Part shown: positions 1 to 64,000 of the stretch, in pieces | How the letters are laid out: each line of letters starts with the position of its first letter | How positions within the stretch are numbered: position 1 is the first letter of the stretch | Virus record (IMG/VR): IMGVR_UViG_3300044695_006747 | Coordinates: 1-64,000 of that record | Length of the DNA stretch: 64,000 bases | Strand: one strand, 5' to 3' | From: a virus | Translations under genes and position numbers: made by a program | Notes under the pieces: generated by a model | Told to the model about the DNA's origin: nothing | Database searches by the model: none | The model's input: the letters and a program-made list of their open reading frames with translations, nothing else

Positions 1-42
1 TATTGGTCGTGGTGAGGACGCTATCCCCCATAGATTAGCATT

Positions 43-70
43 ACTATACAGCGTATAAGCCCGCTGTCAA
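43..70 (-). promoter_or_regulatory. sigma70-type promoter TTGACA-16-TATAGT
   Basis: Minus-strand hexamers with 16-bp spacer; target lies off the window edge. Confidence 0.6.
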
Positions 71-74
71 CCCC

Positions 75-499
75 ACGCTGCATAACAGCCGTAGGTTTAT
101 CGTAATGGCTTATCCTAATCTAGTCCCAGGCATGGACCCACGAAAGTTTATGACTAGACAGGCTCCTTACTGCAACTTTCCCAGTGTGACGATTCTTTAA
201 CATCTCTTGGCGAGTTCTCTCGTCTAGTCTTTGTATTGTAAATGCGGCGGGATTTTACCCACACTTCCCTCTGGGGGTCTAACGAACGATGATGGTAGTA
301 CTCCCTCTCACCGTCGGCTGCTCAACGCTTAACCTACGCATTATGTTTTAAGGGACGGATGGATTCGTTGATGCTATGGCGTCACAGGCATCTGCCTCAG
401 CCCGCGCTCTCAACTTGACCATCTACTTCACTACCGTTTACCGGGAGTTGCTCACGCAACCTCGCAGTCCCTTTTGATTTGTCAATGATCGCTTCGAAC
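75..499 (-). ncRNA. Candidate structured ncRNA
   Basis: No ORF over about 25 aa follows the promoter at 506-533. Several helices: AAGGGAC/GTCCCTT, GTTGC-GTGA-GCAAC (GNRA loop), CGTAGGTT/AACCTACG, GACTAGAC/GTCTAGTC. Confidence 0.35.
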
Positions 500-505
500 T
501 CATGT

Positions 506-533
506 ATTCTACAATCTATTATCGGCTTGTCAA
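506..533 (-). promoter_or_regulatory. sigma70-type promoter TTGACA-16-TAGAAT
   Basis: Consensus hexamers, CCGATA in spacer, AT tract upstream. Confidence 0.8.
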
Positions 534-556
534 GAAAAAAAATCCAGAAAAAAAGT

Positions 557-600
557 CTGCCATTTTGGCAGAAATCGCGGCCCCTCTGCCATTTCGGCAG
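557..600. repeat. Palindrome pair 1 (CTGCCATTTTGGCAG-N14-CTGCCATTTCGGCAG)
   Basis: Direct reading; spacer AAATCGCGGCCCCT. Confidence 0.95.
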
Positions 601-612
601 GCGGGGTTTCTT

Positions 613-1101
613 TTAGGCTTCTACCTCATCATCAGCAAAAAAGTCTGTCAAACCAAAATCATTCCAAATAGCAATAGGAATCATATCCTTATTAGTATAT
701 TCGATATAGTTATCAAAACCATTATCATAAATACCACAAAAAGCCATACCCGGCTCAAAATAAGAAGCCTTTACATTATAGCCTAACTCTACCAGTTTTT
801 CATACAAACCAGTAGGAGGAGCCCAAGCACTATCGAACGTGGTACTAACTTGATTACCAACCCGTGTAGCCTTCAATCCATGCCATTCTTCCCTATCTGT
901 ACCAATATCAGCCCCAATATCCCACTTGGTTCCCCAGTTATTCACACAAAAATCATACCATTTTCCATTGTCATAATAATCTTCTGGCATAGGAATAAAC
1001 TCATTGCAAACCTTGCCAGCATTGTATGCTCGCTCAAAACGATCCACCATAGCGGGATCAGCGTGTTCAACGGTCAACTTGTTCAAGCACCAGTTGGGCA
1101 T
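613..1101 (-). CDS. YubB/DUF1281-type ferredoxin-like domain protein
   Basis: MPNWC N-terminus, WYDFCVNNWGTKWD, FDSAWAPP and Y-x-EPG motifs typical of this family; GGAAG upstream. Confidence 0.7.
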   Translation of the reverse strand: MPNWCLNKLTVEHADPAMVDRFERAYNAGKVCNEFIPMPEDYYDNGKWYDFCVNNWGTKWDIGADIGTDREEWHGLKATRVGNQVSTTFDSAWAPPTGLYEKLVELGYNVKASYFEPGMAFCGIYDNGFDNYIEYTNKDMIPIAIWNDFGLTDFFADDEVEA

Positions 1102-1112
1102 TTTTTCTTCCT

Positions 1113-1292
1113 TTAGTTTACACTAGGACGGGGCAACGGACGATCCACAAACAGCATAACGGTTTCCGCAATCTTGTCAATACCACTAGCAATCGTTTCG
1201 TATTGTTCTTCAGTATCCATACCGCTCATGCTGGTACTAATCACACAACAAGCAAACGTTTCCAAAATCTTAGCCAACTCGTCTCGTGTCAT
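1113..1292 (-). CDS. Hypothetical protein, 59 aa (MTRDELAKILETF...)
   Basis: Hand-translated; GGAG RBS; promoter at 1313-1340. Confidence 0.6.
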   Translation of the reverse strand: MTRDELAKILETFACCVISTSMSGMDTEEQYETIASGIDKIAETVMLFVDRPLPRPSVN

Positions 1293-1312
1293 TTTTGTTC
1301 TCCTGTGCTACG

Positions 1313-1340
1313 ATTCTACACTAATGTTATCGGTTGTCAA
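1313..1340 (-). promoter_or_regulatory. sigma70-type promoter TTGACA-16-TAGAAT
   Basis: Consensus hexamers, CCGATA in spacer. Confidence 0.8.
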
Positions 1341-1816
1341 GCCACCATAGCAATAGTTTTTCTGTGGTAGATTGTGGTGATGATATCCTGATTTTCCGCA
1401 TAGAACTTACGAGTTTTCATACTAGATTTGATCTGATCTTTAGGATACTTACAAATATACTCATAAGCATCCCTTACATGATCTTGTGACCAAAATCGGT
1501 CAACCAAATCCCCACACCGTACAGAAAACAGTATATCCACAAAACCCCGCTTATCCAGCACAATAAACAGAAAACGAATTTCTCTTTCTTCCCTGCTCAA
1601 ATCATAATACTTGCTAGGGTCAAGCCACTGTAGATCGGCCTGTTTCTTGCACTCTACCAAACAACCCAGCATATCATTACGATAATCGTACAACTTATGG
1701 CTAGAACGCTCCCATCCGTCAACCCTACTTAGAATAGAAGAAAGAATATTTTCCTTCCCCCCATAACCCTTCAGATTAGCCCTTGACAGGTTGTAAATTT
1801 GTTTTGCGGTGAGCAT
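1337..1816 (-). CDS. Hypothetical protein (likely leaderless)
   Basis: 159-aa ORF; ATG 6 nt downstream of the -10 box. Confidence 0.65.
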   Translation of the reverse strand: MLTAKQIYNLSRANLKGYGGKENILSSILSRVDGWERSSHKLYDYRNDMLGCLVECKKQADLQWLDPSKYYDLSREEREIRFLFIVLDKRGFVDILFSVRCGDLVDRFWSQDHVRDAYEYICKYPKDQIKSSMKTRKFYAENQDIITTIYHRKTIAMVA

Positions 1817-1822
1817 GATTAG

Positions 1823-1850
1823 AGTTTACATCTAAAAGATTTTTTGTCAA
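1823..1850 (-). promoter_or_regulatory. sigma70-type promoter TTGACA-16-TAAACT
   Basis: Hexamers with the same 16-bp spacer. Confidence 0.65.
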
Positions 1851-1856
1851 CAAATC

Positions 1857-1896
1857 TCGCTGACAACACCCATACCGCCCAAATCCGAAGGATTAG
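1857..1896. repeat. Class B upstream element, copy 1
   Basis: GCTGAC-N16-AAATCCGAAGGATTAG; aligns with 3496-3535 and 5155-5194. Confidence 0.7.
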
Positions 1897-1905
1897 CAGA
1901 AACAG

Positions 1906-1977
1906 CAGCCCCGTGGAGAATCGAACTCCAGTCTCTAGGATGAAAGCCTAGTATACTAACCACTATACGACGGGGCC
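1906..1977 (-). tRNA. tRNA-Glu (anticodon TTC), CCA not encoded
   Basis: Acceptor GGCCCCG/CGGGGCT, D-loop AGTGGTTAG, anticodon stem CTAGG/CCTAG with loop CT-TTC-AT, T arm TGGAG-TTCGATT-CTCCA, discriminator G. Confidence 0.93.
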
Positions 1978-1980
1978 AGA

Positions 1981-2136
1981 CTAACCAACCATTTTCTCAA
2001 TCCAAATATAACTACCATACTTATCCTGAGCCTTACGCATAGCATCGATTTCGCTCAGAGCAACAACATAACCAACAAATCGATTGTGTTGAAAAACACG
2101 CCACGAATAACCAGCATAACAGTTTGTAGTAATCAT
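1981..2136 (-). CDS. Hypothetical protein, 51 aa (MITTNCYAGYSW...), likely leaderless
   Basis: Hand-translated; ATG 6 nt from the -10 box; stop 3 nt before the tRNA. Confidence 0.6.
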   Translation of the reverse strand: MITTNCYAGYSWRVFQHNRFVGYVVALSEIDAMRKAQDKYGSYIWIEKMVG

Positions 2137-2142
2137 ACGTTT

Positions 2143-2170
2143 ATTCTAACAGTTGTTATCGGCTTGTCAA
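2143..2170 (-). promoter_or_regulatory. sigma70-type promoter TTGACA-16-TAGAAT
   Basis: Consensus hexamers, CCGATA in spacer. Confidence 0.8.
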
Positions 2171-2183
2171 GAGGAGAACTTTA

Positions 2184-2227
2184 TTGCCATTTTGGCAGAA
2201 ACCGCGGCCGGCCTGCCATTTTGGCAG
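2184..2227. repeat. Palindrome pair 2
   Basis: TTGCCATTTTGGCAG-AAACCGCGGCCGGC-CTGCCATTTTGGCAG. Confidence 0.95.
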
Positions 2228-2245
2228 AGCCTTAGCACAACCCCC

Positions 2246-2653
2246 TCAAAAGAGGAGGCTGGCCAAGCCGGTCTTGAAAGCAACCCCACCCAAGAGGGGA
2301 CGACGCACGTTGCGTGTACGCTCTGCGTAGAAGTTGCGAATCTTACCATCGGGCGTTTGGGCAGTCACAAGATGACGGCTACGCTCAAAGTTAGGATCAT
2401 CCTTACGATAGCGACTCTTGCTATTCAGGCGAGAAATGTAATCGTCAGAAAAACGATGCACTTCCAAAACCTTAGCCATGAATCGCTCAGGCAAACCCGT
2501 AACAGGCTGAACATATTCGAAGTTATAAACACTGCCAATCTTAGCATTCGTAAGCGTATCACGAAGACCACGATAGATATGAAACAGGCTGAAAGCCACA
2601 AGGCCAGCAACCACACCACCAGCAAACACAGCAAACATCGTAAAATCGTTCAT
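2246..2653 (-). CDS. Hypothetical protein with N-terminal membrane anchor
   Basis: Start moved to MNDFTMFAVF (AAGGA upstream, promoter 2694-2721); hydrophobic N-terminal segment. Confidence 0.65.
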   Translation of the reverse strand: MNDFTMFAVFAGGVVAGLVAFSLFHIYRGLRDTLTNAKIGSVYNFEYVQPVTGLPERFMAKVLEVHRFSDDYISRLNSKSRYRKDDPNFERSRHLVTAQTPDGKIRNFYAERTRNVRRPLLGGVAFKTGLASLLF

Positions 2654-2693
2654 AAGAACCCTTTCGTTTAGAAATCCTTCACTCAATAAAACT

Positions 2694-2721
2694 AGCATAC
2701 CACAAGAAAACTGTTTGTCAA
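2694..2721 (-). promoter_or_regulatory. sigma70-type promoter TTGACA-16-TATGCT
   Basis: Hexamers with 16-bp spacer. Confidence 0.65.
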
Positions 2722-3059
2722 GCCTGAACTGTTGCAGGCACCACACTTTCCATAAGATTCTTGGCAATCTCGTGGAAGTTGACAGCACAAACGCTAGCGT
2801 TCAGCAGATCGGCCCAAACCGTTCCGGTCACGTTAGCGTCATTCAAAATCCGTTCCATTTGATCGTTATGCTTCTCTTTGAGTTTTTCGGCCAGAATACA
2901 AGCAGCATCCTCGACCTTGCTAAAATGAACCTGTTCGGATGCTTGGTGATTATAAACTTCCTCAGCAAGCCGACGCCAGTACGCACTTTTCGATTCCGTG
3001 TTGTCGATCCACAACTGAACAGCCCACGTTTCGTAGTTAGAGTAGCCGTTGTAAGTCAT
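2718..3059 (-). CDS. Conserved phage protein of unknown function (YNGxxNYETWxxxLW motif)
   Basis: MTYNGYSNYETWAVQLWIDN start resembles a motif common in small phage proteins; AGGA RBS. Confidence 0.7.
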   Translation of the reverse strand: MTYNGYSNYETWAVQLWIDNTESKSAYWRRLAEEVYNHQASEQVHFSKVEDAACILAEKLKEKHNDQMERILNDANVTGTVWADLLNASVCAVNFHEIAKNLMESVVPATVQA

Positions 3060-3086
3060 TGTTGGTTCCTTTGGGGTGATGCTTCA

Positions 3087-3114
3087 AAGATACCATATAG
3101 ATCGACACTGTCAA
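3087..3114 (-). promoter_or_regulatory. sigma70-type promoter TTGACA-16-TATCTT
   Basis: Hexamers with 16-bp spacer, TCGATC in spacer. Confidence 0.6.
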
Positions 3115-3137
3115 ACAGAAAGTTGAAAAAATATTTG

Positions 3138-3181
3138 CTGCCATTTTGGCAGAAATCGCGGCCCGCCTGTCATTTTGGCAG
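3138..3181. repeat. Palindrome pair 3
   Basis: CTGCCATTTTGGCAG-AAATCGCGGCCCGC-CTGTCATTTTGGCAG. Confidence 0.95.
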
Positions 3182-3427
3182 ATAGGCTATTTCCTGACCG
3201 TTTTCGATCATAGCAGCATAAATAGCGATACGCTTATCTTTCTCTCGCTTCTCGATCTGATGATCGGTTTCTACACTGTCGCGTGAGTCACACTTATGTT
3301 CCAGATCGGCCAGCGAAACACCATCGGTGCGATTATCGCGGAAATCTTCAGGAAGCCAATCGTTTGGAACAACAATAACATCCTTGATCAGTCGCTCAAA
3401 CTCGGCCATCAGTTCGTAACCGTTCAT
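3170..3427 (-). CDS. Hypothetical protein
   Basis: 85-aa ORF, GAGGAG RBS; stop codon lies inside the palindrome. Confidence 0.65.
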   Translation of the reverse strand: MNGYELMAEFERLIKDVIVVPNDWLPEDFRDNRTDGVSLADLEHKCDSRDSVETDHQIEKREKDKRIAIYAAMIENGQEIAYLPK

Positions 3428-3450
3428 CTTTTTCTCCTCTTGATGAATAG

Positions 3451-3478
3451 ATTATACATTTAGAATCGGCATTGTCAA
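3451..3478 (-). promoter_or_regulatory. sigma70-type promoter TTGACA-16-TATAAT
   Basis: Perfect hexamers. Confidence 0.85.
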
Positions 3479-3495
3479 CAAAAGAAAACGGTTTT

Positions 3496-3535
3496 TCGCT
3501 GACTACAGCCACTCTCGCCAAATCCGTAGGATTAG
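3496..3535. repeat. Class B upstream element, copy 2
   Basis: GCTGAC-N16-AAATCCGTAGGATTAG. Confidence 0.7.
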
Positions 3536-3541
3536 GTAGGA

Positions 3542-3715
3542 CTAGTCGTAGTCCCTCATCGCTCGCCGGTTCTGGTCGCCGCGAGTTCGGCCACGCTTGG
3601 GGCGATTGTCGTGAGAGCCGCTACCGCTAATATGGTCGGAGTGTCCGCGACTCACTTCCCAAATCGGCTTCACATTCAGCCGAATCGAATCGTACTTTTT
3701 ATTTCGCTTGCTCAT
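3542..3715 (-). CDS. Small basic His/Arg-rich protein, 57 aa
   Basis: Hand-translated MSKRNKKYDS...GHSDHISGSGSHDNRPKRGRTRG; directly behind promoter 3725-3752. Confidence 0.6.
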   Translation of the reverse strand: MSKRNKKYDSIRLNVKPIWEVSRGHSDHISGSGSHDNRPKRGRTRGDQNRRAMRDYD

Positions 3716-3724
3716 GATGCCCTG

Positions 3725-3752
3725 ATTCTACACTAGTATCGGCCAGTGTCAA
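3725..3752 (-). promoter_or_regulatory. sigma70-type promoter TTGACA-16-TAGAAT
   Basis: Consensus hexamers, CCGATA in spacer. Confidence 0.8.
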
Positions 3753-3776
3753 TAGAAAAATCCAAAAATATTTTTC

Positions 3777-3820
3777 CTGTCATTTTGGCAGAAATCGCGG
3801 CCCCGCTGCCATTTTGGCAG
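3777..3820. repeat. Palindrome pair 4
   Basis: CTGTCATTTTGGCAG-AAATCGCGGCCCCG-CTGCCATTTTGGCAG. Confidence 0.95.
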
Positions 3821-3833
3821 ATCGGGGTTGTTT

Positions 3834-4166
3834 TCAGTAATCCTCGTTATAATCGCCGTAGAAACCGTAGTCCTCATCGGTTCCCCAGCCAGCACTGGCG
3901 AGGCCGGATTCGTGGTCGCCATCCATGCTGTCATAACCATCATCATCATAACCCTCATCTTCATTCATTTGATCACGGATTTCATCCAGCTCGTTTTCCG
4001 GCAAACCCCAAAAATCATTGTGATCATCATAGTTCACATCATCACGGTCGTGCGACTCATCATCAATCCACGGATAAATGGTACGCTCGGCCATCTCGTC
4101 GAAACGGTCAAAAGAATCCTGGCTCATCGTGTTCTCCTCATCGTGAAGGGGATCGGGGTGACTCAT
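3834..4166 (-). CDS. Highly acidic hypothetical protein
   Basis: About one third D/E, no Lys; C-terminal DGDHESGLASAGWGTDEDYG. Confidence 0.65.
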   Translation of the reverse strand: MSHPDPLHDEENTMSQDSFDRFDEMAERTIYPWIDDESHDRDDVNYDDHNDFWGLPENELDEIRDQMNEDEGYDDDGYDSMDGDHESGLASAGWGTDEDYGFYGDYNEDY

Positions 4167-4187
4167 GACTTATCCTTTCTACACTAA

Positions 4188-4388
4188 TCAAAACCGGTCG
4201 TCAAGGGGAGCAAACTCGTCAACAATGCCGACCACTTCGGCCCAATCCCAAAAGTCGGTCAGGTTGCTGGGATCATCAATCGGCTCGACCATCGGCTCGA
4301 CCGTACCATCGTCGGCCAGTTGAGAGAGCAAAGCGTTGATCGTGTCGGTATCATCGAGCAGACCAGCCATTCGCGGAAACTGATTCAT
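4188..4388 (-). CDS. Acidic hypothetical protein (MNQFPRMAG...)
   Basis: Start moved to the ATG with GGAG RBS behind promoter 4418-4445. Confidence 0.55.
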   Translation of the reverse strand: MNQFPRMAGLLDDTDTINALLSQLADDGTVEPMVEPIDDPSNLTDFWDWAEVVGIVDEFAPLDDRF

Positions 4389-4417
4389 CGTCGTTTCTCC
4401 GTTGGGGTGATGCTTTG

Positions 4418-4445
4418 ATTCTACAGTTAGATATCGGCTTGTCAA
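4418..4445 (-). promoter_or_regulatory. sigma70-type promoter TTGACA-16-TAGAAT
   Basis: Consensus hexamers, CCGATA in spacer. Confidence 0.8.
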
Positions 4446-4478
4446 GCAAAGAAAATGTAGTCAAAAAAAAGATTTTTT

Positions 4479-4494
4479 CGGCACACCGTTTGCT
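4479..4494 (+). promoter_or_regulatory. sigma54 -24/-12 box CGGCACACCGTTTGCT
   Basis: Matches YGGCAC-N5-TTGCW; 3 bp before a palindrome pair. Confidence 0.65.
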
Positions 4495-4497
4495 AGC

Positions 4498-4541
4498 CTG
4501 CCATTTTGGCAGCCGGGCCGCGGAAACTGCCATTTTGGCAG
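4498..4541. repeat. Palindrome pair 5
   Basis: Two exact CTGCCATTTTGGCAG; spacer CCGGGCCGCGGAAA. Confidence 0.95.
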
Positions 4542-4551
4542 CCCTTGATAT

Positions 4552-4629
4552 TTAGTGGATTAGGTAAACTGTGAGGCATCCAAAAATAAATGAACCACCG
4601 AAAATAATAATAAGATTATACTTAGTCAT
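4552..4629 (-). CDS. Small membrane peptide, 25 aa (MTKYNLIIIFGGSFIFGCLTVYLIH)
   Basis: Hand-translated; start overlaps the stop of the upstream peptide; AGGA RBS. Confidence 0.45.
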   Translation of the reverse strand: MTKYNLIIIFGGSFIFGCLTVYLIH

Positions 4630-4729
4630 TTTTATTCCTTATAGGAAAAACAAGATCACAAACAACGTAACTAGCAATAACGCCGCAAGCAAATCCCACA
4701 CCTATTTGTACCCAGTTCATATCGGCCAT
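4622..4729 (-). CDS. Small membrane peptide, 35 aa (MADMNWVQIGVGFACGVIASYVVCDLVF...)
   Basis: Hand-translated; hydrophobic core; purine-rich leader. Confidence 0.45.
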   Translation of the reverse strand: MADMNWVQIGVGFACGVIASYVVCDLVFPIRNKND

Positions 4730-4747
4730 CCCTTGCCCCTTTCTTTA

Positions 4748-5050
4748 TTAGGAGTTCACCAAAATATTATCTTCAAACTCTGTACCATCCTGCAAAAACC
4801 ATTCATACTTTCGCTGGTAAACTTTCACAGGAGAATACTGATTGATTCGCTTTTTCGTGGTATGGGTATGATATCCGCCACTATTCAACTTTACAAGCCC
4901 ATTCGGATAGAATCGTACAACGGCCGTACCATGCAACCGAATAGAAACACTGTTATCGTACTCGATTTCCGCATAGGTATTATTACCAACTTTACGAGTC
5001 TTACGATTCGTCTTACCGTGAACCAGAGTAACCGCTTCAGTATAGTTCAT
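4748..5050 (-). CDS. Conserved hypothetical phage protein (MNYTEAV...SGGYHTHTTKKRINQY)
   Basis: Start moved to the ATG with GGAG RBS. Confidence 0.65.
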   Translation of the reverse strand: MNYTEAVTLVHGKTNRKTRKVGNNTYAEIEYDNSVSIRLHGTAVVRFYPNGLVKLNSGGYHTHTTKKRINQYSPVKVYQRKYEWFLQDGTEFEDNILVNS

Positions 5051-5088
5051 TTTTCTACTCCAATGAAAGCAACCAAACCACACTAAGA

Positions 5089-5117
5089 ATCATACTACCC
5101 GCAATCCACACTGTCAA
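5089..5117 (-). promoter_or_regulatory. sigma70-type promoter TTGACA-17-TATGAT
   Basis: Hexamers; only intergenic copy with a 17-bp spacer. Confidence 0.55.
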
Positions 5118-5154
5118 TACCAATCCGATCAAGATTTCCATTAGGCCCTCATTT

Positions 5155-5194
5155 TGGCTGACTATAGCCCACCTTGCCAATCCGATAGGATCGG
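5155..5194. repeat. Class B upstream element, copy 3 (degenerate)
   Basis: GCTGAC-N16-AATCCGATAGGATCGG. Confidence 0.55.
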
Positions 5195-5224
5195 ATAAGA
5201 CAAATCAACCCCCACAACAGGGGA

Positions 5225-5440
5225 CTATGAAACCCCCATCCAAGCGGCATTTTCCAGACAGTAAATATAAAACATATCATTCAGTATTTCCCGATAGTTA
5301 CTATCGGTCAACCGACGACGATCCCTAGTAGACTCACATTCAGCATATAGCCTACCATCTGGCGTGCCGATAAACGTCACGTTATGGCTTTCGCTTCCCC
5401 AAATCTGCTTCAACGCATCACGAAACTTGTTGATTTCCAT
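5225..5440 (-). CDS. Hypothetical protein (MEINKFRDAL...)
   Basis: Start moved to the ATG with AGGAG RBS behind promoter 5472-5499. Confidence 0.6.
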   Translation of the reverse strand: MEINKFRDALKQIWGSESHNVTFIGTPDGRLYAECESTRDRRRLTDSNYREILNDMFYIYCLENAAWMGVS

Positions 5441-5471
5441 TTTTCTTTCTCCTGCTACTAGGTATATCGGT

Positions 5472-5499
5472 ATTCTACCAGCCATCCCTTGAATGTCAA
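5472..5499 (-). promoter_or_regulatory. sigma70-type promoter TTGACA-16-TAGAAT
   Basis: TTGACATTCAAG subtype; CCGATA just downstream of -10. Confidence 0.8.
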
Positions 5500-5532
5500 A
5501 CAAAAAAAATAGCAGAATAATATTTTGTGGTT

Positions 5533-5548
5533 TGGTACGGATTTTGCT
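5533..5548 (+). promoter_or_regulatory. sigma54 -24/-12 box TGGTACGGATTTTGCT
   Basis: Matches consensus with a C-to-T variant; 5 bp before a palindrome pair. Confidence 0.65.
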
Positions 5549-5553
5549 GGTGG

Positions 5554-5597
5554 CTGCCATTTTGGCAGAAATCGCGCGCCGCCTGCCATTTTGGCAG
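5554..5597. repeat. Palindrome pair 6
   Basis: Two exact copies; spacer AAATCGCGCGCCGC. Confidence 0.95.
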
Positions 5598-5609
5598 TAT
5601 TACTTTTCC

Positions 5610-5837
5610 TTATGATGCCTTACCAGCGTATGTAATATAATCTTCCCTATTATTATAACCATGATATCTATATGTAGCACAAGTCATAAACTGTATTACA
5701 TCTTTCATCTTATCAAAAGTGTAACAAGCATGAGTAATCTTACTACGCAGAACATACTTTACAATCTGGCCATCAAAATGCAGATTATAGTTATTCTCTT
5801 CTGCTTTGTTCTCAATATCAACGATTCTATATCTCAT
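5610..5837 (-). CDS. Hypothetical protein (MRYRIVDIENK...), AT-rich
   Basis: AGGA RBS at the end of the upstream ORF. Confidence 0.5.
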   Translation of the reverse strand: MRYRIVDIENKAEENNYNLHFDGQIVKYVLRSKITHACYTFDKMKDVIQFMTCATYRYHGYNNREDYITYAGKAS

Positions 5838-5850
5838 GTTACTATTCCTT

Positions 5851-6024
5851 TCAGCCAAACTGCTCATACTCTTCATCACTCAAATACGGCTCATTTGGAC
5901 GATAGCAGTTGTAACTACCATAATGGTCAGCATTAGTCTCATAATCACACTCTCGCCCACAACGCGAACAAGTAGGCTCATAATCAACAATATCAACCCT
6001 AACACCACAACAGTTACTATTCAT
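5851..6024 (-). CDS. Small Cys-rich (zinc-ribbon-like) protein, 57 aa
   Basis: Hand-translated MNSNCCG...CSRCGRECD; GAGG RBS. Confidence 0.6.
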   Translation of the reverse strand: MNSNCCGVRVDIVDYEPTCSRCGRECDYETNADHYGSYNCYRPNEPYLSDEEYEQFG

Positions 6025-6026
6025 AC

Positions 6027-6218
6027 TCAAACCTCTGCGTAATCGGTCAACTGATCCTGATTAAACAGTCCGAACTGACCATTTTCATCCTTAACAAAAA
6101 ACATAACAAGCGGCTTACCATTCTCGATAATAACATCGAAACTAGTAACAGTAACCTTGCGACCCGAAAGAGTCTTAGCGGTTATGGTCATGACGCTGGT
6201 AATATCGTTGGTAATCAT
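6027..6218 (-). CDS. Hypothetical protein
   Basis: 63-aa ORF abutting its neighbours. Confidence 0.55.
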   Translation of the reverse strand: MITNDITSVMTITAKTLSGRKVTVTSFDVIIENGKPLVMFFVKDENGQFGLFNQDQLTDYAEV

Positions 6219-6227
6219 TTTTATACC

Positions 6228-6299
6228 TTAGAGCGAGAGATAAACGGCCGAAACCACACTGAACAGCATAACAAATGCAAGAGAGATTGTCAAGACCAT
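6228..6299 (-). CDS. Small membrane peptide, 23 aa (MVLTISLAFVMLFSVVSAVYLSL)
   Basis: Hand-translated; GAGGAG RBS; fills the gap exactly. Confidence 0.4.
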   Translation of the reverse strand: MVLTISLAFVMLFSVVSAVYLSL

Positions 6300-6308
6300 T
6301 TTTACTCC

Positions 6309-6548
6309 TCAAACCCCCACACTAGGGGGACTACTCTTGAAGTTGAGTCGAGATTGCAAATGTAACTCGTCAAGAACGAAACCGACCGCACGATCCCTGC
6401 TACCACGGAAAACGTAGTATTTCATACGAATATCGAATAGCGAAACCGTGCCATCCGTTTCGGGATGCACAGTAAAACCGGCACGATAAGCGTAACCATT
6501 CAAGCGACCGGCGACAGTTGAGCGGGAAGGGATTTTCTTGACTTTCAT
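6309..6548 (-). CDS. Hypothetical protein
   Basis: 79-aa ORF, polypurine leader, promoter 6570-6597. Confidence 0.65.
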   Translation of the reverse strand: MKVKKIPSRSTVAGRLNGYAYRAGFTVHPETDGTVSLFDIRMKYYVFRGSRDRAVGFVLDELHLQSRLNFKSSPPSVGV

Positions 6549-6569
6549 TTTCTTTCTTTCTTTCCTACT

Positions 6570-6597
6570 ATTCTACCAAACTTTTCTATCTAATCAA
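6570..6597 (-). promoter_or_regulatory. sigma70-type promoter TTGATT-16-TAGAAT
   Basis: Hexamers with 16-bp spacer. Confidence 0.65.
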
Positions 6598-6614
6598 CCC
6601 CCACTATTGTGGGA

Positions 6615-6818
6615 CTACCATTGATTTCGACGATACTCGTCGTACTCCTCCTGCTCCTCACGACGCTGGCGAGCGGTAACAGGAGGGCCATAGCCCTCGT
6701 TGTATGCGTCAACAGCCGCATCGTAAGCCTCACCGCCACCATCATCACAATGCTCACCGCAACGGGGGCAAATATCCTGAAAATGAACCGGAACACCACA
6801 GCAATCACTAATAATCAT
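6615..6818 (-). CDS. Small Cys-rich (zinc-ribbon-like) protein
   Basis: SDCCG...CPRCGEHCD; promoter 6856-6883. Confidence 0.65.
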   Translation of the reverse strand: MIISDCCGVPVHFQDICPRCGEHCDDGGGEAYDAAVDAYNEGYGPPVTARQRREEQEEYDEYRRNQW

Positions 6819-6855
6819 CTTTCTCTCTCTTTCTTTCTCTTTCTTCTATATCGAC

Positions 6856-6883
6856 ATTATACCAAACACAACTTGAATGTCAA
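6856..6883 (-). promoter_or_regulatory. sigma70-type promoter TTGACA-16-TATAAT
   Basis: Perfect hexamers; TTGACATTCAAG subtype. Confidence 0.85.
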
Positions 6884-6915
6884 ACAAAAAAAATCGGTTG
6901 AAAAAAAGTTTTTTG

Positions 6916-6974
6916 TGGCACGGTATTTGCTAGTAGCAAACCGCGTACCAAAAAAGTTTGGCACAAGATTTGCT
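6916..6974. promoter_or_regulatory. Cluster of three sigma54 boxes: 6916-6931 (+), 6935-6950 (-), 6959-6974 (+)
   Basis: TGGCACGGTATTTGCT, TGGTACGCGGTTTGCT (minus strand) and TGGCACAAGATTTGCT. Confidence 0.7.
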
Positions 6975-6978
6975 GTGG

Positions 6979-7043
6979 CTGCCATTTTGGCAGTCGCCGC
7001 GCGGTTTCTGCCATTTTGGCAGTCAAGGCTGCCAAGTTGACAG
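6979..7043. repeat. Palindrome pair 7 plus degenerate third copy
   Basis: Exact copies at 6979-6993 and 7008-7022, spacer inverted (TCGCCGCGCGGTTT); CTGCCAAGTTGACAG at 7029-7043. Confidence 0.9.
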
Positions 7044-7062
7044 AACCCCTCTCGTGGGTGGG

Positions 7063-7383
7063 TCACCCCTCCCAAGCGAACGGGCTAATCTCCTCCCCCA
7101 TAGTGAGGGTGGCCTCATATTGTGACCGCAAAGCCTCCACCCTCTCCCGACTTCCCGGCTTGCCCACCTTCACAATCATCGTATCCTCACCCAAACCCAT
7201 CCGAGGGTCAACCTTTTCGGCCTTGACGTTGACGCTATCCCGCATGGCCGAGCGATTGAACTTCAACACCTTTTCGCTGCGAATCATACCGCCATCGGCA
7301 GTAGACTTGTCGCAGGGAATGGCGATACCGCTGAAGCAAAGGTAGGCTTGACGCTTGGCCTTTTCGATGATCGGGAAACTCAT
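7063..7383 (-). CDS. Hypothetical protein
   Basis: 106-aa ORF on the coding strand of the region; AGGA upstream. Confidence 0.6.
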   Translation of the reverse strand: MSFPIIEKAKRQAYLCFSGIAIPCDKSTADGGMIRSEKVLKFNRSAMRDSVNVKAEKVDPRMGLGEDTMIVKVGKPGSRERVEALRSQYEATLTMGEEISPFAWEG

Positions 7384-7448
7384 GATTCTTTTCCTATGGT
7401 GAAGTGAAAAACCGAATGTACCAAACTAGCCTAGACTGCTCAACCCCC

Positions 7449-7700
7449 TCACACGAGGCAGGGAGCCTCGGTGAACCAGACCTTGCAATCTTCAAGGTAG
7501 ATGCTCTTGTGGATCACGGGCATCTCGCCCACACTATACATACGATCATTTTCCAGACTATCGGCAAACCGAATCGTGACCAGCGTACCGCGAGCATATG
7601 CTGCAACCTTGACGATTTCGCCAGCATACGTCTTGCCGTTATTCTTCTCACACTCGAAACCGAAACCAACCTGAACACTTCCAAACTTCATCATCTTCAT
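7449..7700 (-). CDS. Small beta-rich (SH3/KOW-like) protein
   Basis: GAGGAG RBS; similar to 8243-8479. Confidence 0.6.
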   Translation of the reverse strand: MKMMKFGSVQVGFGFECEKNNGKTYAGEIVKVAAYARGTLVTIRFADSLENDRMYSVGEMPVIHKSIYLEDCKVWFTEAPCLV

Positions 7701-7721
7701 CTCTCCTCTTGTGATACTCTG

Positions 7722-7749
7722 ATTCTACATTAGATATCGTCGATTGCAA
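7722..7749 (-). promoter_or_regulatory. sigma70-type promoter TTGCAA-16-TAGAAT
   Basis: Hexamers with 16-bp spacer. Confidence 0.7.
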
Positions 7750-7812
7750 GAAAAAAAAATAGGAAAAAATCCGTTGGTGAAAACTTCATCGCTGTCATAT
7801 TGGCATGCCATT

Positions 7813-7828
7813 TGGCACGAGATTTGCT
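7813..7828 (+). promoter_or_regulatory. sigma54 -24/-12 box TGGCACGAGATTTGCT
   Basis: Perfect TGGCACG-N4-TTGCT; 4 bp before a palindrome. Confidence 0.75.
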
Positions 7829-7832
7829 GATG

Positions 7833-7900
7833 CTGCCATTTTGGCAGATTTCGCGCGATTTCTGCCATTTTGGCAGTCGCCTTGTCTGCCATTGTGGCAG
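7833..7900. repeat. Palindrome pair 8 plus third copy
   Basis: Exact copies at 7833-7847 and 7862-7876; CTGCCATTGTGGCAG at 7886-7900; a degenerate copy also at 7792-7806. Confidence 0.95.
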
Positions 7901-7963
7901 GTTCTAACCGCCCGGTTTGGGTGGTACAACCCACCCTTATGGGGGATAGGATAATACCCCCTC

Positions 7964-8164
7964 TCAAGAGCGGGGGTAAGTGTATCCAACGTAAACTAGG
8001 CTAATCTTTTCCCTCTCAGGAAACTTCTCAGCGGACAGATAACTCATAGCCTGAGTTTCATTGTCCGCACGAACACAACCGCGGCTTTCGCCATTGTAGA
8101 AAACATTCCAAGTACGAAACTTGCGAATCTTGGGAAGCGAACGGATGAAATCGTTAACGTGCAT
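7964..8164 (-). CDS. Hypothetical protein
   Basis: 66-aa ORF with polypurine leader and promoter 8205-8232. Confidence 0.6.
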   Translation of the reverse strand: MHVNDFIRSLPKIRKFRTWNVFYNGESRGCVRADNETQAMSYLSAEKFPEREKISLVYVGYTYPRS

Positions 8165-8204
8165 CTTTCTTTCTCTCTTTCTTTCTCTTACTCTTTATAT
8201 CGGT

Positions 8205-8232
8205 ATTCTACAATCCGATACTTGAATGTCAA
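8205..8232 (-). promoter_or_regulatory. sigma70-type promoter TTGACA-16-TAGAAT
   Basis: TTGACATTCAAG subtype; CCGATA downstream of -10. Confidence 0.8.
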
Positions 8233-8242
8233 CTAAAAAAAA

Positions 8243-8479
8243 TCACGATTCCAGAATCGTGTAATCGGTAGCATTGTCGTAAAACGAACGATGCTGGCCA
8301 TTGGCCAAACGCACGACGATCAAATCGTCATTAGCACCATGTTTGATACTAACAACCGTTCCAGCATAATCGTTACCAGAATCGCTTTTCCACGAAACCA
8401 TATCGCCCACCACGAAACGGACGCTAGATTCTACAGTTTTCATTTTCAACTTTCCCTTTTTGGTCATCATCGTAATCAT
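8243..8479 (-). CDS. Small beta-rich (SH3/KOW-like) protein, possibly leaderless
   Basis: ATG 6 nt from the -10 box; similar to 7449-7700. Confidence 0.6.
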   Translation of the reverse strand: MITMMTKKGKLKMKTVESSVRFVVGDMVSWKSDSGNDYAGTVVSIKHGANDDLIVVRLANGQHRSFYDNATDYTILES

Positions 8480-8485
8480 GCCATC

Positions 8486-8513
8486 ATTCTACAATATGGT
8501 ATCGGAATGTCAA
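8486..8513 (-). promoter_or_regulatory. sigma70-type promoter TTGACA-16-TAGAAT (outermost of the array)
   Basis: Consensus hexamers, CCGATA in spacer. Confidence 0.8.
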
Positions 8514-8565
8514 CTAAAAAAAATCACTCAAAATGGATTTGGTGAAAACTTCCCCGATCATGATT

Positions 8566-8581
8566 TGGCACAGGGTTTGCT
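8566..8581 (+). promoter_or_regulatory. sigma54 -24/-12 box TGGCACAGGGTTTGCT
   Basis: Matches consensus; followed only by a GGCAG half-site. Confidence 0.6.
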
Positions 8582-8698
8582 ACGGCAGTTCCCCACCTAT
8601 GGGGGGGTTTTTTTGTTTTCCTACCAATGGGGGGTATTTCCCCCAAAAACGCGGGGTGATGTAAACACAATACCGACCACCGCAATGAATTGGCCAGT

Positions 8699-8926
8699 TT
8701 ACTCAATAGTTTGAATATTTGACTGGTCTACCAATTTAATTTTTCTTGGTCGCCCACGGCTTTTCTTAATATTGAGCTTGCGGCGTTGACGTCGAATCAT
8801 GCTTTTAGTAACATTTTGCCCCGTCATTTCACTTAATTTTGCAGCTAATGTTTCATCATTCATTAGATTCTGGTTGTTAGAAATAAAGTCCAATTCGTTT
8901 TGTAGCCATTTCTTATAATTCGCCAT
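8699..8926 (-). CDS. Small putative DNA-binding protein (HTH-like plus AT-hook)
   Basis: Start moved to MANYKKW (AGGAG RBS); ETLAAKLSEMTGQNVTKSMIRRQR helix pattern; RGRPR motif. Confidence 0.55.
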   Translation of the reverse strand: MANYKKWLQNELDFISNNQNLMNDETLAAKLSEMTGQNVTKSMIRRQRRKLNIKKSRGRPRKIKLVDQSNIQTIE

Positions 8927-8942
8927 TTTTTTGCTCCTAAAA

Positions 8943-8970
8943 TTGACTAAAGTGTATAACTCATTATAAT
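8943..8970 (+). promoter_or_regulatory. sigma70-type promoter TTGACT-16-TATAAT for the sigma-factor operon
   Basis: Same 16-bp spacer; contains AGTGTAT late-type motif. Confidence 0.65.
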
Positions 8971-9002
8971 ATTGTGTTGGCCAAAAAACGCAAGGAGCTT
9001 TT

Positions 9003-9173
9003 ATGAAAAATGAACCAAATATTCCCGACATAGTAATTGACTCAATATTGACCACAAAAGCCCTAGGATCTGTACAAGATATATCAAAAGAGCTACAATT
9101 ACCAGACGGTAAAAATCTAGAAGAATTATTAAATGACCAAAAAGAAGAAGAAGACACAAAAGATACTAAATAA
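9003..9173 (+). CDS. Hypothetical acidic protein, 56 aa
   Basis: Hand-translated; AAGGAG RBS; overlaps the next gene by 41 nt. Confidence 0.45.
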   Translation: MKNEPNIPDIVIDSILTTKALGSVQDISKELQLPDGKNLEELLNDQKEEEDTKDTK

Positions 9174-9774
9174 TGGAGTAACAGAAGAAGAATTTTTAGA
9201 AGTTTTAAATAATATATCAAAAAGATTGGTCCATAAATTTAGATTCGGATATCACGATATTGATGATATGAAACAACAAGCCGCCATATTCGCTATGGAA
9301 GGTTTGGAAAAATTTGATAACACTAGGCCTCTAGAAAACTTTCTTTGGACCCACGTTCGAAATCGATTGTTTAACTACAAAAGAAACAACTACCAAAGGC
9401 CCGATAAACCCTGCTTAAGTTGTCCTTTTTACGACTTGTTATACAAAGAATCTAACAACCAGTGCTCAAAATACAAAAATAAAGATGACTGTGAATTATA
9501 TTTCTCATGGTCTGAACGAAATAATAGCAAAAAAAATATTATGACTTTTCAGAGCATAGAAAATACTTTTGAAAAAGAAGACCACAAAGATCCACTAGAT
9601 ATTATTAAAAACAAAGAAATTATTAGTTATCTTGATAATAATATTGTTAAACCAGAATTTAGAGAAAGCTATTTAAGATTAAAGAATGGATTAAAACTAA
9701 ACAAACCTCTATTGGAAAAATTAAAAAATCACATTATGGAATTGATGAAAGACTTTAATCATGACAGAGAATAG
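9133..9774 (+). CDS. Phage RNA polymerase sigma factor (sigma70 region 2-like) with Cys-rich insert
   Basis: DDMKQQAAIFAMEGLEKFDNTRPLENFLWTHVRNRLFNYKR is a region 2 pattern; CLSC...C...C follows. Confidence 0.7.
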   Translation: MTKKKKKTQKILNNGVTEEEFLEVLNNISKRLVHKFRFGYHDIDDMKQQAAIFAMEGLEKFDNTRPLENFLWTHVRNRLFNYKRNNYQRPDKPCLSCPFYDLLYKESNNQCSKYKNKDDCELYFSWSERNNSKKNIMTFQSIENTFEKEDHKDPLDIIKNKEIISYLDNNIVKPEFRESYLRLKNGLKLNKPLLEKLKNHIMELMKDFNHDRE

Positions 9775-10579
9775 TAAAATCCCCCGAAAAAGAGGACAGC
9801 TTAGTTTAGAAGAAGAACAGTATATTAAAGATAATATATCGGTTAAAAGCCCCGACGAAATAGCAGCAGATTTAAATCGTAGCATTAATCCTATTAATCG
9901 CTATATTGATGAAAACCAATTGTATTCATTAGACGAACAAAAGGATAACGCTGTATTAAAACGCAAACTTCACAGCAAAACTTTCTGGAATGAAATAGTA
10001 CGACAATTCGACGAAGACAGCGGAGAATTAGAATATTTCGAAAATACATGGATAAGTTTAATAAAACAATTCAGAGAGGACGTTTTGCCCGCAGAAGAAC
10101 TTCAGATCAAACAATTTATCACTATCGATATACTAATTAATAGAAGTATGAAAGAACGAAAACGCCACATATCTGCAACAGAAAAATTGCAAAATGAAGT
10201 GGATAAGGAATATGACAAACCAGAAGACCAAAGAGATATAGCACGACTAACCAGTTTAGAAACTCAATTAAGCTTCTCAAGAAATAGCATAGCAAATTAT
10301 ACTAATGAATATACCAAACTATTAAATGAACAACAAAAAATAAGTAAAGATTTAAAGGCCACAAGAGAACAGCGCATCAAACGTATCGAAGATGGTAAAA
10401 GTAGTTGGGTTGGATTAATACGAATGCTAGAGGACGAAGAATTACGAGAAAAAGAAGGACGAGAAATGGAAATATTATCAATGGCCACAGAAAAAGCCAA
10501 AAAGAAACTTTTCGATTACCACTCATATGCTGATAATAATGTGGACAAACCATTCCTAACACCAGAAAGCGTAGAATAA
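9761..10579 (+). CDS. Putative terminase small subunit or HTH/coiled-coil protein
   Basis: N-terminal HTH-like segment (SPDEIAADLNRS), long coiled coil, position upstream of TerL. Confidence 0.45.
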   Translation: MTENSKIPRKRGQLSLEEEQYIKDNISVKSPDEIAADLNRSINPINRYIDENQLYSLDEQKDNAVLKRKLHSKTFWNEIVRQFDEDSGELEYFENTWISLIKQFREDVLPAEELQIKQFITIDILINRSMKERKRHISATEKLQNEVDKEYDKPEDQRDIARLTSLETQLSFSRNSIANYTNEYTKLLNEQQKISKDLKATREQRIKRIEDGKSSWVGLIRMLEDEELREKEGREMEILSMATEKAKKKLFDYHSYADNNVDKPFLTPESVE

Positions 10580-10582
10580 ATT

Positions 10583-11569
10583 ATGGAAAAAATAGCTGTA
10601 ATAACAGGAATAACAGGACAGGACGGAAGTTATCTAGCAGAACTATTATTAGAGAAAAATTATACTGTTGTTGGTTTATATAGACGAAGCAGCAGTATTA
10701 ACTTTGACCGAATTTCCCACCTTAAATCAGATAAATTCATTCTGGAAGAATTCGATCTTACAGATCCAGCAGGATGCAACGATATTGTTAGGAAATATCA
10801 CCCAACCGAATTATACAACCTTGCTGCTCAAAGTCATGTGGCAACCAGTTTCAAACAACCCACCACAACTTTTAATATTAATACTTTGGGGGTTACAAAT
10901 TTATTAGAAGCTATTCGTAACTATTCTCCCAAAACACGATTTTATCAAGCAAGTACTAGCGAAATGTTTGGATATAATTATAGTGTGAGCGCATTTGGTC
11001 AAAAATATCAGGATGAAACTACTCAATTTTTACCTCAAAGTCCATATGGCATATCAAAACTAGCAGCCCACAACATGGTAAGAATATATCGAACAGGATA
11101 CGGTATATACGGATGCTGTGGCATACTATTTAACCATGAGAGTCCGCGACGCGGCGAAAACTTTGTGACCAGAAAAATAACCAAGTATATTGGTCAACTT
11201 AAAAATGGCCAAACCCAAGCGAAGCTCAAACTAGGAAATCTTTCTGCACAACGAGATTGGGGACACGCTAAAGATTATGTTCGCGCTATGTACATGATGA
11301 TGCAAATGGTGGAGCCGGATGATTATGTAATATCCACAGGAAATACCTGGAGCGTACAAAACTTTTTGGATCAAGCATTCGCTGTTGCTGGTTTAGATCC
11401 TGCGGACCATGTGGAAATCGATCACGACCTATTTCGCCCCGCGGAAGTTGAATATCTAAGGGGTAGTTCGGCCAAAGCAAAAACATCTTTAAATTGGGAA
11501 CCACAAATATCTTTTAATGAACTAGTAAGTGATATGGTTAACCATGACATTTCGCAACTATCAAGATAA
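10583..11569 (+). CDS. gmd: GDP-mannose 4,6-dehydratase
   Basis: GITGQDGSYLAELLL, YNLAAQSHV, YQASTSEMFG, SPYGISK, LFNHESPRRGENFVTRKI, RDWGHAKDYV. Confidence 0.96.
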   Translation: MEKIAVITGITGQDGSYLAELLLEKNYTVVGLYRRSSSINFDRISHLKSDKFILEEFDLTDPAGCNDIVRKYHPTELYNLAAQSHVATSFKQPTTTFNINTLGVTNLLEAIRNYSPKTRFYQASTSEMFGYNYSVSAFGQKYQDETTQFLPQSPYGISKLAAHNMVRIYRTGYGIYGCCGILFNHESPRRGENFVTRKITKYIGQLKNGQTQAKLKLGNLSAQRDWGHAKDYVRAMYMMMQMVEPDDYVISTGNTWSVQNFLDQAFAVAGLDPADHVEIDHDLFRPAEVEYLRGSSAKAKTSLNWEPQISFNELVSDMVNHDISQLSR

Positions 11570-11822
11570 ATTATACAAAGATTGGAGAAAAGCGGTCTAT
11601 TCACGAGATAACCATACTTGTCAGTGGCCCGGATGCAACCAAAAAAATAAATTGAATGCTCACCATATTAAAACTTGGAGCGAATATCCTTCGCTACGAT
11701 ATCAAATTTCAAACGGAATAACTTTATGCAGACTTCATCACAAAATGATACATGGTATGGAAGAAATTTATGAAAGTTCATTCTCTCAAATAGTGGCGCG
11801 CAAAGATGGTAGACTACAATAA
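11529..11822 (+). CDS. HNH endonuclease
   Basis: RDNHTCQWPGC...AHHIK...NGITLCRLHH; true start may be 11544. Confidence 0.88.
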   Translation: MIWLTMTFRNYQDKLYKDWRKAVYSRDNHTCQWPGCNQKNKLNAHHIKTWSEYPSLRYQISNGITLCRLHHKMIHGMEEIYESSFSQIVARKDGRLQ

Positions 11823-12285
11823 TTTTAAAGTGATTATAGACACGCGTGAGCAGCAGCCGTGGGATTTTGATCGCTGTGCGATTGCTAATCACAAATTAGA
11901 TACTGGAGACTACAGTGTTGAAGGACTAGAAGATATATTATGCATAGAACGTAAAAAGAGTGTGAGCGAATTTGCTAATAATATTACTGAAAGTCGATTC
12001 AAAGATGTGATCAATCGAATGATTTCATATAAGTATCGTTTTTTTATTATGGAATTTGATTTGAACGATATTTATAGGTATCCTATTGGTAGCAATATTC
12101 CCAAACACATGTGGGATAAGATTAAAATTACAGCCGGTTTCATACTTAAAAATTTACTAGAAATTCAATTAAAATATAATATTCACGTATTATTTTGTGG
12201 CGATTCTGAAAACGCTAGTAAAATAGCTCTAACACTAATGAAAAAAGTATATGAACTCGAATACAACAATAAAAAAGAAGTTTGA
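11806..12285 (+). CDS. ERCC4/XPF-family nuclease
   Basis: VIIDTREQ, LDTGDYSV and IERK motifs. Confidence 0.85.
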   Translation: MVDYNNFKVIIDTREQQPWDFDRCAIANHKLDTGDYSVEGLEDILCIERKKSVSEFANNITESRFKDVINRMISYKYRFFIMEFDLNDIYRYPIGSNIPKHMWDKIKITAGFILKNLLEIQLKYNIHVLFCGDSENASKIALTLMKKVYELEYNNKKEV

Positions 12286-14284
12286 TGACGCTTGGTTAAA
12301 TCTTGGTAATTTGTCTGATATTATCGTACCAGACAATCCAATGATTCATCGAACCGAAAAAGAAATAGAAAATCCTGATTTACATTTATTGAAGATTTTA
12401 CGAAATCCTAAATATATATCATCAACATGCAAGCTTCTTTTCGATATAGAACTGCACCCTATGCAAACCGCTATTCTACAAGAATTTTGGATACGAGCAT
12501 TTCCAATGTATATAGCATCTCGTGGTTGGGGTAAAAGTTTCCTATTAGCATTGTATTGTGTTTTACGATGCTCATTTTTTCCAGGAACAAAAATTGTTGT
12601 GGTGGGAGCAGCATTTAGACAAAGTAAAATCATATTCGAATATATGGAAACTATTTGGAGAAATAGTCCAATATTACGCAGTATCTTCAATGGAAACGAT
12701 GATGGACCACGTCGTGATGTTGACAGGTGTACGATTCGATTAGGAGACAGTTGGACCATTGCGATTCCTATGGGCGATGGTAGCAAGATTAGAGGATTAA
12801 GAGCACATATTATCATCGCAGACGAGTTCGCATCAATATCTCCAGATATATATGAAACAGTAGTCTCAGGGTTCGCTGCTGTTAGTGCTAGTCCAATACA
12901 AAATGTGAAAGAACAAGCTAAAAAACAAGCTATGATAGAGGCTGGGTTGTGGAACGAAGAATTGGAAGTACTAGAATACAAAATGGGTAATCAGGCAATT
13001 ATTAGTGGAACAGCAGACTATGGATTTAAACACTTCGCTAGCTACTGGAAAAGATACAAAGCAATTATAGAAAGCAAAGGAGACTCAACTAAGCTTAAAG
13101 AAATATTTGGTGGAGAAATACCAAGTAATTTTAATTGGAAAGATTATAGTATTATTAGAATACCATACGAACTCATTCCAAAAGGATTCATGGATGATAA
13201 ACAGGTTAGTAGAGCAAAAGCTACTATACATACTGGTATTTATAATATGGAATATGCAGCATGTTTTGTTAACGATAGCGAAGGATTCTTCAGGCGCAGT
13301 CTTATAGAATCTTGCGTTGCTTCAGACATTAATCCTATTAAGCATAATGAGAGACCAATAGTTTTTGATGCGGCAGTAAAAGGTAATGCTAATTTAAGTT
13401 ATGTATACGGGGTTGACCCGGCTAGTGAAAAAGATAATTTTAGCATCACAGTTTTAGAACTACATCCTGATCACAGTAGAGTTGTTTATTGTTGGACAAC
13501 TAATAGAAGCAATTTTAAAGAAAGACAAAAAACAGGACTTATTAATGATCATGATTTCTATGGATTTTGTGCTAGAAAAATTAGAAATCTTATGAAGATT
13601 TTTCCTTGTGTTAAGATAGGTATGGATGCTCAGGGAGGAGGAGTAGCAATAGAAGAAGCTCTACACGATCCAAATAAATTAGAAGAAGGTGAAAATTTAA
13701 TTTGGCCTATAATAGACGGAAATAAAAATAAAGATACAGATGATCAAGCAGGATTACACATACTCGAACTTGTACAGTTTGCTAAAGCAGAATGGACTAG
13801 TCAGGCAAATCATGGATTAAGAAAAGATTTAGAAGATAAAGTATTGCTATTTCCTAGATTTGATAATTTAACACTTGGATTAGCATTAGATTCAGAAGGC
13901 AAAGATATTCTTGGACACGATCTTACTCCTTTATATGATAATTTAAGTGAATGTATACTAGAAATTGAAGAATTAAAAAATGAACTGACAACTATTGTGA
14001 TGACACAGACTAGCACAGGATCAAACGCTAGAGACAGATGGGATACTCCGGAAGTAAAATTACAAAACGGAAAAAAAGGAAGATTGCGAAAAGATAGATA
14101 TAGTTCATTATTAATTGCTAATATGCTAGCTAGACAAATGCATCGATCAATCAAATCTATTGAATACGATGTTGTTGGAGGAAATGCTAGAAACTTAGTT
14201 GGTCAAAACGGTCAAATGTACAAAGGTCCAGACTGGTTTGTCTCAGGAGCTAATGATTCTGAATTTTATGGCATATATAAATAA
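12251..14284 (+). CDS. terL: Terminase large subunit
   Basis: Walker A ASRGWGKS, Walker B IIIADEF, RNase H-like GVDPAS and KDRYSS. Confidence 0.88.
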   Translation: MNSNTTIKKKFDDAWLNLGNLSDIIVPDNPMIHRTEKEIENPDLHLLKILRNPKYISSTCKLLFDIELHPMQTAILQEFWIRAFPMYIASRGWGKSFLLALYCVLRCSFFPGTKIVVVGAAFRQSKIIFEYMETIWRNSPILRSIFNGNDDGPRRDVDRCTIRLGDSWTIAIPMGDGSKIRGLRAHIIIADEFASISPDIYETVVSGFAAVSASPIQNVKEQAKKQAMIEAGLWNEELEVLEYKMGNQAIISGTADYGFKHFASYWKRYKAIIESKGDSTKLKEIFGGEIPSNFNWKDYSIIRIPYELIPKGFMDDKQVSRAKATIHTGIYNMEYAACFVNDSEGFFRRSLIESCVASDINPIKHNERPIVFDAAVKGNANLSYVYGVDPASEKDNFSITVLELHPDHSRVVYCWTTNRSNFKERQKTGLINDHDFYGFCARKIRNLMKIFPCVKIGMDAQGGGVAIEEALHDPNKLEEGENLIWPIIDGNKNKDTDDQAGLHILELVQFAKAEWTSQANHGLRKDLEDKVLLFPRFDNLTLGLALDSEGKDILGHDLTPLYDNLSECILEIEELKNELTTIVMTQTSTGSNARDRWDTPEVKLQNGKKGRLRKDRYSSLLIANMLARQMHRSIKSIEYDVVGGNARNLVGQNGQMYKGPDWFVSGANDSEFYGIYK

Positions 14285-14285
14285 A

Positions 14286-14296
14286 GGTGTACATTA
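14286..14296 (+). promoter_or_regulatory. Putative late-promoter motif GGTGTA
   Basis: Recurs upstream of several structural genes (see findings). Confidence 0.45.
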
Positions 14297-14331
14297 CTAT
14301 TACAATAACATTACATTAGTATTATAAAAAT

Positions 14332-16515
14332 ATGGCTAAAAAACCCACCAAAAACAGTCCAATTAACGATGCTCCCTCTATTGGAGAAGAAGCTTATGTT
14401 GCTTGGAGTGATGATATCAATTCCAAGAAAGAAGCCCTAAGAACAGCATCAGAATCGTTAACTGAATTTATCGGAGTTAATCATGCGTCTGGTGCTCGTA
14501 GGTATAGTTTGGATTTTAGCAATCTAGACTCAAATACTTCTGGCAGACCAGGACTCACCAGATCAGATTACGACTTTTTCAGACCAGACGAAACAGTACC
14601 CACTAGAGTCAAGAGCATAATTCGTAAAGCAGACGATATCTATCAAAAGGTGGGACTAGTAAAAAATGTTATTGATTTAATGGCAGACTTTGCTGTACAG
14701 GGAATACGACCAGTTCATAGAAATAAAAGGATAGAAAGATTTTTTAAGCAGTGGTTCAAAAAAATTAATGGTAGAGATAGAAGTGAAAGATTTCTTAATA
14801 ACCTATATAAAGTTGGAAATGTTGTTATTAATAGACAAACAGCTAAAGTAAATGTTAAAGTAACAGATACACTATATAAAAGTCTTGGCGGTCCAGACCA
14901 ATATCTCAATGATATGGATGATTTAAAAGTTGAAAAAAGAGAAATTCCTTGGAAATATACTTTTATTGATCCTGTGTATGTTGAAGTAGCAGCAGGACCA
15001 TTAGCATCATTCACATCAGAAAAAAGATACGAACTTGTTTTACCAGCATCTTTAAGAAAAATTATAAACGCACCAAAAACAGAAGCAGAAAAATCTGTTA
15101 TTAGTAATTTACCTCCAGCAATTATTGAAGCAGCTAAAACTAGAAAAGCATATCCTTTAGATCCAAGCAAAACTATTGTTAATCACTACAAGAAAGACGA
15201 TTGGCAGAGCTGGGCATTTCCTATGATCTATGCGATTATGGATGATATTATCGTTTTAGAAAAACTTAAACTTGCGGATATGGCAGCTCTTGACGGAGCT
15301 ATTAGTAATATTCGTATTTTTAAATTAGGAAGTTTAGAACATAAAATTGCTCCAACAAAAGCCGCAACCGCTAAACTAGCACAAATTCTAGGTAATAATG
15401 TTGGTGGTGGCACAATGGATCTTGTTTGGGGTCCAGATATTGAGTTACTTGAAAGTAATACCAATGTTCATAACTTTTTAGGAGAAGGTAAATATACTCC
15501 ACATTTAAATAGTGTTTATGCTGGTCTTGGTATTCCTCCAACTCTAACTGGAACGTATGGAGCAGCAGGAACAACAAATAATTTCATATCTCTAAAAACC
15601 CTAACACAAAGACTACAGTATGGTAGAGATTTAATTACAGAATTTTGGGAAAAAGAGATGGCAATTGTACAAAAAGCAATGGGTTTCAAATATCCAGCTA
15701 AAATTGAATTTGATAGGATGGATTTAAGTAATGAAGAAGCAGAAAAATCTTTATTAATCCAACTAGCTGATAGAAATCTAGTTAGTGATGAATTATTACA
15801 GAAACGTTTTGGTTTTGATCCAGAGATGGAAAAAGTTAGACTAAATAGAGAACAAAGAGAAAGACAATCAAATAGAATGATTAAAAAATCTGGTCCGTGG
15901 CATGATCCTCAAATAGAAAATTCCCTTAAGAAAATTGCTTTACAGTCCGGAGCTGCTACTCCAAGTCAAGTTGGATTAAGTCTAGATAAAAAGAAGAATG
16001 GAGAAAAGACGGTTCTTGAGCTACGACAATCAATGATGACAAAGCCACCAACTGGGTTGGCAAAAGATTCGCCAGAATCTTTGCCAGGACAACCAGAGCA
16101 AGGAAGACCCAGGAATTCTAAAGATACACAGCAAAGGAAAGAAAAAACATTTAAACCACGAACAGGAGCCAGTTTAGCAATTTGGGCCGCAAACGCACAA
16201 GAGAAAATTGCTGAAATTATAAATCCAATTATGTTAGAATTTTATGATAAAAAAAATGTAAGAAGTTTATCTAATGAGCAAACTCTAGAATTAGAACAAA
16301 TAAAAACAAAAGTATTATTTGATCTCAAACCCTTCTCACAAATAGACCACGAATCTATAAAGCATTCTCTGCATAATTTAAATAATAATAACAATAAAGA
16401 ATATTTTACCTATCAAAACTATATTAAACAAATTAGTAATGACTTAAATAGACAATTAACTATAGATGAACAAAAACAGGCCAAGGCATCCTTTTATTCT
16501 ATGGTGTATGAATAA
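14332..16515 (+). CDS. Portal protein
   Basis: 727 aa between TerL and the protease; helical, with GIPP-type and DRMDL segments. Confidence 0.72.
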   Translation: MAKKPTKNSPINDAPSIGEEAYVAWSDDINSKKEALRTASESLTEFIGVNHASGARRYSLDFSNLDSNTSGRPGLTRSDYDFFRPDETVPTRVKSIIRKADDIYQKVGLVKNVIDLMADFAVQGIRPVHRNKRIERFFKQWFKKINGRDRSERFLNNLYKVGNVVINRQTAKVNVKVTDTLYKSLGGPDQYLNDMDDLKVEKREIPWKYTFIDPVYVEVAAGPLASFTSEKRYELVLPASLRKIINAPKTEAEKSVISNLPPAIIEAAKTRKAYPLDPSKTIVNHYKKDDWQSWAFPMIYAIMDDIIVLEKLKLADMAALDGAISNIRIFKLGSLEHKIAPTKAATAKLAQILGNNVGGGTMDLVWGPDIELLESNTNVHNFLGEGKYTPHLNSVYAGLGIPPTLTGTYGAAGTTNNFISLKTLTQRLQYGRDLITEFWEKEMAIVQKAMGFKYPAKIEFDRMDLSNEEAEKSLLIQLADRNLVSDELLQKRFGFDPEMEKVRLNREQRERQSNRMIKKSGPWHDPQIENSLKKIALQSGAATPSQVGLSLDKKKNGEKTVLELRQSMMTKPPTGLAKDSPESLPGQPEQGRPRNSKDTQQRKEKTFKPRTGASLAIWAANAQEKIAEIINPIMLEFYDKKNVRSLSNEQTLELEQIKTKVLFDLKPFSQIDHESIKHSLHNLNNNNNKEYFTYQNYIKQISNDLNRQLTIDEQKQAKASFYSMVYE

Positions 16516-16539
16516 CCATAACTAATGGAGTAAAATATT

Positions 16540-18036
16540 ATGGAAATTTTTGAATCAGAAATTGCTGACGGTTTAGAGAATCAAATTAAAGCATCAGCAT
16601 CAATAGTCTATGCTTCTGTTGCAGAACCATCTTCTGATAATAATTTTACTATGGCCGAAATAAAATCTTTAGGATCGGTAAGCGATAAAGATTTATATTA
16701 TGTACAATCTATTCTAGTAAGTTCTTCTTGGAATAAAAATGATGATATTTTTGACAAAAGAGAAATTTGGTTAGCTAAAAATACTCCAGAAGATAAACCA
16801 ACAAATTTAAATCATGATGAAAATCTAATTATAGGACATATCACTGCGAATTGGCCAATAACCGAAGAAGGAACTATTATTGATGAAGATATTGAAATAG
16901 ATAATCTTCCAGATAAATTTCATATATTAACAGGCTCTGTAATTTATAAAGGATTTAGTAAACCAGAACTTAGGGACAGATCTAATAGACTCATTGCAGA
17001 AATAGAAAATGGTACTAAATATGTTAGCATGGAGTGTTTTTTCAAGGGATTTGATTATGGCCTAATTAATAGAGCCACTAATGAATATAAAATATTAAGA
17101 AGAAATAATGATACAGCATATCTTAGTAAGCACTTAAGAGCATATGGTGGATTAGGAGAATATGATAACTATAAAATAGGTAGAGTGCTAAGAGATATAA
17201 CATTTAGTGGTAAGGGTTTTGTTGACAAACCAGCAAATCCTGATAGTATAATATTTACAAAACATTCATTACCCAATTTACAGACAGAAAAAAATAACAA
17301 TTTTTCAGAAAATAGTGTATCTAATGATCAGACAACCCCCGAAGCGGAGAACAATATTATGAATTTAGATCTAGAACCAGTTATGACAGAAGTAACCACA
17401 ATCAAAACCAAGCTTGAAGCTATGGAAGGTTGCTCAGATCTCGTAAAAGAAGCTTATGCTTCTGTTGATACTCTTAAGGGAGCAAATATCGAACTAGAAG
17501 GCGTTTTAGCAGAAACAAGACAAGCTCTAGAGGAATCAAATCTTCAAAAAGAAGAAGCTGCTAAAAAAATGGACGAAGAGATGAAAAAGAAGCAAGAAGA
17601 AATGATGAAAATGAAAGCAGAACTTGACAGCGCTTTAGAAGCTATCGCTGCTTATAAAATGAAAGAAGAAGAAATGGCCAAAAAAGAAAAGAAAATGAAG
17701 AGAATGGCCGCTCTTATTGAGGCTGGTGTAGAATCAGAATCGGCAGATGCTACAGCAGAGCAATTCAATGAATTAAACGATGAACTCTTTGCCACAATGA
17801 CAACCCTACTTGCTGCTAAAAAATCTTCTATGAAAAAAGAAGAAGAAATGATGATGAAAAAACCAAAGGCTTCAGAAAATACAGACACATCTGTGTTAGA
17901 AGAAGTTGAGGTCACAGAAGCCGAAGTAGAACTAGGTGTTGGTGGAGAGCAAGAATCCGCCGTTGACAATACTCGTGCCGAATTGGTCGAATTCGTATGT
18001 GCCAGACTAGGTAAAAAACTTAATAAGGGAGAATAA
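16540..18036 (+). CDS. Prohead protease with C-terminal scaffold domain
   Basis: NKNDDIF, NLNHD, IIGHI, VSMEC and GFVDKPANP motifs; M/K/E-rich coiled-coil C-terminus. Confidence 0.72.
   Translation: MEIFESEIADGLENQIKASASIVYASVAEPSSDNNFTMAEIKSLGSVSDKDLYYVQSILVSSSWNKNDDIFDKREIWLAKNTPEDKPTNLNHDENLIIGHITANWPITEEGTIIDEDIEIDNLPDKFHILTGSVIYKGFSKPELRDRSNRLIAEIENGTKYVSMECFFKGFDYGLINRATNEYKILRRNNDTAYLSKHLRAYGGLGEYDNYKIGRVLRDITFSGKGFVDKPANPDSIIFTKHSLPNLQTEKNNNFSENSVSNDQTTPEAENNIMNLDLEPVMTEVTTIKTKLEAMEGCSDLVKEAYASVDTLKGANIELEGVLAETRQALEESNLQKEEAAKKMDEEMKKKQEEMMKMKAELDSALEAIAAYKMKEEEMAKKEKKMKRMAALIEAGVESESADATAEQFNELNDELFATMTTLLAAKKSSMKKEEEMMMKKPKASENTDTSVLEEVEVTEAEVELGVGGEQESAVDNTRAELVEFVCARLGKKLNKGE
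17359..18036 (+). CDS. Nested in-frame scaffold protein (internal start)
   Basis: GGAG RBS at 17346, in-frame ATG at 17359, AGTGTATCTAAT at 17314. Confidence 0.5.
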   Translation: MNLDLEPVMTEVTTIKTKLEAMEGCSDLVKEAYASVDTLKGANIELEGVLAETRQALEESNLQKEEAAKKMDEEMKKKQEEMMKMKAELDSALEAIAAYKMKEEEMAKKEKKMKRMAALIEAGVESESADATAEQFNELNDELFATMTTLLAAKKSSMKKEEEMMMKKPKASENTDTSVLEEVEVTEAEVELGVGGEQESAVDNTRAELVEFVCARLGKKLNKGE

Positions 18037-18037
18037 C

Positions 18038-18493
18038 ATGGCTCTTAAACCAGATCGTATTGAATTATTAACAGATATCTCTTTCTTCATGAATACAACC
18101 GCAGAGCGTGGCGGTGTAGTTTCAGCTGTAACTATGGGTTCTGGCGTCTCTATGGACGATGCTAATGCTGTAGTAGCTTATGCTGCTGTTGCAAGTGGTG
18201 CTCGTCCAGTAGGCGTTTTGCTAAATGACGTTGTTAATCTGGATCTAACCAGACAACACATCAATTGGCACAAAGACGAAGTTCAGGTTGGTGGCAAGGT
18301 TACTGTTCTACGTAATGGACAGGTTACAACCAACAGACTAGTTGCTAGTATTACCCCATCTGCTGGCGCCCCAGCTTATGTTGGTGCTAGTGGCCTCATT
18401 GGTACATCAAGCACAAACGCTGTTCAAGTTGGTCAGTTTTTAAGTGGCGTCGATGCAGACGGTTACGCAAAAGTTTCAATCAATATTGCTTAA
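18038..18493 (+). CDS. Capsid decoration/cement protein
   Basis: 151-aa small-residue-rich protein directly before the capsid gene; GGGAG RBS. Confidence 0.6.
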   Translation: MALKPDRIELLTDISFFMNTTAERGGVVSAVTMGSGVSMDDANAVVAYAAVASGARPVGVLLNDVVNLDLTRQHINWHKDEVQVGGKVTVLRNGQVTTNRLVASITPSAGAPAYVGASGLIGTSSTNAVQVGQFLSGVDADGYAKVSINIA

Positions 18494-18524
18494 GCTTTAT
18501 TAAATTCTTAAAAGGGAGAAAAAC

Positions 18525-19535
18525 ATGGCAGGCAACAATCAAGTGTTTCAACCAACACCAGAATTAACAGATCTTCTTGTTCGTTCTGGCTCGTTACAAA
18601 GAGAAGAGGCTATTTCAGCCAATGCTGAATTCGCCAAAGCTCTTGAACTTCCAATTCGTCAAGGTATCCTAAGTGGTGATATCCTCGACGGCATTTTCGA
18701 GCCAATCACATTAGCTCAAAGTGCAACTCCAGAGTTTCCACTAGACTTCCTAGCTCCTGGCACCGAAAAGGACTTTGTGGCTTACACAATTCCTAATCAC
18801 GGCTATATTCCAGAGCGTCATGTTGAAGGCGATTATGTCATGGTTCCAACCTATGATATTGGCGCCTCGATTGACTATCTCCTAAAGTATGCTCGTGATG
18901 CTCGTTGGGACGTTGTTGGTCGTGCTATGGAAGTTCTAGAAAGTTCGTTTGTTAAGAAGATGAATGATGACGGATGGCACACACTACTAGCTGCTGGTGT
19001 TGATCGTAACATTGTTGTTTACGATAGCGATGCTGCTGCTGGTCAGTTCACCAAGCGTCTAGTCTCCTTAATGAAGACTGTTATGCGCAGAAATGGTGGC
19101 GGTAATAGCGCCAGCAATAATCGTGGTATGTTGACTGATCTATATGTTTCTCCCGAAGCTATGGAAGATATCCGCAATTGGGGTGTTGATCAAGTCGATG
19201 AAGTTACTCGTCGTGAGATCTATGTTGCTGCCGATGGTACTCTTAACAGAGTATTCGGTGTCAATCTTCACGATCTTGATGAACTAGGTGAAGGTCAAGA
19301 ATATCAACTATTCTATAGTGATGTTCTTAGTGGCTCACTACCAGCCAGCGATTCCGAAATCGTTGTTGGTCTTGATCTACGAAAGAGAGACAGTTTCATA
19401 ATGCCAATTCGTGAACAAGTTCAAATCTTCGAAGACGATACTCTACATCGTCAGAAGAGAGCTGGTTTTTACGGATGGGCAGAACAAGGCTTTGCTGTTC
19501 TAGACAACCGCAGAGTATTACTTGGCTCACTCTGA
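18525..19535 (+). CDS. Major capsid protein (HK97-like)
   Basis: 336 aa, strong RBS, biased codon use, GFYGWAEQGFAVLDNRR C-terminus, followed by a terminator. Confidence 0.82.
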   Translation: MAGNNQVFQPTPELTDLLVRSGSLQREEAISANAEFAKALELPIRQGILSGDILDGIFEPITLAQSATPEFPLDFLAPGTEKDFVAYTIPNHGYIPERHVEGDYVMVPTYDIGASIDYLLKYARDARWDVVGRAMEVLESSFVKKMNDDGWHTLLAAGVDRNIVVYDSDAAAGQFTKRLVSLMKTVMRRNGGGNSASNNRGMLTDLYVSPEAMEDIRNWGVDQVDEVTRREIYVAADGTLNRVFGVNLHDLDELGEGQEYQLFYSDVLSGSLPASDSEIVVGLDLRKRDSFIMPIREQVQIFEDDTLHRQKRAGFYGWAEQGFAVLDNRRVLLGSL

Positions 19536-19562
19536 TCTTTCCTACAATTGATCATTATAAAG

Positions 19563-19589
19563 AAAGCCGGCCCTTGGTCGGCTTTTTTT
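19563..19589 (+). terminator. Intrinsic terminator after the capsid gene
   Basis: AGCCGGCC-CTT-GGTCGGCT followed by a T run. Confidence 0.85.
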
Positions 19590-19594
19590 ATTTA

Positions 19595-19606
19595 GGTGTA
19601 TTATAC
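19595..19606 (+). promoter_or_regulatory. Putative late-promoter motif GGTGTATTATA
   Basis: Directly after the terminator, upstream of 19639. Confidence 0.5.
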
Positions 19607-19638
19607 TTATAGAACAATAATCTTAAAGGTACTCTACT

Positions 19639-20040
19639 ATGCCAGCAAGTAGATATGATTTTTCTATTGAGCAAGGGTCTTCCTTTAGGATGTCTCTTGT
19701 ATACAAAGATGATCTTGGTAATCCTATTGATTTGACCGATTATTGTGCAAGATTAACTTGGACCACAAGTAAAGGAGTTGTTCAAACTTTTACCACACTA
19801 AATATAGACTATAGTGTGTATAAATTTACTATAGAACCTCTTATTGGTAAAATAACACTATTGATACCCTCCTCAGTAACTAATGATTTTACTTTTGAAA
19901 CAGCCAAATACGACTTGGAACTACAAAGCGATGACGATTTATATGTTGGTGGTGGTAAGTATACTACCAGATTAATATATGGCACTATAACTATTTTACA
20001 GAGGTATAGTGGTAATGATACCGCGTTGGAGTGCGCATAA
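19639..20040 (+). CDS. Virion Ig-like adaptor (BppU N-terminal-like)
   Basis: YDFSIEQGSSF...PIDLTDY...YDLEL pattern; paralog of 31556-31996. Confidence 0.6.
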   Translation: MPASRYDFSIEQGSSFRMSLVYKDDLGNPIDLTDYCARLTWTTSKGVVQTFTTLNIDYSVYKFTIEPLIGKITLLIPSSVTNDFTFETAKYDLELQSDDDLYVGGGKYTTRLIYGTITILQRYSGNDTALECA

Positions 20041-20264
20041 TGAGCACAACAATACAAATTACAGAATCTGTTAATTTATTGGAGATAGAAACATCAATAT
20101 CAAATACTGTTAATAATTTGGAAATTGAATATTCAGAAATTAATAATATTGAAATTAATTCTGGTTTTACAGCATCAATTGTTTATGCTAGTGATGTTGT
20201 GGGATTGGATACTTTTATAGATAATTTTATGGATAATTATAATATAGACTGTGGTTCACCATAA
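20031..20264 (+). CDS. Small acidic virion protein
   Basis: Ends IDCGSP, like the next gene; start probably 20040. Confidence 0.5.
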   Translation: MRIMSTTIQITESVNLLEIETSISNTVNNLEIEYSEINNIEINSGFTASIVYASDVVGLDTFIDNFMDNYNIDCGSP

Positions 20265-20294
20265 ACATTCCCAGACCAATAATGGAGATTTAAC

Positions 20295-21689
20295 ATGCCA
20301 GTTAATACAAGATTACAAGTAAGAAGAGGCACAGCATCATCATGGACAAGTGCGGATCCTATACTGTATGCTGGTGAAATCGGATATGAAACAGATACTG
20401 GTCGTATCAAAATAGGCGATGGAACCACAGTATGGTCAAGTTTAGATTATAATGCAGTTGTACCGTCTAGTTTTCTGGCTGGCAGTGGTTTGAGTGTTAG
20501 CGTTGCTGCTGATGGATCAACAGTAACATATAGCTTAAGCGATCCAACAATACAGGCTAGCGACATAACAGATTTTAATAGTGCTGTTAGTGGTTTATTG
20601 CCGGTTAAAAATATCACATCTGGCAGTGGCATTAGTGTTAATAATGTTGCTGGCAATTTTACTATATCTTTAAGTGATCCAACAATTCAGGTTGCTGATA
20701 TAACAGATTTTATTGATGGTGTGAATGATCGAGTAGCAGATCTAATTACTGCTGGTAATGGTATTCAGCTGACATATACTGATAATGGTAACGATACTAG
20801 TTCTTTAAATGTTGCTGTTACCGGTATTAGCTTAAGTAATCATACCCATACCTTATCGGCCATCACGGACGTAACAGCATCTGCTACAGAAGTAAATTAT
20901 TTAGATGGTAGTATTCCAGGCACTGGGGTGGCTGGTAAAGCGGTTGTTTTAGATAGTAATCTGAACATATCAAATCTCGGTACAGTTAGCACAACAGGAA
21001 CATTAACAGTTGGCGGAGATCTTATTGTTAATGGAACAACCACAACAGTTAATAGTACAGTAACTACTATTGATGATCCTATACTAACATTAGGCGGAGA
21101 TACTGCTCCTGGTAGTGACGATAATAAAGATCGTGGTATAGAATTCCGCTACTATAATGGTAGTGCTAAAGTTGGATTTTTCGGATACGATGACAGTACT
21201 GGTAAATTCACATTTATTCCAGACGCTACAAATAGTAGTGAGGTATTTAGTGGAACAAAGGGTGAGGTTGATGCTAATGTAGACTGGACTAATATTCTTA
21301 ATAAACCAGATCCAGTAGTTAGTGTTAATCTAACAGGAGATGTTACTGGTAGCGGTAATTTGACCATGACCGATTTGGCTGGTGGCACAATTAATCTTAG
21401 CACCACAATAAGTAGCAATAGTGTTGCTCTTGGCACAGATACTACTGGTAATTATGTTGCTAGTGTGACTAATGGTAGTTATATTACTGGTGGAGATGGA
21501 GGTAGCGAAGGAGCAGCTTTAACATTAGCTGTAGATGCTACTACAACTAATACTGGTAGTAAGGTTGTGGCTAGAGATGCTAGTGGTAATTTTGCGGCCG
21601 GTATTGTGACCGCTAGTGGGCTAACCGGAGTTAATAGTAGTAATCCTGTGGTTATTAGTTATGCTACTATTGATGGAGGTTCGCCATAA
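20295..21689 (+). CDS. Fibre protein with Mtd-N/hyaluronidase-type N-terminal domain
   Basis: RLQVRRGTASSW...GEIGYETDTGRIKIGDG; HTH-type metal motif (NHTHT); ends IDGGSP. Confidence 0.75.
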   Translation: MPVNTRLQVRRGTASSWTSADPILYAGEIGYETDTGRIKIGDGTTVWSSLDYNAVVPSSFLAGSGLSVSVAADGSTVTYSLSDPTIQASDITDFNSAVSGLLPVKNITSGSGISVNNVAGNFTISLSDPTIQVADITDFIDGVNDRVADLITAGNGIQLTYTDNGNDTSSLNVAVTGISLSNHTHTLSAITDVTASATEVNYLDGSIPGTGVAGKAVVLDSNLNISNLGTVSTTGTLTVGGDLIVNGTTTTVNSTVTTIDDPILTLGGDTAPGSDDNKDRGIEFRYYNGSAKVGFFGYDDSTGKFTFIPDATNSSEVFSGTKGEVDANVDWTNILNKPDPVVSVNLTGDVTGSGNLTMTDLAGGTINLSTTISSNSVALGTDTTGNYVASVTNGSYITGGDGGSEGAALTLAVDATTTNTGSKVVARDASGNFAAGIVTASGLTGVNSSNPVVISYATIDGGSP

Positions 21690-21702
21690 TAGATTCTTTA
21701 TA

Positions 21703-21731
21703 TTGACAATTTTATTATAGTATCTTATCAT
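21703..21731 (+). promoter_or_regulatory. sigma70-type promoter TTGACA-17-TATCAT
   Basis: Intergenic, upstream of the large fibre gene. Confidence 0.45.
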
Positions 21732-21764
21732 ATTATGATACATTAGGACTATTAGGGCCACTCT

Positions 21765-24700
21765 ATGCCAGTTAATACTACTATAAAAATTCGTAAAGGG
21801 ACAGAAAGCGAATGGCAAAGTTCTAATCCAGTTTTATCTAGTGGTGAACCAGGATATGTTACCGATAGTAATAGATTTAAAATTGGAGATGGATCCTCTA
21901 ATTGGAATTCGTTAAGTTATGCAAGCGTTGTTCCGAGCGGATTTTTAGCTGGTAGCGGTATATCTTTAAGTTTAGGAAATAATGGATCATCATTAACGAT
22001 CTCTTCCACTGGCGTAATTACTGTTTCTAATTATGGAGACAATAGATTATTGACCAGCGATGGAACAAGTACTGGAATTAATGCTGAGAATAATTTATCG
22101 TTTGATGGAAGTTTATTAAGTGTTAGTGGTAATTTTATAGCTCGCACAGGAATAGTTGATTTATTGTCTTTCAATACCAATAATGGGGCTGTATCTGTTC
22201 AGGGAGAAATTGGATGGAACAGTACAGAAGGAACAGTTGACATAGCACTAGAAGACAACGTCGCTGTTCAAATTAATGAACATCGAATACTAAGAGTTAG
22301 AAATACAACTAGTGGCACACTATATAAAGGACAGGTTGTTTATGCTAGTGGTGTCCATGCCAATGGTATAATTACTCCTAATTTGTATGTTGCTGATGGT
22401 TCTATACAAGAGATACGTTTTATAGGTATGATGCTAGCTGATGTTAGCGTTAATAACAATGGATATGCTATTGATTTTGGTCATGTAAATAATATCGATA
22501 CTCGTGGTAATGTGGTCACCAACTATTCTGTTGGTGATGAGACATGGGCTGACGGAGATATTCTTTATGTTCATCCAACAGTAGCTGGAAAACTGACTAA
22601 AGTTGAACCAAAACATGCTATTAGTGTTGCTTACGTATTGGATGCTGCTAGTAATGGTAAAATATTTGCTCGACCAACTAATTTTGGAGATTTAAATCAA
22701 TTACACGATGTGAATATTAGCGGGGCTACAAACGGACAATTTTTACAATACAATTCAGTTACAGATTATTGGGTTCCTAGCTCTAGTGGGAATTTTAGTT
22801 CTTTAACAATTAATAACAATCAAATAGTTGTTGGAACAGGAGTTGCTAATCACGTAGCATATTGGAATAGTACTAGTGGAATAGTGGCTGATAGCGGCCA
22901 GTTATACTGGGACTCTACTAATAATAGATTAGGAATAGGTACGTCTTCTCCATCTGATTTCATAAATATAAGCGGATCCACTGGCTCTGCGGCAGGTATC
23001 AAATTCGATAATTTAGATGGATATGGAGGATCAATACAAGGAGATAATGCTAGTCTATATTTTTATTCTAATAATAGTACACTTGTGTATTCTATTAAAA
23101 ATAATAAAATTAGAATGAACGATGGTGGTGCTACATCTACAGCAATAGAATTGACTAGTAATGGGAGTATTTCACAAGATGGTAATGGTGGAGGACTAAC
23201 ATTTTCTGGAACAACAGCTAAACTAAGCAATGGACTACATGTTACTGCTGGTAATGTTGGTATAGGTACTGTAACTCCTTCTTCCATACTTGATATATCA
23301 CAAAATGATGCTATCCTAAAAATTGGTGATGCTTCTAGTAATGCTGGCACAGGTCCAAGAATACAAATAACTAGTAAATATGGAGCCACAGATACTTCAG
23401 CTTATTTAGGATATAGTTATTATAATAACAAAACATATTTACAGCATGGAAGAGCCGGTGTTGGCGGGGTTGAATTGCGAACAGCCAATGGTACTCCTCG
23501 TTTATATATTGAGGATACTACTGGATATGTAGGAATAGGAACATCGTCACCAACCTCTATATTAACTGTTTCTGGTATTATTCAACTAACTGATACGGCA
23601 GGAAACAGGGTTCAGTTTTTTAGGGGTGGTGGTACACAATATGATTATAGTATAGCAAAAGAGGGAAATCATTTAGCGATTTCAACAGCAAATGATGGAT
23701 CAACATTTAGATACACCCAATTTGGATATCATTCTGGCAGTACATGGACTCCAAAAACTGTTATCAATAATTATAATGGTAGTGTTGGCATAGGAACAAC
23801 AAGCCCAAGTGCTCAATTTCATACAATAGGTACAGGTATATTTACGAGCGGCTTAGGAATAGGAACCACAAGCCCAGCGACAATACTACACGCGTACAAT
23901 CCTGTTTCGTCTTCTAGTCTAAGCGAGGTTGCTAGGTTTGGATCATCAGGGGTTTATGATGGTAATTTTAGAATTATGGTTGGCTCAACATCTGATAGAG
24001 GAGGAGAATTAAGATACTACGAAGGAAGCACAGAATACTCCAGAGTTAACTTTGATGTTAATAGAATAGATTTTATTACTAGAGGAGCGTATCCTATTAA
24101 TTTCCTAACTAATAATAATGGAAATGAAGGACATAATTTACGCATGACTATAACCAGTGCTGGTAATGTTGGTATAAATACAGCATCTCCAACTAGTCAT
24201 TTACACGTTAATGGTAGTGGATATTTTGCTAGTGGACTTAAAGCTAGTGGAGTATTTAATATTGATAATATAAGTTTGGACGGTAATGAGATTACATCAA
24301 ATACCAATATGGTGCTTAGGGCGCAAACATCAACTGCTGAAATAGGCCTATTTTCTCAAAGAGTATATTTTGGTGGACAAAGTATTGGGGCAGTAATTAT
24401 GTCAGAAAATTTAATTGGCGGAGAAGTGGGACTTATAACCGAAAATGATGATTCTATAGCTGTTTGGAGACCAAATGAAAATGCTTTTTGTTACGGTGGT
24501 GGGGTTACTGGTAATGAGCCTATAATTGTTAGCGATAATAAAGTTGGCATAGGATATACAACATCTTCGCTACCTTTTGTATACAATTTTCAAGTTGCTG
24601 GTACTGGCAATTTTACTCAAAATCTTTTAGTGAATGGAACTGGCGTTAGCATAAGCGGACATACCCATATTGTTAGTGATATTACAGATTTTTCAACGGG

Positions 24701-25583
24701 AGTAGCAGATGAAGTAAGCACAACGCTATCTGCTGGAACCGGAATATTATTAGACTATAATAGTGGAACTGATACATTAACAGTTAGTATTAGTGGATTA
24801 ATTAATAATCCAACAGATAACCGTATTTTGACTAGTAGAGACAATACAACCACGGGAATCGATGCAGAACCAAATCTAACATTTGATGGAACTAACTTAA
24901 CTTCACCTTATTTGGTATCTAGTAATGCTTCTGGTGACGAAGGAGGAGAAATACAATTAGCCAAACCGCCAAATGGAACTTTGTCTGGCGGAGTAACTAT
25001 TGATGCTTATCAAAATAAACTTAGATTTTTTGAACAAGGTGGTAGCGCTCGCGGGTTCTATTTAGATCTAACCGAAGGTGTGGGAGGAGCATCAACTCCG
25101 TTAAAGACAAAAAGCTTATCACTATTCACAGCCCTAGATAATCAACCTCCAGCATCGGCATTCGCAACACTAGATACTAGAAATAGTATTGCTGTTTTAG
25201 ATTTCGATGACACGACAGAAGAAAGTTGTGTTTTTATTGGGGTTATTCCAGACAACGCTAATCTGTCATCAGGTCTTTCAGTACGAATTAATTGGATGGC
25301 AACAAGCGCAACAACAGGAAGTTGTCGATGGGGTGTTCGGTTCGAAAAAATGACAACAGACTTAGACTCTGACTCATTTGATACGGCTACTGAAGCACAT
25401 TCAACTACCAATGGAACTGCCGGAATCCCAACAATCACCACATTGACTTGCACATCAATAGATAGTATAGTTGCTGGTGATTTCTTTAGAATTAAGATCT
25501 ATAGAGATGTTAGTGATACTACTAACGATACTATGACAGGAGATGCTGAACTAATATCTGTAGAAGTTAGGAGTGTACTATAA
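21765..25583 (+). CDS. Long tail fibre / receptor-binding protein
   Basis: Same N-terminal domain as 20295; repeated G-x-VGIGT-x-SP units; beta-rich C-terminal domain. Confidence 0.8.
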   Translation: MPVNTTIKIRKGTESEWQSSNPVLSSGEPGYVTDSNRFKIGDGSSNWNSLSYASVVPSGFLAGSGISLSLGNNGSSLTISSTGVITVSNYGDNRLLTSDGTSTGINAENNLSFDGSLLSVSGNFIARTGIVDLLSFNTNNGAVSVQGEIGWNSTEGTVDIALEDNVAVQINEHRILRVRNTTSGTLYKGQVVYASGVHANGIITPNLYVADGSIQEIRFIGMMLADVSVNNNGYAIDFGHVNNIDTRGNVVTNYSVGDETWADGDILYVHPTVAGKLTKVEPKHAISVAYVLDAASNGKIFARPTNFGDLNQLHDVNISGATNGQFLQYNSVTDYWVPSSSGNFSSLTINNNQIVVGTGVANHVAYWNSTSGIVADSGQLYWDSTNNRLGIGTSSPSDFINISGSTGSAAGIKFDNLDGYGGSIQGDNASLYFYSNNSTLVYSIKNNKIRMNDGGATSTAIELTSNGSISQDGNGGGLTFSGTTAKLSNGLHVTAGNVGIGTVTPSSILDISQNDAILKIGDASSNAGTGPRIQITSKYGATDTSAYLGYSYYNNKTYLQHGRAGVGGVELRTANGTPRLYIEDTTGYVGIGTSSPTSILTVSGIIQLTDTAGNRVQFFRGGGTQYDYSIAKEGNHLAISTANDGSTFRYTQFGYHSGSTWTPKTVINNYNGSVGIGTTSPSAQFHTIGTGIFTSGLGIGTTSPATILHAYNPVSSSSLSEVARFGSSGVYDGNFRIMVGSTSDRGGELRYYEGSTEYSRVNFDVNRIDFITRGAYPINFLTNNNGNEGHNLRMTITSAGNVGINTASPTSHLHVNGSGYFASGLKASGVFNIDNISLDGNEITSNTNMVLRAQTSTAEIGLFSQRVYFGGQSIGAVIMSENLIGGEVGLITENDDSIAVWRPNENAFCYGGGVTGNEPIIVSDNKVGIGYTTSSLPFVYNFQVAGTGNFTQNLLVNGTGVSISGHTHIVSDITDFSTGVADEVSTTLSAGTGILLDYNSGTDTLTVSISGLINNPTDNRILTSRDNTTTGIDAEPNLTFDGTNLTSPYLVSSNASGDEGGEIQLAKPPNGTLSGGVTIDAYQNKLRFFEQGGSARGFYLDLTEGVGGASTPLKTKSLSLFTALDNQPPASAFATLDTRNSIAVLDFDDTTEESCVFIGVIPDNANLSSGLSVRINWMATSATTGSCRWGVRFEKMTTDLDSDSFDTATEAHSTTNGTAGIPTITTLTCTSIDSIVAGDFFRIKIYRDVSDTTNDTMTGDAELISVEVRSVL

Positions 25584-26227
25584 TGGCATACTCTTTTAAT
25601 GGCTCAAATCAATATTTTAGCACTGTAACTGGTAGTCTATTCTCTGATTTGCCAATAACGATGGCTTGTTGGTTTATAACGTCTAACACTACTACTAATC
25701 AAGGATTATTGAATATTTGCGATAATACTACTGGAGGGCAAGGCATACGCTTAAATGCACAAGGAGCAGTAGCCGGTGACCCTATTCGTATTCTGTCGGT
25801 CGGAACCGCTACTGGAGCTGCTGATACCACAACTGGTTTTACGGCAAACACATGGACCCATGCTTGTGGTGTCTTTGCTAGTACGACCAGTCGTACTGTT
25901 TATATTAATGGGGGTAGTTCTGGTACTAATGCTACTAATTCTAGTGGTACCGGAGAAGATAGATTATTTCAAGGAGTGACTCGCGCAGCATCAGCATTTA
26001 CTAACTATTTTAGTGGATCATTAGCAGAAGTCGGAGTATGGAATGCTGCCTTAACAGCCGATGAGGTTTTATCTTTATCACGAGGAATCAGTCCATCATT
26101 AATAAGACCACAGAGTTTGACTATTTATGCTCCTTTAGTTAGAGATCTTATAGACAGAAGAAGTGGACTAACAATTACTAATAATAACACAGCAATAGTT
26201 TCTGATCATACAAGGATTTATTTATGA
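25583..26227 (+). CDS. LamG/concanavalin A-like virion protein
   Basis: TMACWF, WTHACGVF, VYINGG, FSGSLAEVGVWNAALTADEV. Confidence 0.8.
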   Translation: MAYSFNGSNQYFSTVTGSLFSDLPITMACWFITSNTTTNQGLLNICDNTTGGQGIRLNAQGAVAGDPIRILSVGTATGAADTTTGFTANTWTHACGVFASTTSRTVYINGGSSGTNATNSSGTGEDRLFQGVTRAASAFTNYFSGSLAEVGVWNAALTADEVLSLSRGISPSLIRPQSLTIYAPLVRDLIDRRSGLTITNNNTAIVSDHTRIYL

Positions 26228-26643
26228 CATTATATTATCATAAAAATAACTACGAAATAAAAAATTTAGATGATTCTTTGATTCAAGGATGGTTAGAGGC
26301 TGATAATCCCAAGAAGGATCAATGGATATTATTGCCTCCTCAACCAAGCGAGAACCACTATTGGAGTAGTGGTGAGTGGATCCTACAAGCCATACCAATA
26401 CCAGAAAGTGTGAGTGCTAGACAAATAAGATTATGGCTAATAAATAATGGATTTCAATTAATTCAAGTAGAAAATGCTATTAATAACATACAAGATCCAA
26501 TAACACGAGAAACTGTAAAAGTAGAGTGGGAGTATGCTCCGTATATTGAAAGAAATCATCCAATGCTCATACCTTTAGCACGGGCTCTTGGATTAACGGA
26601 AAATCAAGTAGATCAAGCTTTTATACAAGCTCAACATATATGA
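26224..26643 (+). CDS. Tail fibre assembly-like protein
   Basis: SARQIRLWL...VEWEYA...LGLTENQVDQAFIQA pattern; follows fibre genes. Confidence 0.6.
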   Translation: MTLYYHKNNYEIKNLDDSLIQGWLEADNPKKDQWILLPPQPSENHYWSSGEWILQAIPIPESVSARQIRLWLINNGFQLIQVENAINNIQDPITRETVKVEWEYAPYIERNHPMLIPLARALGLTENQVDQAFIQAQHI

Positions 26644-28043
26644 TATTTAAAATAAGAAATACTCATCTTAGATCAGATGGAACTAATTTTTTTGTTAGAT
26701 ATATTCCTCAAGTTAGTAGTAGCAGTAGTAGCTCTTCTATAGGATCTAGCAGTAGTTCTTCAGCGGGATCTAGTAGTAGTTCTGGTCAGATAACTACTAT
26801 ATTGGCTTGTGGTTTTGGAAGTTTTCCTGATGGACAATTTTCTATTGCTGGAACATATAATGGATATGATTATTACACCTTGATCGATGGTGCCACAACA
26901 TGGTATTTGTACTATGATTTAAGTAATACTAGATATGCCATATCTAATATGCTTAATGGATCAACATACTACTGGAATACCACTAATTATATATATAATG
27001 ACTGGACAGTTTCCTATGGGTCGGTACCAGGAGGAGACACATACGACTATGATTTAACCTCTCAGTGTCCTCAGTCCTCAAGTAGCAGTAGCAGTCAGGG
27101 AAGTAGCACTTCCGGGCCCAATAATATTCTTGCTTGCGGTTTTGGTAGCTTTAATGATGGTCAATTTGCCAGCGCAGGATATTACAATGATTACGAGTAT
27201 TATACATTAGTAGATGGAGCTACAACGTGGTATTTATACTATGATAATACTCAATATGTAATTTCTGTTTCTCTAGGTGGAACAATATATTATTATGCAT
27301 CTAGTTATGTTTATAACGATTGGATTCCATCATCAGGAGTATCTCCCGGAGGAGATACTTATGATTACAGTGTTACCTCCCAATGTCCGCAAACTAGTAG
27401 CAGCGGAAGCGGTAACACAGAAGGGCCAACCAGTATACTAGCGTGTAATTTTGGTGCTTTCGGCGATGTTCAGTTTTTAAGCGCAGGATATTATAATAAT
27501 TATGAGTATTATTCATATTATGATGGTGCCACAACATGGTATTTATGGTATGATCTCATTAACAATGCCTCCTATATAGACCCCACTTTGGGTAATACTT
27601 CTACTAATTCTTATAACTTATCTGGTTCGGTATATATTGGGGGATTATGGAATGCATATTATGGTAGTCCAAACGGAGGAACCACATACGACTACAGTAT
27701 AACATCAGTCTGTCCTCAATCCAGTAGTAGTAGTGGCAGTAGCGTGTCTGGTCCAAGTAGCATATTAGCTTGTGGTTTTGGAAGCATAAGTGACGGTCAG
27801 TTCACAGTTGCTGGATACTATAATAATCACGAATATTACTCATATTATGACATGAATAACGCAACAACTTGGTATTTATACTACGATAGCGGCAATTCTA
27901 ATTATGCTATATCAACAGCTCTAGGTAGTACAGCATATTATACCGGAATAGGTTATCTGACAAGTGGTTGGACCGTTGGAATAGGAAACAGTCCGGGAGG
28001 AGATACTTATGATTATACAACAACTTCAAATTGTCTACCATGA
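26640..28043 (+). CDS. Four-repeat Tyr/Gly-rich virion protein with poly-Ser linkers
   Basis: 4 x about 95 aa ILACxFG...TTWYLYYD...GGxTYDY...CP units separated by Ser runs. Confidence 0.75.
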   Translation: MIFKIRNTHLRSDGTNFFVRYIPQVSSSSSSSSIGSSSSSSAGSSSSSGQITTILACGFGSFPDGQFSIAGTYNGYDYYTLIDGATTWYLYYDLSNTRYAISNMLNGSTYYWNTTNYIYNDWTVSYGSVPGGDTYDYDLTSQCPQSSSSSSSQGSSTSGPNNILACGFGSFNDGQFASAGYYNDYEYYTLVDGATTWYLYYDNTQYVISVSLGGTIYYYASSYVYNDWIPSSGVSPGGDTYDYSVTSQCPQTSSSGSGNTEGPTSILACNFGAFGDVQFLSAGYYNNYEYYSYYDGATTWYLWYDLINNASYIDPTLGNTSTNSYNLSGSVYIGGLWNAYYGSPNGGTTYDYSITSVCPQSSSSSGSSVSGPSSILACGFGSISDGQFTVAGYYNNHEYYSYYDMNNATTWYLYYDSGNSNYAISTALGSTAYYTGIGYLTSGWTVGIGNSPGGDTYDYTTTSNCLP

Positions 28044-28055
28044 TAGAGTATTTTT

Positions 28056-29378
28056 ATGAAAAGCTATGTAATTAGTTTAAATAGAAGACAAGATAGATTA
28101 AATCAATTTTATAACGACCTACCTAAAGATTGGCCATACGCTAAACCAATAGTATACAATGCTATAGCTGGAAAACAGTGTAACCCTCCTTCTTGGTGGA
28201 ATCAAGGTGGAGGAGCATGGGGATGTTATAAAAGTCATATGAATATTATAGAACAAGAATTAAATAATGATCCTAAGGAAGAAAATATTCTAATTTTCGA
28301 AGATGATGCAATCTTTTGTGAAAATTTTGTTTTCAAAATGCAAAGTTTTTTAAGTATGGTTCCCAAAGATGCTGATCAAATATATTTAGGAGGACAGCAT
28401 TTGAAACCACCAACAGATCAAGGATCAATATATTTAGCGAATAATATAAATAGAACGCATGGTTATATAGTTACAAAAAGGGGTTTATTAACACTATATA
28501 GATGGCTCAATGAAACTAAAGACTGGCCGAATAAATGCCATATAGACCATCATTATGGTCGTGCTCATAGGGATAAAAAAATTATTGCTTATACACCGAA
28601 AGAATGGCTAATAGGACAAAGAGCTGATAATCAGTCCGATGTTAGTTGGAAACCTGTAATAGAAAGATGGTGGCAGAGACCACTAGATAATAGTAATACT
28701 ACAAATAATCAACAGCCAATAATTAAAAATCAAGATATTTTTGTAGCAGTAATTGGTTTGCATAGAAGCGGATCTTCGTGTACGGCTATGATATTACATA
28801 AACTTGGAATTAATATGGGAGATAAACTCGGAGGATACGAAAGTAAAAACGGAGGCGGAGGAGAAGCACAAAGATTAGCTAGTATATGTGAACAAGCAGC
28901 TAGATTTCCATCAACTAATTTTACTTTAAATAAAGATATCATAAAACAAAAACTTAATGGATGGATTAATGAAAGAATGTTAAAAGCCAAAAGGCAGAAT
29001 ACAATTGCTGGAGGCAAGTATCCTCATTTATGTGCTATGGGAGATATATTACTAGATATTTTAGGAGATAGATTAAGAATTATACACTGTGATCGACCAT
29101 TAGAAGATTCAATAGATTCCTTGAAAAGAAGAAGTCAAAAATGCACAGGATGGTTAAATATTTCTGACGAACAAGCAGAAAATGTGCAAAAATGGTTATG
29201 GGAATCTAAAAATACATTTTTACAACAATTAAATCCTAAATTTATATATAATCTAAATCATTATGAATTAATGAATAATCCAGAACAACAAGTAGATAAT
29301 ATTATTAATTTTTTAAATATCGGCGTTACACAAGACCAAAGAAACAATGCAATAAAACATGTCAAAATTTCAGAATAA
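28056..29378 (+). CDS. GT25-like glycosyltransferase fused to a sulfotransferase domain
   Basis: VISLNRRQDR, GCYKSH and FEDDA; C-terminal GLHRSGSS (PAPS-binding loop), KYP and RPLEDSIDS. Confidence 0.8.
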   Translation: MKSYVISLNRRQDRLNQFYNDLPKDWPYAKPIVYNAIAGKQCNPPSWWNQGGGAWGCYKSHMNIIEQELNNDPKEENILIFEDDAIFCENFVFKMQSFLSMVPKDADQIYLGGQHLKPPTDQGSIYLANNINRTHGYIVTKRGLLTLYRWLNETKDWPNKCHIDHHYGRAHRDKKIIAYTPKEWLIGQRADNQSDVSWKPVIERWWQRPLDNSNTTNNQQPIIKNQDIFVAVIGLHRSGSSCTAMILHKLGINMGDKLGGYESKNGGGGEAQRLASICEQAARFPSTNFTLNKDIIKQKLNGWINERMLKAKRQNTIAGGKYPHLCAMGDILLDILGDRLRIIHCDRPLEDSIDSLKRRSQKCTGWLNISDEQAENVQKWLWESKNTFLQQLNPKFIYNLNHYELMNNPEQQVDNIINFLNIGVTQDQRNNAIKHVKISE

Positions 29379-30603
29379 TGCTATAATTATACTAAATATA
29401 GGTAATAAATCTATACACCCTAAAAGCAAACAATCAATTCAAGATGCTTGCAATAGATGGAATTGTGATTTCATAGAAGTAACTAATCCAATAAATAATT
29501 TGCATGTGTATTGGCAAAAATGCTATGTTTGTGAAAATTATCAACAGTATAACAGAATACTTCAATTAGATGGAGATATGCTGATTAGATGGAATGCTCC
29601 TAATCCATTTGATATTGTTCCCGAAGATAAATTCGGTATTGTTCTAGATAATCAGTTACCAGATAGCGAAAGAGCTAGACAAATAAAATTTTGGAGATCC
29701 AAAAATGCTAAAATTTGGGCAGATATAGAGAACACAGACCCTGTTCCGGATCAGGAGCATCTCAATGCTGGATTTTTATTATACAACACTAAACAACATC
29801 AGTACATATTTGATGAAGCTAAAAATATTGGACTTAAAGGAGATTGGTATAGTAAAGGCTTTCCAGAACAAACAGTATTGTCTATGTTATTAAAAAAATA
29901 CTATCAGGATAGATATATATTATCCTGTGATTGGAATTGTGTTTCTCAAAAAAGACCAGTTTTCCCCAAACACACAACAAGAGAATTATGTTGTTGGATC
30001 GGTCACTTTACTGGACCAAATCAAAAAAATCATAGAATTAATGGTAAATCATGGCAACCAACAGCAGCAGATTCAATTATTGAAAGATTACCGCAAGATA
30101 GAATAAATTATTTTGCTGAAATTGGCGTGAACTGTGGACATAATGCTAATTGTGTAATGCATTTTAATCCTAACACTTATGGAACTTTTATTGATAATTG
30201 GGGAGCTAAAATAGATGACAGCTATGTTTTAAGCAAGGATAAACTAGCACTATGGAATAGTCAAAAATGGATCAATGCAAAAAATCAAGCAATAACTCTA
30301 TTAGATAATTATCGATATAGAATAAATATAATTCACTCAGATCTATACGATGCTGCTAAAAATAATACTCAAAAATTTGATCTTGTGTATCTTGATGCTG
30401 ATCATTCGTATGAAGGAACAAAAAAAGCAATATCTTCTTGGATACCTCATGTTAACAAAGGAGGGTATATAGGTGGGCATGACTATGATCATCCAATGGA
30501 TCTGGCTGGTCACTGGGGAGTAAAAAAAGCTGTTAGAGAATTATTCGACAGTTCAGTTATAGAGCTTGGTCACGAATTTACTTGGTTCGTAAAAATTAAT
30601 TAA
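29359..30603 (+). CDS. GT-A (GT8-like) glycosyltransferase fused to a class I SAM methyltransferase
   Basis: LDGDML, NAGFLLY, EQTVL; AEIGVNCG, DLVYLDADHSYEG, GGYIGGHDY. Confidence 0.8.
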   Translation: MSKFQNNAIIILNIGNKSIHPKSKQSIQDACNRWNCDFIEVTNPINNLHVYWQKCYVCENYQQYNRILQLDGDMLIRWNAPNPFDIVPEDKFGIVLDNQLPDSERARQIKFWRSKNAKIWADIENTDPVPDQEHLNAGFLLYNTKQHQYIFDEAKNIGLKGDWYSKGFPEQTVLSMLLKKYYQDRYILSCDWNCVSQKRPVFPKHTTRELCCWIGHFTGPNQKNHRINGKSWQPTAADSIIERLPQDRINYFAEIGVNCGHNANCVMHFNPNTYGTFIDNWGAKIDDSYVLSKDKLALWNSQKWINAKNQAITLLDNYRYRINIIHSDLYDAAKNNTQKFDLVYLDADHSYEGTKKAISSWIPHVNKGGYIGGHDYDHPMDLAGHWGVKKAVRELFDSSVIELGHEFTWFVKIN

Positions 30604-30919
30604 TAATTTCCGAAGCAGTTCCATTCTCTATGGCTTTTGATCCCACGTATTGAATTATACCACCAATAATGTTAGCTAAAGTTTCATTAGTCTGTGCTTC
30701 GACAAGCATATTATCCATGCTTAGATTTGTTTTTTCACCATTGAAAACCATAGTACCATCGCTTTTTGTTCCAAATTTGGCCAATACCACAAAACCTTTT
30801 ATATTTCCGTTCTGATCACCATTTACATGAAGATTCTCTATCCACCATTTATTAAATGTCACAATTTCTTCTGGCTCATTAGTAGAGGTTTGACTAGCTA
30901 CTATTACTGGTAGGCTCAT
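30596..30919 (-). CDS. Hypothetical protein on the opposite strand
   Basis: Fills the gap between plus-strand genes; AGGAG RBS. Confidence 0.65.
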   Translation of the reverse strand: MSLPVIVASQTSTNEPEEIVTFNKWWIENLHVNGDQNGNIKGFVVLAKFGTKSDGTMVFNGEKTNLSMDNMLVEAQTNETLANIIGGIIQYVGSKAIENGTASEIIN

Positions 30920-31022
30920 AATCTTTCTCCTGTGTTATATCGGTGTATCTATAATAAGATACACTGTGATTAATAATATTCTATCAAAAATTGGCCACTT
31001 ACTTTTTATAATAGGTAATAAT

Positions 31023-31541
31023 ATGGCATGGAAAGATGAATTAACCATTATGGTTAGAACTCTAGTTAATGATATTGGAGAAACATATACATACAGCGAC
31101 GAGAGAATACAACAGGTAATAGTTGTAGCAGCAAAATATGTTCAATTTGATGTTGTTTTGGACAATACCTACACAGTAAACGTGTCTGTTCCAGACATAT
31201 CTCCCGATCCAACAGACAATAATGATGATATTTTTATAGCATTAGTTAGCTTAAAGGCTGCCTGTATTGTTGATCAGAGTACCTTTAGGACCAAGTCTGC
31301 GATGGAGGGAGTAAGAGCATCTCTTGGTCCAGCCAGTCTAAGTGTTGCTGGACAAAGCGCCGCATGGAGAACAATGTTAGAGCTAGGACCTTGTGCAGCA
31401 TACGACGAATTAACATCTCATTGGGATGTTAAAGAAGCCACTGCTATTCGCGCTGTTCTTAGTCCGTTTGTTGGCAACAAGTTTGATCCTAGAAGTATCA
31501 ATACATATATTGATCCTAGAGCCAGAGATTTTTATAGATAA
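31023..31541 (+). CDS. Putative head-tail connector/adaptor
   Basis: VRTLVNDIGETYTYSDERIQQ resembles adaptor N-termini; in-frame start MAWKDE preferred over 30966. Confidence 0.55.
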   Translation: MAWKDELTIMVRTLVNDIGETYTYSDERIQQVIVVAAKYVQFDVVLDNTYTVNVSVPDISPDPTDNNDDIFIALVSLKAACIVDQSTFRTKSAMEGVRASLGPASLSVAGQSAAWRTMLELGPCAAYDELTSHWDVKEATAIRAVLSPFVGNKFDPRSINTYIDPRARDFYR

Positions 31542-31555
31542 TACGGAGATATAAC

Positions 31556-31996
31556 ATGGCAGTTCAGTACAATTTTGAAATTGAAAAAGGATCTGTTTTT
31601 TATATCTCTTTTGAATATAGAGATGAAAATAATAATATTATTAACTTGACAAACTATTGTGCTAGGATGAGCATTCAGTCTGTTACAGACGGAGATAATA
31701 CAAAATTAACATATATTACAGATAATATTAATTCTAATTATAGTTTTACAATTTCTCCTGATCAGGGACTTATCACTTTACAGCTAGCAGCATCAACAAC
31801 GGAGGGTTTTGATTTCGCTAATGCTATTTATGATCTTGATCTTAAACTTCCAAATTCTCAATTTGTTGGAGCTGGTGATAATATAACTAGAATTTTATAT
31901 GGAAATATTAGTATGGTTTCTAGAAACGTTCCGGAACCAGAACCTTTTGTTTGCAACAATCTATCAGATCCAGATAACTGTATTTCTTGTGAGTAA
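31556..31996 (+). CDS. Virion Ig-like adaptor (BppU N-terminal-like), paralog 2
   Basis: Aligns with 19639-20040; GGAG RBS. Confidence 0.6.
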   Translation: MAVQYNFEIEKGSVFYISFEYRDENNNIINLTNYCARMSIQSVTDGDNTKLTYITDNINSNYSFTISPDQGLITLQLAASTTEGFDFANAIYDLDLKLPNSQFVGAGDNITRILYGNISMVSRNVPEPEPFVCNNLSDPDNCISCE

Positions 31997-32004
31997 ATAT
32001 TATT

Positions 32005-32250
32005 ATGACAAGTAATCCAACTATTATTATTAGATCTACTCCTAGATATGTTTCTATAGTAGGAAATAATCCTAATATTTATCTGCCACCAGCTGCTGCT
32101 CCAACAGCAGAAAATAGCATAGGAGCACCAGGAGAATTAAGATATGATACTCAAGCACTATATGTCTGTGTGTCTAATAACTTTTGGAAAAAAATAGATT
32201 TGTTAAATTTTAGCGACCCTTTGGATACTATTGATGGCGGTGATATATGA
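32005..32250 (+). CDS. Small virion/fibre-associated protein
   Basis: GELRYDTQALYVCVSNNFWKKI motif; ends IDGGDI. Confidence 0.55.
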   Translation: MTSNPTIIIRSTPRYVSIVGNNPNIYLPPAAAPTAENSIGAPGELRYDTQALYVCVSNNFWKKIDLLNFSDPLDTIDGGDI

Positions 32251-32768
32251 CAGACTTTGCTTCTTTACTAGGACCATCTTTTAAAGGACTATTTAATAGT
32301 GCTATAGACGGAATACTAGACTCAAATGCACTATCTGTTGAGTGTAAGCTATACTATGATACAACAGACGCTATTTATTGTAATAATTGTGTATTTGATC
32401 CTATCCTAAATAAATCCTTTAATAAATATAATAGCACAGGACCACTTAATTTCCCAGAGGGCTCAATTTGTCCTGTTTGTGGAGGATACGGTAAAATATT
32501 ACATGACACCACAGAAAATATCTATATGGCTATGATATTTGACAGTAAATATTGGATGAATTGGGGACCAAACTTTATTAATATTCCGAACCTCGCCGCT
32601 CAAAGTTTATCTCCTATTAGTATGATGCCAAAAATTTTAAATTCTAGTAAATTAGTTATTGTTAATGTGGAACAGTATGATAATGGGTCGTACTCAAAGG
32701 CTGGTCAGCCAACACCTATGGGACTAGGAAACCATAATTATATTCTAACTAATTGGACAAGACCATGA
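32247..32768 (+). CDS. Putative head-closure/neck protein with two CxxC motifs
   Basis: CNNC and CPVC; position in the neck module. Confidence 0.45.
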   Translation: MTDFASLLGPSFKGLFNSAIDGILDSNALSVECKLYYDTTDAIYCNNCVFDPILNKSFNKYNSTGPLNFPEGSICPVCGGYGKILHDTTENIYMAMIFDSKYWMNWGPNFINIPNLAAQSLSPISMMPKILNSSKLVIVNVEQYDNGSYSKAGQPTPMGLGNHNYILTNWTRP

Positions 32769-33409
32769 ATATAACTTTAAAAATATTAGAAAGCGATAAA
32801 CAAATTAATCAATTAATATTAAATGAATTATCACAACAAATATCAAAAATTTTTTCAAAAAGCTCAAAAATTATTCTTAATAAAGTTAAAGAACTAATTA
32901 GATCAGTTATAGTCTCGCAACCAGAATATTCTGCTCTTAAAAGTGGATCATTGAGACTAGAGTTGGGCATACCAGACACGACGGTTGTTGACAATATAGT
33001 TTCATCGCTATCAAACACAACAAATATTGAACTAAAACCAATAAAAATATCTGGAAATAAATTGTCTGGAGGATTTTTAATAACATTCTTAGACGATGCA
33101 CAATTACAAAGTATTATTGATAGTCCAGATGGTATGGTAAACGATGCTAAGGGTTATTCTTTGCCATGGTTAAAATGGCTCCTGTCAGAAGGGGTCAAAC
33201 CAATAGTAAAAGGCTACAGCGTTAGAATAGGTCCAAACAGAGCCTCAAGAACAGGTATGGCTATCATGGTGAATTCAGCATCTTCGTGGAGTGTTCCTGC
33301 TCAGTTTGCTGGTAACAAAACTAATAACTGGATTACCAGAGCAATAGGAGATATTGAGGATAATAGAATATCCTCTATAATACAAGAGGAGGTAACCAAA
33401 AATCTATGA
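32753..33409 (+). CDS. Putative neck/tail-completion protein
   Basis: Synteny; LPWLKWLL motif. Confidence 0.4.
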   Translation: MDKTMNITLKILESDKQINQLILNELSQQISKIFSKSSKIILNKVKELIRSVIVSQPEYSALKSGSLRLELGIPDTTVVDNIVSSLSNTTNIELKPIKISGNKLSGGFLITFLDDAQLQSIIDSPDGMVNDAKGYSLPWLKWLLSEGVKPIVKGYSVRIGPNRASRTGMAIMVNSASSWSVPAQFAGNKTNNWITRAIGDIEDNRISSIIQEEVTKNL

Positions 33410-34371
33410 GCTGCGATATACCGGCCACATTTCATAATGTGCAATCATTAAACGACACATTCTATATTTCATCTGTGGAAGAAAATCTAAAAAGTTTTCT
33501 TGATTTTGGTTTTTTAAATATTGGTGGTTTTATTAATGTAAATATTCCTACTAGTGGATTATATGGTAATAATTTTCATGTATTAAAAAATACTACTGAT
33601 CCAGGATATACAGGGAATAAAGTTTGGCAAACGCCCAAAAAAAATTGGGTATGGGAATCTGGAATATCTTATAATGGATCATCTCCTAAAAATATTAGTG
33701 GAGTTATTGTTAATGGAGTAGGATATCCAGCACCAACAGGAAGTGGATCCGTAACATATTCTTTAGATTATGAAAATGGAAGAGTAGTCTTTAACTCATC
33801 TTTGACTACAGCATCATCCGTACAAATGGCATATTCTTACAGGTGGTGCAATGTTTTAAAATCTAGCGATAATAATGGATGGCAATATTTACAACAATTG
33901 TCATATCAGCCCAGTAATAGCATGAATACTAATAATAAAGGAGACAATGCTATATTGGCCAATCATAGATTACAAATGCCAGCTATAGTCATAGAAACCA
34001 CAGCTAAAAATAATGATATTCCTTACGAGTTGGGATCATTAGTATCTTATAGGCAACAGGACATATTATTACATATTTATACTGAAAATATAAATGATCT
34101 TAATAATATTATGGACATAATTAGATATCAAAAAGAAAAAACCATACAACTATACGATATAAAGAAAGTTGTCAATTCTGGTGTTTATGGATTAAATGCT
34201 AATGGATCTAAAAATTCAAATGCTTTAAATTATAGTCAATTAATTAATAATACTACTTTTCATTGGAATAAAATGTATATCAAGGATATCAGCTTCTTGG
34301 ACATTCAAAAAAACAACACTTCGAATAATTTCTGGTGTATAATTAGGTTAACTTCCGAAATTATCTTATAA
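33406..34371 (+). CDS. Putative tail terminator / structural protein
   Basis: Directly upstream of the tail tube; QMPAIVIE and DILLHIYTE strands. Confidence 0.45.
   Translation: MSCDIPATFHNVQSLNDTFYISSVEENLKSFLDFGFLNIGGFINVNIPTSGLYGNNFHVLKNTTDPGYTGNKVWQTPKKNWVWESGISYNGSSPKNISGVIVNGVGYPAPTGSGSVTYSLDYENGRVVFNSSLTTASSVQMAYSYRWCNVLKSSDNNGWQYLQQLSYQPSNSMNTNNKGDNAILANHRLQMPAIVIETTAKNNDIPYELGSLVSYRQQDILLHIYTENINDLNNIMDIIRYQKEKTIQLYDIKKVVNSGVYGLNANGSKNSNALNYSQLINNTTFHWNKMYIKDISFLDIQKNNTSNNFWCIIRLTSEIIL
34334..34345 (+). promoter_or_regulatory. Putative late-promoter motif GGTGTATAAT
   Basis: About 50 nt upstream of the tail tube gene. Confidence 0.45.
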
Positions 34372-34390
34372 CAGTTCAAGGGGTTATATT

Positions 34391-35449
34391 ATGGCAAATA
34401 ATCGTATCTACTACGCTATTCAAGCTGTCAAAATGAAGCCATGCCAAACAAACGATGGCGGCACATCATATACATATGCAAGTACTGAAAGAGTACTTAG
34501 AGGTATTCAAAGTATTGGTATTACAAGTAATTTTAATCTTGAACAGGTTTATCAGCTTGGACAAGTTGAACTATACGATCAAGTAGAAGAAGTACCAGAT
34601 ATCGAAGTAACATTAAGCAAGGTAATTGATGGTACTCGTTTAGTTTATAACACTGCTAATGATGGTAGTGCTTATGGTAGTAGTAATGGTAAAAATCTAG
34701 CCGAACTAACAAATCGTAGATGCGACGTGGCTCTTGGTATTTGGGATGATACACGTTTTATCACTAGCGGTAGCGCTGATTATTATGTTGTTTGCACAGG
34801 TATGTATGTATCAGCAGTAACATATAACTTTGTTACCGATGGTAATCTTTCAGAAGATGTTACTCTAGTTGGTAATCATAAAAAGTGGAGCTTAGCTACT
34901 GGCGGCGGTATTGCTAGTTTTAGCAGTGGTATCGGAACCACAGCAGAAACCAAACGAGTTGCTCGTAGATGGTCATTAAGTAGAGAAAATACTTTACTAC
35001 CAAGTGGTACTGGTGGTGGTATCAGAGGCACATGGGGTAGCGGACTACACGTTAATAGCATGACACTGAGCACAACTCTTGGTCGTGAAGCTATCAACGA
35101 ACTTGGTCGTAGAACACCATATTATCGCTACGTATCCTTCCCAGTTGAAGTTACAGCAGAATTTGAAGTAACAGCAACAGAAGGAGATAATGTTGATGCT
35201 GATGACTTTGAAACACAAACAGGTTGCGAAGCCGCAAAAGCAACCAATTTAAGAGATCATGCAATCAAGGTTGTTGTTTGTGATGCAAACGTAACACCAG
35301 CAGCAACAGGTTATGTAATCGATCTTGGTACTAAGAATAAGTTAACTAGTGTTAATTATACAGGTGGTGATACTGGAGGTGGTAATGCTACGATAACATA
35401 TAGTTATCAAACATTCAACTTCTTTACAGTTGCTAGTCCAGCAGTATAA
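34391..35449 (+). CDS. Major tail (tube) protein
   Basis: MANNRIYYA start, GIQSIGITSNFNLEQVYQLG, INELGRRTPYYR; biased codons; position before chaperones and tape measure. Confidence 0.72.
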   Translation: MANNRIYYAIQAVKMKPCQTNDGGTSYTYASTERVLRGIQSIGITSNFNLEQVYQLGQVELYDQVEEVPDIEVTLSKVIDGTRLVYNTANDGSAYGSSNGKNLAELTNRRCDVALGIWDDTRFITSGSADYYVVCTGMYVSAVTYNFVTDGNLSEDVTLVGNHKKWSLATGGGIASFSSGIGTTAETKRVARRWSLSRENTLLPSGTGGGIRGTWGSGLHVNSMTLSTTLGREAINELGRRTPYYRYVSFPVEVTAEFEVTATEGDNVDADDFETQTGCEAAKATNLRDHAIKVVVCDANVTPAATGYVIDLGTKNKLTSVNYTGGDTGGGNATITYSYQTFNFFTVASPAV

Positions 35450-35493
35450 TAAGATATACATTAGTTAGCACAAGACAAAACAGGAGGACCAAA

Positions 35494-35643
35494 ATGGACA
35501 ACAATGAATATCTATTTACTATTATTGGTAAATTATATGCAGATATGCATAATGCTCAAAGGATTATAGAAGTTTTACAGACAAAAATTAAAGAAAAGGA
35601 TCAGGAAATTGTTGATCTTAAAAAGGATATAAAGAATTATTAA
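35494..35643 (+). CDS. Small coiled-coil protein, 49 aa (MDNNEYLFTIIGKLY...)
   Basis: Hand-translated; GGAGG RBS. Confidence 0.6.
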   Translation: MDNNEYLFTIIGKLYADMHNAQRIIEVLQTKIKEKDQEIVDLKKDIKNY

Positions 35644-35649
35644 TGCACA

Positions 35650-36681
35650 ATGGATCATTCGTTAGTATCTTTATTGATACACAGAATCGGCTCAGGAAAA
35701 TTTTATTTTACTCACAAAGATTGTGAATATGTTTTTTTACAGCCATCTAGCGATATAAAATATAGAGCCGAGTTAATATATCAAAATTATATAGAAGAAA
35801 ATAAATATAACTATAACTGGTATAAAGAAAATATTACTAAATTATTAATATATTTATCTCTATGGAATGATAGTGATCAAAAATATTTAGATGAATTAGA
35901 AAAAAAAATAGAAAATATTAAATTAGATATGTATTTAAGTAAACTTAATAAAGATAAAATTAAAAAGTATAAATCGGAACTTAGCAAAACTAAAGAATCC
36001 ATTAATAAATTACTTAATACAAAACATTGCTTGGACTATCTAACAATAGAGGATGCTGCTAGTAATGCCAAAAATGAATTTACTATGATTAATAGTATAC
36101 ATTTTAATAATAACAATCTAGATCGTGTTTTTTCTAAAAATATAAGTGATATATCGTATTCTCATTTTAATGAAATAGCGCTACATGTTGGATCTAATCT
36201 AATTTCAATTGAAGATTACAAAAATGTTGCTCGTAGTGAACAGTGGAAAGCTATTTGGAATAGTAATAAAAATAATCTTTTTAATAAAAGCGCTTATGAT
36301 TTATCAGATGAACAAAAAACACTAATTAGTATATCAAATATGTATGATAGAATTTATGAACATCCAGAATGTCCAGGAGACGACGTAATTAATGATGACG
36401 ATATATTAGATGGATGGATGATATATCAAAGAAACAAAGCTGATAAGATTAAAAAACAAAATAGTGCTCAAGAACTAGCTAATAAACATAAAAATGCTAA
36501 AGAAATTTTTGTTGTTGCAGATAAGGAGGATGTTAATGATATATTAGATTTGAATTCTAGTGTATCTTCATCTATTATAAAACAAAGACGTGGACTAATT
36601 AGAAACTCAAAAGAAGGTGTGGACGAGGTAAATCTGCCGGATGTGCAGATGGAACTGTTGCAAAAAATTAATAAAAGGTAA
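35650..36681 (+). CDS. Hypothetical protein (tail assembly region)
   Basis: 343-aa ORF; HPECPGDDVINDDDILDGW motif. Confidence 0.65.
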   Translation: MDHSLVSLLIHRIGSGKFYFTHKDCEYVFLQPSSDIKYRAELIYQNYIEENKYNYNWYKENITKLLIYLSLWNDSDQKYLDELEKKIENIKLDMYLSKLNKDKIKKYKSELSKTKESINKLLNTKHCLDYLTIEDAASNAKNEFTMINSIHFNNNNLDRVFSKNISDISYSHFNEIALHVGSNLISIEDYKNVARSEQWKAIWNSNKNNLFNKSAYDLSDEQKTLISISNMYDRIYEHPECPGDDVINDDDILDGWMIYQRNKADKIKKQNSAQELANKHKNAKEIFVVADKEDVNDILDLNSSVSSSIIKQRRGLIRNSKEGVDEVNLPDVQMELLQKINKR

Positions 36682-36687
36682 TTTATA

Positions 36688-37002
36688 ATGAACAATGATA
36701 AAATAAATTATGCTATACAAATAGCAGCCAAAAGACTAGAGACTACTATGATAGGAGCTTTGGCACGATTTGAAACAAGTTTTGGACACCTATGGGGACA
36801 TCATAAGGATTTTGAAGAAAAGCTCACTGAAAAAGAAGAATATTTCGATAATGTTTGGCAAGATTTAAGAAATAATATTCTTAATCATGGCAATAATCAA
36901 ATCCGCGGACTTCACACAGATTTGCAAAAATGTTTAACTGATAAACCAATAACAAAATATGAATATAAATTTAATACGAAAATAAAGGAGGACGATCAAT
37001 GA
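36688..37002 (+). CDS. Hypothetical protein
   Basis: 104-aa ORF in the operon. Confidence 0.65.
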   Translation: MNNDKINYAIQIAAKRLETTMIGALARFETSFGHLWGHHKDFEEKLTEKEEYFDNVWQDLRNNILNHGNNQIRGLHTDLQKCLTDKPITKYEYKFNTKIKEDDQ

Positions 37003-37898
37003 ATTCTAAAAACTTTACAGCAACAGTTGATGGTAAGAATATTGAGCTTACAGTAAGAACACCATCGTTACAAGATCAACGAGAGGGTCAAAAAGTTTAT
37101 AATCAGGCTTTCACAGATGCTATTAAAAGCAAGAGCGTAGTACGAGCAAAACTGGACGATCTATTACAAGAACAGGGCTTGTGGAACGACGAGAAACAGG
37201 CTAAGTTCACATCTCTGCAAAAAGAACTCTTAGACGGAGAAAAAAGACTAGCTAAGGGTGGTTTCGGTATTAAAGAGGCTAAATCATTAGCTTTGAAGAT
37301 GAGAAATGTTAGAGATGAAATAAGAGATCTAATTAGTGTTAGAACTAGTTTAGATAATCATAGTGCGGAAGGACAAGCAGATAATGCTAGATTTAATTAT
37401 TTAGTATCAGTCTGTGTGGTGTATAAAGATACTAATGAACCATATTTCAAGAGTTTGGAAGAGTATCTAAATAGCGCTGATAATCCAGTTGCTATGTTAG
37501 GTGCCCAAACACTGGCCACTATGGTTTATGGATTGGATAACAATTTTGAGAAAACATTACCTGAAAATAAGTTTTTACAAAAATATAAGTTTGTTGACGA
37601 AAAACTTAGACTTATAGATAAGCAAGGCAGATTAACAGATGCAGAAGGTCGCTTAATTGATGAAAAAGGCAGATACATTGATGAGCAAGGTAATTATGTT
37701 GACAAGTTTGGCAACAAGGTTGATAAAGATGGCGAGTACCTTATCGACGCCGAGCCATTCTTGGATGAGGATGGAAAGCCAATTATTCTAGAAGAAAATA
37801 AAGCACAAGCTAAGGAAGAGGTAAAACAGAATGAAACGACTGTTACTAAATCAGTGTCAGACACATCTGTTACTTCTAGCACCACAGTTGATTCCTGA
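36999..37898 (+). CDS. Putative tail assembly chaperone
   Basis: Directly before the tape measure gene; GGAGG RBS; C-terminal DxxG repeats. Confidence 0.5.
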   Translation: MNSKNFTATVDGKNIELTVRTPSLQDQREGQKVYNQAFTDAIKSKSVVRAKLDDLLQEQGLWNDEKQAKFTSLQKELLDGEKRLAKGGFGIKEAKSLALKMRNVRDEIRDLISVRTSLDNHSAEGQADNARFNYLVSVCVVYKDTNEPYFKSLEEYLNSADNPVAMLGAQTLATMVYGLDNNFEKTLPENKFLQKYKFVDEKLRLIDKQGRLTDAEGRLIDEKGRYIDEQGNYVDKFGNKVDKDGEYLIDAEPFLDEDGKPIILEENKAQAKEEVKQNETTVTKSVSDTSVTSSTTVDS

Positions 37899-37923
37899 TA
37901 ATCTGATTATCAATTTTATATAC

Positions 37924-37966
37924 AATAGCACCATATTATCTAGCGATAGTATGGTGTTATTTATTT
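37924..37966 (+). terminator. 17-bp RNA hairpin (terminator or processing site) before the tape measure RBS
   Basis: AATAGCACCATATTATC-TAGC-GATAGTATGGTGTTATT; both imperfect pairs are G-U on the plus strand. Confidence 0.65.
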
Positions 37967-37981
37967 AGGATATAATTTATT

Positions 37982-40900
37982 ATGGCTAAAGGTTTTAATC
38001 TAACGGCAGAACTTAATATAAGAGGACCTAATAATCTTAGGACTGTTGTTTCTAATATTAAAAAACAGGTTGGAAGTATTACAGCTAATATTACTCCAAC
38101 TGTTAATAGAAGTAATATCAGAACCATAGCGACAGATATTAGATCTCAATTAGGTAATATCAATGTTGCTGTGGGTGTTACTGCTAATAGATCCTCAATA
38201 CAAAATTTATCTAGGGATATTAGAAATAGACTATCCGGTATAGATGTACCAGTTTCTGTTAGAATCAATAGAGCGTCTATAACAGCAGCTAGAAGAGATA
38301 TAACTAGACAGCTTGGAAGCATAAATGCAAATGTAAACATAGCAATCAGTGCCACAGCAACTAGAAATGCTGCTGGTTTAAATAGAACTTTAACCGGGCT
38401 AAATCAAACACTAAATCAAACAACAACATCTGCCACCAATGCCGCTGCGGCAATACAATCTTTTGCTGCTGCTATGAGAGGAGCTGCTAGTGTTAATATT
38501 CCAAGAAATATTAATATTGGTTTAAATACTGCAAATACAAATGCAACTAATGCCGCTGCTAGTGTGCAACAACTTGGTGGAGAAGTAGAAAATTTCGGTA
38601 GACAAGCTGGATTAGCTATTCGTAGATTCGCTGCATTCACCACTGTTACGTCAGTATTTTATGGGTTAGCTAGAGCAGTACAGTCTGGTATAACTTCTTT
38701 TATAGATTTTGATAGAGAATTAGTAAGAATATCTCAAGTTACTGGAGATAACATTAGAGATGTTAATAAACTAGCATCAACAGTAACACAATTAGCAACC
38801 ACATATGGTGTTTCTTCAAAAGAGCTTGCTGGAGTATCGTTAACATTAGCTCAGGCTGGTTTAACCGCTAAAGAAACCGATAGGGCTTTGAAAGCGTTAG
38901 CTCTTAGCGCATTAGCACCATCGTTCGATGATTTAAATAGTACAGTAGAAGGCTCTATTGCTCTTATGAGACAGTTTGGTATTAGTACAAATCAATTAGA
39001 GGGTGCATTAGGTAGTATCAATTCAGTTGCCGCCAAGTTCGCTGTCGAAGCAAGCGATATTATCGCTGCTATTCAGCGTACCGGTGGTGTGTTTGCTGCT
39101 GCTAGCAAGGGCGTTAGCGAAGGAACAGACGCCTTAAATGAATTCGTTGCAGTATTCACAAGTATCCGTGCTACAACTCGTGAAAGTGCTGAAACAATTG
39201 CTACTGGATTAAGAACAATTTTTACAAGAATTCAAAGAGGGCCAACTATTGAGGCTCTTAAACAATTTGGTGTTAATCTAACGGATGTTGAAGGTAAATT
39301 CGTTGGAGCATATAAAGCGGTTCAATTACTTAGTGAAGGATTAACAAGACTAGATCCTAGAGATTTACGATTTAGTCAAATTGTTGAAGAACTTGGCGGT
39401 TTCCGACAGATTGGCAAAGTTATTCCACTTATTCAAGAATTTGCCACAGCACAGGAAGCACTAAAAGTCGCGCAGACTGGTTCTGGTTCTTTGGCTGAAG
39501 ATGCAGCAAAAGGACAACTAGCGCTTGCTGTACAAATATCAAAAGTACGAGAAGAATTTGCTGCTTTAATTAGAAGTGTTGGAGATACATCATCTTTTAG
39601 AACATTAGTTAAATTAGGATTAGATTTGGCTAGTTCACTAATACAGGTAGCAGATGCGGCAAAAGAATTACTGCCATTAATAGGAATATTTACAGCGATC
39701 AGGGGTGCTCAAGCTCTTACCAGATTTGGAGCCGGATTCGCTCAAGGAGTTAGAGGCGCTCCAACAAGAGGTTTTGCTAGTGGTGGATATGTTCCCGGTG
39801 TTGGTAATAGTGATACCGTGCCCGCTATGCTTACACCAGGAGAATTTGTGATTCGTAAAAAAGCAGTACAAAAAATTGGTGTTGGCAATCTAGCAAAAAT
39901 TAATAGAAATAGTGGTGGATATATTCCGGAACAATATTTCAATGATGGTGGTCAAGTACAAAGATTCGGGATAGGAGGAGGAGCCAAGAAAAAAGGGGTA
40001 AATTGGAAAAGTCTTATTAAAGGTAGGGGTAAAAAGGGATCTCGCGGACCAAGAGGTAGATTTGATTTACCACAACCCGGAGATGCAGATTTTGCTAAAT
40101 GGCAACGCGAAATATATGCAGAATACGATGCAGATCCGTCTCTTACAAGAGTAAAAGTAAATGGTATACCAATGCCACCAGAAATTGCTTATGCTAATCA
40201 ACTTATAACTGAAGAAGTTTTTGGTGATAATGTTAGAAAAAAATCTGGAAAACTTAAAAAAACACCACTGGGTTTACTCATAAGTGCTGCGAAAATGCCA
40301 CGAGGGCCACGAGCACCAGCCGGTGAAATGGAAAAAATTATGGCTGGTTATCAGCAATCTCCTCAATTTCAAAAAGAAGCCGGAGGGGCAGGATCTTCTC
40401 TATTCGCAACATTAAAAGGACCATTAGCATCATTTAAAAAGGGTGGTACTTTTGGTGGAGTTATAACCCCAGGATCAGATAATGCTACACAAATAAAAGC
40501 AGCTTTGGGTAAATTACTAACTCAATCATCTGGTCAGGATGCTGTTAAAGCTAAAACAGCATTAGATAAATTCGATTCTTTCATTGCTGGTGGAACACCA
40601 GAAAAACCCGGACACGTTTCTCATTTTACCTGGGCAATGAATCAGATATTCAAAAAAGGAATAGCAACATTTGGTAGGGGAGGATCAGCATCCAGAAGAA
40701 TGGGCGTATTTGATTTTGATATGACAACAGGAATAACGAAACAAAAAGAAACGCCAAGCTTATCTGGTTTTAGAGATCCTAAATTAGCAGTACCAGATAT
40801 ACTTGGGGCTTCTCCTACGGGATTATTAGAATTAATGAAAAAATACGGAGCCTCTAAAGTATTAACTGCTAGAAGTGGTGGGCCAAGAGGAGAAATGAGA

Positions 40901-43900
40901 ACCGCTCTTGGAACATTCTTTAAAAGAAATGGAGTAATGCTACCGTCTTCAAGTATAATGACCCTGGGAGATCAGGTAGGAAATCTTGGCACAGCAGAGA
41001 AAAAGGCCAGAGCACTATATGATATGGTTAAAAAATATGGTAGTGTTGATTTCTTTGATGACGACGCTGCAAATATTGATGCTGCAAAAATGGTCCGAGG
41101 AGTAACCGCTAAAAAAGTTGCTTTAAAAAATAGTGGTGGATATATTCAAAGACTTATGGCTGGTTCATTTGCTGAAGAACCTAGTATATCTGAAATAGCA
41201 CAAATAGTTACACAGTACGCATATCGAGATCCGTCTATTAATTCTGACCCAGCATTACAACAAGCTGTTCTTGCCACAGTAGCCAAAAGAAATAGAACTT
41301 CTGCAAATTTAGCTACTGCTACCAAATTAGCTGGACTAATATCGACAGGCTCGTTAAATCCAAATTTAGCTAGACAAATTCTATCTTCTAGTAACACAAT
41401 TGTACCCAGTGGCCCTAGAGGCAAACCTACTGTACAAGCTCTTTCTTTGCAAGCACTAAAACCTGGAGAAGAAACTAAATTTACTAGAACCATAGACGGT
41501 GAAGAAATAGATATTGTTAGAGGATCTCCGTCAGCAGCTTTGTCAAAACGCATGACATCAGCAATAGACCGAGGTATTCAAGTAGCAATTAAGGGAACTA
41601 TAGAAGAAGCTTTAAGTGATGTTATTTCTAGAGATCCTAGTAAACGGCAACAATTAATTGATTTAGGAGTTAAGTTTAATAAAAGTGGTAAAGCAATAGC
41701 TCCAAAATCTATGATAGATATGGCTATGAAACATGGCCAAATAAATGAATTAAGAGGTAATATATTTGAAAGAACCTTGATGGGACTCGGAGCAACACCC
41801 GGACCAAAACTTCCTGGTAAAGCAGCTCCAGTTGATGCTTTGAGAATAGGAGATATTGTTGCAGACATCATGTCTCAGGGGCCGTCCAAAATATCTTCTG
41901 ATTTACCATCTGAAATCAAAGCCTCTGTACGCAAAACACGACCAAGTGAAGCAACTCCAGATATAAGTAAACGAGGACTAGTTAATCAGATACTCAGATT
42001 CAAGAGATTGCCTGGAGTACAATTTAAAGCAAAAGGAGGTGGTATTGATGGAATAAGATCAGAGCAAGCTAAATCTGCTATTTTAGGTAAACAACTAAGC
42101 GGCGCGGACATGATAAAAGCTGCTAGACGAGCTGGTTATAATATCGAAGAACTAGATAATGGTTTAGTTCAACTATCTCGTAATAATAAAATTATGCATA
42201 CTCTTAGTAGACCAGAAGCATCAAAACTATTAGGAAGTATATCTACAGGATATAATAAAGGAGGTCCAGCAGGATCAGATACAGTGCCAGCACTATTAAC
42301 TCCTGGCGAATTTGTAATCAATAAGAAAGCTGCTGCTAGACTAGGATCAAGCAGATTACATAGACTGAATAGAGCGGATAAAATTAGCGGTTTTAATACC
42401 GGAGGAGAAGTAGGACGCGTTCCAACATATTCGTCTGGTGGTGATGTGCAAAGATTTTTCTTTGGAGGAGGCGCACGAGCAAGACCAGGGATGCAAGCCA
42501 CAGCAGAGAATCTGATGGTTCCCGGAGGAACAATGAATCAATTAAGAGAAATTATAAATGCTCTTAATGAAATGGGACTTGCGTCGTCACGATCTGCAGA
42601 CCTGTTAAGAAGAAGTGGTAGAGTTAGCGTCCAAGCTGCCAATGATGCTTATGAGGCTGATATTCTAAGATTAAGAGTGGCTGGTGCCCCTATGGACACT
42701 ATATTACAAGCCGAAGCCAGACTTGCTAATATGAGACAACAGGGAGCTCAGCAAGTTAGAGCACAAAGACAATTATCGGGAGTAGGAGGAGCTCAATTAC
42801 AAGTAGTAGAAGACGTTGCTCAGCAAAATATTCAAAGAATGTTTGCAAGAGCTCAAGCTGCTGGTGTTGATCTTAATGAAACTCAAAGAGCGCGAATAGA
42901 AGACATGGGCTACAGAAGAGCTTCTCAGGCTGGTGGTCTTTCAACAGCGCAGACAGCGGGTCTTAGTGGTAATGATTTAAGACAATATATCAATGCTGCT
43001 ATGGGTGATCCTAGAACATTTGAACAAATGAATAGACAGTTTGAGGCTAGAAGACGAGCAGAGCTGAATAATCAATATATTGCCGAAAATAGATTTGGTG
43101 GTGATCGCAGAAGAATATTGCAACAAGCTAGTAGAGATGCTGCTGAAGAAGCTAGAATACGAAGACAAACACTAAATCAAACAAGAGGAGCGGCTGGCCC
43201 AGGAGCGAGCACCGGACAAAGGGTTCAGCAAGGAATGTTTGGTGCTAGTTTTGCTATTCCGATGTTAGCTCAAATGCTTGCGGGAGATCCATCGAGAGCA
43301 GCTACTGCTGGTGGAGCAGCTCAATCTGCTGCTATACAAGGAGCAGGAAATACTGTTGCTATGGGAACAATGATAGCTAGTATGTTTCCTCCTGGCCTTG
43401 GTCAAGGTCTAGCCCTAGCTGCTACAGCGGCAGCTTCTGTTGCTCAGGCATTTATCGATGCTAGAAATGCAACAATAGAATTTGAGAAAAATCTAGCAGC
43501 TAAAAAAGTAGAGATGGCGTTGGAAGATACCGGTAGATTATTTGAAAAATTAGCTAAAGATGTAAAAGATATAGATGTGCAAAATTCGATTGGACAAAAA
43601 CTAATAGAAGCAAGCTCAGCTTCGCAAAGAGCAATTGAGATACAGGCCACCACAGCGAAAGCATTTTGGGTCAATATGTTTGATGCATTTGGAGGGGGTG
43701 ATAGAACACAAAGAGCAGAATCTTCACAAAGAAGTCAAATATTAGATAGGTTTGGAACATCGGCATATTTGGAAACAACAACACTCGGACAGGGATTTCT
43801 AGGAGGACGAGGTACCGCTCAAAATAGAGCTAACGAAGCAAGACTGTCTTACACTTCACAAATGATCCCAGAACAATCTAGAGAAATATCTAAACAGTTT

Positions 43901-46900
43901 GCACCTATAGCAGACAATGCTATTAAACTAATAGAAGAAAAAGTTAGGGGTGGTCTTAAAATAGAAGACTATATTAATACAGATGAATTTAAAAAATTAG
44001 GTAATGCAATTGCTTTAGCTAATACAGCAGTTGCCGAGCAAGTATTGAGAATTAGAAATAGCACAATATTAACAGATAGTCAAAAGGCTGCTCAAGAAAA
44101 ATTAATTATTGCTACTTTTGCTGAAGAAGAAGCGCGAAAAAGAGCAAGTATAGCGGCCAGAGAGATACAGTTAAAAGAAGTTCAAAAGGTTACTACTCAG
44201 TTATCTCGTTCATTAGAAAGAATGTTCCAAAACATGGAACAATCGATAAATAAAACTAATTTTGGTCTAGAAAAAATGAGTAGAGAACTCGATCTTGTAT
44301 CAGCATCATTAACAGGACAAGCAAAAGCTGGAGAAGGAGCATTAAATGCTATAAATATTTTACAAAATCCAAGAGCATACGGCGAAGCAGACTTAACAGC
44401 TGCTCGTGGTCAAGCTGCTGGTTTTTTTGGTGGTAGTGGAGATATTATCAAAGGATTATTAACTCTTGGCGATGATATTGAAGCTACAATAATGGGAACT
44501 ATTAATAAGACTGTAAGAGAATCAGAAGGTGATTCTCCAGCTAAAATTGCTATAGCAATAGAAAAAAGTGTTAAAGATAAACTACAAACATTACAATTGC
44601 CATCTGATGTTTCAGAAAAATTAGCACGAGAAGTTAAAGTAGCATTGAATGAAATTCGTAAAGAGGGAGATGAAAAAGCAGATTTTACTCAAATAGAAGA
44701 AAAACTAAAAGATCTTGGACGCATACTAGAGAGCACAAGAAGAGCGCAAGAAGTTGCACTAAAAGCACTAGAAAACTGGCAAACATCTCTTAATAACTAT
44801 ACATCTTCTATTAATACTCTAGCAGATTTACAAATTGATTTTCAAGCCAGATTAAGAAAAAGTTCCGAATTAATTATTGATAGTCAGCTTAATTTGGCTA
44901 GAACTCTTGGTAAAGATATAAGTTTAGAAAATTTGATAGGAAATAGAAACGCTCTAACTAGACAACAAACTGGTGGATTAACATCACCTCAGGATATATT
45001 TAGAAATATCAACAGACTAGAAGCTCAGAGAAGACAACAGGAGGGAGCTGTTGACGTAGCCAGACAAAGAGGACCAACAGGACTCAAAGATTTCATGGCT
45101 ATGTCAAATAGCTTAAAATTAACAAATGTTGCTTTACGAGAAAATTATGATGCTTTAAGGAACCTGGCTGAAAATAGTGATATAGCAGCAGCTGCTTTGA
45201 ATAAAATTCAAGAAGCTCAACAAAGACAACAGGGTAAAGTAGGTTTTATAGAAAAATTAGTAACATCAACACCGGAAGAATTCGAATCTCTAAACAGAGC
45301 CTTCACCAGACTACAAAACAATGCTAACGGACAAGTTAATACTATAAATAATAGTATTGGAGCACAGAAAGCCTATATAGAAGCTATAAATGGTGGAGCA
45401 ACGGCTTTTGAAGCTATGAGAGCAGCACAAACTGCTTTTGCTAACGAAAGAAGAGACACTCTATCAGCACTAAATGATTTACTTCCATTTTTAGGTAGTG
45501 GTCAACAAGCAAATCAAATTAGAGCTAATACTTTGGAAAGTATGTTAATGGAATCTGGAGTTGGTGTTTCACCAATGTTTGCCGATGTTCTCAATGCTCT
45601 AAGAAATCCAGAAACAGATCCAGAAACTCAAAGAGCTATTGCATTATATCAAGAGGCTAATCAATTGCAGCTTGCTGCTAATGCTTTGTTAAATCAAATA
45701 AACCAGTCATTACAAGCTGAAACAGCAGAAAAATCTGCGAAAGCAATAGCAGACGCTTTGGCAAATACAGTTTTAACTTTTAAGAATGCTGAACAGGCAG
45801 ATCTAAATAGAGGTGTTATTCCACAAAATAGAGCAACAGGCGGAATTATTTATGCTTCTAACGGAGCTTTTGCTCCACGAGGAACAGACACGGTTCCAGC
45901 AATGCTAACGCCAGGAGAATTTGTGGTCAATAAAAGTGCTACTGCCAAAAATCTTCCATTATTAAAGAGTATCAATAGTCAAAAATACAGCAGTGGTGGT
46001 AAAGTTAGATATTATGCTGGCGGAGGATTGGTTAGTAGTTATTTAAATAGAAATTCATGGAATATAGACGGATTCCAAGAATCATCAGACAAATTTTTAG
46101 ATCCTTCAAATCCAGACGTATCTGCGTTGTTGGATTCTGGCAAAATGACTAAGAAATTACAGGTATTGCCAAATGTATGGTATAGAATGCCTTCTTCTAA
46201 TAATTTACAAACCCCAAGAAGTGGATCGGTACTAGATCCTAAGAAAAGAATTCCTACAGAACTAAATATTACTGATCTATATCCATCATCAGGAGATATA
46301 CTTCCTGGTATGGTTAGTCATAGTATTAGTATTTCTGATATTATAGAAGCCAATAGATTATCGGCGTCTCCTGGTAGATTAACTCTATCGACTACTCCTC
46401 CTGGTCTAGATAAAAATATAATATTTGGTATTGATGGGGACAAGTCTATAGATCTTATTACCAAAAATATCAAAAAGTCTGAATTTGAGCAATATAAAAA
46501 AGATATGAATAAAGTCAAAAATAATTTTGAGTCCATTAGCTGGATACAAGATGCCGCTAATCCATTATCTTTATTATTAATGTCAAATTTAGGAGATCAA
46601 GGGTATCCAACTACCATAACACCGCTTGCTAAAGATGCTCGTAATCTTAATCCTAATTCTAGAGAAAGAAATAGAGTTCTTTACTATGGTAATCAATTGG
46701 TTCCAGAAGACAAAGACTATGGTAAACTATGGGAATGGACATCAGGAAGCGTAAGAACTAACGCATTAACTATCGGAGATCCTCCTCATAAACCAAATTT
46801 TGATAATACAGCCGAAGATGCGATAAGACAAATAACAAAAATTAGCGCAATAAGCCCCAAAGGCATTAATAAAAGTAGTCCTGGTATAGTTAAACCAAAA

Positions 46901-49900
46901 GAAATAAAAGATATTGTTCAATATCATAAAAAACAATTTGATGTAATTAAAAAATCTGTTATATTAGCTGATAATAATTTTAAAGATATAAAATTTATTG
47001 ATACTCCAGAAGTTAGAAAATATCAAGAATTACAAACTCAATTTACCAATTTATATAATAATCTTTCTCCTTATGAAGTTTTCGAAGATCTTAGCTTATT
47101 CGATCATCCATTTTTAAAAAATGCTAAGAGTTTAATAGTAACTTCTAACGCAGCTCCCACAAGAGATGATATTAAAAAATATATTGAAAATAAACAGGCA
47201 AATCTTGAACCAGGAAGTACGCAGCCAAATAATAATGGAAATCCTATTTTAGTTGGATTATTGGATGCTTTAGATGGCAATTTAAATAATTTAACACAAG
47301 AGTGGGTTAAAAAAAGAGAGTTTGATATATTCCCTCAAGGCCCAGGAGGAGTTAAACAATTTCCATATTTAGTCAATGCAAACATTGGCGATCTAGGCAA
47401 AGGATTTACAGAAAGAGCCAAGCAAGCAGCCCTAGATCAACAGGATAGAATATCTCAAGAATTGGTATTTGATAATCGTAAGATGAGGTTAACTCTTGGG
47501 GCTGGTAAAAATATCGACCTACCATATTCTGCTACATATACAAAATATAGTGGTCCATTATGGGATAATACAACTAAATCATTTAGTGAAGATGCAAACA
47601 AACAATTAAAGGATCTTTATTTACCAGAAGATGCGAATATATTTAAGGGTCTCGATATTTCTAGTCAAAGATTATTTAGTAGCAAACAACCATTCGATTT
47701 AAACGCAGCAGGCTATTCGATTCCGGACAATTCTGCCAATAAGCTAATTGAACTTATTACCAATAATGGTGATCAAAATCAAATAGATCAAGCTAAAAAT
47801 GATATTATCAAAAATAGCACATTAACATTTCCTCATAAAGGACCAAATGCTTCGGGATCATTAGTTAAGTTACAAAATGCTGTTGGTCAACAAATTTTTA
47901 GTGCTTATTCTCAATTACCATCAACAACATTTAATTTTGGTGAATTTTTAGCTCAAGCTATAACAGATTATGCTGTTAATAATAAGAAAGAAGCTGGAAT
48001 TGCTGCTGGTAAAATTGCTGACCAAAAGATGGGCAAAGAAATAATTGGCGATGCTCCAATGGAAACTGTTAGGGTCTTGCAAACATTAACTCAAGGAGCT
48101 TTAAGTGTATTTGGTAGACGTCCAGTACCAGGATTACCAAGAGGTTGGCTATTTAATAATATTCGTTCATTAGGAGGCATTTTACCACGAGGAGGAAGAA
48201 CTTCTGTTGGTAAGTTAACTAATAATGAACAAGCAAAGTCTGCTGCCGGAATTATTCGTAATGTTATTAATAATGCTGGAGCATATGTTAGTAATCTATC
48301 CGGAAGAGTTAATAACCCTCAATTATATAATGGACTTAAAGATGTTTATGGATTAATGTGGGGAGCATACAAAGCTTTTGATTCCATCAATAAGTCTGAT
48401 ACTAGAAATTTAGCTCAATTACTTAAGATTGATCAAGTTAATGCTGGTAATGGAGGATCGGTAGTTGATATAGAGTCCATATTTAGAATGCTCGGAGGAT
48501 CAGCAGCATTTGAAAAAGCTGCCGCAGCACCGTTATCAGAAGACTACAAAACAATGCTTGGTAATCAACTAGTTGGATCAAAAATTACAACTGTTGATGC
48601 GGCTGGTAATATTAAATTGGTTAACCCCGTAGATGCTCCTCCTCCAAAGATTGATAATTATAGCGATTTAATGAATTTAGCATTAAATCCATATAATGAA
48701 TTCTCTTCCAGAACTGTGAGAAGTTCAATATTCGATAAATTAATAGGAGATATTAGTACTGCTGTTGATAATCGAGGAATGCCATACTTTGATCCTAATA
48801 CTTCTAATTTCTTAATAGGATCGTTAGATACGCTTAAAAAATGGTACGGCGGAGATGGTGCTTGGTTAGGACAAGACTATTTATTTGATAAGGCCGCAAA
48901 CGCTGACCCTGTGGCCAGAGGACAACAGTTCACAGCAAATCTGGATGCTGGACGAGGCTTATATGAAATGTCTAATATGGCGCATCAAAATCTTGGGGGC
49001 TCAGTTAAGTTTGGAGATTTACCAAATGATCTATGGTTCCAAAATAGAATAGCAGCAGGAAATTTTGCTACTGGTGGTTTAGTTTATGCTTCTAATGGTA
49101 CTTTGGTGAACTTCCAACCACGAGGCACAGACACCGTTCCCGCTATGTTAACTCCGGGAGAGTTTGTAGTTAATCGCGCTGCTACTCAGAAAAATTTACC
49201 ATTGTTAAAGAGTATTAATAGTAATACTTATATGGCCGACGGAGGATTATTAGAAACTCCAAAAACTGTTCAGGGTGTTACCATTCCAGGTAGAGATAAC
49301 CTGAGTCCACGCATTAATAGAATAGATAAGAATATAGCATATAACACAAGTGGTATTAGTACTATACAAAAAGATATATCAGTTATTAAAGATAGTATTG
49401 ATAAGTTATTGTCTGATCAAACGATGTTGTCTCAAAGTTTAGACACTGTGAATAAATTAAAAAACGATATTATGATGATAGCTGATATGGTTATGAAATC
49501 TCCGGCAGCTATTTATGATCAGATGCTAGTAGCATTACGACAATTATGGACAGAGGTAGGCAACGGACTAACGGCAACACTACAAGGACTTATGAATGCT
49601 CCATGGCCAGCAGTACCCTTTAATAGGGGTGGGCCAGTATATGCTAGTCAAGGAAAATTAATAGATTTTCAACCACGAGGCACAGATACTGTTCCCGCAA
49701 TGTTAACTCCTGGAGAATTCGTGGTTAACGCTAAAGCAACCAAGAATAATTTAGGATTATTACAAAGTATAAATCAGGGAGTTGGTGGATACAGTAGAGG
49801 TGGAGTTGTTTATTTAGAAGATGGTGGATTAACTCCCGGAGCAAAACAAACATTAACAGATTTACAAAATCAAGGATATAATTTACAAGATATTGTGTCT

Positions 49901-52900
49901 GGCAAAACAAGAGTTCCTGGCGTTGTAATAGAGGCATCAAAGATACCAGATGATCCTATGATGCCAACAAAACCAGCCCCAAACATAGAAACATATAGAG
50001 AAAATCCAAGACTATGGAATGGCTTCAAAGATGCTAGTGGTTTTTGGTGGAATAAAAGAGGAGAATCGGTTATAAGCGCATACGGAGCGCCTCCAGCGTT
50101 ACCTAATTTTCAAGAAAGAATGCAAGCATTTGAGTCTATTGTCAGCGCTTTTGCCGGTGCGGGCGGAGTAGGAGGAGGTCGTGGAAAACTAGCAGATGTT
50201 CGCGGTCTGCCTGCGGGAATGCCAATGCAGAGAAATGCTCCAGGTCCACTAGGAACTGGTGTGGCTATTCCGTATAGTATTGGTAGGCCAAATCCTAATA
50301 ATGTGCCAAAAGCGAACTCAGGTGGTCTCACATTAGATGCAATTAGAGATCCATTAACTGGTAACTACTATGTATCAGACACTCCTGCGAGAAATATTAT
50401 TCTTTCTGGACGTCAAGGATTACCAGCTCCAAAAAGTAGACAAAGAGCAAGGTCACCTCTAGATTTAGAAAATGGTAAAATACCAGATTCTATTACCAAT
50501 CCCAAAGCCAAAGAATTTATGCATCTTGCGATAAAAGAAATGATTGGATATACTGAATTCATGAATCTAGTTAAACTGAAAGTGCAAGGATCAGATAGGA
50601 CATATTCTAGTTTATTAAAATTTTTAGCCTTAGATGTATTTCCAAAAGGAAATGCTTACGGAGTTGATTCTCTAGACAAAGCTATTTCATTTTTTAATAC
50701 TCCAGAAGGTATAGAATTATACAATAAAAAAATATCTTCAAAAATAGGTGCGGTTCCAGAAATAGGTGGATATAATGCATCTATAATCAATCAAAATTCT
50801 AAAACCGGTGGTGGTGGTATTACAGAAAGACTATTAAAAGAATTATTTCAACAAAATATATTTCATATTAGTAAAAGATCAGCCAATGTTCCAAACGATC
50901 TTAATTCCAGAATGGTCTCACTGATCCCATCTACAACCGGATTACTATATGATGATAATATAGCAAAACTATTATCTTCTGCTGGCGTTACGCCAAGAGT
51001 CGATTCTAATAGGGTTAGTTATGTATTCGATGTAGACGAGGCAGGCAAGGATTGGGGGCTGCTCAATCCGGATCAAAGAACCTATCTGCAACAATTTGCT
51101 CCAAAAGCAACAGGCAGTGAATCATCCAATATGAAAAGAGGACAGCTAAGAACCTCTCCAAGAGAGAGATTATCTCAGTCGAATACTCCACCCAAGCTTT
51201 CTGATTTTGCTCCTAACGTCACACCCGTTTCGAAAAAAGCATTTCACGGATCAGGATCAGAAATTATGCAAATTGATCCTAATAAATTAGCACAGGGTAT
51301 GTTGGGAGAGGCATTCTATGTTGGCTTTAATCCGAATGAAGCTCCTATTACTTATTTGAAAATGCGACTAGATAGCTGGTTACTTGCGAATAATCTAAAA
51401 AGTGGCAATGTTACACCAGAACAGATAGCCGAGTTTAAAGGAGGAATATACCCTGTTGAAATTATGGGTGGAATAGATGACTTTTTAGCTGCTGATCAAG
51501 TACTAAAAGATAATCCAGCAGCATTATCTAAAATAGAAGCAATATATCGTGATCTTGAGTTAAGAAAAGTTAAACTAGGTCCAATACAATATACCAACGA
51601 TCCCACAACAGGAAAGCCCAAAGTATCAAGAACAGAAAGTCCTCTAGATCTAGCATCCTCAACAGTTATGGATGCATATGATAATATTCAAAATCAATTA
51701 GCAGCTAAATACGAAGCTGAATTTGCTGGTAAGTCTAATATTCCTGATGCAAGATTTGAAGCTCTTACAAGATCCGCCACAGATATGAGGAAAATGTTTG
51801 TGAAGTACGGTATACCAGGATTTACAGATCTAAATAATGCTAGAGGTCAAGGATCTATGGCAGGAATATTTGATATTGATAGAATATCTGTTGGAGATGT
51901 ATATATTCCAGACGAAGTCTTAAGAAAGGTCTTAGGCACAGACGATATTACAGAAGCTAAGCGACAAATAGAATTTATTAAAACCGGCAAATACCCCGAT
52001 CAAGACGCATTCAAAGGTCTTGAAGCAATGGGCGAGCTTCTATCAAAACAACAGCCAGCATATAAGAGCAGAGGTGGAGCAATATATGCTAGTAAAGGCC
52101 AACTAATTAACTTTGAGCCTCGTGGCACAGATACAGTTCCAGCAATGCTCACCCCCGGTGAATTTGTTATTAATCGACAAGCAACACAAAAACATCTTCC
52201 ATTATTACAAGCTATTAACAATGGAGCGCAAGGTTATTCTGATGGTGGTGTGGTTTATTTACAACCAGGTGGTCGTGTACCAGTAAATCCGGCCATGCCG
52301 AGAGGTCCACGAACCAAAGAAGAAAAAGAAGCTTATAAACGAGGAGGTCTAAGAGATAAATTACAAGCTCAATCAAAAAACAGATTTGATACTCAAGCAC
52401 TAGCAGCACAAAAAAATCAAAATGGTAGATTATGGATATTTACTCTTCCACGAGAAGATTTATTGAAAGATGGTGATGGTAATCCATTAAATAATGGTAT
52501 TCAATATTTGCTTAAAGATGCAAACGGAAAACCTTCTGATAATTTATCAACAGAATCTTTAGCTGCTATGGATATTAGTAAAATATTTTCATTAAGAAAT
52601 AATAATGCCAGAGATGCTAAAAAAGACTTGATCAACATGCAGCCCCTCAATATTTTTAAATTAGCAAAGGCAATACCACAAGATGCTGTTAGTGCAATAT
52701 CCAAAGCACGACAACAACAGGCTAGAAAAAGTTTTGATCAAAAAATACTAGATGAGTTATCATATCAGATTCAAACAAAACAAGATATGTTTAGTATTTT
52801 TAATCCCAACTTTTTTAATACCGATGGTGCTATTGTTGATAAATATAATCAAGAAATGTCCGAAATTATAGATCGTATGGATTTGAATAATCCAGCCTCT

Positions 52901-54151
52901 GTAATGGCTGGACTAGCCGCTCTTGGTCCCAAAGTTAAGAAAGTTAAAACTAGAAAAGATTATTTAGAAGAAATTATTAGAAATAATCAGCAGGCAATAG
53001 CAGTACTTAGAGCGGCAAATCTTGATTTTACTAAGTCTGAAAATATGAGAGAAAGCTTTAAAGGTAATCTCCCAACATTTATTCATCAAAAACAAATTGA
53101 TGATGGTACTATTGAGAGGAATAGTGCGGATAAAATTTTGCAAAACTTAATGAATAATCCAAAGATTCAGATGGCATTGCAGAACCCAATAGTAGCACGA
53201 TCCGTACAAGCGGCTTTGATGCAACAACAAGGATTCGGAGTACCAATATCAACATTCGAGGGTGGTCCCGGAGCTGTTAATATTCCTCAAAGATTAGCTC
53301 GTGGTGGAGTTGTTTATGCAAACGATGGAGCATTAGTGGGTTTTCAATCACGAGGAACCGACACAATTCCAGCGATGCTAACTCCTGGAGAGTTTGTGGT
53401 TAACAGAAGATCAGCTCAAAATAATTTACCATTGTTACAAGCTATAAATAGTGGCTTATATAATAAGGGTGGAAAAGTGTCGTATTTGGCTCGCGGCGGA
53501 GCTATTGCAGAAAGACAAGCAAATGCAACATTAAATTATGAAAAACAGATGCTTGAGAGAAGAAAAGCATACGAAGAAAATATGTTAAGAAAAAGACAAG
53601 CAGCAGAAAACGAGATGGAAAGAAGAAGAAATGCGTATGCTTCAGGAACTCCAATTCAGCAAATTACACAACAATTCAATCGGAATAGTGGCCAACCTAT
53701 TAGTTCCAATCAACTGGCTTTCTTGAGTGGAGGAACACCAGGAACAGAAGAACTTAGAAGAGCCTTATCCAATATTAATCAGGTTATGCTACAAGGATCT
53801 CAGTCTCTAAGCACAACACTCACCGCATTATCAAATACCATTAATAATTTTAATACAAATTTTGCTAATATAAATGAAATTAATAAACCGGCCTCAAATA
53901 GTGGTGTATCTAATACTAGTAATCCTGCGGCTACGTTGGATGCTCTTGGAAATAGGCTCAATCAATTTATTGAACAGCTACAAAACGCATTGCCACCAGT
54001 AATTAAAGTTGAAGGACAACACCAGGTTAATGTGGTCATTAATGGAGCTAGTATACTACAACAACTACTATCTGGTCCAATAGGAAATATAGTACAAAGT
54101 GCAATACAATCAGCATTTGACAAACAAAGCAGAAAGAGAGAGGGCTACTGA
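37982..54151 (+). CDS. Giant tape measure protein (5389 aa) with embedded enzyme-like domains
   Basis: TP901-type core near the N-terminus (FDRELVRISQV, INSVAAKFAVEASDI, ETIATGLRTIFTRI), Ala/Gln-rich helices, 7 DTVPAMLTPGEF repeats. Confidence 0.9.
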   Translation: MAKGFNLTAELNIRGPNNLRTVVSNIKKQVGSITANITPTVNRSNIRTIATDIRSQLGNINVAVGVTANRSSIQNLSRDIRNRLSGIDVPVSVRINRASITAARRDITRQLGSINANVNIAISATATRNAAGLNRTLTGLNQTLNQTTTSATNAAAAIQSFAAAMRGAASVNIPRNINIGLNTANTNATNAAASVQQLGGEVENFGRQAGLAIRRFAAFTTVTSVFYGLARAVQSGITSFIDFDRELVRISQVTGDNIRDVNKLASTVTQLATTYGVSSKELAGVSLTLAQAGLTAKETDRALKALALSALAPSFDDLNSTVEGSIALMRQFGISTNQLEGALGSINSVAAKFAVEASDIIAAIQRTGGVFAAASKGVSEGTDALNEFVAVFTSIRATTRESAETIATGLRTIFTRIQRGPTIEALKQFGVNLTDVEGKFVGAYKAVQLLSEGLTRLDPRDLRFSQIVEELGGFRQIGKVIPLIQEFATAQEALKVAQTGSGSLAEDAAKGQLALAVQISKVREEFAALIRSVGDTSSFRTLVKLGLDLASSLIQVADAAKELLPLIGIFTAIRGAQALTRFGAGFAQGVRGAPTRGFASGGYVPGVGNSDTVPAMLTPGEFVIRKKAVQKIGVGNLAKINRNSGGYIPEQYFNDGGQVQRFGIGGGAKKKGVNWKSLIKGRGKKGSRGPRGRFDLPQPGDADFAKWQREIYAEYDADPSLTRVKVNGIPMPPEIAYANQLITEEVFGDNVRKKSGKLKKTPLGLLISAAKMPRGPRAPAGEMEKIMAGYQQSPQFQKEAGGAGSSLFATLKGPLASFKKGGTFGGVITPGSDNATQIKAALGKLLTQSSGQDAVKAKTALDKFDSFIAGGTPEKPGHVSHFTWAMNQIFKKGIATFGRGGSASRRMGVFDFDMTTGITKQKETPSLSGFRDPKLAVPDILGASPTGLLELMKKYGASKVLTARSGGPRGEMRTALGTFFKRNGVMLPSSSIMTLGDQVGNLGTAEKKARALYDMVKKYGSVDFFDDDAANIDAAKMVRGVTAKKVALKNSGGYIQRLMAGSFAEEPSISEIAQIVTQYAYRDPSINSDPALQQAVLATVAKRNRTSANLATATKLAGLISTGSLNPNLARQILSSSNTIVPSGPRGKPTVQALSLQALKPGEETKFTRTIDGEEIDIVRGSPSAALSKRMTSAIDRGIQVAIKGTIEEALSDVISRDPSKRQQLIDLGVKFNKSGKAIAPKSMIDMAMKHGQINELRGNIFERTLMGLGATPGPKLPGKAAPVDALRIGDIVADIMSQGPSKISSDLPSEIKASVRKTRPSEATPDISKRGLVNQILRFKRLPGVQFKAKGGGIDGIRSEQAKSAILGKQLSGADMIKAARRAGYNIEELDNGLVQLSRNNKIMHTLSRPEASKLLGSISTGYNKGGPAGSDTVPALLTPGEFVINKKAAARLGSSRLHRLNRADKISGFNTGGEVGRVPTYSSGGDVQRFFFGGGARARPGMQATAENLMVPGGTMNQLREIINALNEMGLASSRSADLLRRSGRVSVQAANDAYEADILRLRVAGAPMDTILQAEARLANMRQQGAQQVRAQRQLSGVGGAQLQVVEDVAQQNIQRMFARAQAAGVDLNETQRARIEDMGYRRASQAGGLSTAQTAGLSGNDLRQYINAAMGDPRTFEQMNRQFEARRRAELNNQYIAENRFGGDRRRILQQASRDAAEEARIRRQTLNQTRGAAGPGASTGQRVQQGMFGASFAIPMLAQMLAGDPSRAATAGGAAQSAAIQGAGNTVAMGTMIASMFPPGLGQGLALAATAAASVAQAFIDARNATIEFEKNLAAKKVEMALEDTGRLFEKLAKDVKDIDVQNSIGQKLIEASSASQRAIEIQATTAKAFWVNMFDAFGGGDRTQRAESSQRSQILDRFGTSAYLETTTLGQGFLGGRGTAQNRANEARLSYTSQMIPEQSREISKQFAPIADNAIKLIEEKVRGGLKIEDYINTDEFKKLGNAIALANTAVAEQVLRIRNSTILTDSQKAAQEKLIIATFAEEEARKRASIAAREIQLKEVQKVTTQLSRSLERMFQNMEQSINKTNFGLEKMSRELDLVSASLTGQAKAGEGALNAINILQNPRAYGEADLTAARGQAAGFFGGSGDIIKGLLTLGDDIEATIMGTINKTVRESEGDSPAKIAIAIEKSVKDKLQTLQLPSDVSEKLAREVKVALNEIRKEGDEKADFTQIEEKLKDLGRILESTRRAQEVALKALENWQTSLNNYTSSINTLADLQIDFQARLRKSSELIIDSQLNLARTLGKDISLENLIGNRNALTRQQTGGLTSPQDIFRNINRLEAQRRQQEGAVDVARQRGPTGLKDFMAMSNSLKLTNVALRENYDALRNLAENSDIAAAALNKIQEAQQRQQGKVGFIEKLVTSTPEEFESLNRAFTRLQNNANGQVNTINNSIGAQKAYIEAINGGATAFEAMRAAQTAFANERRDTLSALNDLLPFLGSGQQANQIRANTLESMLMESGVGVSPMFADVLNALRNPETDPETQRAIALYQEANQLQLAANALLNQINQSLQAETAEKSAKAIADALANTVLTFKNAEQADLNRGVIPQNRATGGIIYASNGAFAPRGTDTVPAMLTPGEFVVNKSATAKNLPLLKSINSQKYSSGGKVRYYAGGGLVSSYLNRNSWNIDGFQESSDKFLDPSNPDVSALLDSGKMTKKLQVLPNVWYRMPSSNNLQTPRSGSVLDPKKRIPTELNITDLYPSSGDILPGMVSHSISISDIIEANRLSASPGRLTLSTTPPGLDKNIIFGIDGDKSIDLITKNIKKSEFEQYKKDMNKVKNNFESISWIQDAANPLSLLLMSNLGDQGYPTTITPLAKDARNLNPNSRERNRVLYYGNQLVPEDKDYGKLWEWTSGSVRTNALTIGDPPHKPNFDNTAEDAIRQITKISAISPKGINKSSPGIVKPKEIKDIVQYHKKQFDVIKKSVILADNNFKDIKFIDTPEVRKYQELQTQFTNLYNNLSPYEVFEDLSLFDHPFLKNAKSLIVTSNAAPTRDDIKKYIENKQANLEPGSTQPNNNGNPILVGLLDALDGNLNNLTQEWVKKREFDIFPQGPGGVKQFPYLVNANIGDLGKGFTERAKQAALDQQDRISQELVFDNRKMRLTLGAGKNIDLPYSATYTKYSGPLWDNTTKSFSEDANKQLKDLYLPEDANIFKGLDISSQRLFSSKQPFDLNAAGYSIPDNSANKLIELITNNGDQNQIDQAKNDIIKNSTLTFPHKGPNASGSLVKLQNAVGQQIFSAYSQLPSTTFNFGEFLAQAITDYAVNNKKEAGIAAGKIADQKMGKEIIGDAPMETVRVLQTLTQGALSVFGRRPVPGLPRGWLFNNIRSLGGILPRGGRTSVGKLTNNEQAKSAAGIIRNVINNAGAYVSNLSGRVNNPQLYNGLKDVYGLMWGAYKAFDSINKSDTRNLAQLLKIDQVNAGNGGSVVDIESIFRMLGGSAAFEKAAAAPLSEDYKTMLGNQLVGSKITTVDAAGNIKLVNPVDAPPPKIDNYSDLMNLALNPYNEFSSRTVRSSIFDKLIGDISTAVDNRGMPYFDPNTSNFLIGSLDTLKKWYGGDGAWLGQDYLFDKAANADPVARGQQFTANLDAGRGLYEMSNMAHQNLGGSVKFGDLPNDLWFQNRIAAGNFATGGLVYASNGTLVNFQPRGTDTVPAMLTPGEFVVNRAATQKNLPLLKSINSNTYMADGGLLETPKTVQGVTIPGRDNLSPRINRIDKNIAYNTSGISTIQKDISVIKDSIDKLLSDQTMLSQSLDTVNKLKNDIMMIADMVMKSPAAIYDQMLVALRQLWTEVGNGLTATLQGLMNAPWPAVPFNRGGPVYASQGKLIDFQPRGTDTVPAMLTPGEFVVNAKATKNNLGLLQSINQGVGGYSRGGVVYLEDGGLTPGAKQTLTDLQNQGYNLQDIVSGKTRVPGVVIEASKIPDDPMMPTKPAPNIETYRENPRLWNGFKDASGFWWNKRGESVISAYGAPPALPNFQERMQAFESIVSAFAGAGGVGGGRGKLADVRGLPAGMPMQRNAPGPLGTGVAIPYSIGRPNPNNVPKANSGGLTLDAIRDPLTGNYYVSDTPARNIILSGRQGLPAPKSRQRARSPLDLENGKIPDSITNPKAKEFMHLAIKEMIGYTEFMNLVKLKVQGSDRTYSSLLKFLALDVFPKGNAYGVDSLDKAISFFNTPEGIELYNKKISSKIGAVPEIGGYNASIINQNSKTGGGGITERLLKELFQQNIFHISKRSANVPNDLNSRMVSLIPSTTGLLYDDNIAKLLSSAGVTPRVDSNRVSYVFDVDEAGKDWGLLNPDQRTYLQQFAPKATGSESSNMKRGQLRTSPRERLSQSNTPPKLSDFAPNVTPVSKKAFHGSGSEIMQIDPNKLAQGMLGEAFYVGFNPNEAPITYLKMRLDSWLLANNLKSGNVTPEQIAEFKGGIYPVEIMGGIDDFLAADQVLKDNPAALSKIEAIYRDLELRKVKLGPIQYTNDPTTGKPKVSRTESPLDLASSTVMDAYDNIQNQLAAKYEAEFAGKSNIPDARFEALTRSATDMRKMFVKYGIPGFTDLNNARGQGSMAGIFDIDRISVGDVYIPDEVLRKVLGTDDITEAKRQIEFIKTGKYPDQDAFKGLEAMGELLSKQQPAYKSRGGAIYASKGQLINFEPRGTDTVPAMLTPGEFVINRQATQKHLPLLQAINNGAQGYSDGGVVYLQPGGRVPVNPAMPRGPRTKEEKEAYKRGGLRDKLQAQSKNRFDTQALAAQKNQNGRLWIFTLPREDLLKDGDGNPLNNGIQYLLKDANGKPSDNLSTESLAAMDISKIFSLRNNNARDAKKDLINMQPLNIFKLAKAIPQDAVSAISKARQQQARKSFDQKILDELSYQIQTKQDMFSIFNPNFFNTDGAIVDKYNQEMSEIIDRMDLNNPASVMAGLAALGPKVKKVKTRKDYLEEIIRNNQQAIAVLRAANLDFTKSENMRESFKGNLPTFIHQKQIDDGTIERNSADKILQNLMNNPKIQMALQNPIVARSVQAALMQQQGFGVPISTFEGGPGAVNIPQRLARGGVVYANDGALVGFQSRGTDTIPAMLTPGEFVVNRRSAQNNLPLLQAINSGLYNKGGKVSYLARGGAIAERQANATLNYEKQMLERRKAYEENMLRKRQAAENEMERRRNAYASGTPIQQITQQFNRNSGQPISSNQLAFLSGGTPGTEELRRALSNINQVMLQGSQSLSTTLTALSNTINNFNTNFANINEINKPASNSGVSNTSNPAATLDALGNRLNQFIEQLQNALPPVIKVEGQHQVNVVINGASILQQLLSGPIGNIVQSAIQSAFDKQSRKREGY
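39770..53460 (+). repeat. Seven coding repeats GGx(n)G[TS]DT[VI]PA[ML]LTPGEFV
   Basis: Asp codons at 39812, 42278, 45887, 49130, 49685, 52130 and 53360, all in frame. Confidence 0.92.
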
Positions 54152-56988
54152 TGACTAGTATTTATTACAACAGTCCACTAGGAAGTACGTCGGCTAGTAC
54201 TGGTACGAGCGATTTTCTATTAGTTAGCACTCTATCTTATCACAACTCATTAGCAGCATACAAAGATAAATATATTCCCTATTATATAGAACACACAACA
54301 TTAGAAGAATGGGAATATGGATTAGGCATAGTAATAGATAATGGTGGCGGACAGGATGTATTAGTTAGACAAGGAAATGCATTATATCCATTAGCCACAG
54401 TATATTCATCTTCCAATAGTAATAATAAAGTAACTTTTAGTGCAGGAACTAAGAATGTTACAACAGTTATTAGTCCCGAAAGAATAAATCACGGCGGTAA
54501 TAATTACAGTTATCAAGCTAATAATTTCACAGCAGATACTGTTCAAACAACTTATGGTGTTTTGGCTAGCGGGTCAGGAGTGTCTGTTGGATTACCATTA
54601 GCTAGTGGTAATAAAAATTTAGTATTAAGTTTTAAACTATTACCAAATAGTGACAATAATTTAACTATTAGTCCATCCGGATCAGATAAGATAGATGGAT
54701 TATCATCAACAACACTAACTGTTGCAGAACAATATACATCATTAATTTCTGATGGTAGCGGATGGTACGAATTAGTACCTTTGATAGATGTAACCGGAGT
54801 AGGATTACCAGTCGGATCTGTTGGTGCTATACAGTTTAAAAATTCTTCTACATTATTTGATGGTAGCGATCAATTATTCTGGGAATCCACAAGCGGTACT
54901 TTATTGATAGGAGATAGTAACGCTTCGTCAGCAAGTATAATTCTACCATCGTCTGGTCAAAACATAATATTTAATAATCAACAGTATAATAGCGATTTCG
55001 TTGTTAAGGGCACAGGTACTAATCAATTATTTTTTGACGCTTCTACTGGACGATTAGGAATTAATACAGGTTCCCCATCCACAATACTACACGTAGTTGG
55101 AAGATGCGCTAACGATACATTGAAGGTAGAAAGTTCCACAGAATGTCCAACAGGTGTTGCGCTAACACTGTACCATAGTCCAAATACTGGATCACAAACG
55201 GGAGACTATCCTGCGACTATTAATCTTGCTGGTAGAAACGCTAGTGCTCAACAAATCAACTATGCTCAAATACGATCCAGAATTTTAGGCACAGCACTAG
55301 GGGCAACAAGCGGAGAACTATTATTTAACGTTGATCATTCTGGAGTGTCAAAAAATATAGCATCTTTCAATGTTGGATCTATCAATCTAGGATTAAATGC
55401 TCAAAGTATTCAAAGCTCTAATAATATAGTCATTGGACAATTAGCTAAAGATAGCGGCAATAATAACATTTTGTTAGGACACTATGCTGCAATTTCCGGA
55501 GCATTATCTAGCCAAAATATAGTATTAGGTAATAGCACATCAACAAGAGGATCTAATAATATAGTTGTGGGTCATAATACTAATATATCTGGCATATACG
55601 TATATAATATTGGAGATTCAGCAACAGTTAACTCAAACTATACATTTAATCTTGGACAAAATAATACCATCGATGGAACATCTAATTTTATTATTGGTTC
55701 TGGTAATACGGTAAATTCCACCGATTCTTATGTGTTAGGAAACAGCAATGATACAAATGATACCAAAACATTTATTATTGGTGAAAATTTAATATCACAT
55801 AATACAAGTGGATATATTGTTGGATTTGATAATAATATTAGCGGGTTGTTAAATACTATTAATGGTAATAGTATATATGTCACAGGAAATAGTAATACTG
55901 TACTGGGCCAAAGCAATACCATTATAGGATCAAACAATGATATTCTAGGAGATATCAATTCTATAACTGGATCCGGTAATACTGTGTTTGGAGAAAACAT
56001 ATCAGTAAATGGATCTGGATGCGTAATTTTTGGTAAAGATCTTAGCGTTAGTAATAATAATAGCATTATTATAGGCAATGGAAGCAATGACCTAGCAATA
56101 TCGTCGGGATCTCTAGTATACAATTCTGGTACAAATAATGCCTCATTTATTGTTTATGGTTCAGCTGCTAACACAGGATTGTTCTATCAAAATAATTTAC
56201 TCGGTATAGATAAAATTCCAAGCGGTTATCTTCTTGATATAAATGGATACTTAAGATCCACAGGAATATACACAGATAACCTTAGATACGGATCATCGGC
56301 CACTAGTGGATCTATTATGGTTTCGGATAGTAGTGGAAATGCTAGTTGGCAAAATATATCAACTGTACAACAGTATTTAGTCAATGATTTAGTAGATACA
56401 GCATTAATAAATAAGCAATCGAATTCATTTGGTAGCACTAGTGGACTATATTGGAGCGCGAGTAGTGGACTATATCTATCGATAGGAGGCATTTCTTCAT
56501 CGTTCATTGTTGCATCAACTGGTAATGGTCCACTGATAGTGAATAATAATAATTTAGCTAGAACTAATGTTTTTAATATCAAAGATTCTGATAATGAAAA
56601 CTTATTATTAGCTAATTCTACAAATAAAAGAGTTGGTATTAATATTACTCCATCTTATAATTTTCATGTATCTGGTGTTACTAGAATACAAAATAGTTCA
56701 TTAGATTATATTGATAAATCAGCTAATGTATTTAAAATCTCATACGATGAAAGTGTTAGTGTTCTTAAAAATTGGCAGATAACGTCGTCAGGATTATTAA
56801 TTAAACAAACAAATGAAGGATCTTTAATTCCGATTCAATCATTCTCTAGCTCAACACCAACAGATGTTACAAATGTTCATATGCTAGTATTAGAATATAA
56901 TCCAGCACTATCAACGTACCAAGTAAAATTTACTAGTGGTGTATATGGTGGCTTTTCTGTCTTTACTGGTTCTATTGATGATCAATAA
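54151..56988 (+). CDS. Tail-associated fibre/spike protein with YadA-like beta-roll repeats
   Basis: EWEYGLG N-terminal domain; many N-x-I-[IV]-G-x-x-N repeats. Confidence 0.65.
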   Translation: MTSIYYNSPLGSTSASTGTSDFLLVSTLSYHNSLAAYKDKYIPYYIEHTTLEEWEYGLGIVIDNGGGQDVLVRQGNALYPLATVYSSSNSNNKVTFSAGTKNVTTVISPERINHGGNNYSYQANNFTADTVQTTYGVLASGSGVSVGLPLASGNKNLVLSFKLLPNSDNNLTISPSGSDKIDGLSSTTLTVAEQYTSLISDGSGWYELVPLIDVTGVGLPVGSVGAIQFKNSSTLFDGSDQLFWESTSGTLLIGDSNASSASIILPSSGQNIIFNNQQYNSDFVVKGTGTNQLFFDASTGRLGINTGSPSTILHVVGRCANDTLKVESSTECPTGVALTLYHSPNTGSQTGDYPATINLAGRNASAQQINYAQIRSRILGTALGATSGELLFNVDHSGVSKNIASFNVGSINLGLNAQSIQSSNNIVIGQLAKDSGNNNILLGHYAAISGALSSQNIVLGNSTSTRGSNNIVVGHNTNISGIYVYNIGDSATVNSNYTFNLGQNNTIDGTSNFIIGSGNTVNSTDSYVLGNSNDTNDTKTFIIGENLISHNTSGYIVGFDNNISGLLNTINGNSIYVTGNSNTVLGQSNTIIGSNNDILGDINSITGSGNTVFGENISVNGSGCVIFGKDLSVSNNNSIIIGNGSNDLAISSGSLVYNSGTNNASFIVYGSAANTGLFYQNNLLGIDKIPSGYLLDINGYLRSTGIYTDNLRYGSSATSGSIMVSDSSGNASWQNISTVQQYLVNDLVDTALINKQSNSFGSTSGLYWSASSGLYLSIGGISSSFIVASTGNGPLIVNNNNLARTNVFNIKDSDNENLLLANSTNKRVGINITPSYNFHVSGVTRIQNSSLDYIDKSANVFKISYDESVSVLKNWQITSSGLLIKQTNEGSLIPIQSFSSSTPTDVTNVHMLVLEYNPALSTYQVKFTSGVYGGFSVFTGSIDDQ

Positions 56989-57001
56989 AAGGAATAAATA
57001 A

Positions 57002-58453
57002 ATGACACAATTTATACATAAAACTAATAGATTAAGTCCCAAACCTCCAGATCCTACAGAGATACAGCAAGGAGAAATATGCTTAAATACATACAATTTG
57101 GGTAGTCATTCTAATGGAATTAATAATGGTAGACTTTATATTAAAACAGATAGTGGGGAGGTTAGAAGATTTATTAGTTTGGGACTACACGGAAGTAATG
57201 ATCCATCACTGAAAGTTAAATATGGAGGCAGTAATAATTCATTCAATGGAGTTTCGGACAATACAGACACTGCTTATGATTCATTAATGGTTTTTCAATA
57301 TAGTTCAGCTGGTAATCATGTTATCAATAAAACAGCCACCAACAAGTTGACATGGAGTAGCGGAGACAACAGACTAAATATCAATAGATCACTAGCTGCT
57401 CAGTCAACACTTCATGTTGGCGGAAATGTATCTATAGATACCATGAGCACATGGTCAACAACTTTTACTTCTAATTTTCAAATTATCGGTAGAGATATCG
57501 GAGATAATAATACTCTCAAACAAATTTCTTCGATAGACTTATTTTCTTTACTTCCATCAAATACTATCAATGTGTCATTATTGTCTGGTGTGATACCACT
57601 AGCGAACGGAGGCACAGGAGCCAATTTATCTAGCAATATAGGAAGCGATAACGGAAGCATAGTATATTTTAGCGGCACAACACTAACATATAATTCAAAC
57701 TTCAAATGGGACAACCCAAATAGCACATTTGTACTAAACGGGGCTTTTGAGTTTGATGCGCCAGATGATACATTAGATAATGCTGTGCCACTTGGTGTTA
57801 ATAGTGCTAATAAAATAGTACGTATGGATTATACATTTAATCAGGATTTGAATGATAATGATGATGTAATATTTAATACATTAACATTAGATAATAATAG
57901 TTTTGATGCTGGTGTTTTAACTGTTAATAATATGCAAACAGACAGCTCTCCTTACAATGCGGTTCCTGTTGGTATCGATGCTTCAGATCGCATTGTTAAA
58001 ATGTATTATACATATAATCAAAATCTTAATACAACAGATAATGTTAATTTTGAAAAAATTACTTTAAATGGTAATACTGGTGCCGGAGATACCCTTGTTC
58101 TGACTAATCTACAAAGTAGTACTGGTGGCACGGCGTTAGAGATTGATGCTGGCGGTAATGTTTATAAATCTAGTTCTACTCGTAAATTAAAAGAAAATAT
58201 AGTAGACTATGATAAGGGTTTAGAAGAAGTACTACTAATGAATCCTAAATATTTTAATATGATTAATGATACTAATAAAACATTAAGAGCTGGCCTTATA
58301 GCAGAAGATTTAGCTGATATTGGTTTGGATGAATTTGTAGTAAAAGATTCTGATGACAATCCGTCAGCAATTAATTATGATAAAATAGTTGTAGTACTAA
58401 TTAATGCTATCAAAGAACTAAAAAATAAGTTAGATAATATATCATCTAATTAA
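57002..58453 (+). CDS. Tail fibre with C-terminal intramolecular chaperone (peptidase S74-like)
   Basis: SSTRKLKENI...GLIAEDL...INYDKIVVVLINAIKEL. Confidence 0.85.
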   Translation: MTQFIHKTNRLSPKPPDPTEIQQGEICLNTYNLGSHSNGINNGRLYIKTDSGEVRRFISLGLHGSNDPSLKVKYGGSNNSFNGVSDNTDTAYDSLMVFQYSSAGNHVINKTATNKLTWSSGDNRLNINRSLAAQSTLHVGGNVSIDTMSTWSTTFTSNFQIIGRDIGDNNTLKQISSIDLFSLLPSNTINVSLLSGVIPLANGGTGANLSSNIGSDNGSIVYFSGTTLTYNSNFKWDNPNSTFVLNGAFEFDAPDDTLDNAVPLGVNSANKIVRMDYTFNQDLNDNDDVIFNTLTLDNNSFDAGVLTVNNMQTDSSPYNAVPVGIDASDRIVKMYYTYNQNLNTTDNVNFEKITLNGNTGAGDTLVLTNLQSSTGGTALEIDAGGNVYKSSSTRKLKENIVDYDKGLEEVLLMNPKYFNMINDTNKTLRAGLIAEDLADIGLDEFVVKDSDDNPSAINYDKIVVVLINAIKELKNKLDNISSN

Positions 58454-58482
58454 TTTAGGATAATTATACAGGATATGTTTTT

Positions 58483-64000: not shown

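Follow-up and report, generated by a model that had tools for sequence, protein, structure and literature searches.

A tandem 15-bp palindrome at early-gene boundaries of freshwater phages as a candidate double operator

Promoter-early stem-loops (PeSLs) have been described in the T4-type phages RB49/phi1, PST/T4 and nt-1/KVP40 (PMC2839356, PMC4122927). The locus analysed here, in a 186,823-bp record of an uncultured lake phage, resembles them in that small accessory early genes are separated by an inverted repeat closely followed by a near-consensus sigma-70 promoter, and in that the elements are clustered in a plastic region where indels and exchanges between relatives end at them. However, a PeSL is a single terminator stem, G/C-rich and variable in sequence, whereas here two invariant 15-bp dyads with a fixed 29-bp spacing surround a registered GC core, the hairpins are weak and mostly devoid of a U-tract, and one third of the elements have a sigma-54-type box fused to them. 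A further difference is that the phage has a tape-measure protein, and no T4-like hallmark was found among the few of its proteins that were recognised.

The NtrC sites at glnAp2 are enhancers (UAS) of a sigma-54 promoter. Similarly, the lake phage carries two dyad sites about three helical turns apart beside a canonical -24/-12 promoter, but palindrome 1 overlaps the predicted start, whereas a UAS is located tens of bp away. Sigma-54 enhancers located downstream of the start are exemplified by the FlrC sites of Vibrio cholerae (PMC6504787). Unlike in UAS systems, most units lack a nearby canonical box, no activator is encoded by the phage and the promoters are antisense to the genes.

In IncP plasmids, the KorB OB sites are multi-copy palindromic operators of a global regulator. 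The phage palindrome is likewise invariant and present at many promoter-proximal places, at varying distances, so that one protein could control many operons, but its sites always form phased pairs and no ParB or KorB homologue was found in the phage. Integron attC arrays are composed of small same-direction cassettes with an imperfect palindromic element right after each stop codon. This layout is shared by the small same-direction cassettes of the phage, with the differences that no integrase is present, that the cassettes carry promoters and that the sequence of the element, not its fold, is conserved. REP/BIME doublets are inverted and accompanied by a RAYT, while the phage doublets are direct and no match to the Y1 (HUH) transposase/RAYT family (PF01797) was found in the phage.

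Anatomy of the array

The window, i.e., the whole stretch of 64,000 nt that was analysed, starts at base 1 of the record, whose two ends overlap by 126 bp. The repeated unit is 44 bp long and consists of a palindrome (CTGCCA-TTT-TGGCAG), a 14-bp spacer and a second palindrome, the dyads being in direct orientation (Table 1). The eight pairs listed by the first-pass annotation were all located, each with a partner at +29, and the CGCG that it had reported is present in the spacer of every pair in the window. The window contains 17 motif matches at up to two mismatches, versus 0.13 expected by chance. Among the extra copies previously proposed, that at 7886 is retained (one mismatch), while those at 7029 and 7792 are degenerate (three mismatches each).

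The whole record has 14 same-strand pairs, the start positions within each pair being exactly 29 bp apart. Besides the eight of the window, six (178987, 180197, 182597, 183906, 184573 and 185696) are found on the far side of the record junction, where the array continues. The earlier reading overlooked both this crossing of the junction and the fixed-register sigma-54-type boxes at one third of the units. All 14 pairs are confined to one block of ~16.5 kb made of leftward early mini-genes. The first-pass annotation had not noticed the motif in the 55-kb late region; a whole-record search found no pair between 8 and 179 kb, the other 170 kb of the record being without any, and the whole-genome count shows a single cluster.

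Table 1. Coordinates of the units, promoters, boxes and cassette in the window
Feature	Position	Strand	Details
Leftward early promoters, span	506..8513	-	TTGACA-N16/17-TAnnnT, spacer often with GCCGATA
Unit-paired promoters	506-533, 2143-2170, 3087-3114, 3725-3752, 4418-4445, 5472-5499, 6856-6883, 7722-7749	-	
Double-dyad unit 1	557..600	+	stop of gene 613-1101(-) 12 nt to right; -35 of promoter 506-533(-) 23 nt to left
Double-dyad unit 2	2184..2227	+	promoter 2143-2170(-) 13 nt to left; separate strong hairpin directly to right
Double-dyad unit 3	3138..3181	+	encloses TGA stop of gene 3170-3427(-) in palindrome 2, created by a C-to-T variant
Double-dyad unit 4	3777..3820	+	promoter 3725-3752(-) to left
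Double-dyad unit 5	4498..4541	+	sigma-54-like box 4479-4494 ahead of unit
Double-dyad unit 6	5554..5597	+	sigma-54-like box 5533-5548 ahead; left border of cassette 5598-6978
Double-dyad unit 7 and degenerate third copy	6979..7043	+	pair 6979-7022, copy 7029-7043; preceded by boxes 6916-6931, 6935-6950(-), 6959-6974
Double-dyad unit 8 and extras	7792..7900	+	pair 7833-7876, third copy 7886-7900, degenerate copy 7792-7806, sigma-54-like box 7813-7828
Whole cassette	5598..6978	-	small genes and promoter, flanked by units 6 and 7
Seven -24/-12 boxes, span	4479..8581	+	TGGCAC-N5-TTGCT; starts 4479, 5533, 6916, 6935(-), 6959, 7813, 8566

As first proposed, each pair is located between the stop codon of a leftward gene and the next leftward TTGACA-N16-TAGAAT promoter. 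The typical order is stop codon, 0-19 nt, palindrome 2, 14 bp, palindrome 1, ~24 bp of A/T-rich sequence and the -35 box. A leftward TTGACA-N16/17-TAnnnT promoter is present within ~100 nt on the left side of 13 of the 14 pairs, and in relatives TGTCAA is found at most 60 nt away from 90 of 186 units. The distance between pair and -35 falls into classes of 12-16, 23-25 and 51-54 nt, a variability which argues against face-specific activation of a sigma-70-type promoter. In addition, 16 of the about 30 strong early promoters of the block have no pair, internal promoters among them, hence the pair is no general component of promoters. On the other side, the stop codon is 0-19 nt from the unit in 63 out of 125 units, and one unit is found just after a tRNA gene.

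Conservation and distribution of the unit

Conservation was measured on 186 unique units from about 45 contigs. The dyad positions carry 1.4-2.0 bits, except the outermost position of palindrome 1 (0.9 bits), versus about 0-0.4 bits at the outer spacer positions and flanks. The spacing is 29 bp in 293 cases, any other distance accounting for at most 15, and at the three central positions at least 97% of units have A or T. The first-pass annotation stated that the TTT always faces the same way, which holds in this genome, where all copies have it on the + strand, but not in relatives, where the loop orientation is flipped in about 15% of units. In relatives, with each unit oriented by its leftward promoter, both loops are T-rich in 106 units and both A-rich in 7, while 14 are mixed or undetermined (11 clear T/A mixes). 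The spacer core GGCCGCG likewise occurs in either orientation (73 versus 86), invariably at 3 nt from the preceding arm. Were the element an RNA recognised by its sequence, both flips would be expected to matter.

It is the sequence of the stems that is conserved and not their pairing: only 4 of the 174 non-consensus cells are compensated, versus 170 uncompensated. A search for conserved structured RNA found no covarying helix extension, and the Rfam matches were tRNAs only. Wobble-compatible changes favour the + strand (67 versus 23, the counts being non-independent events), which hints at some possible single-strand role. Each hairpin is weak (-7.1 kcal/mol) and is followed by a U-rich tract in 37 of 186 units (20%), while two units have strong separate hairpins between the stop codon and the pair. 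Judged by its sequence, the element would make a poor intrinsic terminator, and a consensus scan of the window for such terminators retrieved only two units on the - strand and one on the + strand. Altogether, conservation of sequence rather than pairing, the fixed spacing, the A/T-only centre, the flips, the weak hairpins and the paucity of U-tracts speak for a unit that is recognised in double-stranded form, more than for a simple terminator. The initial suggestion of a probable protein-binding site, rather than RNA structure alone, agrees with every sequence test that was run.

The 44-bp unit is also present in about 45 freshwater viral contigs, in a single block per genome; in the relative G005, 31 of 32 copies are within 13 kb. 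Among 185,579 cellular genomes, the double dyad is absent with the sole exception of one 1.8-kb MAG contig, which looks phage-derived. In diverged relatives that have kept synteny, a different tandem two-unit repeat occupies the equivalent boundaries. Such a lineage-specific swap at the same places is how operator/binder pairs behave.

Possible functions of the unit

The 44-bp unit is a candidate double operator, read as double-stranded DNA, a proposal to which we give an even chance. A dimer of a putative sequence-specific factor would occupy each 15-bp dyad (half-site TGCCA, A/T centre), so that two dimers would be held in a fixed geometry 29 bp apart, and the unit would act as the upstream boundary mark of early transcription units. 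Once bound, it may insulate neighbouring units by blocking read-through and may gate adjacent promoters, above all the antisense sigma-54-type promoter, which would provide one switch for the whole early block. An operator or insulator role is plausible. In favour of the double operator are the clustering, the conservation without covariation, the A/T centre, the weak hairpins, the link to sigma-54-type boxes and the phage and lineage specificity. Conversely, the lack of a matched phage binder, the hugging of stop codons, the pairless promoters, the variable -35 distance and the wobble bias count against it. For the DNA-entry and partition roles also raised by the first-pass annotation, the analysis gave no evidence in either direction, and no ParB was matched in the phage.

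Concerning the putative binder, no match to HTH_3, ParB_N, Fis-type HTH, the sigma-54 activator domain or sigma-54 was found among the phage-encoded proteins. Those that were recognised are the large terminase, a sigma-like protein and the tape-measure protein. A weak AAA+ match was rejected as an enhancer-binding protein, being a RuvB homologue, and a conserved 75-aa DNA-binder-like protein shows no co-variation with the dyad.

The units could instead act at the RNA level, as 3′-end hairpins of the leftward transcripts (i.e., terminator, attenuator, processing site or 3′ stabiliser) arranged with the next promoter as in PeSLs, an explanation that we find rather doubtful. Proximity to stop codons, in half of the cases, and once to a tRNA gene is the expected site of such an element. 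Moreover, the pairs separate transcription units, internal promoters being devoid of them, a U-run follows palindrome 1 in a minority of cases (557, 183906 and 185696), and both the layout and the link to indels are shared with PeSLs. However, the low stability of the hairpins and the rarity of U-tracts argue against this role, as does the lack of compensatory covariation despite wide divergence. RNA hairpins need neither a strict 29-bp spacing nor a registered spacer core, and the loop flips turn an RNA loop AAA into UUU. In addition, one third of the units are followed by a sigma-54-type box and no U-tract, and some are already preceded by separate strong hairpins.

The sigma-54-type boxes suggest another role. 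A scan for them gave 8 matches versus 0.92 expected, 7 of which are inside 4479..8581; there, six are rightward, hence antisense to the early genes, and that at 6935 is inverted. In the relatives set, a canonical box is found at 58 of 186 units, about one third, and is confined to the promoter side of the unit (24 versus 0). Its end is 4-6 nt ahead of palindrome 1 in 50 of these 58 units, its TGGCAC being 29 +/- 1 bp upstream of the TGGCAG of palindrome 1, and the predicted start of the promoter is the centre of palindrome 1. The boxes follow a steep gradient (5 of 5 pairs at most 1 kb from the arm head, 13 of 16 at 1-2 kb, none beyond 8 kb), and those beside pairs all face the late arm. The spacer itself contains TGGCAG-N5-CCGC, with the GG-N10-GC register kept in 148 of 186 units.

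The units could accordingly be part of a sigma-54 system, either as sites of an enhancer-binding protein, located downstream like those of FlrC and with the usual enhancer layout of paired dyads about three turns apart, or, through the TGGCA arms and the GG-N10-GC core, as docking sites or decoys of the host sigma-54 holoenzyme; in both forms, their task would be to drive or to park antisense transcription that runs rightward from the arm head. This is unlikely: the phage encodes neither sigma-54 nor an enhancer-binding protein, a canonical box is within reach of only 5 of its 14 pairs, the other 9 being more than 1 kb from any, and palindrome 1 would overlap the start site. Furthermore, the conserved outer arms mostly lack a -12 partner (present in 17 and 4 of 186 units), and the register match of the spacer core is expected in about 1 in 4 cases by chance, by our estimate. 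A bolder version, which we also rate as rather unlikely, is that in this freshwater phage clade the 29-bp-phased units dock the host sigma-54 machinery as an ATP-gated antisense switch, roadblock or decoy, and would thereby turn off and insulate the early cassettes. It is suggested by the single register shared by boxes, TGGCA arms and GG-N10-GC core, together with the head-ward gradient of boxes. No description of such viral use of sigma-54 was found in the literature searched.

Recombination at the pairs was also envisaged by the first-pass annotation. Between relatives, 26 of 188 unique homology block ends fall in pairs, versus 8.8 expected (p about 8e-7). The cassette 5598-6978 is missing pair to pair in relatives L027, L055, L061 and L026, and the cassette 182707-183893 is translocated in L065. 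Hence the breakpoints, losses and moves are borne out, but no recombinase is encoded to support a dedicated site: no tyrosine or serine recombinase (PF00589, PF00239) and no Y1 (HUH) transposase was matched in the phage. A lox- or attC-like site, cleaved by a site-specific enzyme to move cassettes, is therefore very improbable, even though the inverted arms enclose an asymmetric, invertible spacer core and a PD-(D/E)XK nuclease gene is found inside the early block. Unlike those of integrons, the cassettes have their own promoters, and block ends are in excess at the repeated promoters too (22 versus 12.4 expected), as plain homologous recombination predicts. Because no recombinase is encoded, cassettes are more likely to be swapped through ordinary homologous recombination between repeats. 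The unit and its promoter form the longest sequence repeated through the block, and would thus be where cassettes are gained, lost and moved by this route.

N4 early promoters have a 6-bp stem and a 3-nt loop, and a single-stranded DNA hairpin signal of this kind (i.e., a promoter used by a virion RNA polymerase, or a signal for replication or injection) would fit the geometry of the palindrome and the wobble bias toward the + strand, but it is extremely improbable, given that the 5389-aa protein matches PhageMin_Tail, a tail-protein family typical of tape measures, and not a polymerase, that the genes possess consensus sigma-70-type promoters, that the 28 copies are paired and, as a weaker point, that no T7-like RNA polymerase (PF00940) was matched in the phage, the control likewise matching nothing anywhere.

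Significance for the early regions of lake phages

In large uncultured phages, the early regions for host takeover are composed mostly of ORFans. Dozens of lake phages carry one invariant 44-bp site at each of their major cassette boundaries, which provides a single addressable handle on such a region, and this site is short, exact and easily tested. The element accounts for the trading of small accessory genes among these phages, and carries the PeSL idea of T4 over to a group of phages that is unrelated and uses another kind of repeat. If a protein binds the unit, a single factor might suffice to switch or insulate the entire early programme. Through the fused sigma-54-type boxes, phage timing would in addition be tied to the enhancer-dependent polymerase of the host, a connection that, to our knowledge, is barely documented for phages.

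The early block and its paired palindromes

The rightward arm of the genome spans 9.1 to 77 kb of the record and carries a sigma-like gene, the large terminase and a 5389-aa protein, which matches a phage tail-protein family typical of tape measures; the leftward arm is the remainder. This structural arm opens with a gene that weakly matches Sigma70_r2 and a PHROG sigma-factor family; it may encode a late sigma factor of the phage.

With up to two mismatches allowed, the palindrome CTGCCATTTTGGCAG is matched 17 times in the window, always on the + strand, against 0.13 expected from shuffles. All eight pairs listed in the first-pass annotation were recovered; among its extra copies, one is a near copy and the others are degenerate, with three mismatches apiece. 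The window is the first 64,000 bp of a 186,823-bp record whose ends overlap by 126 bp, and six more pairs extend the array across the record junction. In total, 14 pairs, all at 29 bp and in one orientation, are spread over about 16.5 kb at the start of the leftward arm. The motif had gone unseen in the late region at first pass, and a count over the whole genome confines the pairs to this block, with 0 in the other 170 kb.

The block contains about 50 small, mostly ORFan genes, ten tRNA genes and about 30 near-consensus leftward promoters (TTGACA-N16/17-TAnnnT), 16 of which are pair-less. The proposed placement between gene end and promoter also held: each pair stands just past the stop of a leftward gene, typically 23-25 nt from the -35 box, and all pairs but one have a leftward promoter within about 100 nt, with the pair on its upstream side. 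In one unit, palindrome 2 has T in place of C (CTGTCA); on the sense strand this changes TGG to TGA, so that the adjoining gene stops inside the palindrome. One tRNA gene ends about 6 nt from a unit. The GC content of the block (178.9-186.8 kb and 1-8 kb) is 44.5%, versus 34.3% for the genome, and the unit spacers are GC islands containing 8 of the genome's 11 CCGCGG sites. CGCG is depleted genome-wide, with 81 occurrences where about 160 are expected; the 14 units account for 17 of these.

The exact 44-bp pattern was found in 64 stretches on about 45 IMG/VR contigs, the longest of 224 kb, and the public runs containing the stretch are lake-water metagenomes, no RNA run being listed among them. 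In three whole relatives, all copies but one among the matches listed (in full or in part) fall in a single 9-14-kb block per genome. The INPHARED phage collection held no near match to window positions 1-9000. In a scan of 185,579 cellular genomes, the double dyad turned up solely on one 1.8-kb MAG contig, itself bearing the phage promoters, hence the double form is not a host regulatory site.

Features of the early block and of related loci (positions in the window unless another record is named)
Feature	Position	Strand	Description
Pairs, units 1-8	557, 2184, 3138, 3777, 4498, 5554, 6979, 7833	+	partner exactly +29 bp in each
Six further pairs	178987-185739 of the record		
Near copy	7886	+	
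Degenerate copies	7029 and 7792		
Variant palindrome 2	3167-3181		CTGTCA
Gene stopping in palindrome 2	3170-3427	-	
tRNA genes (ten)	whole genome G000 177232-186472 (contig L080 10232-19472) and window 1905-1977		early-gene strand
tRNA gene next to a unit	183956-184027 of the record		
106-aa ORFan	7063-7383	-	
75-aa basic protein	8699-8926	-	head of early arm, divergent from sigma-like gene
First gene of rightward arm	9133-9774	+	
Lone sigma-54-type box TGGCACAGGGTTTGCT	8566-8616, including hairpin	+	canonical box, no pair
Second boundary element	1855-1900, 3488-3545, 5150-5200; contig L085 15317-15367, 15562-15612; contig L083 18815-18866	+	about 50 nt, GCTGAC...CCAAATCCGNAGGATTAGG
Replacement repeat	L085 12000-20000; L083 15800-19500		TTGACGTAA...ACTTACG, GC-rich linker, 53-bp period; diverged relatives
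RuvB homologue	G000 133770-134708 (contig L082 919-1857)	- (G000)	RuvB_N, AAA lid, RuvB_C

Letters and pairing in the double dyad

All 186 unique units aligned from relatives have a 14-bp spacer. Information content is 1.4-2.0 bits in the dyads, falling to 0.9 bits at the outermost base of palindrome 1, and about 0-0.4 bits in the outer part of the spacer and in the flanks. At least 97% of units have A or T at the three central positions, and 155 distinct spacer sequences occur among the 186 units. Covariation was assessed in 368 copies, each gathered via its partner, so that its own sequence plays no part in ascertainment. Among 174 off-consensus stem cells, 4 were compensated, 80 were plain mismatches, and 67 and 23 were G-U-compatible on the + and - strands, respectively. 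A search for larger RNA structure found no covarying extension of either hairpin and no outer helix, and the spacer showed no palindromic covariation. Because only 4 of the 174 stem changes are compensated and no helix extension covaries, selection acts on the letters and not on the pairing.

This pattern bears on the possibility that the unit acts at the RNA level alone, as a terminator or stabiliser like the promoter-early stem-loops (PeSLs) of T4-type phages, a reading that its position close behind stop codons and one tRNA gene favours and that we nonetheless regard as unlikely. Folded as RNA, each palindrome reaches only -7.1 kcal/mol. On the sense strand, 37 of the 186 units have a U-rich tract after palindrome 1, and in two units a separate, much stronger hairpin already sits between the stop codon and the pair. 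A search of Rfam returned tRNAs only.

The central TTT had been described as always facing the same way, which is true of this genome, where every loop is TTT on the + strand, but not of its relatives. When units of the relatives are oriented by the leftward promoter, 106 are T-rich in both palindromes, 7 are A-rich in both and the remaining 14 are mixed or undetermined, including 11 clear T/A mixes; hence the T-loop bias is strong yet flips are tolerated. The asymmetric spacer core GGCCGCG, exact in 68 of 186 units, occurs in both orientations (73 versus 86 by best match), always 3 nt from the arm preceding it, and the mirrored offset was never seen. The retention of letters over pairing, the strict 29-bp phasing and the A/T-only centre, together with the tolerated flips of loop and spacer and the use of a different module in diverged lineages, point to a sequence-specific dimeric factor recognizing the unit as dsDNA, two dimers to each unit.

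Sigma-54-type boxes and candidate binding proteins

The window contains 8 matches to the canonical -24/-12 pattern TGGCAC-N5-TTGCT versus 0.92 expected; seven lie at 4479-8581, six of them on the + strand. In relatives, GGYAC-N5-TTGC accompanies 58 of the 186 units and ends 4-6 nt before palindrome 1 in 50 of these 58; the box was on the promoter side of the unit in 24 cases and on the other side in 0. By distance from the arm head, boxes accompany 5 of 5 pairs within 1 kb, 13 of 16 at 1-2 kb, 6 of 15 at 4-5 kb and none beyond 8 kb. With the usual -12 to +1 spacing, transcription would start at the A/T centre of palindrome 1 and proceed antisense to the early genes. The box's TGGCAC precedes the TGGCAG of palindrome 1 by 29 +/- 1 bp, which sets three TGGCA elements in one register. 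In addition, arm and core read TGGCAG-N5-CCGC, the GG-N10-GC register of sigma-54 promoters, a match expected by chance alone in an estimated 1 in 4 cases or so.

A dedicated sigma-54 enhancer or docking role would accommodate this register, and its downstream position has precedent, since FlrC sites act as enhancers from positions that are typically downstream of the start (review, PMC6504787). Profile searches of the phage proteins, however, revealed no sigma-54 and no enhancer-binding protein, and we consider such a role improbable. The only weak AAA+ match (Sigma54_activ_2) was ruled out as the activator, as it is a full RuvB homologue. A literature search on phage sigma-54 promoters returned nothing relevant. 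At the lone box TGGCACAGGGTTTGCT, a strong + strand terminator-like hairpin (CCCCACC...GGGGGGG and a T-run) follows at once. The start predicted for this box falls within the 5' arm of the stem; transcripts begun there would therefore lack the hairpin, while upstream ones would meet it.

The search for a phage-encoded binder revealed no sigma-54 DNA-binding domain, Sigma54_activat, Fis-type HTH, HTH_3 or ParB_N, and domain scans of the early genes revealed no DNA binder. A search for a T7-like RNA polymerase gave no match, though its control also failed. The 75-aa basic protein comes from a tightly conserved and very large family (more than 261 clusters) on big phage contigs, and has an RGRP AT-hook-like tail, with a weak AT-hook in 30 of 34 members. 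A weak language-model hint, scoring 0.84, points to GcrA-like regulators as a lead only, and no relative was found among solved structures. As specificity factor of the dyad it was rejected, since it failed a co-variation test: its MVRRQRRK helix is identical in phages with the CTGCCA dyad and in those without it that carry the replacement repeat, and pair-bearing phages have versions down to 44% identity. It may instead read a shared feature, such as GCCGATA in early promoters. The 106-aa ORFan is the early gene kept most widely among pair-bearing loci (40 loci); it occurs as two paralogues in the distant relative L085 and has no family match.

Cassette exchange and the role of the unit

Related loci were aligned by blastn to the circularised early block. 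Breakpoints at the pairs, which the first-pass annotation had proposed to look for, are in excess: 26 of 188 unique block ends fall in pairs versus 8.8 expected (p about 8e-7), 24 of them at the right edge of palindrome 2. Block ends are also enriched at promoters (22 versus 12.4 expected). The cassette at 5598-6978 is absent in four loci (L027, L055, L061 and L026), where a single pair has the left flank of unit 6 on one side and the right flank of unit 7 on the other, and the cassette at 182707-183893 is relocated in L065. DNA contigs are also joined at promoter and pair edges, with sides of about 22 nt only, and these joints may simply reflect the repeats. The simplest route would be homologous recombination between repeated unit-plus-promoter modules, as proposed for PeSLs (PMC4122927). 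Dedicated recombination sites would likewise account for these breakpoints and are a minor possibility; profile searches of the phage proteins found no tyrosine recombinase, serine recombinase or Y1 transposase. Single-strand hairpin signals are also a minor possibility.

The second boundary element stands between a gene end and the next promoter, at places that have no pair. Its stretch at 3493-3536 matches many metagenome contigs exactly, with unlike flanks; the element also occurs in distant relatives without the dyad and has no match in Rfam. Distant relatives share the synteny, with the sigma-like gene, GDP-mannose dehydratase and terminase divergent from the 75-aa gene and the small-gene array. 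They lack the CTGCCA dyad, and their cassette boundaries carry another tandem two-unit repeat, which in L085 and L083 adjoins the same TTGAC-N-GCCGATA-type promoters.

The motif sequence, on either strand, occurs in no paper of the searchable literature. Of the kinds of element described, the PeSL cassette comes closest, and the present one differs from it by its invariant phased double dyad, its registered GC core and its sigma-54-type boxes. Since the unit sits at boundaries and overlaps the predicted sigma-54-type start, it may, with about an even chance in our judgement, serve as a putative insulator and switch of the early block, recognized as dsDNA.

Follow-up and report, generated by a model that had tools for sequence, protein, structure and literature searches.

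Enhancers of the NtrC type can act remotely and irrespective of orientation, and other phages carry sites for Spo0A, LexA or CtrA that tie their genes to host regulators. The locus described here resembles these cases of co-option in that one phage genome holds multiple sites, associated with promoters, for a signalling regulator of the host; its sites match a host motif and no binder of its own was found, although a divergent one is possible. It differs from them in that the factor would be a sigma54 heat-shock activator (EBP), and in that optimised tandem pairs are present in one early array only. With the upstream activating sequences of sigma54 promoters, i.e. those of NtrC at glnAp2 and of the Desulfovibrio EBP regulons (PMC4641369), it shares a dyad of 15 bp that is centred on A/T and often occurs in tandem, and in cells this likeness extends to a location 50-155 bp before a -24/-12 box and to a nearby gene for a receiver-AAA-Fis-HTH protein. 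In the phage, by contrast, the sites precede sigma70 promoters, with sigma54 boxes abutting them in inverted orientation.

The PeSL cassettes of T4-like phages (PMC2839356, PMC4122927) similarly combine a repeated upstream element with an AT-rich tract and a sigma70 early promoter, the elements lying between small ORFans and cassettes being gained or lost at the repeats. PeSLs are, however, terminator stem-loops, whereas the element considered here is invariant in sequence, without covariation at the RNA level, and corresponds to a protein site of the host; T4-likeness of the phage is not established. Myxococcus HsfA at lonD (PMC9109919, PMC6158489) is, by description, a comparable NtrC-family regulator of a heat-shock gene, and atypical EBPs covered by the same sources provide precedent for EBP-type proteins that activate sigma70 polymerase; unlike HsfA and the atypical EBPs, the planctomycete protein discussed below has a functional-type GAFTGA or GAFTDA loop and sits at sigma54 promoters. 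Pseudomonas phage YuA offers a further example of a phage with sigma54-type signals (bioRxiv 10.1101/2023.10.13.562163), but the available part of that preprint reports one promoter and mentions neither an enhancer array nor a heat-shock activator.

The window analysed comprises 64,000 nt (positions 1 to 64,000) of the 187-kb record IMGVR_UViG_3300044695_006747, a lake phage. A prior sequence-only reading had described within it eight pairs of the palindrome CTGCCA-TTT-TGGCAG, each consisting of two 15-bp sites that flank a 14-bp spacer (44 bp in total). All eight positions were confirmed, as were the CGCG-containing spacer and 29-bp centre-to-centre distance (8/8 pairs), the same-facing centre (TTT on the + strand in 16/16 triplets) and the extra copies at 7029, 7792 and 7886. 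The motif proved slightly less uniform than supposed, since 12 of the 16 paired sites are exact and those at 586, 2184, 3167 and 3777 carry one mismatch. The window search returned 20 matches with up to two mismatches against 1.29 expected; one of these, with two mismatches at 43419, lies in the late region, where the prior reading had not noticed the motif, and is at chance level.

Each pair precedes a -35 box, as had been proposed; the boxes are leftward and of sigma70 type, at a distance of 13-95 bp. Pairs 1 (557-600), 3 (3138-3181) and 4 (3777-3820) lie 23, 23 and 24 bp from boxes at 533, 3114 and 3752, pair 2 (2184-2227) only 13 bp from that at 2170, and pairs 5 (4498-4541), 6 (5554-5597) and 7 (6979-7043 with the extra site) 52, 54 and 95 bp from those at 4445, 5499 and 6883, respectively; pair 8 (7833-7876, or 7792-7900 with its two extra sites) belongs to a weaker promoter at 7749. 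These promoters form part of a leftward array (43-8513, minus strand) of near-consensus sigma70 promoters, mostly with a 16-bp spacer and an A/T-rich upstream tract, which head small ORFs mostly of no known function or family. The array also contains a tRNA-Glu gene (1905-1977), besides which a scan against Rfam found no RNA family. The two sites of a pair usually precede the sigma70 start by about 67 and 96 bp. Gaps between pair and -35 box cluster at 12-16, 22-25 and 50-54 bp across a linker that is only 43% identical, but this phasing amounts to roughly three clusters whose sites are not independent, and with the main peak removed a 13-bp period fits equally well.

Counted over the whole genome, the motif forms 14 pairs and 31 sites within 15.6 kb, six further pairs lying across the origin of the circular assembly (genome positions 178987, 180197, 182597, 183906, 184573 and 185696). 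Outside this array only two matches occur genome-wide, both at chance level, rather than the even spread that the sequence-only reading had named as counting against its proposal. Between 8413 and 8656 read depth drops approximately 2.3-fold and contig ends of relatives cluster, probably marking where a long direct terminal repeat, likely to contain the early array, ends on the right. A 126-bp overlap of the record ends was considered as the terminal repeat and dropped, being taken as assembly closure.

The same palindrome is found in cellular genomes of Planctomycetota and Gemmatimonadota, where it precedes the sigma54 boxes of dnaK, groE and hsp20 by 50-155 bp. A GTDB search gave 24 matches, and all seven in Planctomycetota precede dnaK or an hsp20-like gene via a sigma54-like box; matches outside the planctomycetes and gemmatimonads look like tandem repeats or chance and were rejected as real sites. 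Chaperone genes follow 19 of the 29 loci in a 401-genome sample of the phylum (17 genomes as controls). Candidate hosts were taken to be the five planctomycete genomes in which the phage DUF1501 gene has its nearest counterpart (75-80% identity), the host thus being inferred from one gene; there, 14 of 21 matches (8 matches as controls) precede dnaK (5/5 genomes), groEL (5/5), groES or clpB/C, giving 1-4 recognised chaperone sites per genome. Across the candidate-host family a sigma54 box stands 85-153 bp downstream at 23/40 matches as against 0/40 in the reverse direction, and 21 of these 23 are confirmed as leading into dnaK (11) or groEL (10), a spurious groEL tag at one locus (L350) having been left out. 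Phage and host chaperone-promoter sites agree at 13-15 of 15 positions and have identical polarity toward the promoter. Host copies retain the dyad-symmetric site amid diverged flanks; they are imperfect and single, with no partner site near 29 bp found in the promoters of the candidate-host family, whereas those of the phage are perfect and doubled. A study of Rhodopirellula found the usual sigma factors unregulated and proposed a different cascade (PMC2754498), and the available text of a 2025 survey (PMC12316311) reports that predicted sigma54 promoters are over-represented ahead of chaperone genes in Planctomycetia, and names no activator site.

A gene for an NtrC-family activator often adjoins dnaK, and directly precedes the site and dnaK in 10 loci. 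The activators from these loci and their candidate-host orthologs fall into one clade (support 99/98) with a common recognition helix; they comprise a receiver, an AAA+ domain and a Fis-type helix-turn-helix, and retain the sigma54-contacting loop as GAFTGA or as GAFTDA, the latter listed as a tolerated variant (PMC4641369). In the phage genome, with the queries used, there was no match to an HTH_8/Fis-type helix-turn-helix, sigma54, an activator (EBP) or a chaperone. It is thus likely, judging from these comparisons and with activator and palindrome paired by gene neighbourhood only, that the palindrome is the site of a host NtrC-family heat-shock activator, captured and strengthened by the phage. 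The earlier suggestion of an operator for a master early-gene switch accordingly survives as regards a protein site, but the host chaperone-promoter sites, the sigma54 boxes, the activator clade and the absence of a phage match to a Fis-type helix-turn-helix favour the host activator over a phage master switch. An activator of planctomycete heat shock is apparently undescribed, and literature searches of partial coverage found no description of the motif, the heat-shock regulon or the phage family.

As to what the captured site does, we tentatively prefer a coupling of the sigma70 early promoters to this activator. The host EBP would activate sigma54 promoters of dnaK, groES/EL, hsp20 and clpB/C in Planctomycetota; the phage would have copied its site, turned it into an exact palindrome and duplicated it at the 29-bp spacing used by other planctomycetes, which may allow cooperative binding of two activator dimers. 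Placed in the upstream slot of sigma70 early promoters, on a terminal repeat that probably enters first, the bound activator might bend DNA and contact or gate RNA polymerase, such that early-gene output would depend on how abundant the host regulator of proteotoxic stress is, or on whether it is phosphorylated. Several observations stand against such coupling. Because the promoters are near consensus, and pair-less ones within the array look as strong as those with pairs, there is no obvious need for an activator; the host protein keeps its sigma54-contacting loop, and its action on sigma70 polymerase is putative; and sites in the candidate-host family lack the 29-bp partner, while the pair array is carried by only 3-4 of 57 members of the phage family.

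The phage also has sigma54 -24/-12 boxes, confined to the array (six rightward, one leftward) and keeping conserved flanks outside the search pattern. Boxes at 4479-4494, 5533-5548 and 7813-7828 (all plus strand) face pairs 5, 6 and 8, the first with its predicted start site inside the palindrome and the third between the extra site at 7792 and its pair; three adjoin pair 7 within 6916-6974 (plus strand at 6916 and 6959, minus strand at 6950-6935), and a pair-less one (8566-8581, plus strand) lies upstream of the first early promoter (8513). Most are inverted relative to the pair at a gap of 3-5 bp, the co-oriented ones being 13-39 bp away, and no co-oriented box was found 50-150 bp downstream of phage pairs; the 75-155 bp geometry of the host is absent. 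The pairs may act as decoys that titrate the host activator whilst the boxes park sigma54 polymerase non-productively, blunting the response of host chaperones and proteases from the first few minutes onwards. We consider this rather unlikely, albeit with several points in its favour: the perfection and doubling of the phage sites, their number (31 per array, or approximately 62 per virion should the array be terminally repeated) relative to the few chaperone sites of a candidate host, the extra clusters at 7029 and 7792-7900, the start sites placed within palindromes by the facing boxes, and the fact that most family members have boxes in their early arrays, as against 0/57 downstream stretches. 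A pure decoy needs no fixed polarity or preferred distance from the -35 box, yet both are kept; moreover, many phages (lambda, T4) need host DnaK and GroE, and since this phage itself has no chaperone match, silencing these genes could be costly. A combined view, in which optimised enhancer-site arrays and non-productive sigma54 boxes together constitute, on a terminal repeat that enters first, a protein-free, DNA-only capture of the host stress activator, is possible but doubtful on present comparisons.

Among the remaining alternatives, an operator for a repressor or activator encoded by the phage itself, with the host likeness due to convergence or to ancestry without current host binding, is improbable. 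Most early ORFs have no known family, leaving room for a divergent DNA-binding protein, and the GC core is common to family members with different flanks; but such an operator would have to coincide almost perfectly in sequence and polarity with the host chaperone-promoter site, and no Fis-type helix-turn-helix was found in the phage. The alternative module of pair-less relatives, which a partial consensus would make 'IHF-like', was not matched strictly in any of the five candidate-host genomes searched.

Similarly improbable are true sigma54 enhancers, at which the phosphorylated activator would drive the phage boxes over 0.03-1.4 kb, antisense transcription or polymerase roadblocks then shutting down or insulating early cassettes. 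The restriction of flank-conserved boxes to the array and the capacity of NtrC-type enhancers to act remotely fit this proposal, whereas the abutting site and the predicted start overlap, the host arrangement (75-155 bp upstream, same direction) is missing, no credible reading frame was found after the rightward boxes, and an abutting box is present at only 21 of 169 dereplicated pairs.

Related phages keep both the sequence and the spacing of the pairs: among 88 viral stretches with the motif, 419 site-to-site distances equal 29 bp, the next commonest value occurring 17 times. Compensatory change affects just 3 of the 3204 arm positions; the spacer folds less stably than its shuffled versions do (z approximately +0.55), and its core is present in both orientations (26 versus 22). 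Because sequence and spacing are thus conserved without compensatory change, the pairs are better regarded as a DNA site than as an RNA hairpin, upholding the original preference for protein binding over RNA structure alone. A general role as terminator was rejected on these computational grounds, only 2/8 pairs being terminator-like on the transcribed strand and U content 3' of the pair showing no strand bias. A PeSL-like stem-loop acting solely as RNA terminator and recombination handle, with no protein bound, is accordingly very improbable: the cassette architecture (PMC2839356), folding energies of -11 to -22 kcal/mol for the 44-nt pair, U tracts at pairs 557 and 3138, and deletions ending at pairs suit it, but the conservation pattern does not, and the match to host promoters would be left unexplained.

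Those deletions include one of 3186-3738 with its junction at pair 3 (4 related loci) and one of 5598-6956 at pair 6 (13 related loci). The suggested recombination role holds in part, in that three of eight cassette indel or rearrangement events among relatives run from pair to pair; one runs from promoter to promoter, and because the others end at promoters or elsewhere, deletion at pairs looks like a PeSL-type by-product of repeated homology. For a role in partition or in DNA entry no specific support was obtained, even though the array is probably in the terminal repeat.

A candidate regulator and a candidate DNA site for the control of planctomycete heat shock emerge from our analysis and, if correct, the data delineate a hitherto undescribed heat-shock regulon of the sigma54/NtrC family in Planctomycetota and Gemmatimonadota. 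The motif provides a host-prediction signal for an abundant, uncultured family of freshwater phages. For the phage, eavesdropping of the kind known for LexA, Spo0A and CtrA would be extended to an EBP and to protein-folding stress, or DNA decoys would represent an immediate tool of host takeover; were the DNA-only device real, it would make early transcription responsive to the proteotoxic state of the host and also draw the activator away from the chaperone genes.

The eight tandem pairs of the palindrome CTGCCA-TTT-TGGCAG listed in the sequence-only reading (window 557, 2184, 3138, 3777, 4498, 5554, 6979 and 7833), and three extra copies (7029, 7792 and 7886), were all recovered; allowing up to two mismatches gives 20 matches where 1.29 would be expected, and the CGCG-containing 14-bp spacer claimed for each pair holds throughout. 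The phage genome was assembled as one contig of 186,823 bp whose ends overlap by 126 bp; six further pairs lie beyond the origin and bring the array to 14 pairs and 31 sites, spanning genome 178,987 to 7,900, and across the whole genome only two matches, chance level, fall outside this array. The array runs leftward, is higher in G+C than the remainder of the genome and contains near-consensus sigma70 promoters heading small ORFs, mostly of unknown kind. A CCGAT-like motif recurs in the 16-bp spacer of many early promoters (e.g. window 506-533, 4418-4445), and several pair-less promoters (window 1857-1894, 3497-3533, 5157-5194; genome 178793, 181773, 185538) carry a second upstream element, in which a conserved TAGTCAGC-like block comes after an AATCC-N3-GGATT palindrome. 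Just beyond the array, window 9133-9774 encodes a sigma70-region-2 protein, slightly below the Pfam cut-off and likely a middle or late sigma factor.

In zero-mismatch contigs from lake metagenome runs the array is ~2.3-fold deeper than sequence to the right of ~8.2-8.65 kb, and relatives' contig ends cluster there too, six of 50 lying within a 180-bp interval, chosen post hoc, equivalent to 8413-8593 (0.9 expected); this depth drop and clustering of ends at the right-hand boundary indicate that the array probably lies within a long terminal repeat. At the probable boundary, window 8587-8660 contains a G/C-run hairpin, a T tract and more inverted repeats, a candidate terminator or packaging-end signal. 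Comparison with relatives yielded eight distinct clean indel or rearrangement events, in a region of which pair windows occupy 7%. Three run from one pair to another (5598-6956, 13 loci; 3186-3738, four loci; genome 182641-183903, one locus); of the others, one is promoter-to-promoter and four lie elsewhere or have a single end at a pair. The suggestion of a recombination site for shuffling cassettes is partly supported by these events, and they are the outcome expected of PeSL-type homologous exchange (PMC2839356), for which a dedicated recombinase is unnecessary.

Outside phages, the strict pair pattern gave 24 matches in 185,579 prokaryote genomes, including seven in Planctomycetota and five in Gemmatimonadota; all seven planctomycete and three gemmatimonad matches lie upstream of a sigma54-like box followed by dnaK or an hsp20-like gene. 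When the spacing was relaxed, the pattern was present in 32 of 401 Planctomycetota genomes, against 17 with a reversed control, and 19 of 29 loci read, with gene identities mostly from N-terminal sequence, precede dnaK (10), groEL (4), hsp20-like genes (3), groES (1) or clpB/C (1). Copies of the phage DUF1501 gene at 75-80% identity occur in small (3-4 Mb) genomes of the sampled class, taken as Planctomycetia, and on this one gene we take those genomes as the candidate host lineage. That gene (L151:5280-6524, genome 149279-150523) is host-derived, and its dozens of 85-98% identical metagenome copies suggest a widespread auxiliary gene.

In five candidate-host genomes, 14 of 21 near-exact matches lie ahead of dnaK, groEL, groES or clpB/C, and in 13 of these a sigma54 box follows after 75-153 bp. 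Among 40 more matches in the candidate-host family, the box lies 85-153 bp downstream in 23 and on the opposite side in none, and in 21 the gene that follows was confirmed as dnaK or groEL. The host-family site is single and imperfect, with diverging flanks, and, as in the phage, the strand with its A-tract is turned toward the promoter. For Planctomycetia, sigma54 promoters ahead of chaperone genes are independently predicted in PMC12316311. Since Gemmatimonadota dnaK and hsp20 promoters carry the same palindrome, the putative regulon would span two phyla, Planctomycetota and Gemmatimonadota; at L102, L104, L112 and L118 such promoters bear arrays of 3-7 copies. At L117, L122 and L142, in several planctomycetes, what follows a pair and sigma54 box is a small gene for a stand-alone receiver domain, which may be a feedback component of the heat-shock regulon.

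Gene neighbourhood and phylogeny point to a receiver-AAA-Fis-HTH protein of the NtrC family as the likely binder. Its gene lies immediately upstream of the site and dnaK at ten loci in diverse planctomycetes, and candidate hosts encode a protein that is clearly its ortholog, at 48-51% identity and far ahead of the paralogs. The dnaK-linked activators and host orthologs form a single clade (99/98) with a recognition helix in common, and the host copies carry a GAFTDA loop, a variant listed as functional (PMC4641369). Loci L192-L195 share the string pnp, small histidine kinase, candidate activator, mutL (neighbours named by sequence); the kinase, short at ~260 aa and bearing a histidine-kinase motif, is a candidate partner. 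That the phage pairs are the host activator's site, a premise common to coupling, decoy and own-enhancer roles, we consider probable.

Gaps between a pair and its -35 box fall into clusters of 12-16, 22-25 and 50-54 bp, with linkers of 23-25 bp just 43% identical and 73% A+T; periodicity in these gaps is suggestive only. At these spacings the sites are usually centred near -67 and -96, positions from which upstream activators act (Fis, CRP class I). Host activator on the pairs would couple the early sigma70 promoters to it, and this coupling through a host-activator site is the reading we tentatively favour; EBP-type proteins acting with sigma70 exist (PMC9109919, PMC6158489). A role of the pairs as a decoy for the same activator, which shares that premise and is not mutually exclusive with coupling, seems rather unlikely. 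The pairs are improbable as an operator for a phage-encoded protein. Searches of the phage genome gave no HTH_8 above cut-off, and neither a sigma54 domain nor any match to an activator or chaperone. The pairs might instead be enhancers for the phage's own sigma54 boxes; among 169 dereplicated pairs, 21 are abutted by such a box on the opposite strand (gap ≤7 bp, mostly 3-5, which puts its start inside the palindrome). The geometry in the phage differs from that of a canonical sigma54 enhancer, and we hold this quite improbable. A pure stem-loop is very unlikely, with compensatory change at only 3 of 3204 palindrome arm positions, a spacer that folds less stably than its own shuffles, and no strand bias found in U content 3' of the pair.

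These features uphold the earlier proposal of a protein-binding site rather than RNA structure alone, and the sequence patterns argue that the pair is a DNA site. The spacer GC core is found either way round, placed symmetrically about the dyad, and sites are 29 bp apart in 419 cases (runner-up distance, 17). A terminator scan of the transcribed strand passed only pairs 557 and 3138, and a terminator stem-loop was rejected as the general role. The pattern occurs in 88 stretches among viral contigs, from one phage family, with terminases 54-87% identical (nine of ten tested records with a match). In two relatives (L228 and L229, from G743 and G741) the terminase large subunits are split by in-frame insertions, probably inteins, within open frames of ~1030 aa.

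In their proposed mode of working the pairs resemble phage co-option of host regulators (Spo0A, LexA, CtrA; PMC9437464), and the cassette frame of the array resembles PeSL; judged as terminators, the pairs are not PeSL. Phage YuA has a reported sigma54-like promoter (bioRxiv 10.1101/2023.10.13.562163). Within the part of the literature covered, no description was found of the motif, of the regulon in planctomycetes or of its phage capture. Among 57 family loci (L232-L311), picked by sigma-factor gene, most contain sigma54 boxes in their early arrays, whereas the downstream stretches of all 57 lack them, and only three or four members carry the pair array. The remainder have a different inverted pair in the same slot, around the same kind of GC core: in upstream early regions of L311, L242, L249, L293, L295 and L275, two ~25-bp inverted elements with CAA-N4-TTA cores, which we take to be IHF-like (partial consensus), flank the core, and CCTTAC-N6-GTAAGG often comes next, 0-25 bp ahead of the -35 box. 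Hybrid modules with one activator site also exist. Because other members use this slot for an inverted pair of another kind, we read it as a family-wide upstream module, in which one sub-lineage would have placed the heat-shock activator's site.

Follow-up and report, generated by a model that had tools for sequence, protein, structure and literature searches.

The early region of the uncultured, virulent-type phage IMGVR_UViG_3300044695_006747 (whole genome 186,823 bp, about 187 kb) contains seven sequences that resemble -24/-12 promoters of the sigma-54 (RpoN) type. Six of these boxes lie on the plus strand, whereas the early genes of the window, the 64,000-nucleotide stretch of DNA analyzed here, are encoded on the minus strand. 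Since the genes reside on the other strand, there is no sense gene downstream of the plus-strand boxes in the window. What, then, reads such elements in a phage, and which role might they play among genes that they face head-on?

Seven Sigma-54-Type Boxes in the Early Region

All seven boxes that a sequence-only reading of this DNA had proposed were found at their positions, four of them being perfect and three deviating by one mismatch each from the pattern TGGCAC-N5-TTGC(A/T), in which GG and GC are set one helical turn apart. The perfect copies are located on the plus strand at 6916..6931, 6959..6974, 7813..7828 and 8566..8581, the last of these being the terminal, junction-proximal box. 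Single mismatches are present in the plus-strand boxes at 4479..4494 (CGGCAC-N5-TTGCT, deviating at -26; the orthologues in relatives read TGGCAC) and 5533..5548 (TGGTAC-N5-TTGCT), and in the minus-strand box at 6935..6950 (TGGTAC). This minus-strand box is arranged head-to-head with box 6916, the -12 elements being separated by 5 nt (TTGC-TAGTA-GCAA), and box 6916 is the first of a > < > triple that recurs in relatives. From dinucleotide-preserving shuffles, 0.01 perfect and 0.52 one-mismatch sites are expected in positions 1-8700, against 4 and 7 observed, so that the boxes stand far above chance in a composition-matched comparison. No further perfect TGGCAC-N5-TTGC match was found elsewhere in the whole genome.

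The plus-strand boxes stand back to back with minus-strand, sigma-70-type early promoters (TTGACA-N16-TAGAAT), which are located at 4418..4445 (box 4479), 5472..5499 (box 5533), 6856..6883 (boxes 6916-6974), 7722..7749 (box 7813; the -35 sequence is TTGCAA) and, for the first cassette, at 8486..8513 (box 8566). All six point away from these promoters and against the minus-strand genes, in keeping with the orientation that had been claimed for them. The minus-strand promoters score 11-12/12 for the sigma-70-type match; on the plus strand of positions 1-8600 such matches are few and weak (best, 10/12). The minus arm opens with the gene (8699..8926, minus strand) for p75, an HTH protein of 75 aa that comprises three helices and a basic RGRP tail and is conserved in 321 viral contigs. 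Divergent from it, the late arm opens with the gene (9133..9774, plus strand) for a phage sigma-70-family protein possessing region 2 and a Cys-rich insert; this gene has its own sigma-70-type promoter at 8943-8970 on the plus strand.

Boxes 4479, 5533, 6959 and 7813 end 3, 5, 4 and 4 bp, respectively, before a palindrome pair (4498..4541, 5554..5597, 6979..7022 and 7833..7876), a placement that had likewise been recognized at the outset. The pairs consist of two copies of CTGCCATTTTGGCAG, which at 4498..4541 are separated by 14 bp that include a CCGCGG core; the latter two elements are extended by a third copy (at 7029-7043, where it is degenerate, and at 7886-7900) to 6979..7043 and 7833..7900. 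When 12 nt are counted off from the C in the GC of the -12 element, the predicted start coincides with the first T at the palindrome center, as proposed; relative to this start, the nearby double palindrome occupies +1 to +44. TTTGGCA is common to the box and to the right half of each palindrome. Double palindromes devoid of a sigma-54-type box are found at 557-600, 2184-2227, 3138-3181 and 3777-3820, and more of them at 179016-185739 of the genome. The double palindrome was also considered as an NtrC-type enhancer (UAS) and rejected: its dyads are 29 bp apart but begin only 3-5 bp past the end of the box (TTGCT) rather than 80-150 bp upstream, the pairs also occur without a box, and no bacterial chromosome carries the pair. 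Among 185,579 bacterial species genomes, the double palindrome was absent except from one 1.8-kb MAG contig.

Upstream of boxes 7813 and 8566, GGTGAAAACTT starts at 7776 and 8541, again as described before. The first (GGTGAAAACTTCATC, 7776..7790) represents the inverted repeat GGTGAA-N3-TTCACC in half-degenerate form, and relatives possess fuller palindromes at this place; the second (GGTGAAAACTTCCCC, 8541..8555) is the same element. Box 8566 has no palindromes; an intrinsic terminator on the plus strand (CCCCACCTATGGGGGGG plus a T run, 8587..8620) comes next and closes the box array, and the predicted RNA start of this box lies inside the terminator stem. This box-terminator module is kept in six relatives, and the array ends at a plus-strand terminator in some sub-families, including that of the present phage. 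Under strict criteria, a terminator comes after 3 of 33 terminal boxes, compared with 0 of 68 non-terminal ones and 17 of 2200 random windows; in all, 3-8 of the 33 terminal boxes, and hence only part of them, are followed by one.

Conservation of the Boxes and Their Likely Reader

In the phage family, 44 non-redundant early arms (386 kb) contain 140 boxes, compared with about 1 expected, and at least one box is present in 35 of these arms; the late-gene side contains 0 boxes in 408 kb. Among the 65 distinct instances from the family, the GG at -25/-24, the A at -22 and the TTG at -15 to -13 are invariant or nearly so, and -12 is mostly C; informative positions extend from -28 to -21 and from -16 to -12, with weakly informative ones at -20 to -17. 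The core is thus fixed and the 5-bp spacer nearly free, a pattern as in real sigma-54 promoters. The boxes carry the T-tract form TTTGC, and their variants TGGCAT and TGGTAC are also represented among experimentally bound Salmonella and E. coli sites (PMC3844500; PMC4591121). This comparative evidence supports the assignment of the boxes as putative sigma-54 sites.

In sister sub-families, the identical box adjoins different inverted repeats, and head-to-head box pairs with the 5-nt gap occur in more than 120 viral contigs; among 30 long contigs with such pairs, p75 is present in four and any relative of the sigma-like protein in eight. Because the box thus stands beside differing repeats and occurs in so many contigs, most of them without the regulators of the family, its reader would most likely be a conserved host factor, namely sigma-54. 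It is conceivable, if rather unlikely, that another phage or host DNA-binding protein reads the box instead, with the -24/-12 match being chance-like and the TGGCA half of the palindrome perhaps read as well. The shared TTTGGCA, three TGGCA copies spaced 29 +/- 1 bp apart, a right palindrome arm (TGGCAG) that is better conserved than the left one (30 vs 84 substitutions in 290 instances) and convergent box pairs resembling dimer operators would all suit such a protein. The match, however, spans both elements at the exact spacing together with the flanking T's, its variation tracks that of sigma-54 sites, and sub-families without TGGCA palindromes retain the same box. Furthermore, most unrelated viruses with box pairs possess neither p75 nor the sigma-like protein, the p75 model is that of a generic three-helix HTH without a signal of the sigma-54 DNA-binding domain, and single boxes far outnumber pairs (81 vs 11), which fits a monomeric two-element reader.

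Strong sigma-70-type promoters that are preceded by an A/T-rich tract and accompanied by a stem-loop, the combination that defines PeSL-type cassettes (PMC2839356), are repeated here between small ORFan genes, and contigs from one wastewater run link the cassettes differently, at or near the palindromes. Shuffling of the PeSL type is documented (PMC2839356), and the repeated, apparently shuffled modules might suggest that the boxes are functionless passengers of a mobile cassette, which would comprise palindromes, A/T tract and promoter and be multiplied through recombination in the manner of T4-type PeSLs. We consider this very unlikely: passenger DNA would drift, yet the box core is invariant where p75 is only 50-60% identical among family members and where spacers and flanks differ, and box-less modules exist in the same genome and are distributed by position.

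No sigma-54 gene was found in the phage or in three complete relatives, and a Sigma54_activat search retrieved no activator ATPase from the complete family genomes G000, G001, G002 and G020: the AAA+ match of G000 is RuvB, G002 gave one weak AAA+ match, and G001 and G020 gave nothing. There is also no recognizable enhancer 80-150 bp upstream of the boxes. Sigma-54 activators without a DNA-binding domain can act on any sigma-54 closed complex (PMC3844500), and a host activator of this kind is possibly the trigger. The host itself is possibly a member of the Planctomycetota; a DUF1501 gene shares 80-81% identity with cellular-scale contigs and with a protein of a Planctomycetota-labelled MAG, and a model planctomycete carries rpoN (PMC2754498). 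Two tiny MAG contigs with pieces of the phage family are labelled as small-genome lineages; in the order of one such label, sigma-54 was found in 0 of 41 genomes, and these contigs are probably mis-binned.

Possible Roles of the Boxes

Across the relatives, the box keeps its position between a cassette end and the promoter that follows, and 101 boxes are antisense to the early genes, facing the junction, while 39 are sense (72:28). In the complete genomes G000, G001 and G002, boxes occur only in the 4-6 kb of the early arm that lie next to the junction, whereas the palindromes extend over 13-20 kb; in the distant relative G005, the box occurs in either orientation at the same place. Viewed against these data, two of the three roles that the sequence-only reading had envisaged, antisense promoters and roadblocks, are still viable; the third, a pure decoy function, fits worst (place, orientation bias and confinement) and is unlikely. 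Several strong sites per genome, multiplied by phage replication and possessing neither a productive gene downstream nor an activator, could titrate host sigma-54 with its bound core polymerase and thereby silence sigma-54-dependent stress or defence responses of the host. We give this very little credence, as a sponge requires no fixed place, orientation bias, junction confinement or terminator, all four of which are conserved; moreover, there are merely about 3-10 sites per genome, and sequestration of core polymerase would be costly to the phage as well.

Our preferred explanation, advanced tentatively and with somewhat less than even confidence, is that the boxes are poised, activator-dependent antisense sigma-54 promoters that double as cassette boundaries. 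They would provide -24/-12 docking sites for host sigma-54 RNA polymerase at the borders of the first early cassettes, between the end of one cassette and the A/T tract plus sigma-70 promoter that introduce the following one, with most of them facing the early/late junction. Soon after DNA entry, host sigma-54 holoenzyme would occupy the strong TTTGC sites as stable closed complexes, and these would fire rightward upon the action of an activator, be it a host enhancer-binding ATPase, possibly a DNA-site-free one, or an unrecognized phage factor. Plus-strand antisense RNA would then run through the 4 kb of early cassettes closest to the junction and stop at 8587-8620, before the genes for p75 and the sigma-like protein, and the first early cassettes would be damped or shut off through collision and antisense pairing. 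What the sequences show is the motif with its statistics, conservation, placement and orientation, together with the terminator and the lack of phage genes for sigma-54 and an activator; occupancy by sigma-54, promoter firing, the activator and any consequence for the early genes are inferred. Among RNA runs, none was found to contain the region. In E. coli and Salmonella, it is established that holoenzyme binds sigma-54 sites located within or antisense to genes, and antisense regulation has been proposed there (PMC4591121).

The inverted repeat over the start site could allow firing to be gated by a phage protein or by DNA structure. Gating by a palindrome binder, as initially suggested, may hold for the present sub-family but not for the others, since these carry other repeats and the box of G005 is found in either orientation.

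Speaking against a promoter role, about 28% of the boxes are sense and the two members of a convergent pair cannot both be productive. For these reasons, and because of the two orientations in G005, docking is favored over promoter activity, and silent closed complexes may double as inter-cassette boundaries. The RNA start of the terminal box inside the terminator stem, and the occurrence of a terminator after only some terminal boxes, also count against the preferred explanation. In its strict form, which we regard as doubtful, the boundary explanation holds that the boxes are occupied by sigma-54, either free or as holoenzyme, but never fire, with the closed complexes halting read-through from the upstream cassette and shielding the next sigma-70 promoter, or occluding it when the box is sense. 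That sigma-54 can form complexes which are stable yet transcriptionally inactive is established (PMC4591121; PMC3844500). The tight-binding TTTGC form, the lack of a phage activator gene and of a classical enhancer, and a position that is invariant while orientation varies (72:28, G005, convergent pairs) are in line with it. Left unexplained by strict roadblocks are the orientation bias, the plus-strand terminator at the array end, and the restriction of boundaries to junction-proximal cassettes when distal ones share the promoters and palindromes. In addition, elongating polymerases usually dislodge promoter-bound polymerases rather than being blocked by them.

Comparison With Known Systems

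Coliphage 186 provides an example of "sitting duck" interference between convergent promoters, pR and pL, both of which are sigma-70 promoters that open spontaneously. As in that phage, a promoter of the preferred, antisense kind would face stronger oncoming transcription, with mutual effects through collision or occlusion; unlike pR and pL, the phage box would hold a closed complex that needs an ATPase to open.

Bacterial RpoN promoters such as glnAp2, pspA, prpB and hypA share with the boxes the -24/-12 sequence TGGCAC/T-N5-TTGC(T/A), the invariant GG and GC, the tolerated variants and TTTGC. Like the phage boxes, many bacterial sigma-54 sites, including those mapped in E. coli and Salmonella, are antisense or have no gene downstream; in the bacteria, such sites are occupied in an inactive state (PMC4591121; PMC3844500). 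The phage boxes differ from bacterial sites in that they are clustered at early-cassette borders of a virulent-type phage and are mostly antisense, possess an inverted repeat over +1 within 4-6 bp, lack a recognizable enhancer or activator gene, and are in part arranged as > < > triples or as convergent pairs whose members are always 5 nt apart. The PeSLs of the T4-type phages RB49 and phi1 (Arbiol et al., 2010; PMC2839356) are likewise associated with small ORFan cassettes, a strong sigma-70-type promoter and an A/T-rich upstream tract, and they share with the phage modules GGGG...CCCC stem-loops and repetition in a hyperplastic early region; the PeSLs serve as recombination seams, as the phage modules may do. 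They contain neither a sigma-54 element nor a sequence-conserved double palindrome, and their stem-loops are proven terminators (PMC2839356).

We found no published phage description of such a use of sigma-54 polymerase, so that the boxes would suggest a way of exploiting this host enzyme that we have not encountered in any phage paper. A more far-reaching possibility, which we view as improbable, is that backward-facing sigma-54 closed complexes at cassette borders serve a large uncultured family and unrelated phages as a timing or insulating device with a non-classical trigger; release might then depend on a phage factor or on a hairpin or cruciform extruded from the start-site inverted repeat. 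If true, host sigma-54 polymerase would have been repurposed as a timing or insulating device for phage early genes, in related and unrelated phages alike.

Genome Organization and the Early Cassette Block

The IMG/VR genome record of the source phage, of which the window covers positions 1-64000, comprises 186,823 bp, with a 126-bp overlap between its ends. The late arm, which carries the packaging and structural genes, consists of plus-strand genes from 9133 to 76638, and all remaining genes form a minus arm that runs from about 8600 leftward via position 1 round to about 77000. Small ORFan genes fill the first part of this minus arm (about 179000-186823 plus 1-8600). Each early cassette possesses a near-consensus TTGACA-N16-TAGAAT promoter with an A/T tract upstream and a purine-rich ribosome-binding site. 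The G+C content of the early cassette block amounts to 43-47%, compared to 31-41% (mostly 31-38%) in the rest of the window; the shift is abrupt at about 8650, immediately ahead of the gene for p75, and the GC skew of the block (1-8600) is strongly negative. A blastn search with positions 4000-9000 against 50,697 phage records returned no match. A search for RNA runs containing this region recovered none, and one sequencing run (contigs, probably DNA; 6% of words) contained fragments of related phages only, with no strand or start information.

At the junction between the two arms lies a divergent gene pair that is kept in 80 of 80 related loci examined. The first gene of the minus (early) arm (8699-8926, minus strand) encodes p75, a protein of 75 amino acids with a predicted three-helix HTH fold and a basic RGRP tail. 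The first gene of the late arm (9133-9774, plus strand) encodes a protein of the sigma-70 family in which region 2 and a Cys-rich insert are recognizable and a clear region 4 is lacking. p75 might supply the missing DNA-binding part of this sigma-like protein, the two together forming a two-piece sigma factor.

An Rfam search recovered a tRNA-Glu (1905-1977) as the sole RNA family, with the same outcome at both thresholds. Several early promoters have a conserved element (TAATCCnnnGGATTTGG...GGCTGTAGTCAGCGAAA; about 45 nt) immediately upstream. It is present in four copies (1860-1905 and 3480-3540 in the window, and at about 181700 and 185550 of the genome) and may signal processing or termination. 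Two copies are next to a tRNA gene: the one at 1860-1905 comes straight after tRNA-Glu, and in the case of the copy at about 181700, the element and the promoter are separated by a tRNA-like sequence. Downstream of the consensus early promoter at 506-533, about 430 nt (75-500, minus strand) carry no clear ORF of at least 40 amino acids on that strand; a structured RNA was considered here and rejected in view of a folding-energy z of -0.95 and the lack of an Rfam match.

Seven Sigma-54-Type Boxes in the Early Arm

The sequence-only reading of this DNA had claimed seven boxes of the sigma-54 (-24/-12) type, and we recovered all of them: six on the plus strand at 4479, 5533, 6916, 6959, 7813, and 8566, and one on the minus strand at 6935. 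Those at 6916, 6959, 7813, and 8566 match TGGCAC-N5-TTGC perfectly, while the remaining three deviate at a single position (CGGCAC at 4479; TGGTAC at 5533 and 6935). They are in clear excess over shuffled sequence, with 0.01 perfect and 0.52 one-mismatch boxes expected from dinucleotide-preserving shuffles of positions 1-8700, and no further perfect match exists elsewhere in the whole genome. Also borne out were the claims that four boxes lie 3-5 bp ahead of a palindrome pair, which places the predicted +1 at the first T of the palindrome center, and that the six plus-strand boxes point in the direction opposite to both the sigma-70 promoters and the genes. No fixed distance separates box and sigma-70 promoter; the gaps group loosely at 31-33, 52-58, and 64 bp. 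Upstream of the box at 8566 stands GGTGAAAACTTC, and about 8 nt downstream of it comes the strongest plus-strand intrinsic terminator of the region (8587-8620).

Conservation of the Box Across the Phage Family

A palindrome scan of viral contigs revealed many relatives with palindromes and boxes on the same strand, and the family delimited by p75 comprises 321 viral contigs. From it we took 44 non-redundant early arms, 386 kb in total, and counted 140 TGGCA[CT]-N5-TTGC boxes in them, about one being expected, with at least one box in 35 of the arms; on the other side of p75, none was found in 408 kb. That the GG/GC spacing should be conserved in homologous regions, as the earlier reading implied, proved correct, since the core is kept in 65 distinct boxes adjoining palindromes. 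Within these 65 instances, TTT at -28 to -26, GG at -25/-24, C at -23, A at -22, TTTG at -16 to -13, and C at -12 are near-invariant or invariant, and the spacer is much freer. If the boxes were mere passengers of cassette shuffling, the core would not be held fixed while spacers and flanks drift, and we regard this explanation as highly improbable. The variants TGGCAT, TGGTAC, and CGGCAC also occur among sites bound experimentally in Salmonella and E. coli (PMC3844500; PMC4591121).

Sister sub-families within the p75 family possess no CTGCCA palindrome; they carry other inverted repeats, of the GTCGTAAGT...ACTTACGTC type and with CCTTACAA...GTAAGG upstream, and exactly the same box is found in the same place. 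Hence, the neighbors of the box co-vary with phage lineage, but the box itself does not. The boxes are a real, conserved, and non-random feature.

Placement and Orientation

In three complete genomes the boxes are limited to the junction-proximal end of the early arm. In the source genome they occupy 4479-8581, while the palindromes continue to 557 and on to 179016. Eight of the nine boxes of the relative G001 lie at 39026-42754, the ninth being isolated at 154612 (palindromes 21919-41895), and those of G002 span 30093-35682 (palindromes 22796-35723). Across the family, 72% of the boxes (101/140) face the junction and are thus antisense to the early genes. This conserved placement would not be needed if the boxes were a pure decoy for the host polymerase, a role that we consider very unlikely.

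A plus-strand terminator follows the junction-most box in the source genome, in G001, and in several other arms. Under a strict test it was present after three of the 33 terminal boxes (some eight on visual inspection) and none of 68 non-terminal ones, compared to 17 of 2200 random windows. The terminal module of G002 is the same, with a TGGTAT box.

The distant relative G005 keeps the order of palindromes, box, A/T tract, and sigma-70 promoter, with the box in either orientation or as a convergent pair. Its 19 boxes in 23 kb (loci L132/L133; e.g., 1-40 and 2027-2061) include both orientations and convergent pairs, and are always situated between a double palindrome and the next sigma-70 promoter. 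Single boxes outnumber convergent pairs 81 to 11 in the family. More than 120 viral contigs, ranging from complete genomes of 42 kb to records of 330-480 kb, contain convergent pairs whose gap is fixed at 5 nt, like the pair at 6916/6935; by our own estimate, the chance expectation for this 20-base pattern is below one.

Double Palindromes and Other Inverted Repeats

Most early promoters are preceded by a 44-bp element in which two copies of CTGCCATTTTGGCAG flank a 14-bp spacer whose core reads CCGCGG or CGCGCG. The genome contains 26 CTGCCATTTTGGCAG palindromes, every one with TTT on the plus strand; besides those at 557-7900, box-less pairs are present at 179016-185739. The right arm, TGGCAG, corresponds to the -24 core on the box strand, and the TGGCA of the box and of the right halves of both palindromes follow each other in a register of 29 +/- 1 bp (e.g., 7813, 7842, and 7871). 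Among 290 instances in relatives, the right arm has sustained 30 substitutions and the left arm (CTGCCA) 84. Both the far better conservation of the right arm and the 29-bp register leave some room for a box that is read by something other than sigma-54; we regard such a reader as unlikely.

Stem mismatches that keep a G-T pair number 54 on the TTT strand and 18 on the other. Neither this strand bias nor the inequality of the arms would be expected of a symmetric dimer site. In the four palindrome pairs that follow a box (4498-4541, 5554-5597, 6979-7022, and 7833-7876), the GC of the spacer is placed exactly 10 bp downstream of the TGGCAG GG on the plus strand, an arrangement resembling a weak -24/-12 site; the four box-less pairs (557-600, 2184-2227, 3138-3181, and 3777-3820) have GG at that plus-strand position and GC on the minus strand. 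We rejected the double palindrome as a host enhancer, as it was found in 185,579 bacterial and archaeal species genomes on only one 1.8-kb MAG contig. Stems of at least 5 occur in 44% of the downstream and 41% of the upstream box flanks, compared to 18% in random arm DNA, and the 40 nt downstream of boxes fold better (-6.5 versus -4.1 kcal/mol).

Candidate Readers of the Box

Among 30 long contigs with convergent pairs, p75 is encoded by four (one of the 12 complete ones) and any relative of the sigma-like protein by eight. We therefore rejected the sigma-like protein as reader of the box, and likewise p75, since boxes occur in many viruses devoid of it and its model is a generic HTH. A reading of TTTGCT as a T4 MotA box failed because no -10 element follows at the right distance. 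The same box beside lineage-specific repeats, the pairs in contigs without p75 or the sigma-like protein, and the excess of single boxes over pairs argue for a reader that is a conserved host factor and not a phage protein; the single-box excess is in line with a monomer that contacts DNA through two of its parts. Two elements only 5 bp apart are at odds with the geometry of the sigma-70 family, and sigma-54 is, to our knowledge, the sole factor that reads such a bipartite site. In terms of their sequence, the boxes have the properties of sigma-54 promoters, but a nearby enhancer and activator gene were not found. No sigma-54 DNA-binding or core-binding domain is encoded by the source phage or by three complete relatives (G001, G002, and G020). 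The same holds for enhancer-binding ATPases, apart from a weak hit in G002; the search for Sigma54_activat/AAA+ domains returned RuvB as the sole hit in the source genome, and the G002 hit is similar. The boxes thus appear to work like sigma-54 sites, although we do not claim membership in this class as proven. Most likely, they represent a set of host sigma-54 docking sites with an unusual, mostly antisense use at the borders of phage early cassettes.

Host Affiliation

The DUF1501 protein of the phage (genome 149279-150523, minus strand; locus L336:3280-4524) is 80-81% identical to proteins on contigs of bacterial size (up to 1.08 Mb) and to a Planctomycetota-labelled MAG protein. This identity suggests that genes were exchanged recently with the host lineage, which is possibly Planctomycetota; the model planctomycete Rhodopirellula baltica possesses an expressed rpoN gene (PMC2754498). 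Fragments of the phage family also lie on two very short MAG contigs labelled as small-genome lineages; one measures 1.8 kb and belongs to a 1.8-Mb MAG, and the other bears a RuvB labelled Paceibacterota. For one of these contigs, 41 genomes of the order given by its label were searched and sigma-54 was found in none, and 301 Paceibacterota genomes yielded one weak hit to the phage DUF1501. We did not take the host from these labels and read them as mis-binning, because the contigs are tiny and the phylum lacks the phage DUF1501.

A Proposed Model for Antisense Control of Early Genes

We tentatively favor a model in which host sigma-54 closed complexes fire antisense transcription over the first early cassettes. 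Host sigma-54 holoenzyme would dock on strong boxes of the T-tract type and form the stable closed complexes typical of this enzyme (PMC3844500; PMC4591121). An activator, either a host ATPase or an unrecognised phage factor, would then release rightward firing; the ATPase might be of a type without a DNA-binding domain, as such activators can activate any sigma-54 promoter (PMC3844500). Antisense transcription would proceed across the first 4 kb of early cassettes and stop at the terminator that precedes the genes for p75 and the sigma-like protein. Antisense firing would account for the orientation bias, the junction-side confinement, and the terminator. It does not explain why a quarter of the boxes are in sense orientation, why convergent pairs exist, or why the terminal box would start within the terminator stem. 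The main rival, in which the complexes never fire and serve as boundaries only, seems to us distinctly less probable.

Phages are known to run their transcription programmes with host sigma-70, phage sigma factors, phage polymerases, and anti-sigma proteins. Sigma-54 is near absent from the searchable literature on them, apart from isolated references to phage proteins with weak similarity to sigma-54 or to its regulators, and we found no description there of sigma-54 site arrays in phage early regions. The early cassettes around the boxes resemble the promoter-early stem-loops (PeSLs) of T4-type phages, which, in contrast to the cassettes described here, have no sigma-54 part (PMC2839356). 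Each module is a compact, self-contained unit, open to direct testing in E. coli or Salmonella by means of the sigma-54 tools already available. If the boxes are read by sigma-54, a widespread group of large environmental phages would exploit the one form of bacterial polymerase that binds DNA stably without firing, and would do so in a new kind of early-gene control via antisense shut-off or insulation. The box would then also be a sequence signature informing host range, because the host must possess rpoN.

Follow-up and report, generated by a model that had tools for sequence, protein, structure and literature searches.

A giant phage tape measure protein with seven conserved modules is probably a cargo-carrying ruler with exchangeable inserts

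The window considered here, a 64,000-nt stretch of DNA covering positions 1 to 64,000 of the IMG/VR virus record IMGVR_UViG_3300044695_006747, comes from a complete 186.8-kb phage genome with direct terminal repeats. An open reading frame of 16,170 nt runs without interruption from 37982 to 54151 and encodes a tape measure protein. The protein belongs to a family of at least 571 giant metagenomic relatives, 120 of which were inspected. It can be divided into blocks (S1 to S8) that are separated by seven copies of a module (R1 to R7), and its features are as follows.

37982..54151, + strand: whole tape measure open reading frame (P0001), 5,389 aa, zero cysteine
37982..39766, + strand: S1, aa 1-595, conserved N-terminal tape-measure domain, in 106/120 relatives
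39767..39961, + strand: R1, aa 596-660, module copy 1, the copy nearest to lambda gpH 733-784
39962..42226, + strand: S2, aa 661-1415, variable slot 1, in only 5/120 relatives
40688..41131, + strand: predicted HAD-superfamily phosphatase domain, aa ~903-1050, with the motifs DFDMT, LTARS, Lys and FFDDD
41132..42121, + strand: hypervariable sub-block of S2 (by identity profile), aa ~1051-1380, holding the claimed PD-(D/E)xK-like motif
42227..42451, + strand: R2, aa 1416-1490, module copy 2 (module alignment)
42452..45826, + strand: S3, aa 1491-2615, conserved backbone, rich in helix-forming residues by composition, in 118/120 relatives
43232-43462, + strand: Gly/Ala-rich hydrophobic segment of S3 (by composition), aa 1751-1827
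45827..46051, + strand: R3, aa 2616-2690, module copy 3 (module alignment)
46052..49066, + strand: S4, aa 2691-3695, conserved block of ~1,000 aa, in 61/120 relatives at >=40% coverage
49067..49276, + strand: R4, aa 3696-3765, module copy 4 (module alignment)
49277..49621, + strand: S5, aa 3766-3880, short variable spacer, in 4/120 relatives
49622..49846, + strand: R5, aa 3881-3955, module copy 5, left crossover of the P0003-like tract
49847..52066, + strand: S6, aa 3956-4695, variable slot exchanged between lineages (identity pattern against P0003 and P0002)
51224..51931, + strand: candidate ART-like region in S6, aa ~4415-4650, with FHGS, GEAFYVG and GIFD (Atlas neighbours and motifs)
52067..52291, + strand: R6, aa 4696-4770, module copy 6 (module alignment)
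52292..53296, + strand: S7, aa 4771-5105, variable block, in 8/120 relatives
53297..53521, + strand: R7, aa 5106-5180, module copy 7, in the place of the single module of ordinary tape measures
53522..54148, + strand: S8, aa 5181-5389, C-terminal tail, partly conserved, in 27/120 relatives

The N-terminal block contains a match to PF10145 (PhageMin_Tail) at aa 268-469 (nt 38783-39388), with 84.4 bits against a cut-off of 33.2, and seven tape measure PHROGs match the protein with E-values from 1e-24 to 1e-10. When each inter-module block and each module was searched against Pfam, PHROGs and NCBIfam, the N-terminal tape measure domain was the sole match, and the module is covered by no model of these libraries. 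A search of the phage collection with the giant sequence matched only Rhodococcus, Bacillus and Gordonia tape measures. The open reading frame at 57002-58453 matches baseplate and tail-fibre PHROGs. The other neighbouring tail genes that were scanned gave no family match, and no sheath match was found in the genome. Since the neighbouring tail genes are almost without family matches, the tail type had to be inferred. The composition of the protein is unusually poor in cysteine, and this also holds for its relatives, whose tape measures contain 42 cysteines in 654,553 aa; the share is 1.6% in the other open reading frames of at least 150 aa (six-frame, ATG-started, some of which may not be genes). 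Neither a HExxH nor a Walker A motif is present in the tape measure.

Hundreds of independent contigs encode colinear relatives of 3,000-7,900 aa. Together with the uninterrupted frame in a complete genome, this makes it extremely improbable that the gene is a misassembled or falsely fused reading frame or that its repeats were made by the assembly. The module copies themselves are not assembly duplicates, because nearly all of their synonymous sites differ.

Each module is ~65-75 aa long and carries the invariant core DT[VI]PA[ML]LTPGEFV. All seven copies are in frame, as the first-pass annotation had stated, and the positions of the D of DTVPA (aa 610, 1432, 2635, 3716, 3901, 4716 and 5126) agree with it to 1-2 residues. 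The string TPGEFV occurs exactly seven times in the protein, at aa 618, 1440, 2643, 3724, 3909, 4724 and 5134. Between 14 and 18 columns are invariant when all copies are aligned (G, G, D, T, P, A, L, T, P, G, E, F, V, L, N, G, G), and an invariant string of 13 residues that appears seven times in one frame cannot be due to chance. A flanking motif, [FYW]xxGG, was observed 19 times against 2.5 +/- 1.5 in shuffled sequences, and 14 of the 19 occurrences lie in or beside modules. Copies 3-7 display 43-67% mutual identity over 70 aa, and copies 1 and 2 are more divergent (24-34%). A predicted complex of three module copies received a score of 0.01, with the partner's own fold uncertain, a result that weighs on neither side of the question of oligomerisation.

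At the nucleotide level, the copies have drifted far apart. Codons are unlike in every copy with the core residues invariant, and the longest identical run between any copies is 17 nt. Because so few identical nucleotides in a row are common to them, the copies are considered to be old and to have been kept by protein-level selection; judged from the sequence comparison, each copy is under strong purifying selection at the protein level. Such short runs also rule out the modules as substrates of present-day DNA recombination, so the proposal that the repeat serves as a recombination hotspot does not hold at the level of DNA.

The same module is found in ordinary tape measures, in which it had been described as a familiar single motif. 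The module HMM and sequence comparison confirmed this and placed the single copy near the C-terminus. R1 aligns with lambda gpH 733-784 at 41.5% identity over 53 aa (40.8 bits), and the HMM detected a site ~100 aa from the C-terminus in the tape measures of Burkholderia vB_SBP9 (45.9 bits) and Clavibacter CN1A (39.2 bits). Two copies were found in a Nodularia phage tape measure (57.3 and 45.3 bits) and two in gp16 of mycobacteriophage Douge, at 964-1037 and 1412-1461 of 1,699 aa (E 3.9e-5). In the giant relatives, the last module lies at a median of 192 aa before the C-terminus. The seven modules would derive from the one copy that in lambda gpH comes after the Gly-rich region. Lambda gpH (PDB 8IYK) and the giant protein are alike in that the module stands after Gly-rich sequence and before the C-terminal tail, and both contain zero cysteine. 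They differ in scale and content: gpH, with 853 aa, has a single module and lacks an enzyme domain, whereas the 5,389 aa of the giant protein hold seven modules separated by inserts.

The blocks between the modules fall into two kinds. S1, S3, S4 and S8 are conserved across the giant family, whereas S2, S5, S6 and S7 are confined to the closest relatives. The number of modules in the 120 inspected relatives ranges from 2 to 8. S4 has a near-constant length in the family, with module spacing peaking at 1,000-1,100 aa, and searches of Pfam, PHROG, PDB (phmmer) and the ESM Atlas gave no usable match for it. S4, S6 and S7 revealed no recognised fold in family, PDB, Atlas and Foldseek searches. S5 has weak matches to coiled-coil families and looks like a coiled coil by its sequence. 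S8 has only weak similarity, to lambda gpH 806-845, and is probably the hub-binding end. The motif had been proposed to bracket domains of foreign origin, and it does bracket blocks that differ between relatives. Homology breakpoints lie at module edges in 57% of 742 cases versus 17% expected, with the statistical significance inflated as the 120 relatives are not independent; breakpoints at module edges are also partly expected, given that conserved modules beside variable Gly-rich linkers end BLAST alignments.

The protein P0001 is itself a mosaic. Residues 3900-4620 follow the relative P0003, and the remainder follows the relative P0002. S6 accordingly displays 83-96% identity to P0003 versus 20-26% or no match to P0002, and the right crossover of the P0003-like tract falls ~75 aa before R6, not inside it. 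In P0002, the place of S6 directly after R5 is taken by an EF-hand pair. The tape measures of relatives carry EF-hand, SNase and other domains, and those EF-hand loops that could be placed are situated between modules. Insert lengths vary freely between relatives.

The inserts had been described as HAD-, nuclease- and ART-like. The HAD-like domain in S2 is real, with its catalytic motifs intact. Motifs I-IV (DxDxT, S/T, K, DD) occur in order, beginning with DFDMT at aa 911, and align with 12 small HAD homologues; the domain displays the Rossmannoid HAD fold and is bordered by short joint-like sequences, FGRGG just upstream and NSGGY just downstream. A direct Pfam search of S2 gave no family at E <=0.1, so the HAD clan was not matched directly and the assignment runs through homologues of S2 (E 3e-8 to 9e-4), which carry PF00702 and PF11019 above their cut-offs. 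Because all four motifs are intact and DxDxT is retained in the distant relatives P0063 and P0123, selection appears to have acted on catalysis. By these motifs, the domain is a predicted phosphatase and the only verified enzyme domain among the inserts. Its fold is like that of the phosphatase domain of T4 Pnkp (PDB 5UJ0, 1LTQ) at a sequence identity of ~14%, although the kinase fused to the HAD domain in the T4 polynucleotide kinase/3'-phosphatase is lacking here. A role in RNA repair was considered and dropped as unsupported, since searches of the genome found no RNA ligase, no clear PNK-type kinase (AAA_33 elsewhere in the genome reaches only 12 bits) and no match to PF08645 (PNK3P).

The nuclease-like claim is not supported. 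The sub-block of S2 that holds the PD-(D/E)xK-like motif has 28-65% identity to P0002 between flanks of 95-100%. The motif reads EIK here and ELR in P0002 and P0003, so that the Lys is replaced by Arg in two of the three relatives with the block. The predicted structure at this site has a pLDDT below 50, and the block has no family match and no homologue beyond the four closest relatives. For the ART-like claim, the motif pattern and the language-model neighbours speak in favour, and HMM and fold searches give no support. The Atlas neighbours of the region in S6 are ART-PolyVal clusters at 0.90-0.91, below the firm marks of the tool, and four sequences share FHG[ST] and FYVG. The Glu proposed for catalysis, in YPVEI, is replaced by Asp or Ser in relatives, with the conserved IFD as an alternative. 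The Pfam search of S6 gave no match, PF18760 (ART-PolyVal) found no candidate over the whole genome, phmmer against the PDB returned nothing meaningful for the region, and tblastn against 50,697 phage records had no match. The AF2 model of S6 has a mean pLDDT of 39.7, and its Foldseek matches were disregarded as meaningless. The ART-like identity is only a lead. A near-identical protein of 224 aa, P0151, was not accepted as a stand-alone gene, as its contig has the giant gene shattered into small open reading frames.

A tail of about 800 nm would be specified if all 5,389 residues served as a ruler, and the first-pass annotation had placed the modular carrier in the stead of such a long tail. 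This step is not borne out by known cases. The Thermus phage P23-45 has a 5,002-aa tape measure, gp96, with a fused virion RNA polymerase and an extremely long tail of ~800 nm (PMC10770324 and its preprint), and deletion of the embedded motif mt3 from TM4 gp17 shortens the tail as predicted (PMC1796659). Inserts can hence count towards length. Those of the giant protein probably add to tail length, and a tail of several hundred nanometres is expected rather than excluded. The same precedents favour an explanation in which the whole protein would simply set a very long tail (~0.8 um), the inserts would be filler, partly captured genes without a role in the host, and the modules would serve at regular intervals for docking to the tube lumen or to assembly chaperones. 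Most blocks are without an enzyme signature, and the free variation in insert length is filler-like. However, the preserved HAD catalytic motifs, including the DxDxT of P0063 and P0123, the EF-hand, SNase and other domains of relatives, and the near-constant S4, which is unlike a free spacer, argue against filler, and this explanation is quite improbable.

A further possibility, in line with the first-pass annotation, is that the protein is a true polyprotein, with all seven joints cut during tail maturation into about eight stacked fragments, the C-terminal one leaving first, which would act separately in the host. Lambda gpH is processed into gpH* and gpHC by a cut within its glycine-rich C-terminal region (PMC12617516), and the module is homologous to the segment that follows this region. 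T5 pb2 is cut after R1127, between a hydrophobic stretch and an enzyme domain (PMC10038345). Cleavage at the modules is suggested by analogy to these two proteins, and the strong protein-level selection on every copy and the coincidence of insert borders with modules are in keeping with it. However, the equation of module and cut site is only an analogy, as the gpH site in lambda is not mapped (PMC12617516); cleavage is documented in lambda gpH and putative in the giant protein. Neither the protein (no HExxH, no Cys) nor the neighbours scanned revealed a protease domain. Furthermore, cutting could take place only after assembly, because a ruler already in pieces could not gauge the length of a growing tube. 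On these grounds, complete processing at all seven joints is rather unlikely.

Taken as a whole, the evidence points to a cargo-carrying ruler with a conserved backbone, exchangeable slots and joints that act at the protein level, with a probability of roughly 0.6. In such a ruler, an ordinary-looking start (S1 and R1) would be followed by further units of block and module, with the C-terminal tail last. The backbone blocks S1, S3, S4 and S8 may serve tail length, tip binding and channel formation. The slots S2, S5, S6 and S7 between modules would hold exchangeable inserts, at least one of them an intact HAD phosphatase. Because cysteine is absent throughout, inserts included, the whole polypeptide would be housed inside the tail tube and leave it before the DNA does, which would bring the inserts to the host envelope or cytoplasm as finished proteins. 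Against this stands the narrow lumen of siphovirus tail tubes, as folded domains would need to be kept there in an unfolded or staggered state. As a working guess, at least R7 could take a lambda-like maturation or tip-docking role, and the internal copies might be further cutting sites or flexible docking joints. The more far-reaching version of the cargo-carrying ruler, in which the module is a self-contained processing signal that is cut at every joint after assembly, so that a train of backbone pieces and swappable enzymes (the HAD domain and a possible ADP-ribosyltransferase) is fired ahead of the DNA, is unlikely.

Several known systems share parts of this architecture. The gp96 systems (P23-45, P74-26, G20c, TSP4) likewise have a giant tape measure, and gp96, whose working enzyme enters the host, is a precedent for an injected enzyme borne on a tape measure (PMC10770324). 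However, gp96 carries a single N-terminal enzyme, and a multi-copy joint or exchangeable slots have not been reported for it; no sequence relationship between gp96 of P23-45 and the giant protein was detected in the phage-collection search. TM4 gp17 with mt3 and Douge gp16 (PDB 8ZDO, PMC13033339) are tape measures with internal functional motifs as well, but the inserts of the mycobacteriophage proteins are small cell-wall hydrolase motifs, their modules number two at most, and cassette exchange at modules is not described for them. The polyvalent proteins that Iyer et al. 2017 (PMC5512222) described from phages and conjugative elements embody the same concept, a large polypeptide with several conflict-related enzyme domains that is delivered with the DNA. 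A metallopeptidase (MPTase) processing domain is their typical feature, and the paper draws no link to tape measures ('tape' is absent from its text) (PMC5512222). The giant protein differs from them in having no zincin-like MPTase (no HExxH) and one verified enzyme, with a repeated joint instead. In the literature on HAD- or ART-bearing or giant modular tape measures, the coverage of which was incomplete, no such architecture was found.

Tape measures are usually seen as rulers, at most with a cell-wall hydrolase motif. The ruler of this phage, like that of hundreds of uncultured relatives, appears to be a modular carrier in which a fixed backbone alternates with slots whose content phages exchange; these slots are flanked by copies of an element that adjoins the unmapped cutting region of lambda gpH. 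If the joints are cut, a sequence signal for tape measure maturation would be identified, which is a question in lambda dating from the 1980s, and a second route, besides capsid-packed ejection proteins, would exist for the delivery of ready-made enzymes by phages. If the joints are uncut, the family would show how a tail tube stores and threads folded enzymes, with the near-zero cysteine content as a clue. Should every joint prove to be cut, siphovirus tails in a large uncultured family would be programmable multi-effector injection devices. In metagenomes, the modules offer a simple sequence handle with which such proteins can be found and split. The related contig L006 is a case apart, as its giant gene is broken into many small open reading frames, which looks like a sequencing-error problem confined to that contig.

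The tape measure protein of this phage (P0001) is encoded by one unbroken reading frame:

37982..54151, + strand, tape measure ORF of 5,389 aa (ORF call)

Its first 600 aa match seven tape measure PHROGs, and PF10145 (PhageMin_Tail) is matched at aa 268-469 with 84.4 bits. The sequence TPGEFV is found exactly seven times (aa 618, 1440, 2643, 3724, 3909, 4724, and 5134), in agreement with the positions of the seven in-frame copies in the first-pass annotation. All of them share a wider context, i.e., a Gly-rich lead-in, DT[VI]PA[ML]LTPGEFV[VI], and then N..A....L.LL..IN and GG.V.Y. This seven-copy module (R1-R7) is real and far above chance. Copies 3-7 share 43-67% identity over 70 aa, and copies 1 and 2 diverge more. 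The flanking motif [FYW]xxGG occurs 19 times compared with 2.5 ± 1.5 in shuffled sequences; 14 of the 19 lie at modules and three more in S2, the block between R1 and R2, one of these immediately before its HAD domain. The 13 core residues are the same in every copy except for one V/I and one M/L position. Codon use differs in each copy, and the longest nucleotide run common to any two is 17 nt. The copies must therefore be old, with selection at the protein level preserving each one. With such short shared runs, they are ill suited to homologous recombination with one another, and the proposal that they form a recombination hotspot gains no support at the DNA level.

The module lacks a Pfam, NCBIfam, or PHROG model. 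When one module was compared with the phage collection (tblastn), every match was an annotated tape measure protein. The motif was said to be familiar as a single copy, and this is the case in Burkholderia phage vB_SBP9 (940 aa, with a lambda-like tail gene set) and Clavibacter phage CN1A (1,436 aa), where it lies ~100 aa from the C-terminus. In a Nodularia phage, the tape measure (3,282 aa) carries two modules in tandem. Searching with a profile of the seven copies identified two modules in mycobacteriophage Douge gp16 (E 3.9e-5), as well as residues 750-786 of gpH, the lambda tape measure. R1 is 41.5% identical to gpH 733-784 over 53 aa, and the gpH segment directly follows a glycine-rich stretch (about aa 697-745).

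A search limited to proteins of 2,963-9,431 aa found at least 571 giant relatives, and the contigs that carry them reach 240 kb. The best 120 of these 571 have 2-8 modules (mode 5), the last at a median of 192 aa from the C-terminus, and the consensus of 554 distinct module instances is virtually the motif of P0001. The blocks between modules (S1-S8) differ widely in their occurrence.

Table. Presence of P0001 blocks (coverage ≥40%) in 120 relatives.
S1, backbone: 106/120
S2, variable slot: 5/120
S3, backbone: 118/120
S4, backbone: 61/120
S5, variable slot: 4/120
S6, variable slot: 4/120
S7, variable slot: 8/120
S8, backbone: 27/120

Module spacing peaks at 1,000-1,200 aa because the lengths of S3 and S4 are near-constant. 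Together, the block counts and the spacing indicate that P0001 is a conserved backbone with variable slots. For the family-conserved S4 (46052-49066, ~1,000 aa), searches of Pfam, PHROGs, PDB sequences, and the ESM Atlas gave no match. Evolution is much faster in its first ~300 aa (~30-45% identity to P0003-P0005, compared with 50-85% for the rest). In a related JGI contig (L006, Ga0494335_137, 36,990 bp), the giant tape measure gene is split into dozens of short same-strand ORFs, most likely by frameshift errors of that assembly, so the small “stand-alone” matches from this contig are fragments.

Comparison of homologues supports the suggestion that cargo is swapped at or near the modules. 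In several relatives, pairwise alignments stop at four places: where R1 ends (aa 661-671), where R2 starts (1406-1427), where R5 ends (3952-3964), and shortly before R6 (4675-4690). Across the 120 relatives, 57% of 742 long-alignment ends lie within 30 aa of a module compared with 17% expected, although the p-value of this excess is too strong, since the 120 sequences are not independent of one another and alignments end anyway where a conserved module meets a variable Gly-rich linker. At the sequence level, the mosaic structure of P0001 is a clean example and the clearest evidence of insert exchange. Over aa 1-1020 and 1381-3780, P0001 shares 90-100% identity with P0002. The tract from aa ~3900, inside R5, to ~4620 is 83-96% identical to P0003; against P0002, it aligns at 20-26% identity or does not align. 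Past aa 4620, identity to P0003 drops to 23-38%, which places the right-hand crossover ~75 aa upstream of R6. A further hypervariable sub-block (aa ~1021-1380) fills the stretch between the HAD domain and R2. In P0002, an EF-hand pair (aa ~3955-4005) opens the slot directly after R5, where P0001 has unrelated sequence. EF-hand loops between modules also occur in P0013, P0017, P0020, P0021, P0025, and P0050, and a precomputed Pfam list gives SNase (P0102) and SHD1 domains in other family members.

The three enzyme-like domains proposed for the inserts fared differently. The Pnkp-like HAD insert in S2 is well supported. In the distant relatives P0063 and P0123, the same domain keeps DxDxT and likewise lies between modules 1 and 2. 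The insert does not qualify as a PNK3P family member: no PF08645 match, kinase, or ligase was found. Small stand-alone homologues of the insert (P0131, P0136, and P0138) carry ankyrin repeats at the C-terminal end, an arrangement reminiscent of secreted effectors, for example Legionella Lem4; the HAD domain of Lem4 is one of the structural matches. The ART-like identity of a region in S6 is only a lead. The four sequences sharing the block all keep FHG[ST] and G.LGE.FYVG, and the language-model neighbours are ART-PolyVal clusters (0.90-0.91, slightly below the tool's firm marks), but the proposed Glu is not conserved in these four, and no HMM, PDB, or fold support was found. The nuclease-like domain is unsupported: the Lys of its proposed ExK is Arg in two of three relatives carrying the block, the predicted model has pLDDT <50 at this motif, and the block has no match beyond the four closest relatives.

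P0001 is most likely a cargo-carrying ruler. S1 and R1 together resemble the complete start of an ordinary tape measure; serial units of block plus module follow, and then a C-terminal tail. The backbone blocks would do the classical tape measure jobs, the slots would bear exchangeable proteins that exit the tail with the tape measure before the DNA, and the modules would be protein-level joints descended from a single lambda-type module. Lambda gpH has the same module, but in a single copy, and is cut nearby; T5 pb2 is cleaved after R1127, with a hydrophobic stretch on one side and its enzyme domain on the other (PMC10038345). By analogy, P0001 could be a polyprotein cut at its joints, which we consider rather unlikely. 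Alternatively, the joints may stay uncut and serve for docking or flexibility. A cargo-carrying ruler can still specify a long tail, and the first-pass inference that modular cargo replaces a tail of ~800 nm does not follow, as two precedents show. In phage P23-45, a 5,002-aa tape measure with an injected RNA polymerase as cargo accompanies a tail of ~800 nm (PMC10770324), and a TM4 tape measure that loses an embedded motif gives a tail shorter by the predicted amount (PMC1796659).

Cysteine is excluded from the whole protein. P0001 has none in 5,389 aa, and 121 family members have 42 in 654,553 residues (99 of the 121 lack it entirely), compared with 1.6% in other ORFs of at least 150 aa of the genome, a set of ATG-started six-frame ORFs of which some may not be genes. 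Four ordinary tape measures (Nodularia, Burkholderia, Clavibacter, and lambda gpH) also lack cysteine. Since it is absent throughout, the inserts obey the same rule as the ruler. This would fit a model in which every part, like the ruler, is stored in the lumen and then passes through the tube and periplasm.

No description of multi-copy joints fencing exchangeable inserts was found in the literature searched, the coverage of which was incomplete. The known systems nearest to P0001, besides lambda gpH, are P23-45 gp96, mycobacteriophage tape measures, and polyvalent proteins. Like P0001, P23-45 gp96 is a giant tape measure, and its fused enzyme is injected; mycobacteriophage tape measures have embedded motifs, with two modules in Douge. 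Polyvalent proteins represent the same concept, but their defining metallopeptidase is absent from P0001, and they are not linked to tape measures in PMC5512222. The present genome contributes the clean mosaic, the Pnkp-like HAD insert, the codon-level evidence of protein-level selection, and the family-wide cysteine count.

The genome (186,823 bp) is a complete IMG/VR virus record with direct terminal repeats. It has no match to tail sheath families and no close relative among 50,697 deposited phage genomes. The neighbours of the tape measure gene are highly divergent, and ORF 57002-58453 alone matches baseplate and tail-fibre PHROGs. Two adjoining proteins (20295-21689, 464 aa; 21765-25583, 1,272 aa) open with an Mtd_N domain (major tropism determinant N-terminal domain, ~53 bits each) and are probably paired receptor-binding fibres. 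Within the structural gene region, ORF 28056-29378 (440 aa) matches phage glucosyltransferase PHROGs (E 1e-7). Positions 1-8000 of the window form a block of distinct composition adjoining the terminal repeat, with 43-47% G+C and negative GC skew, compared with 31-41% G+C and positive skew in the remainder.
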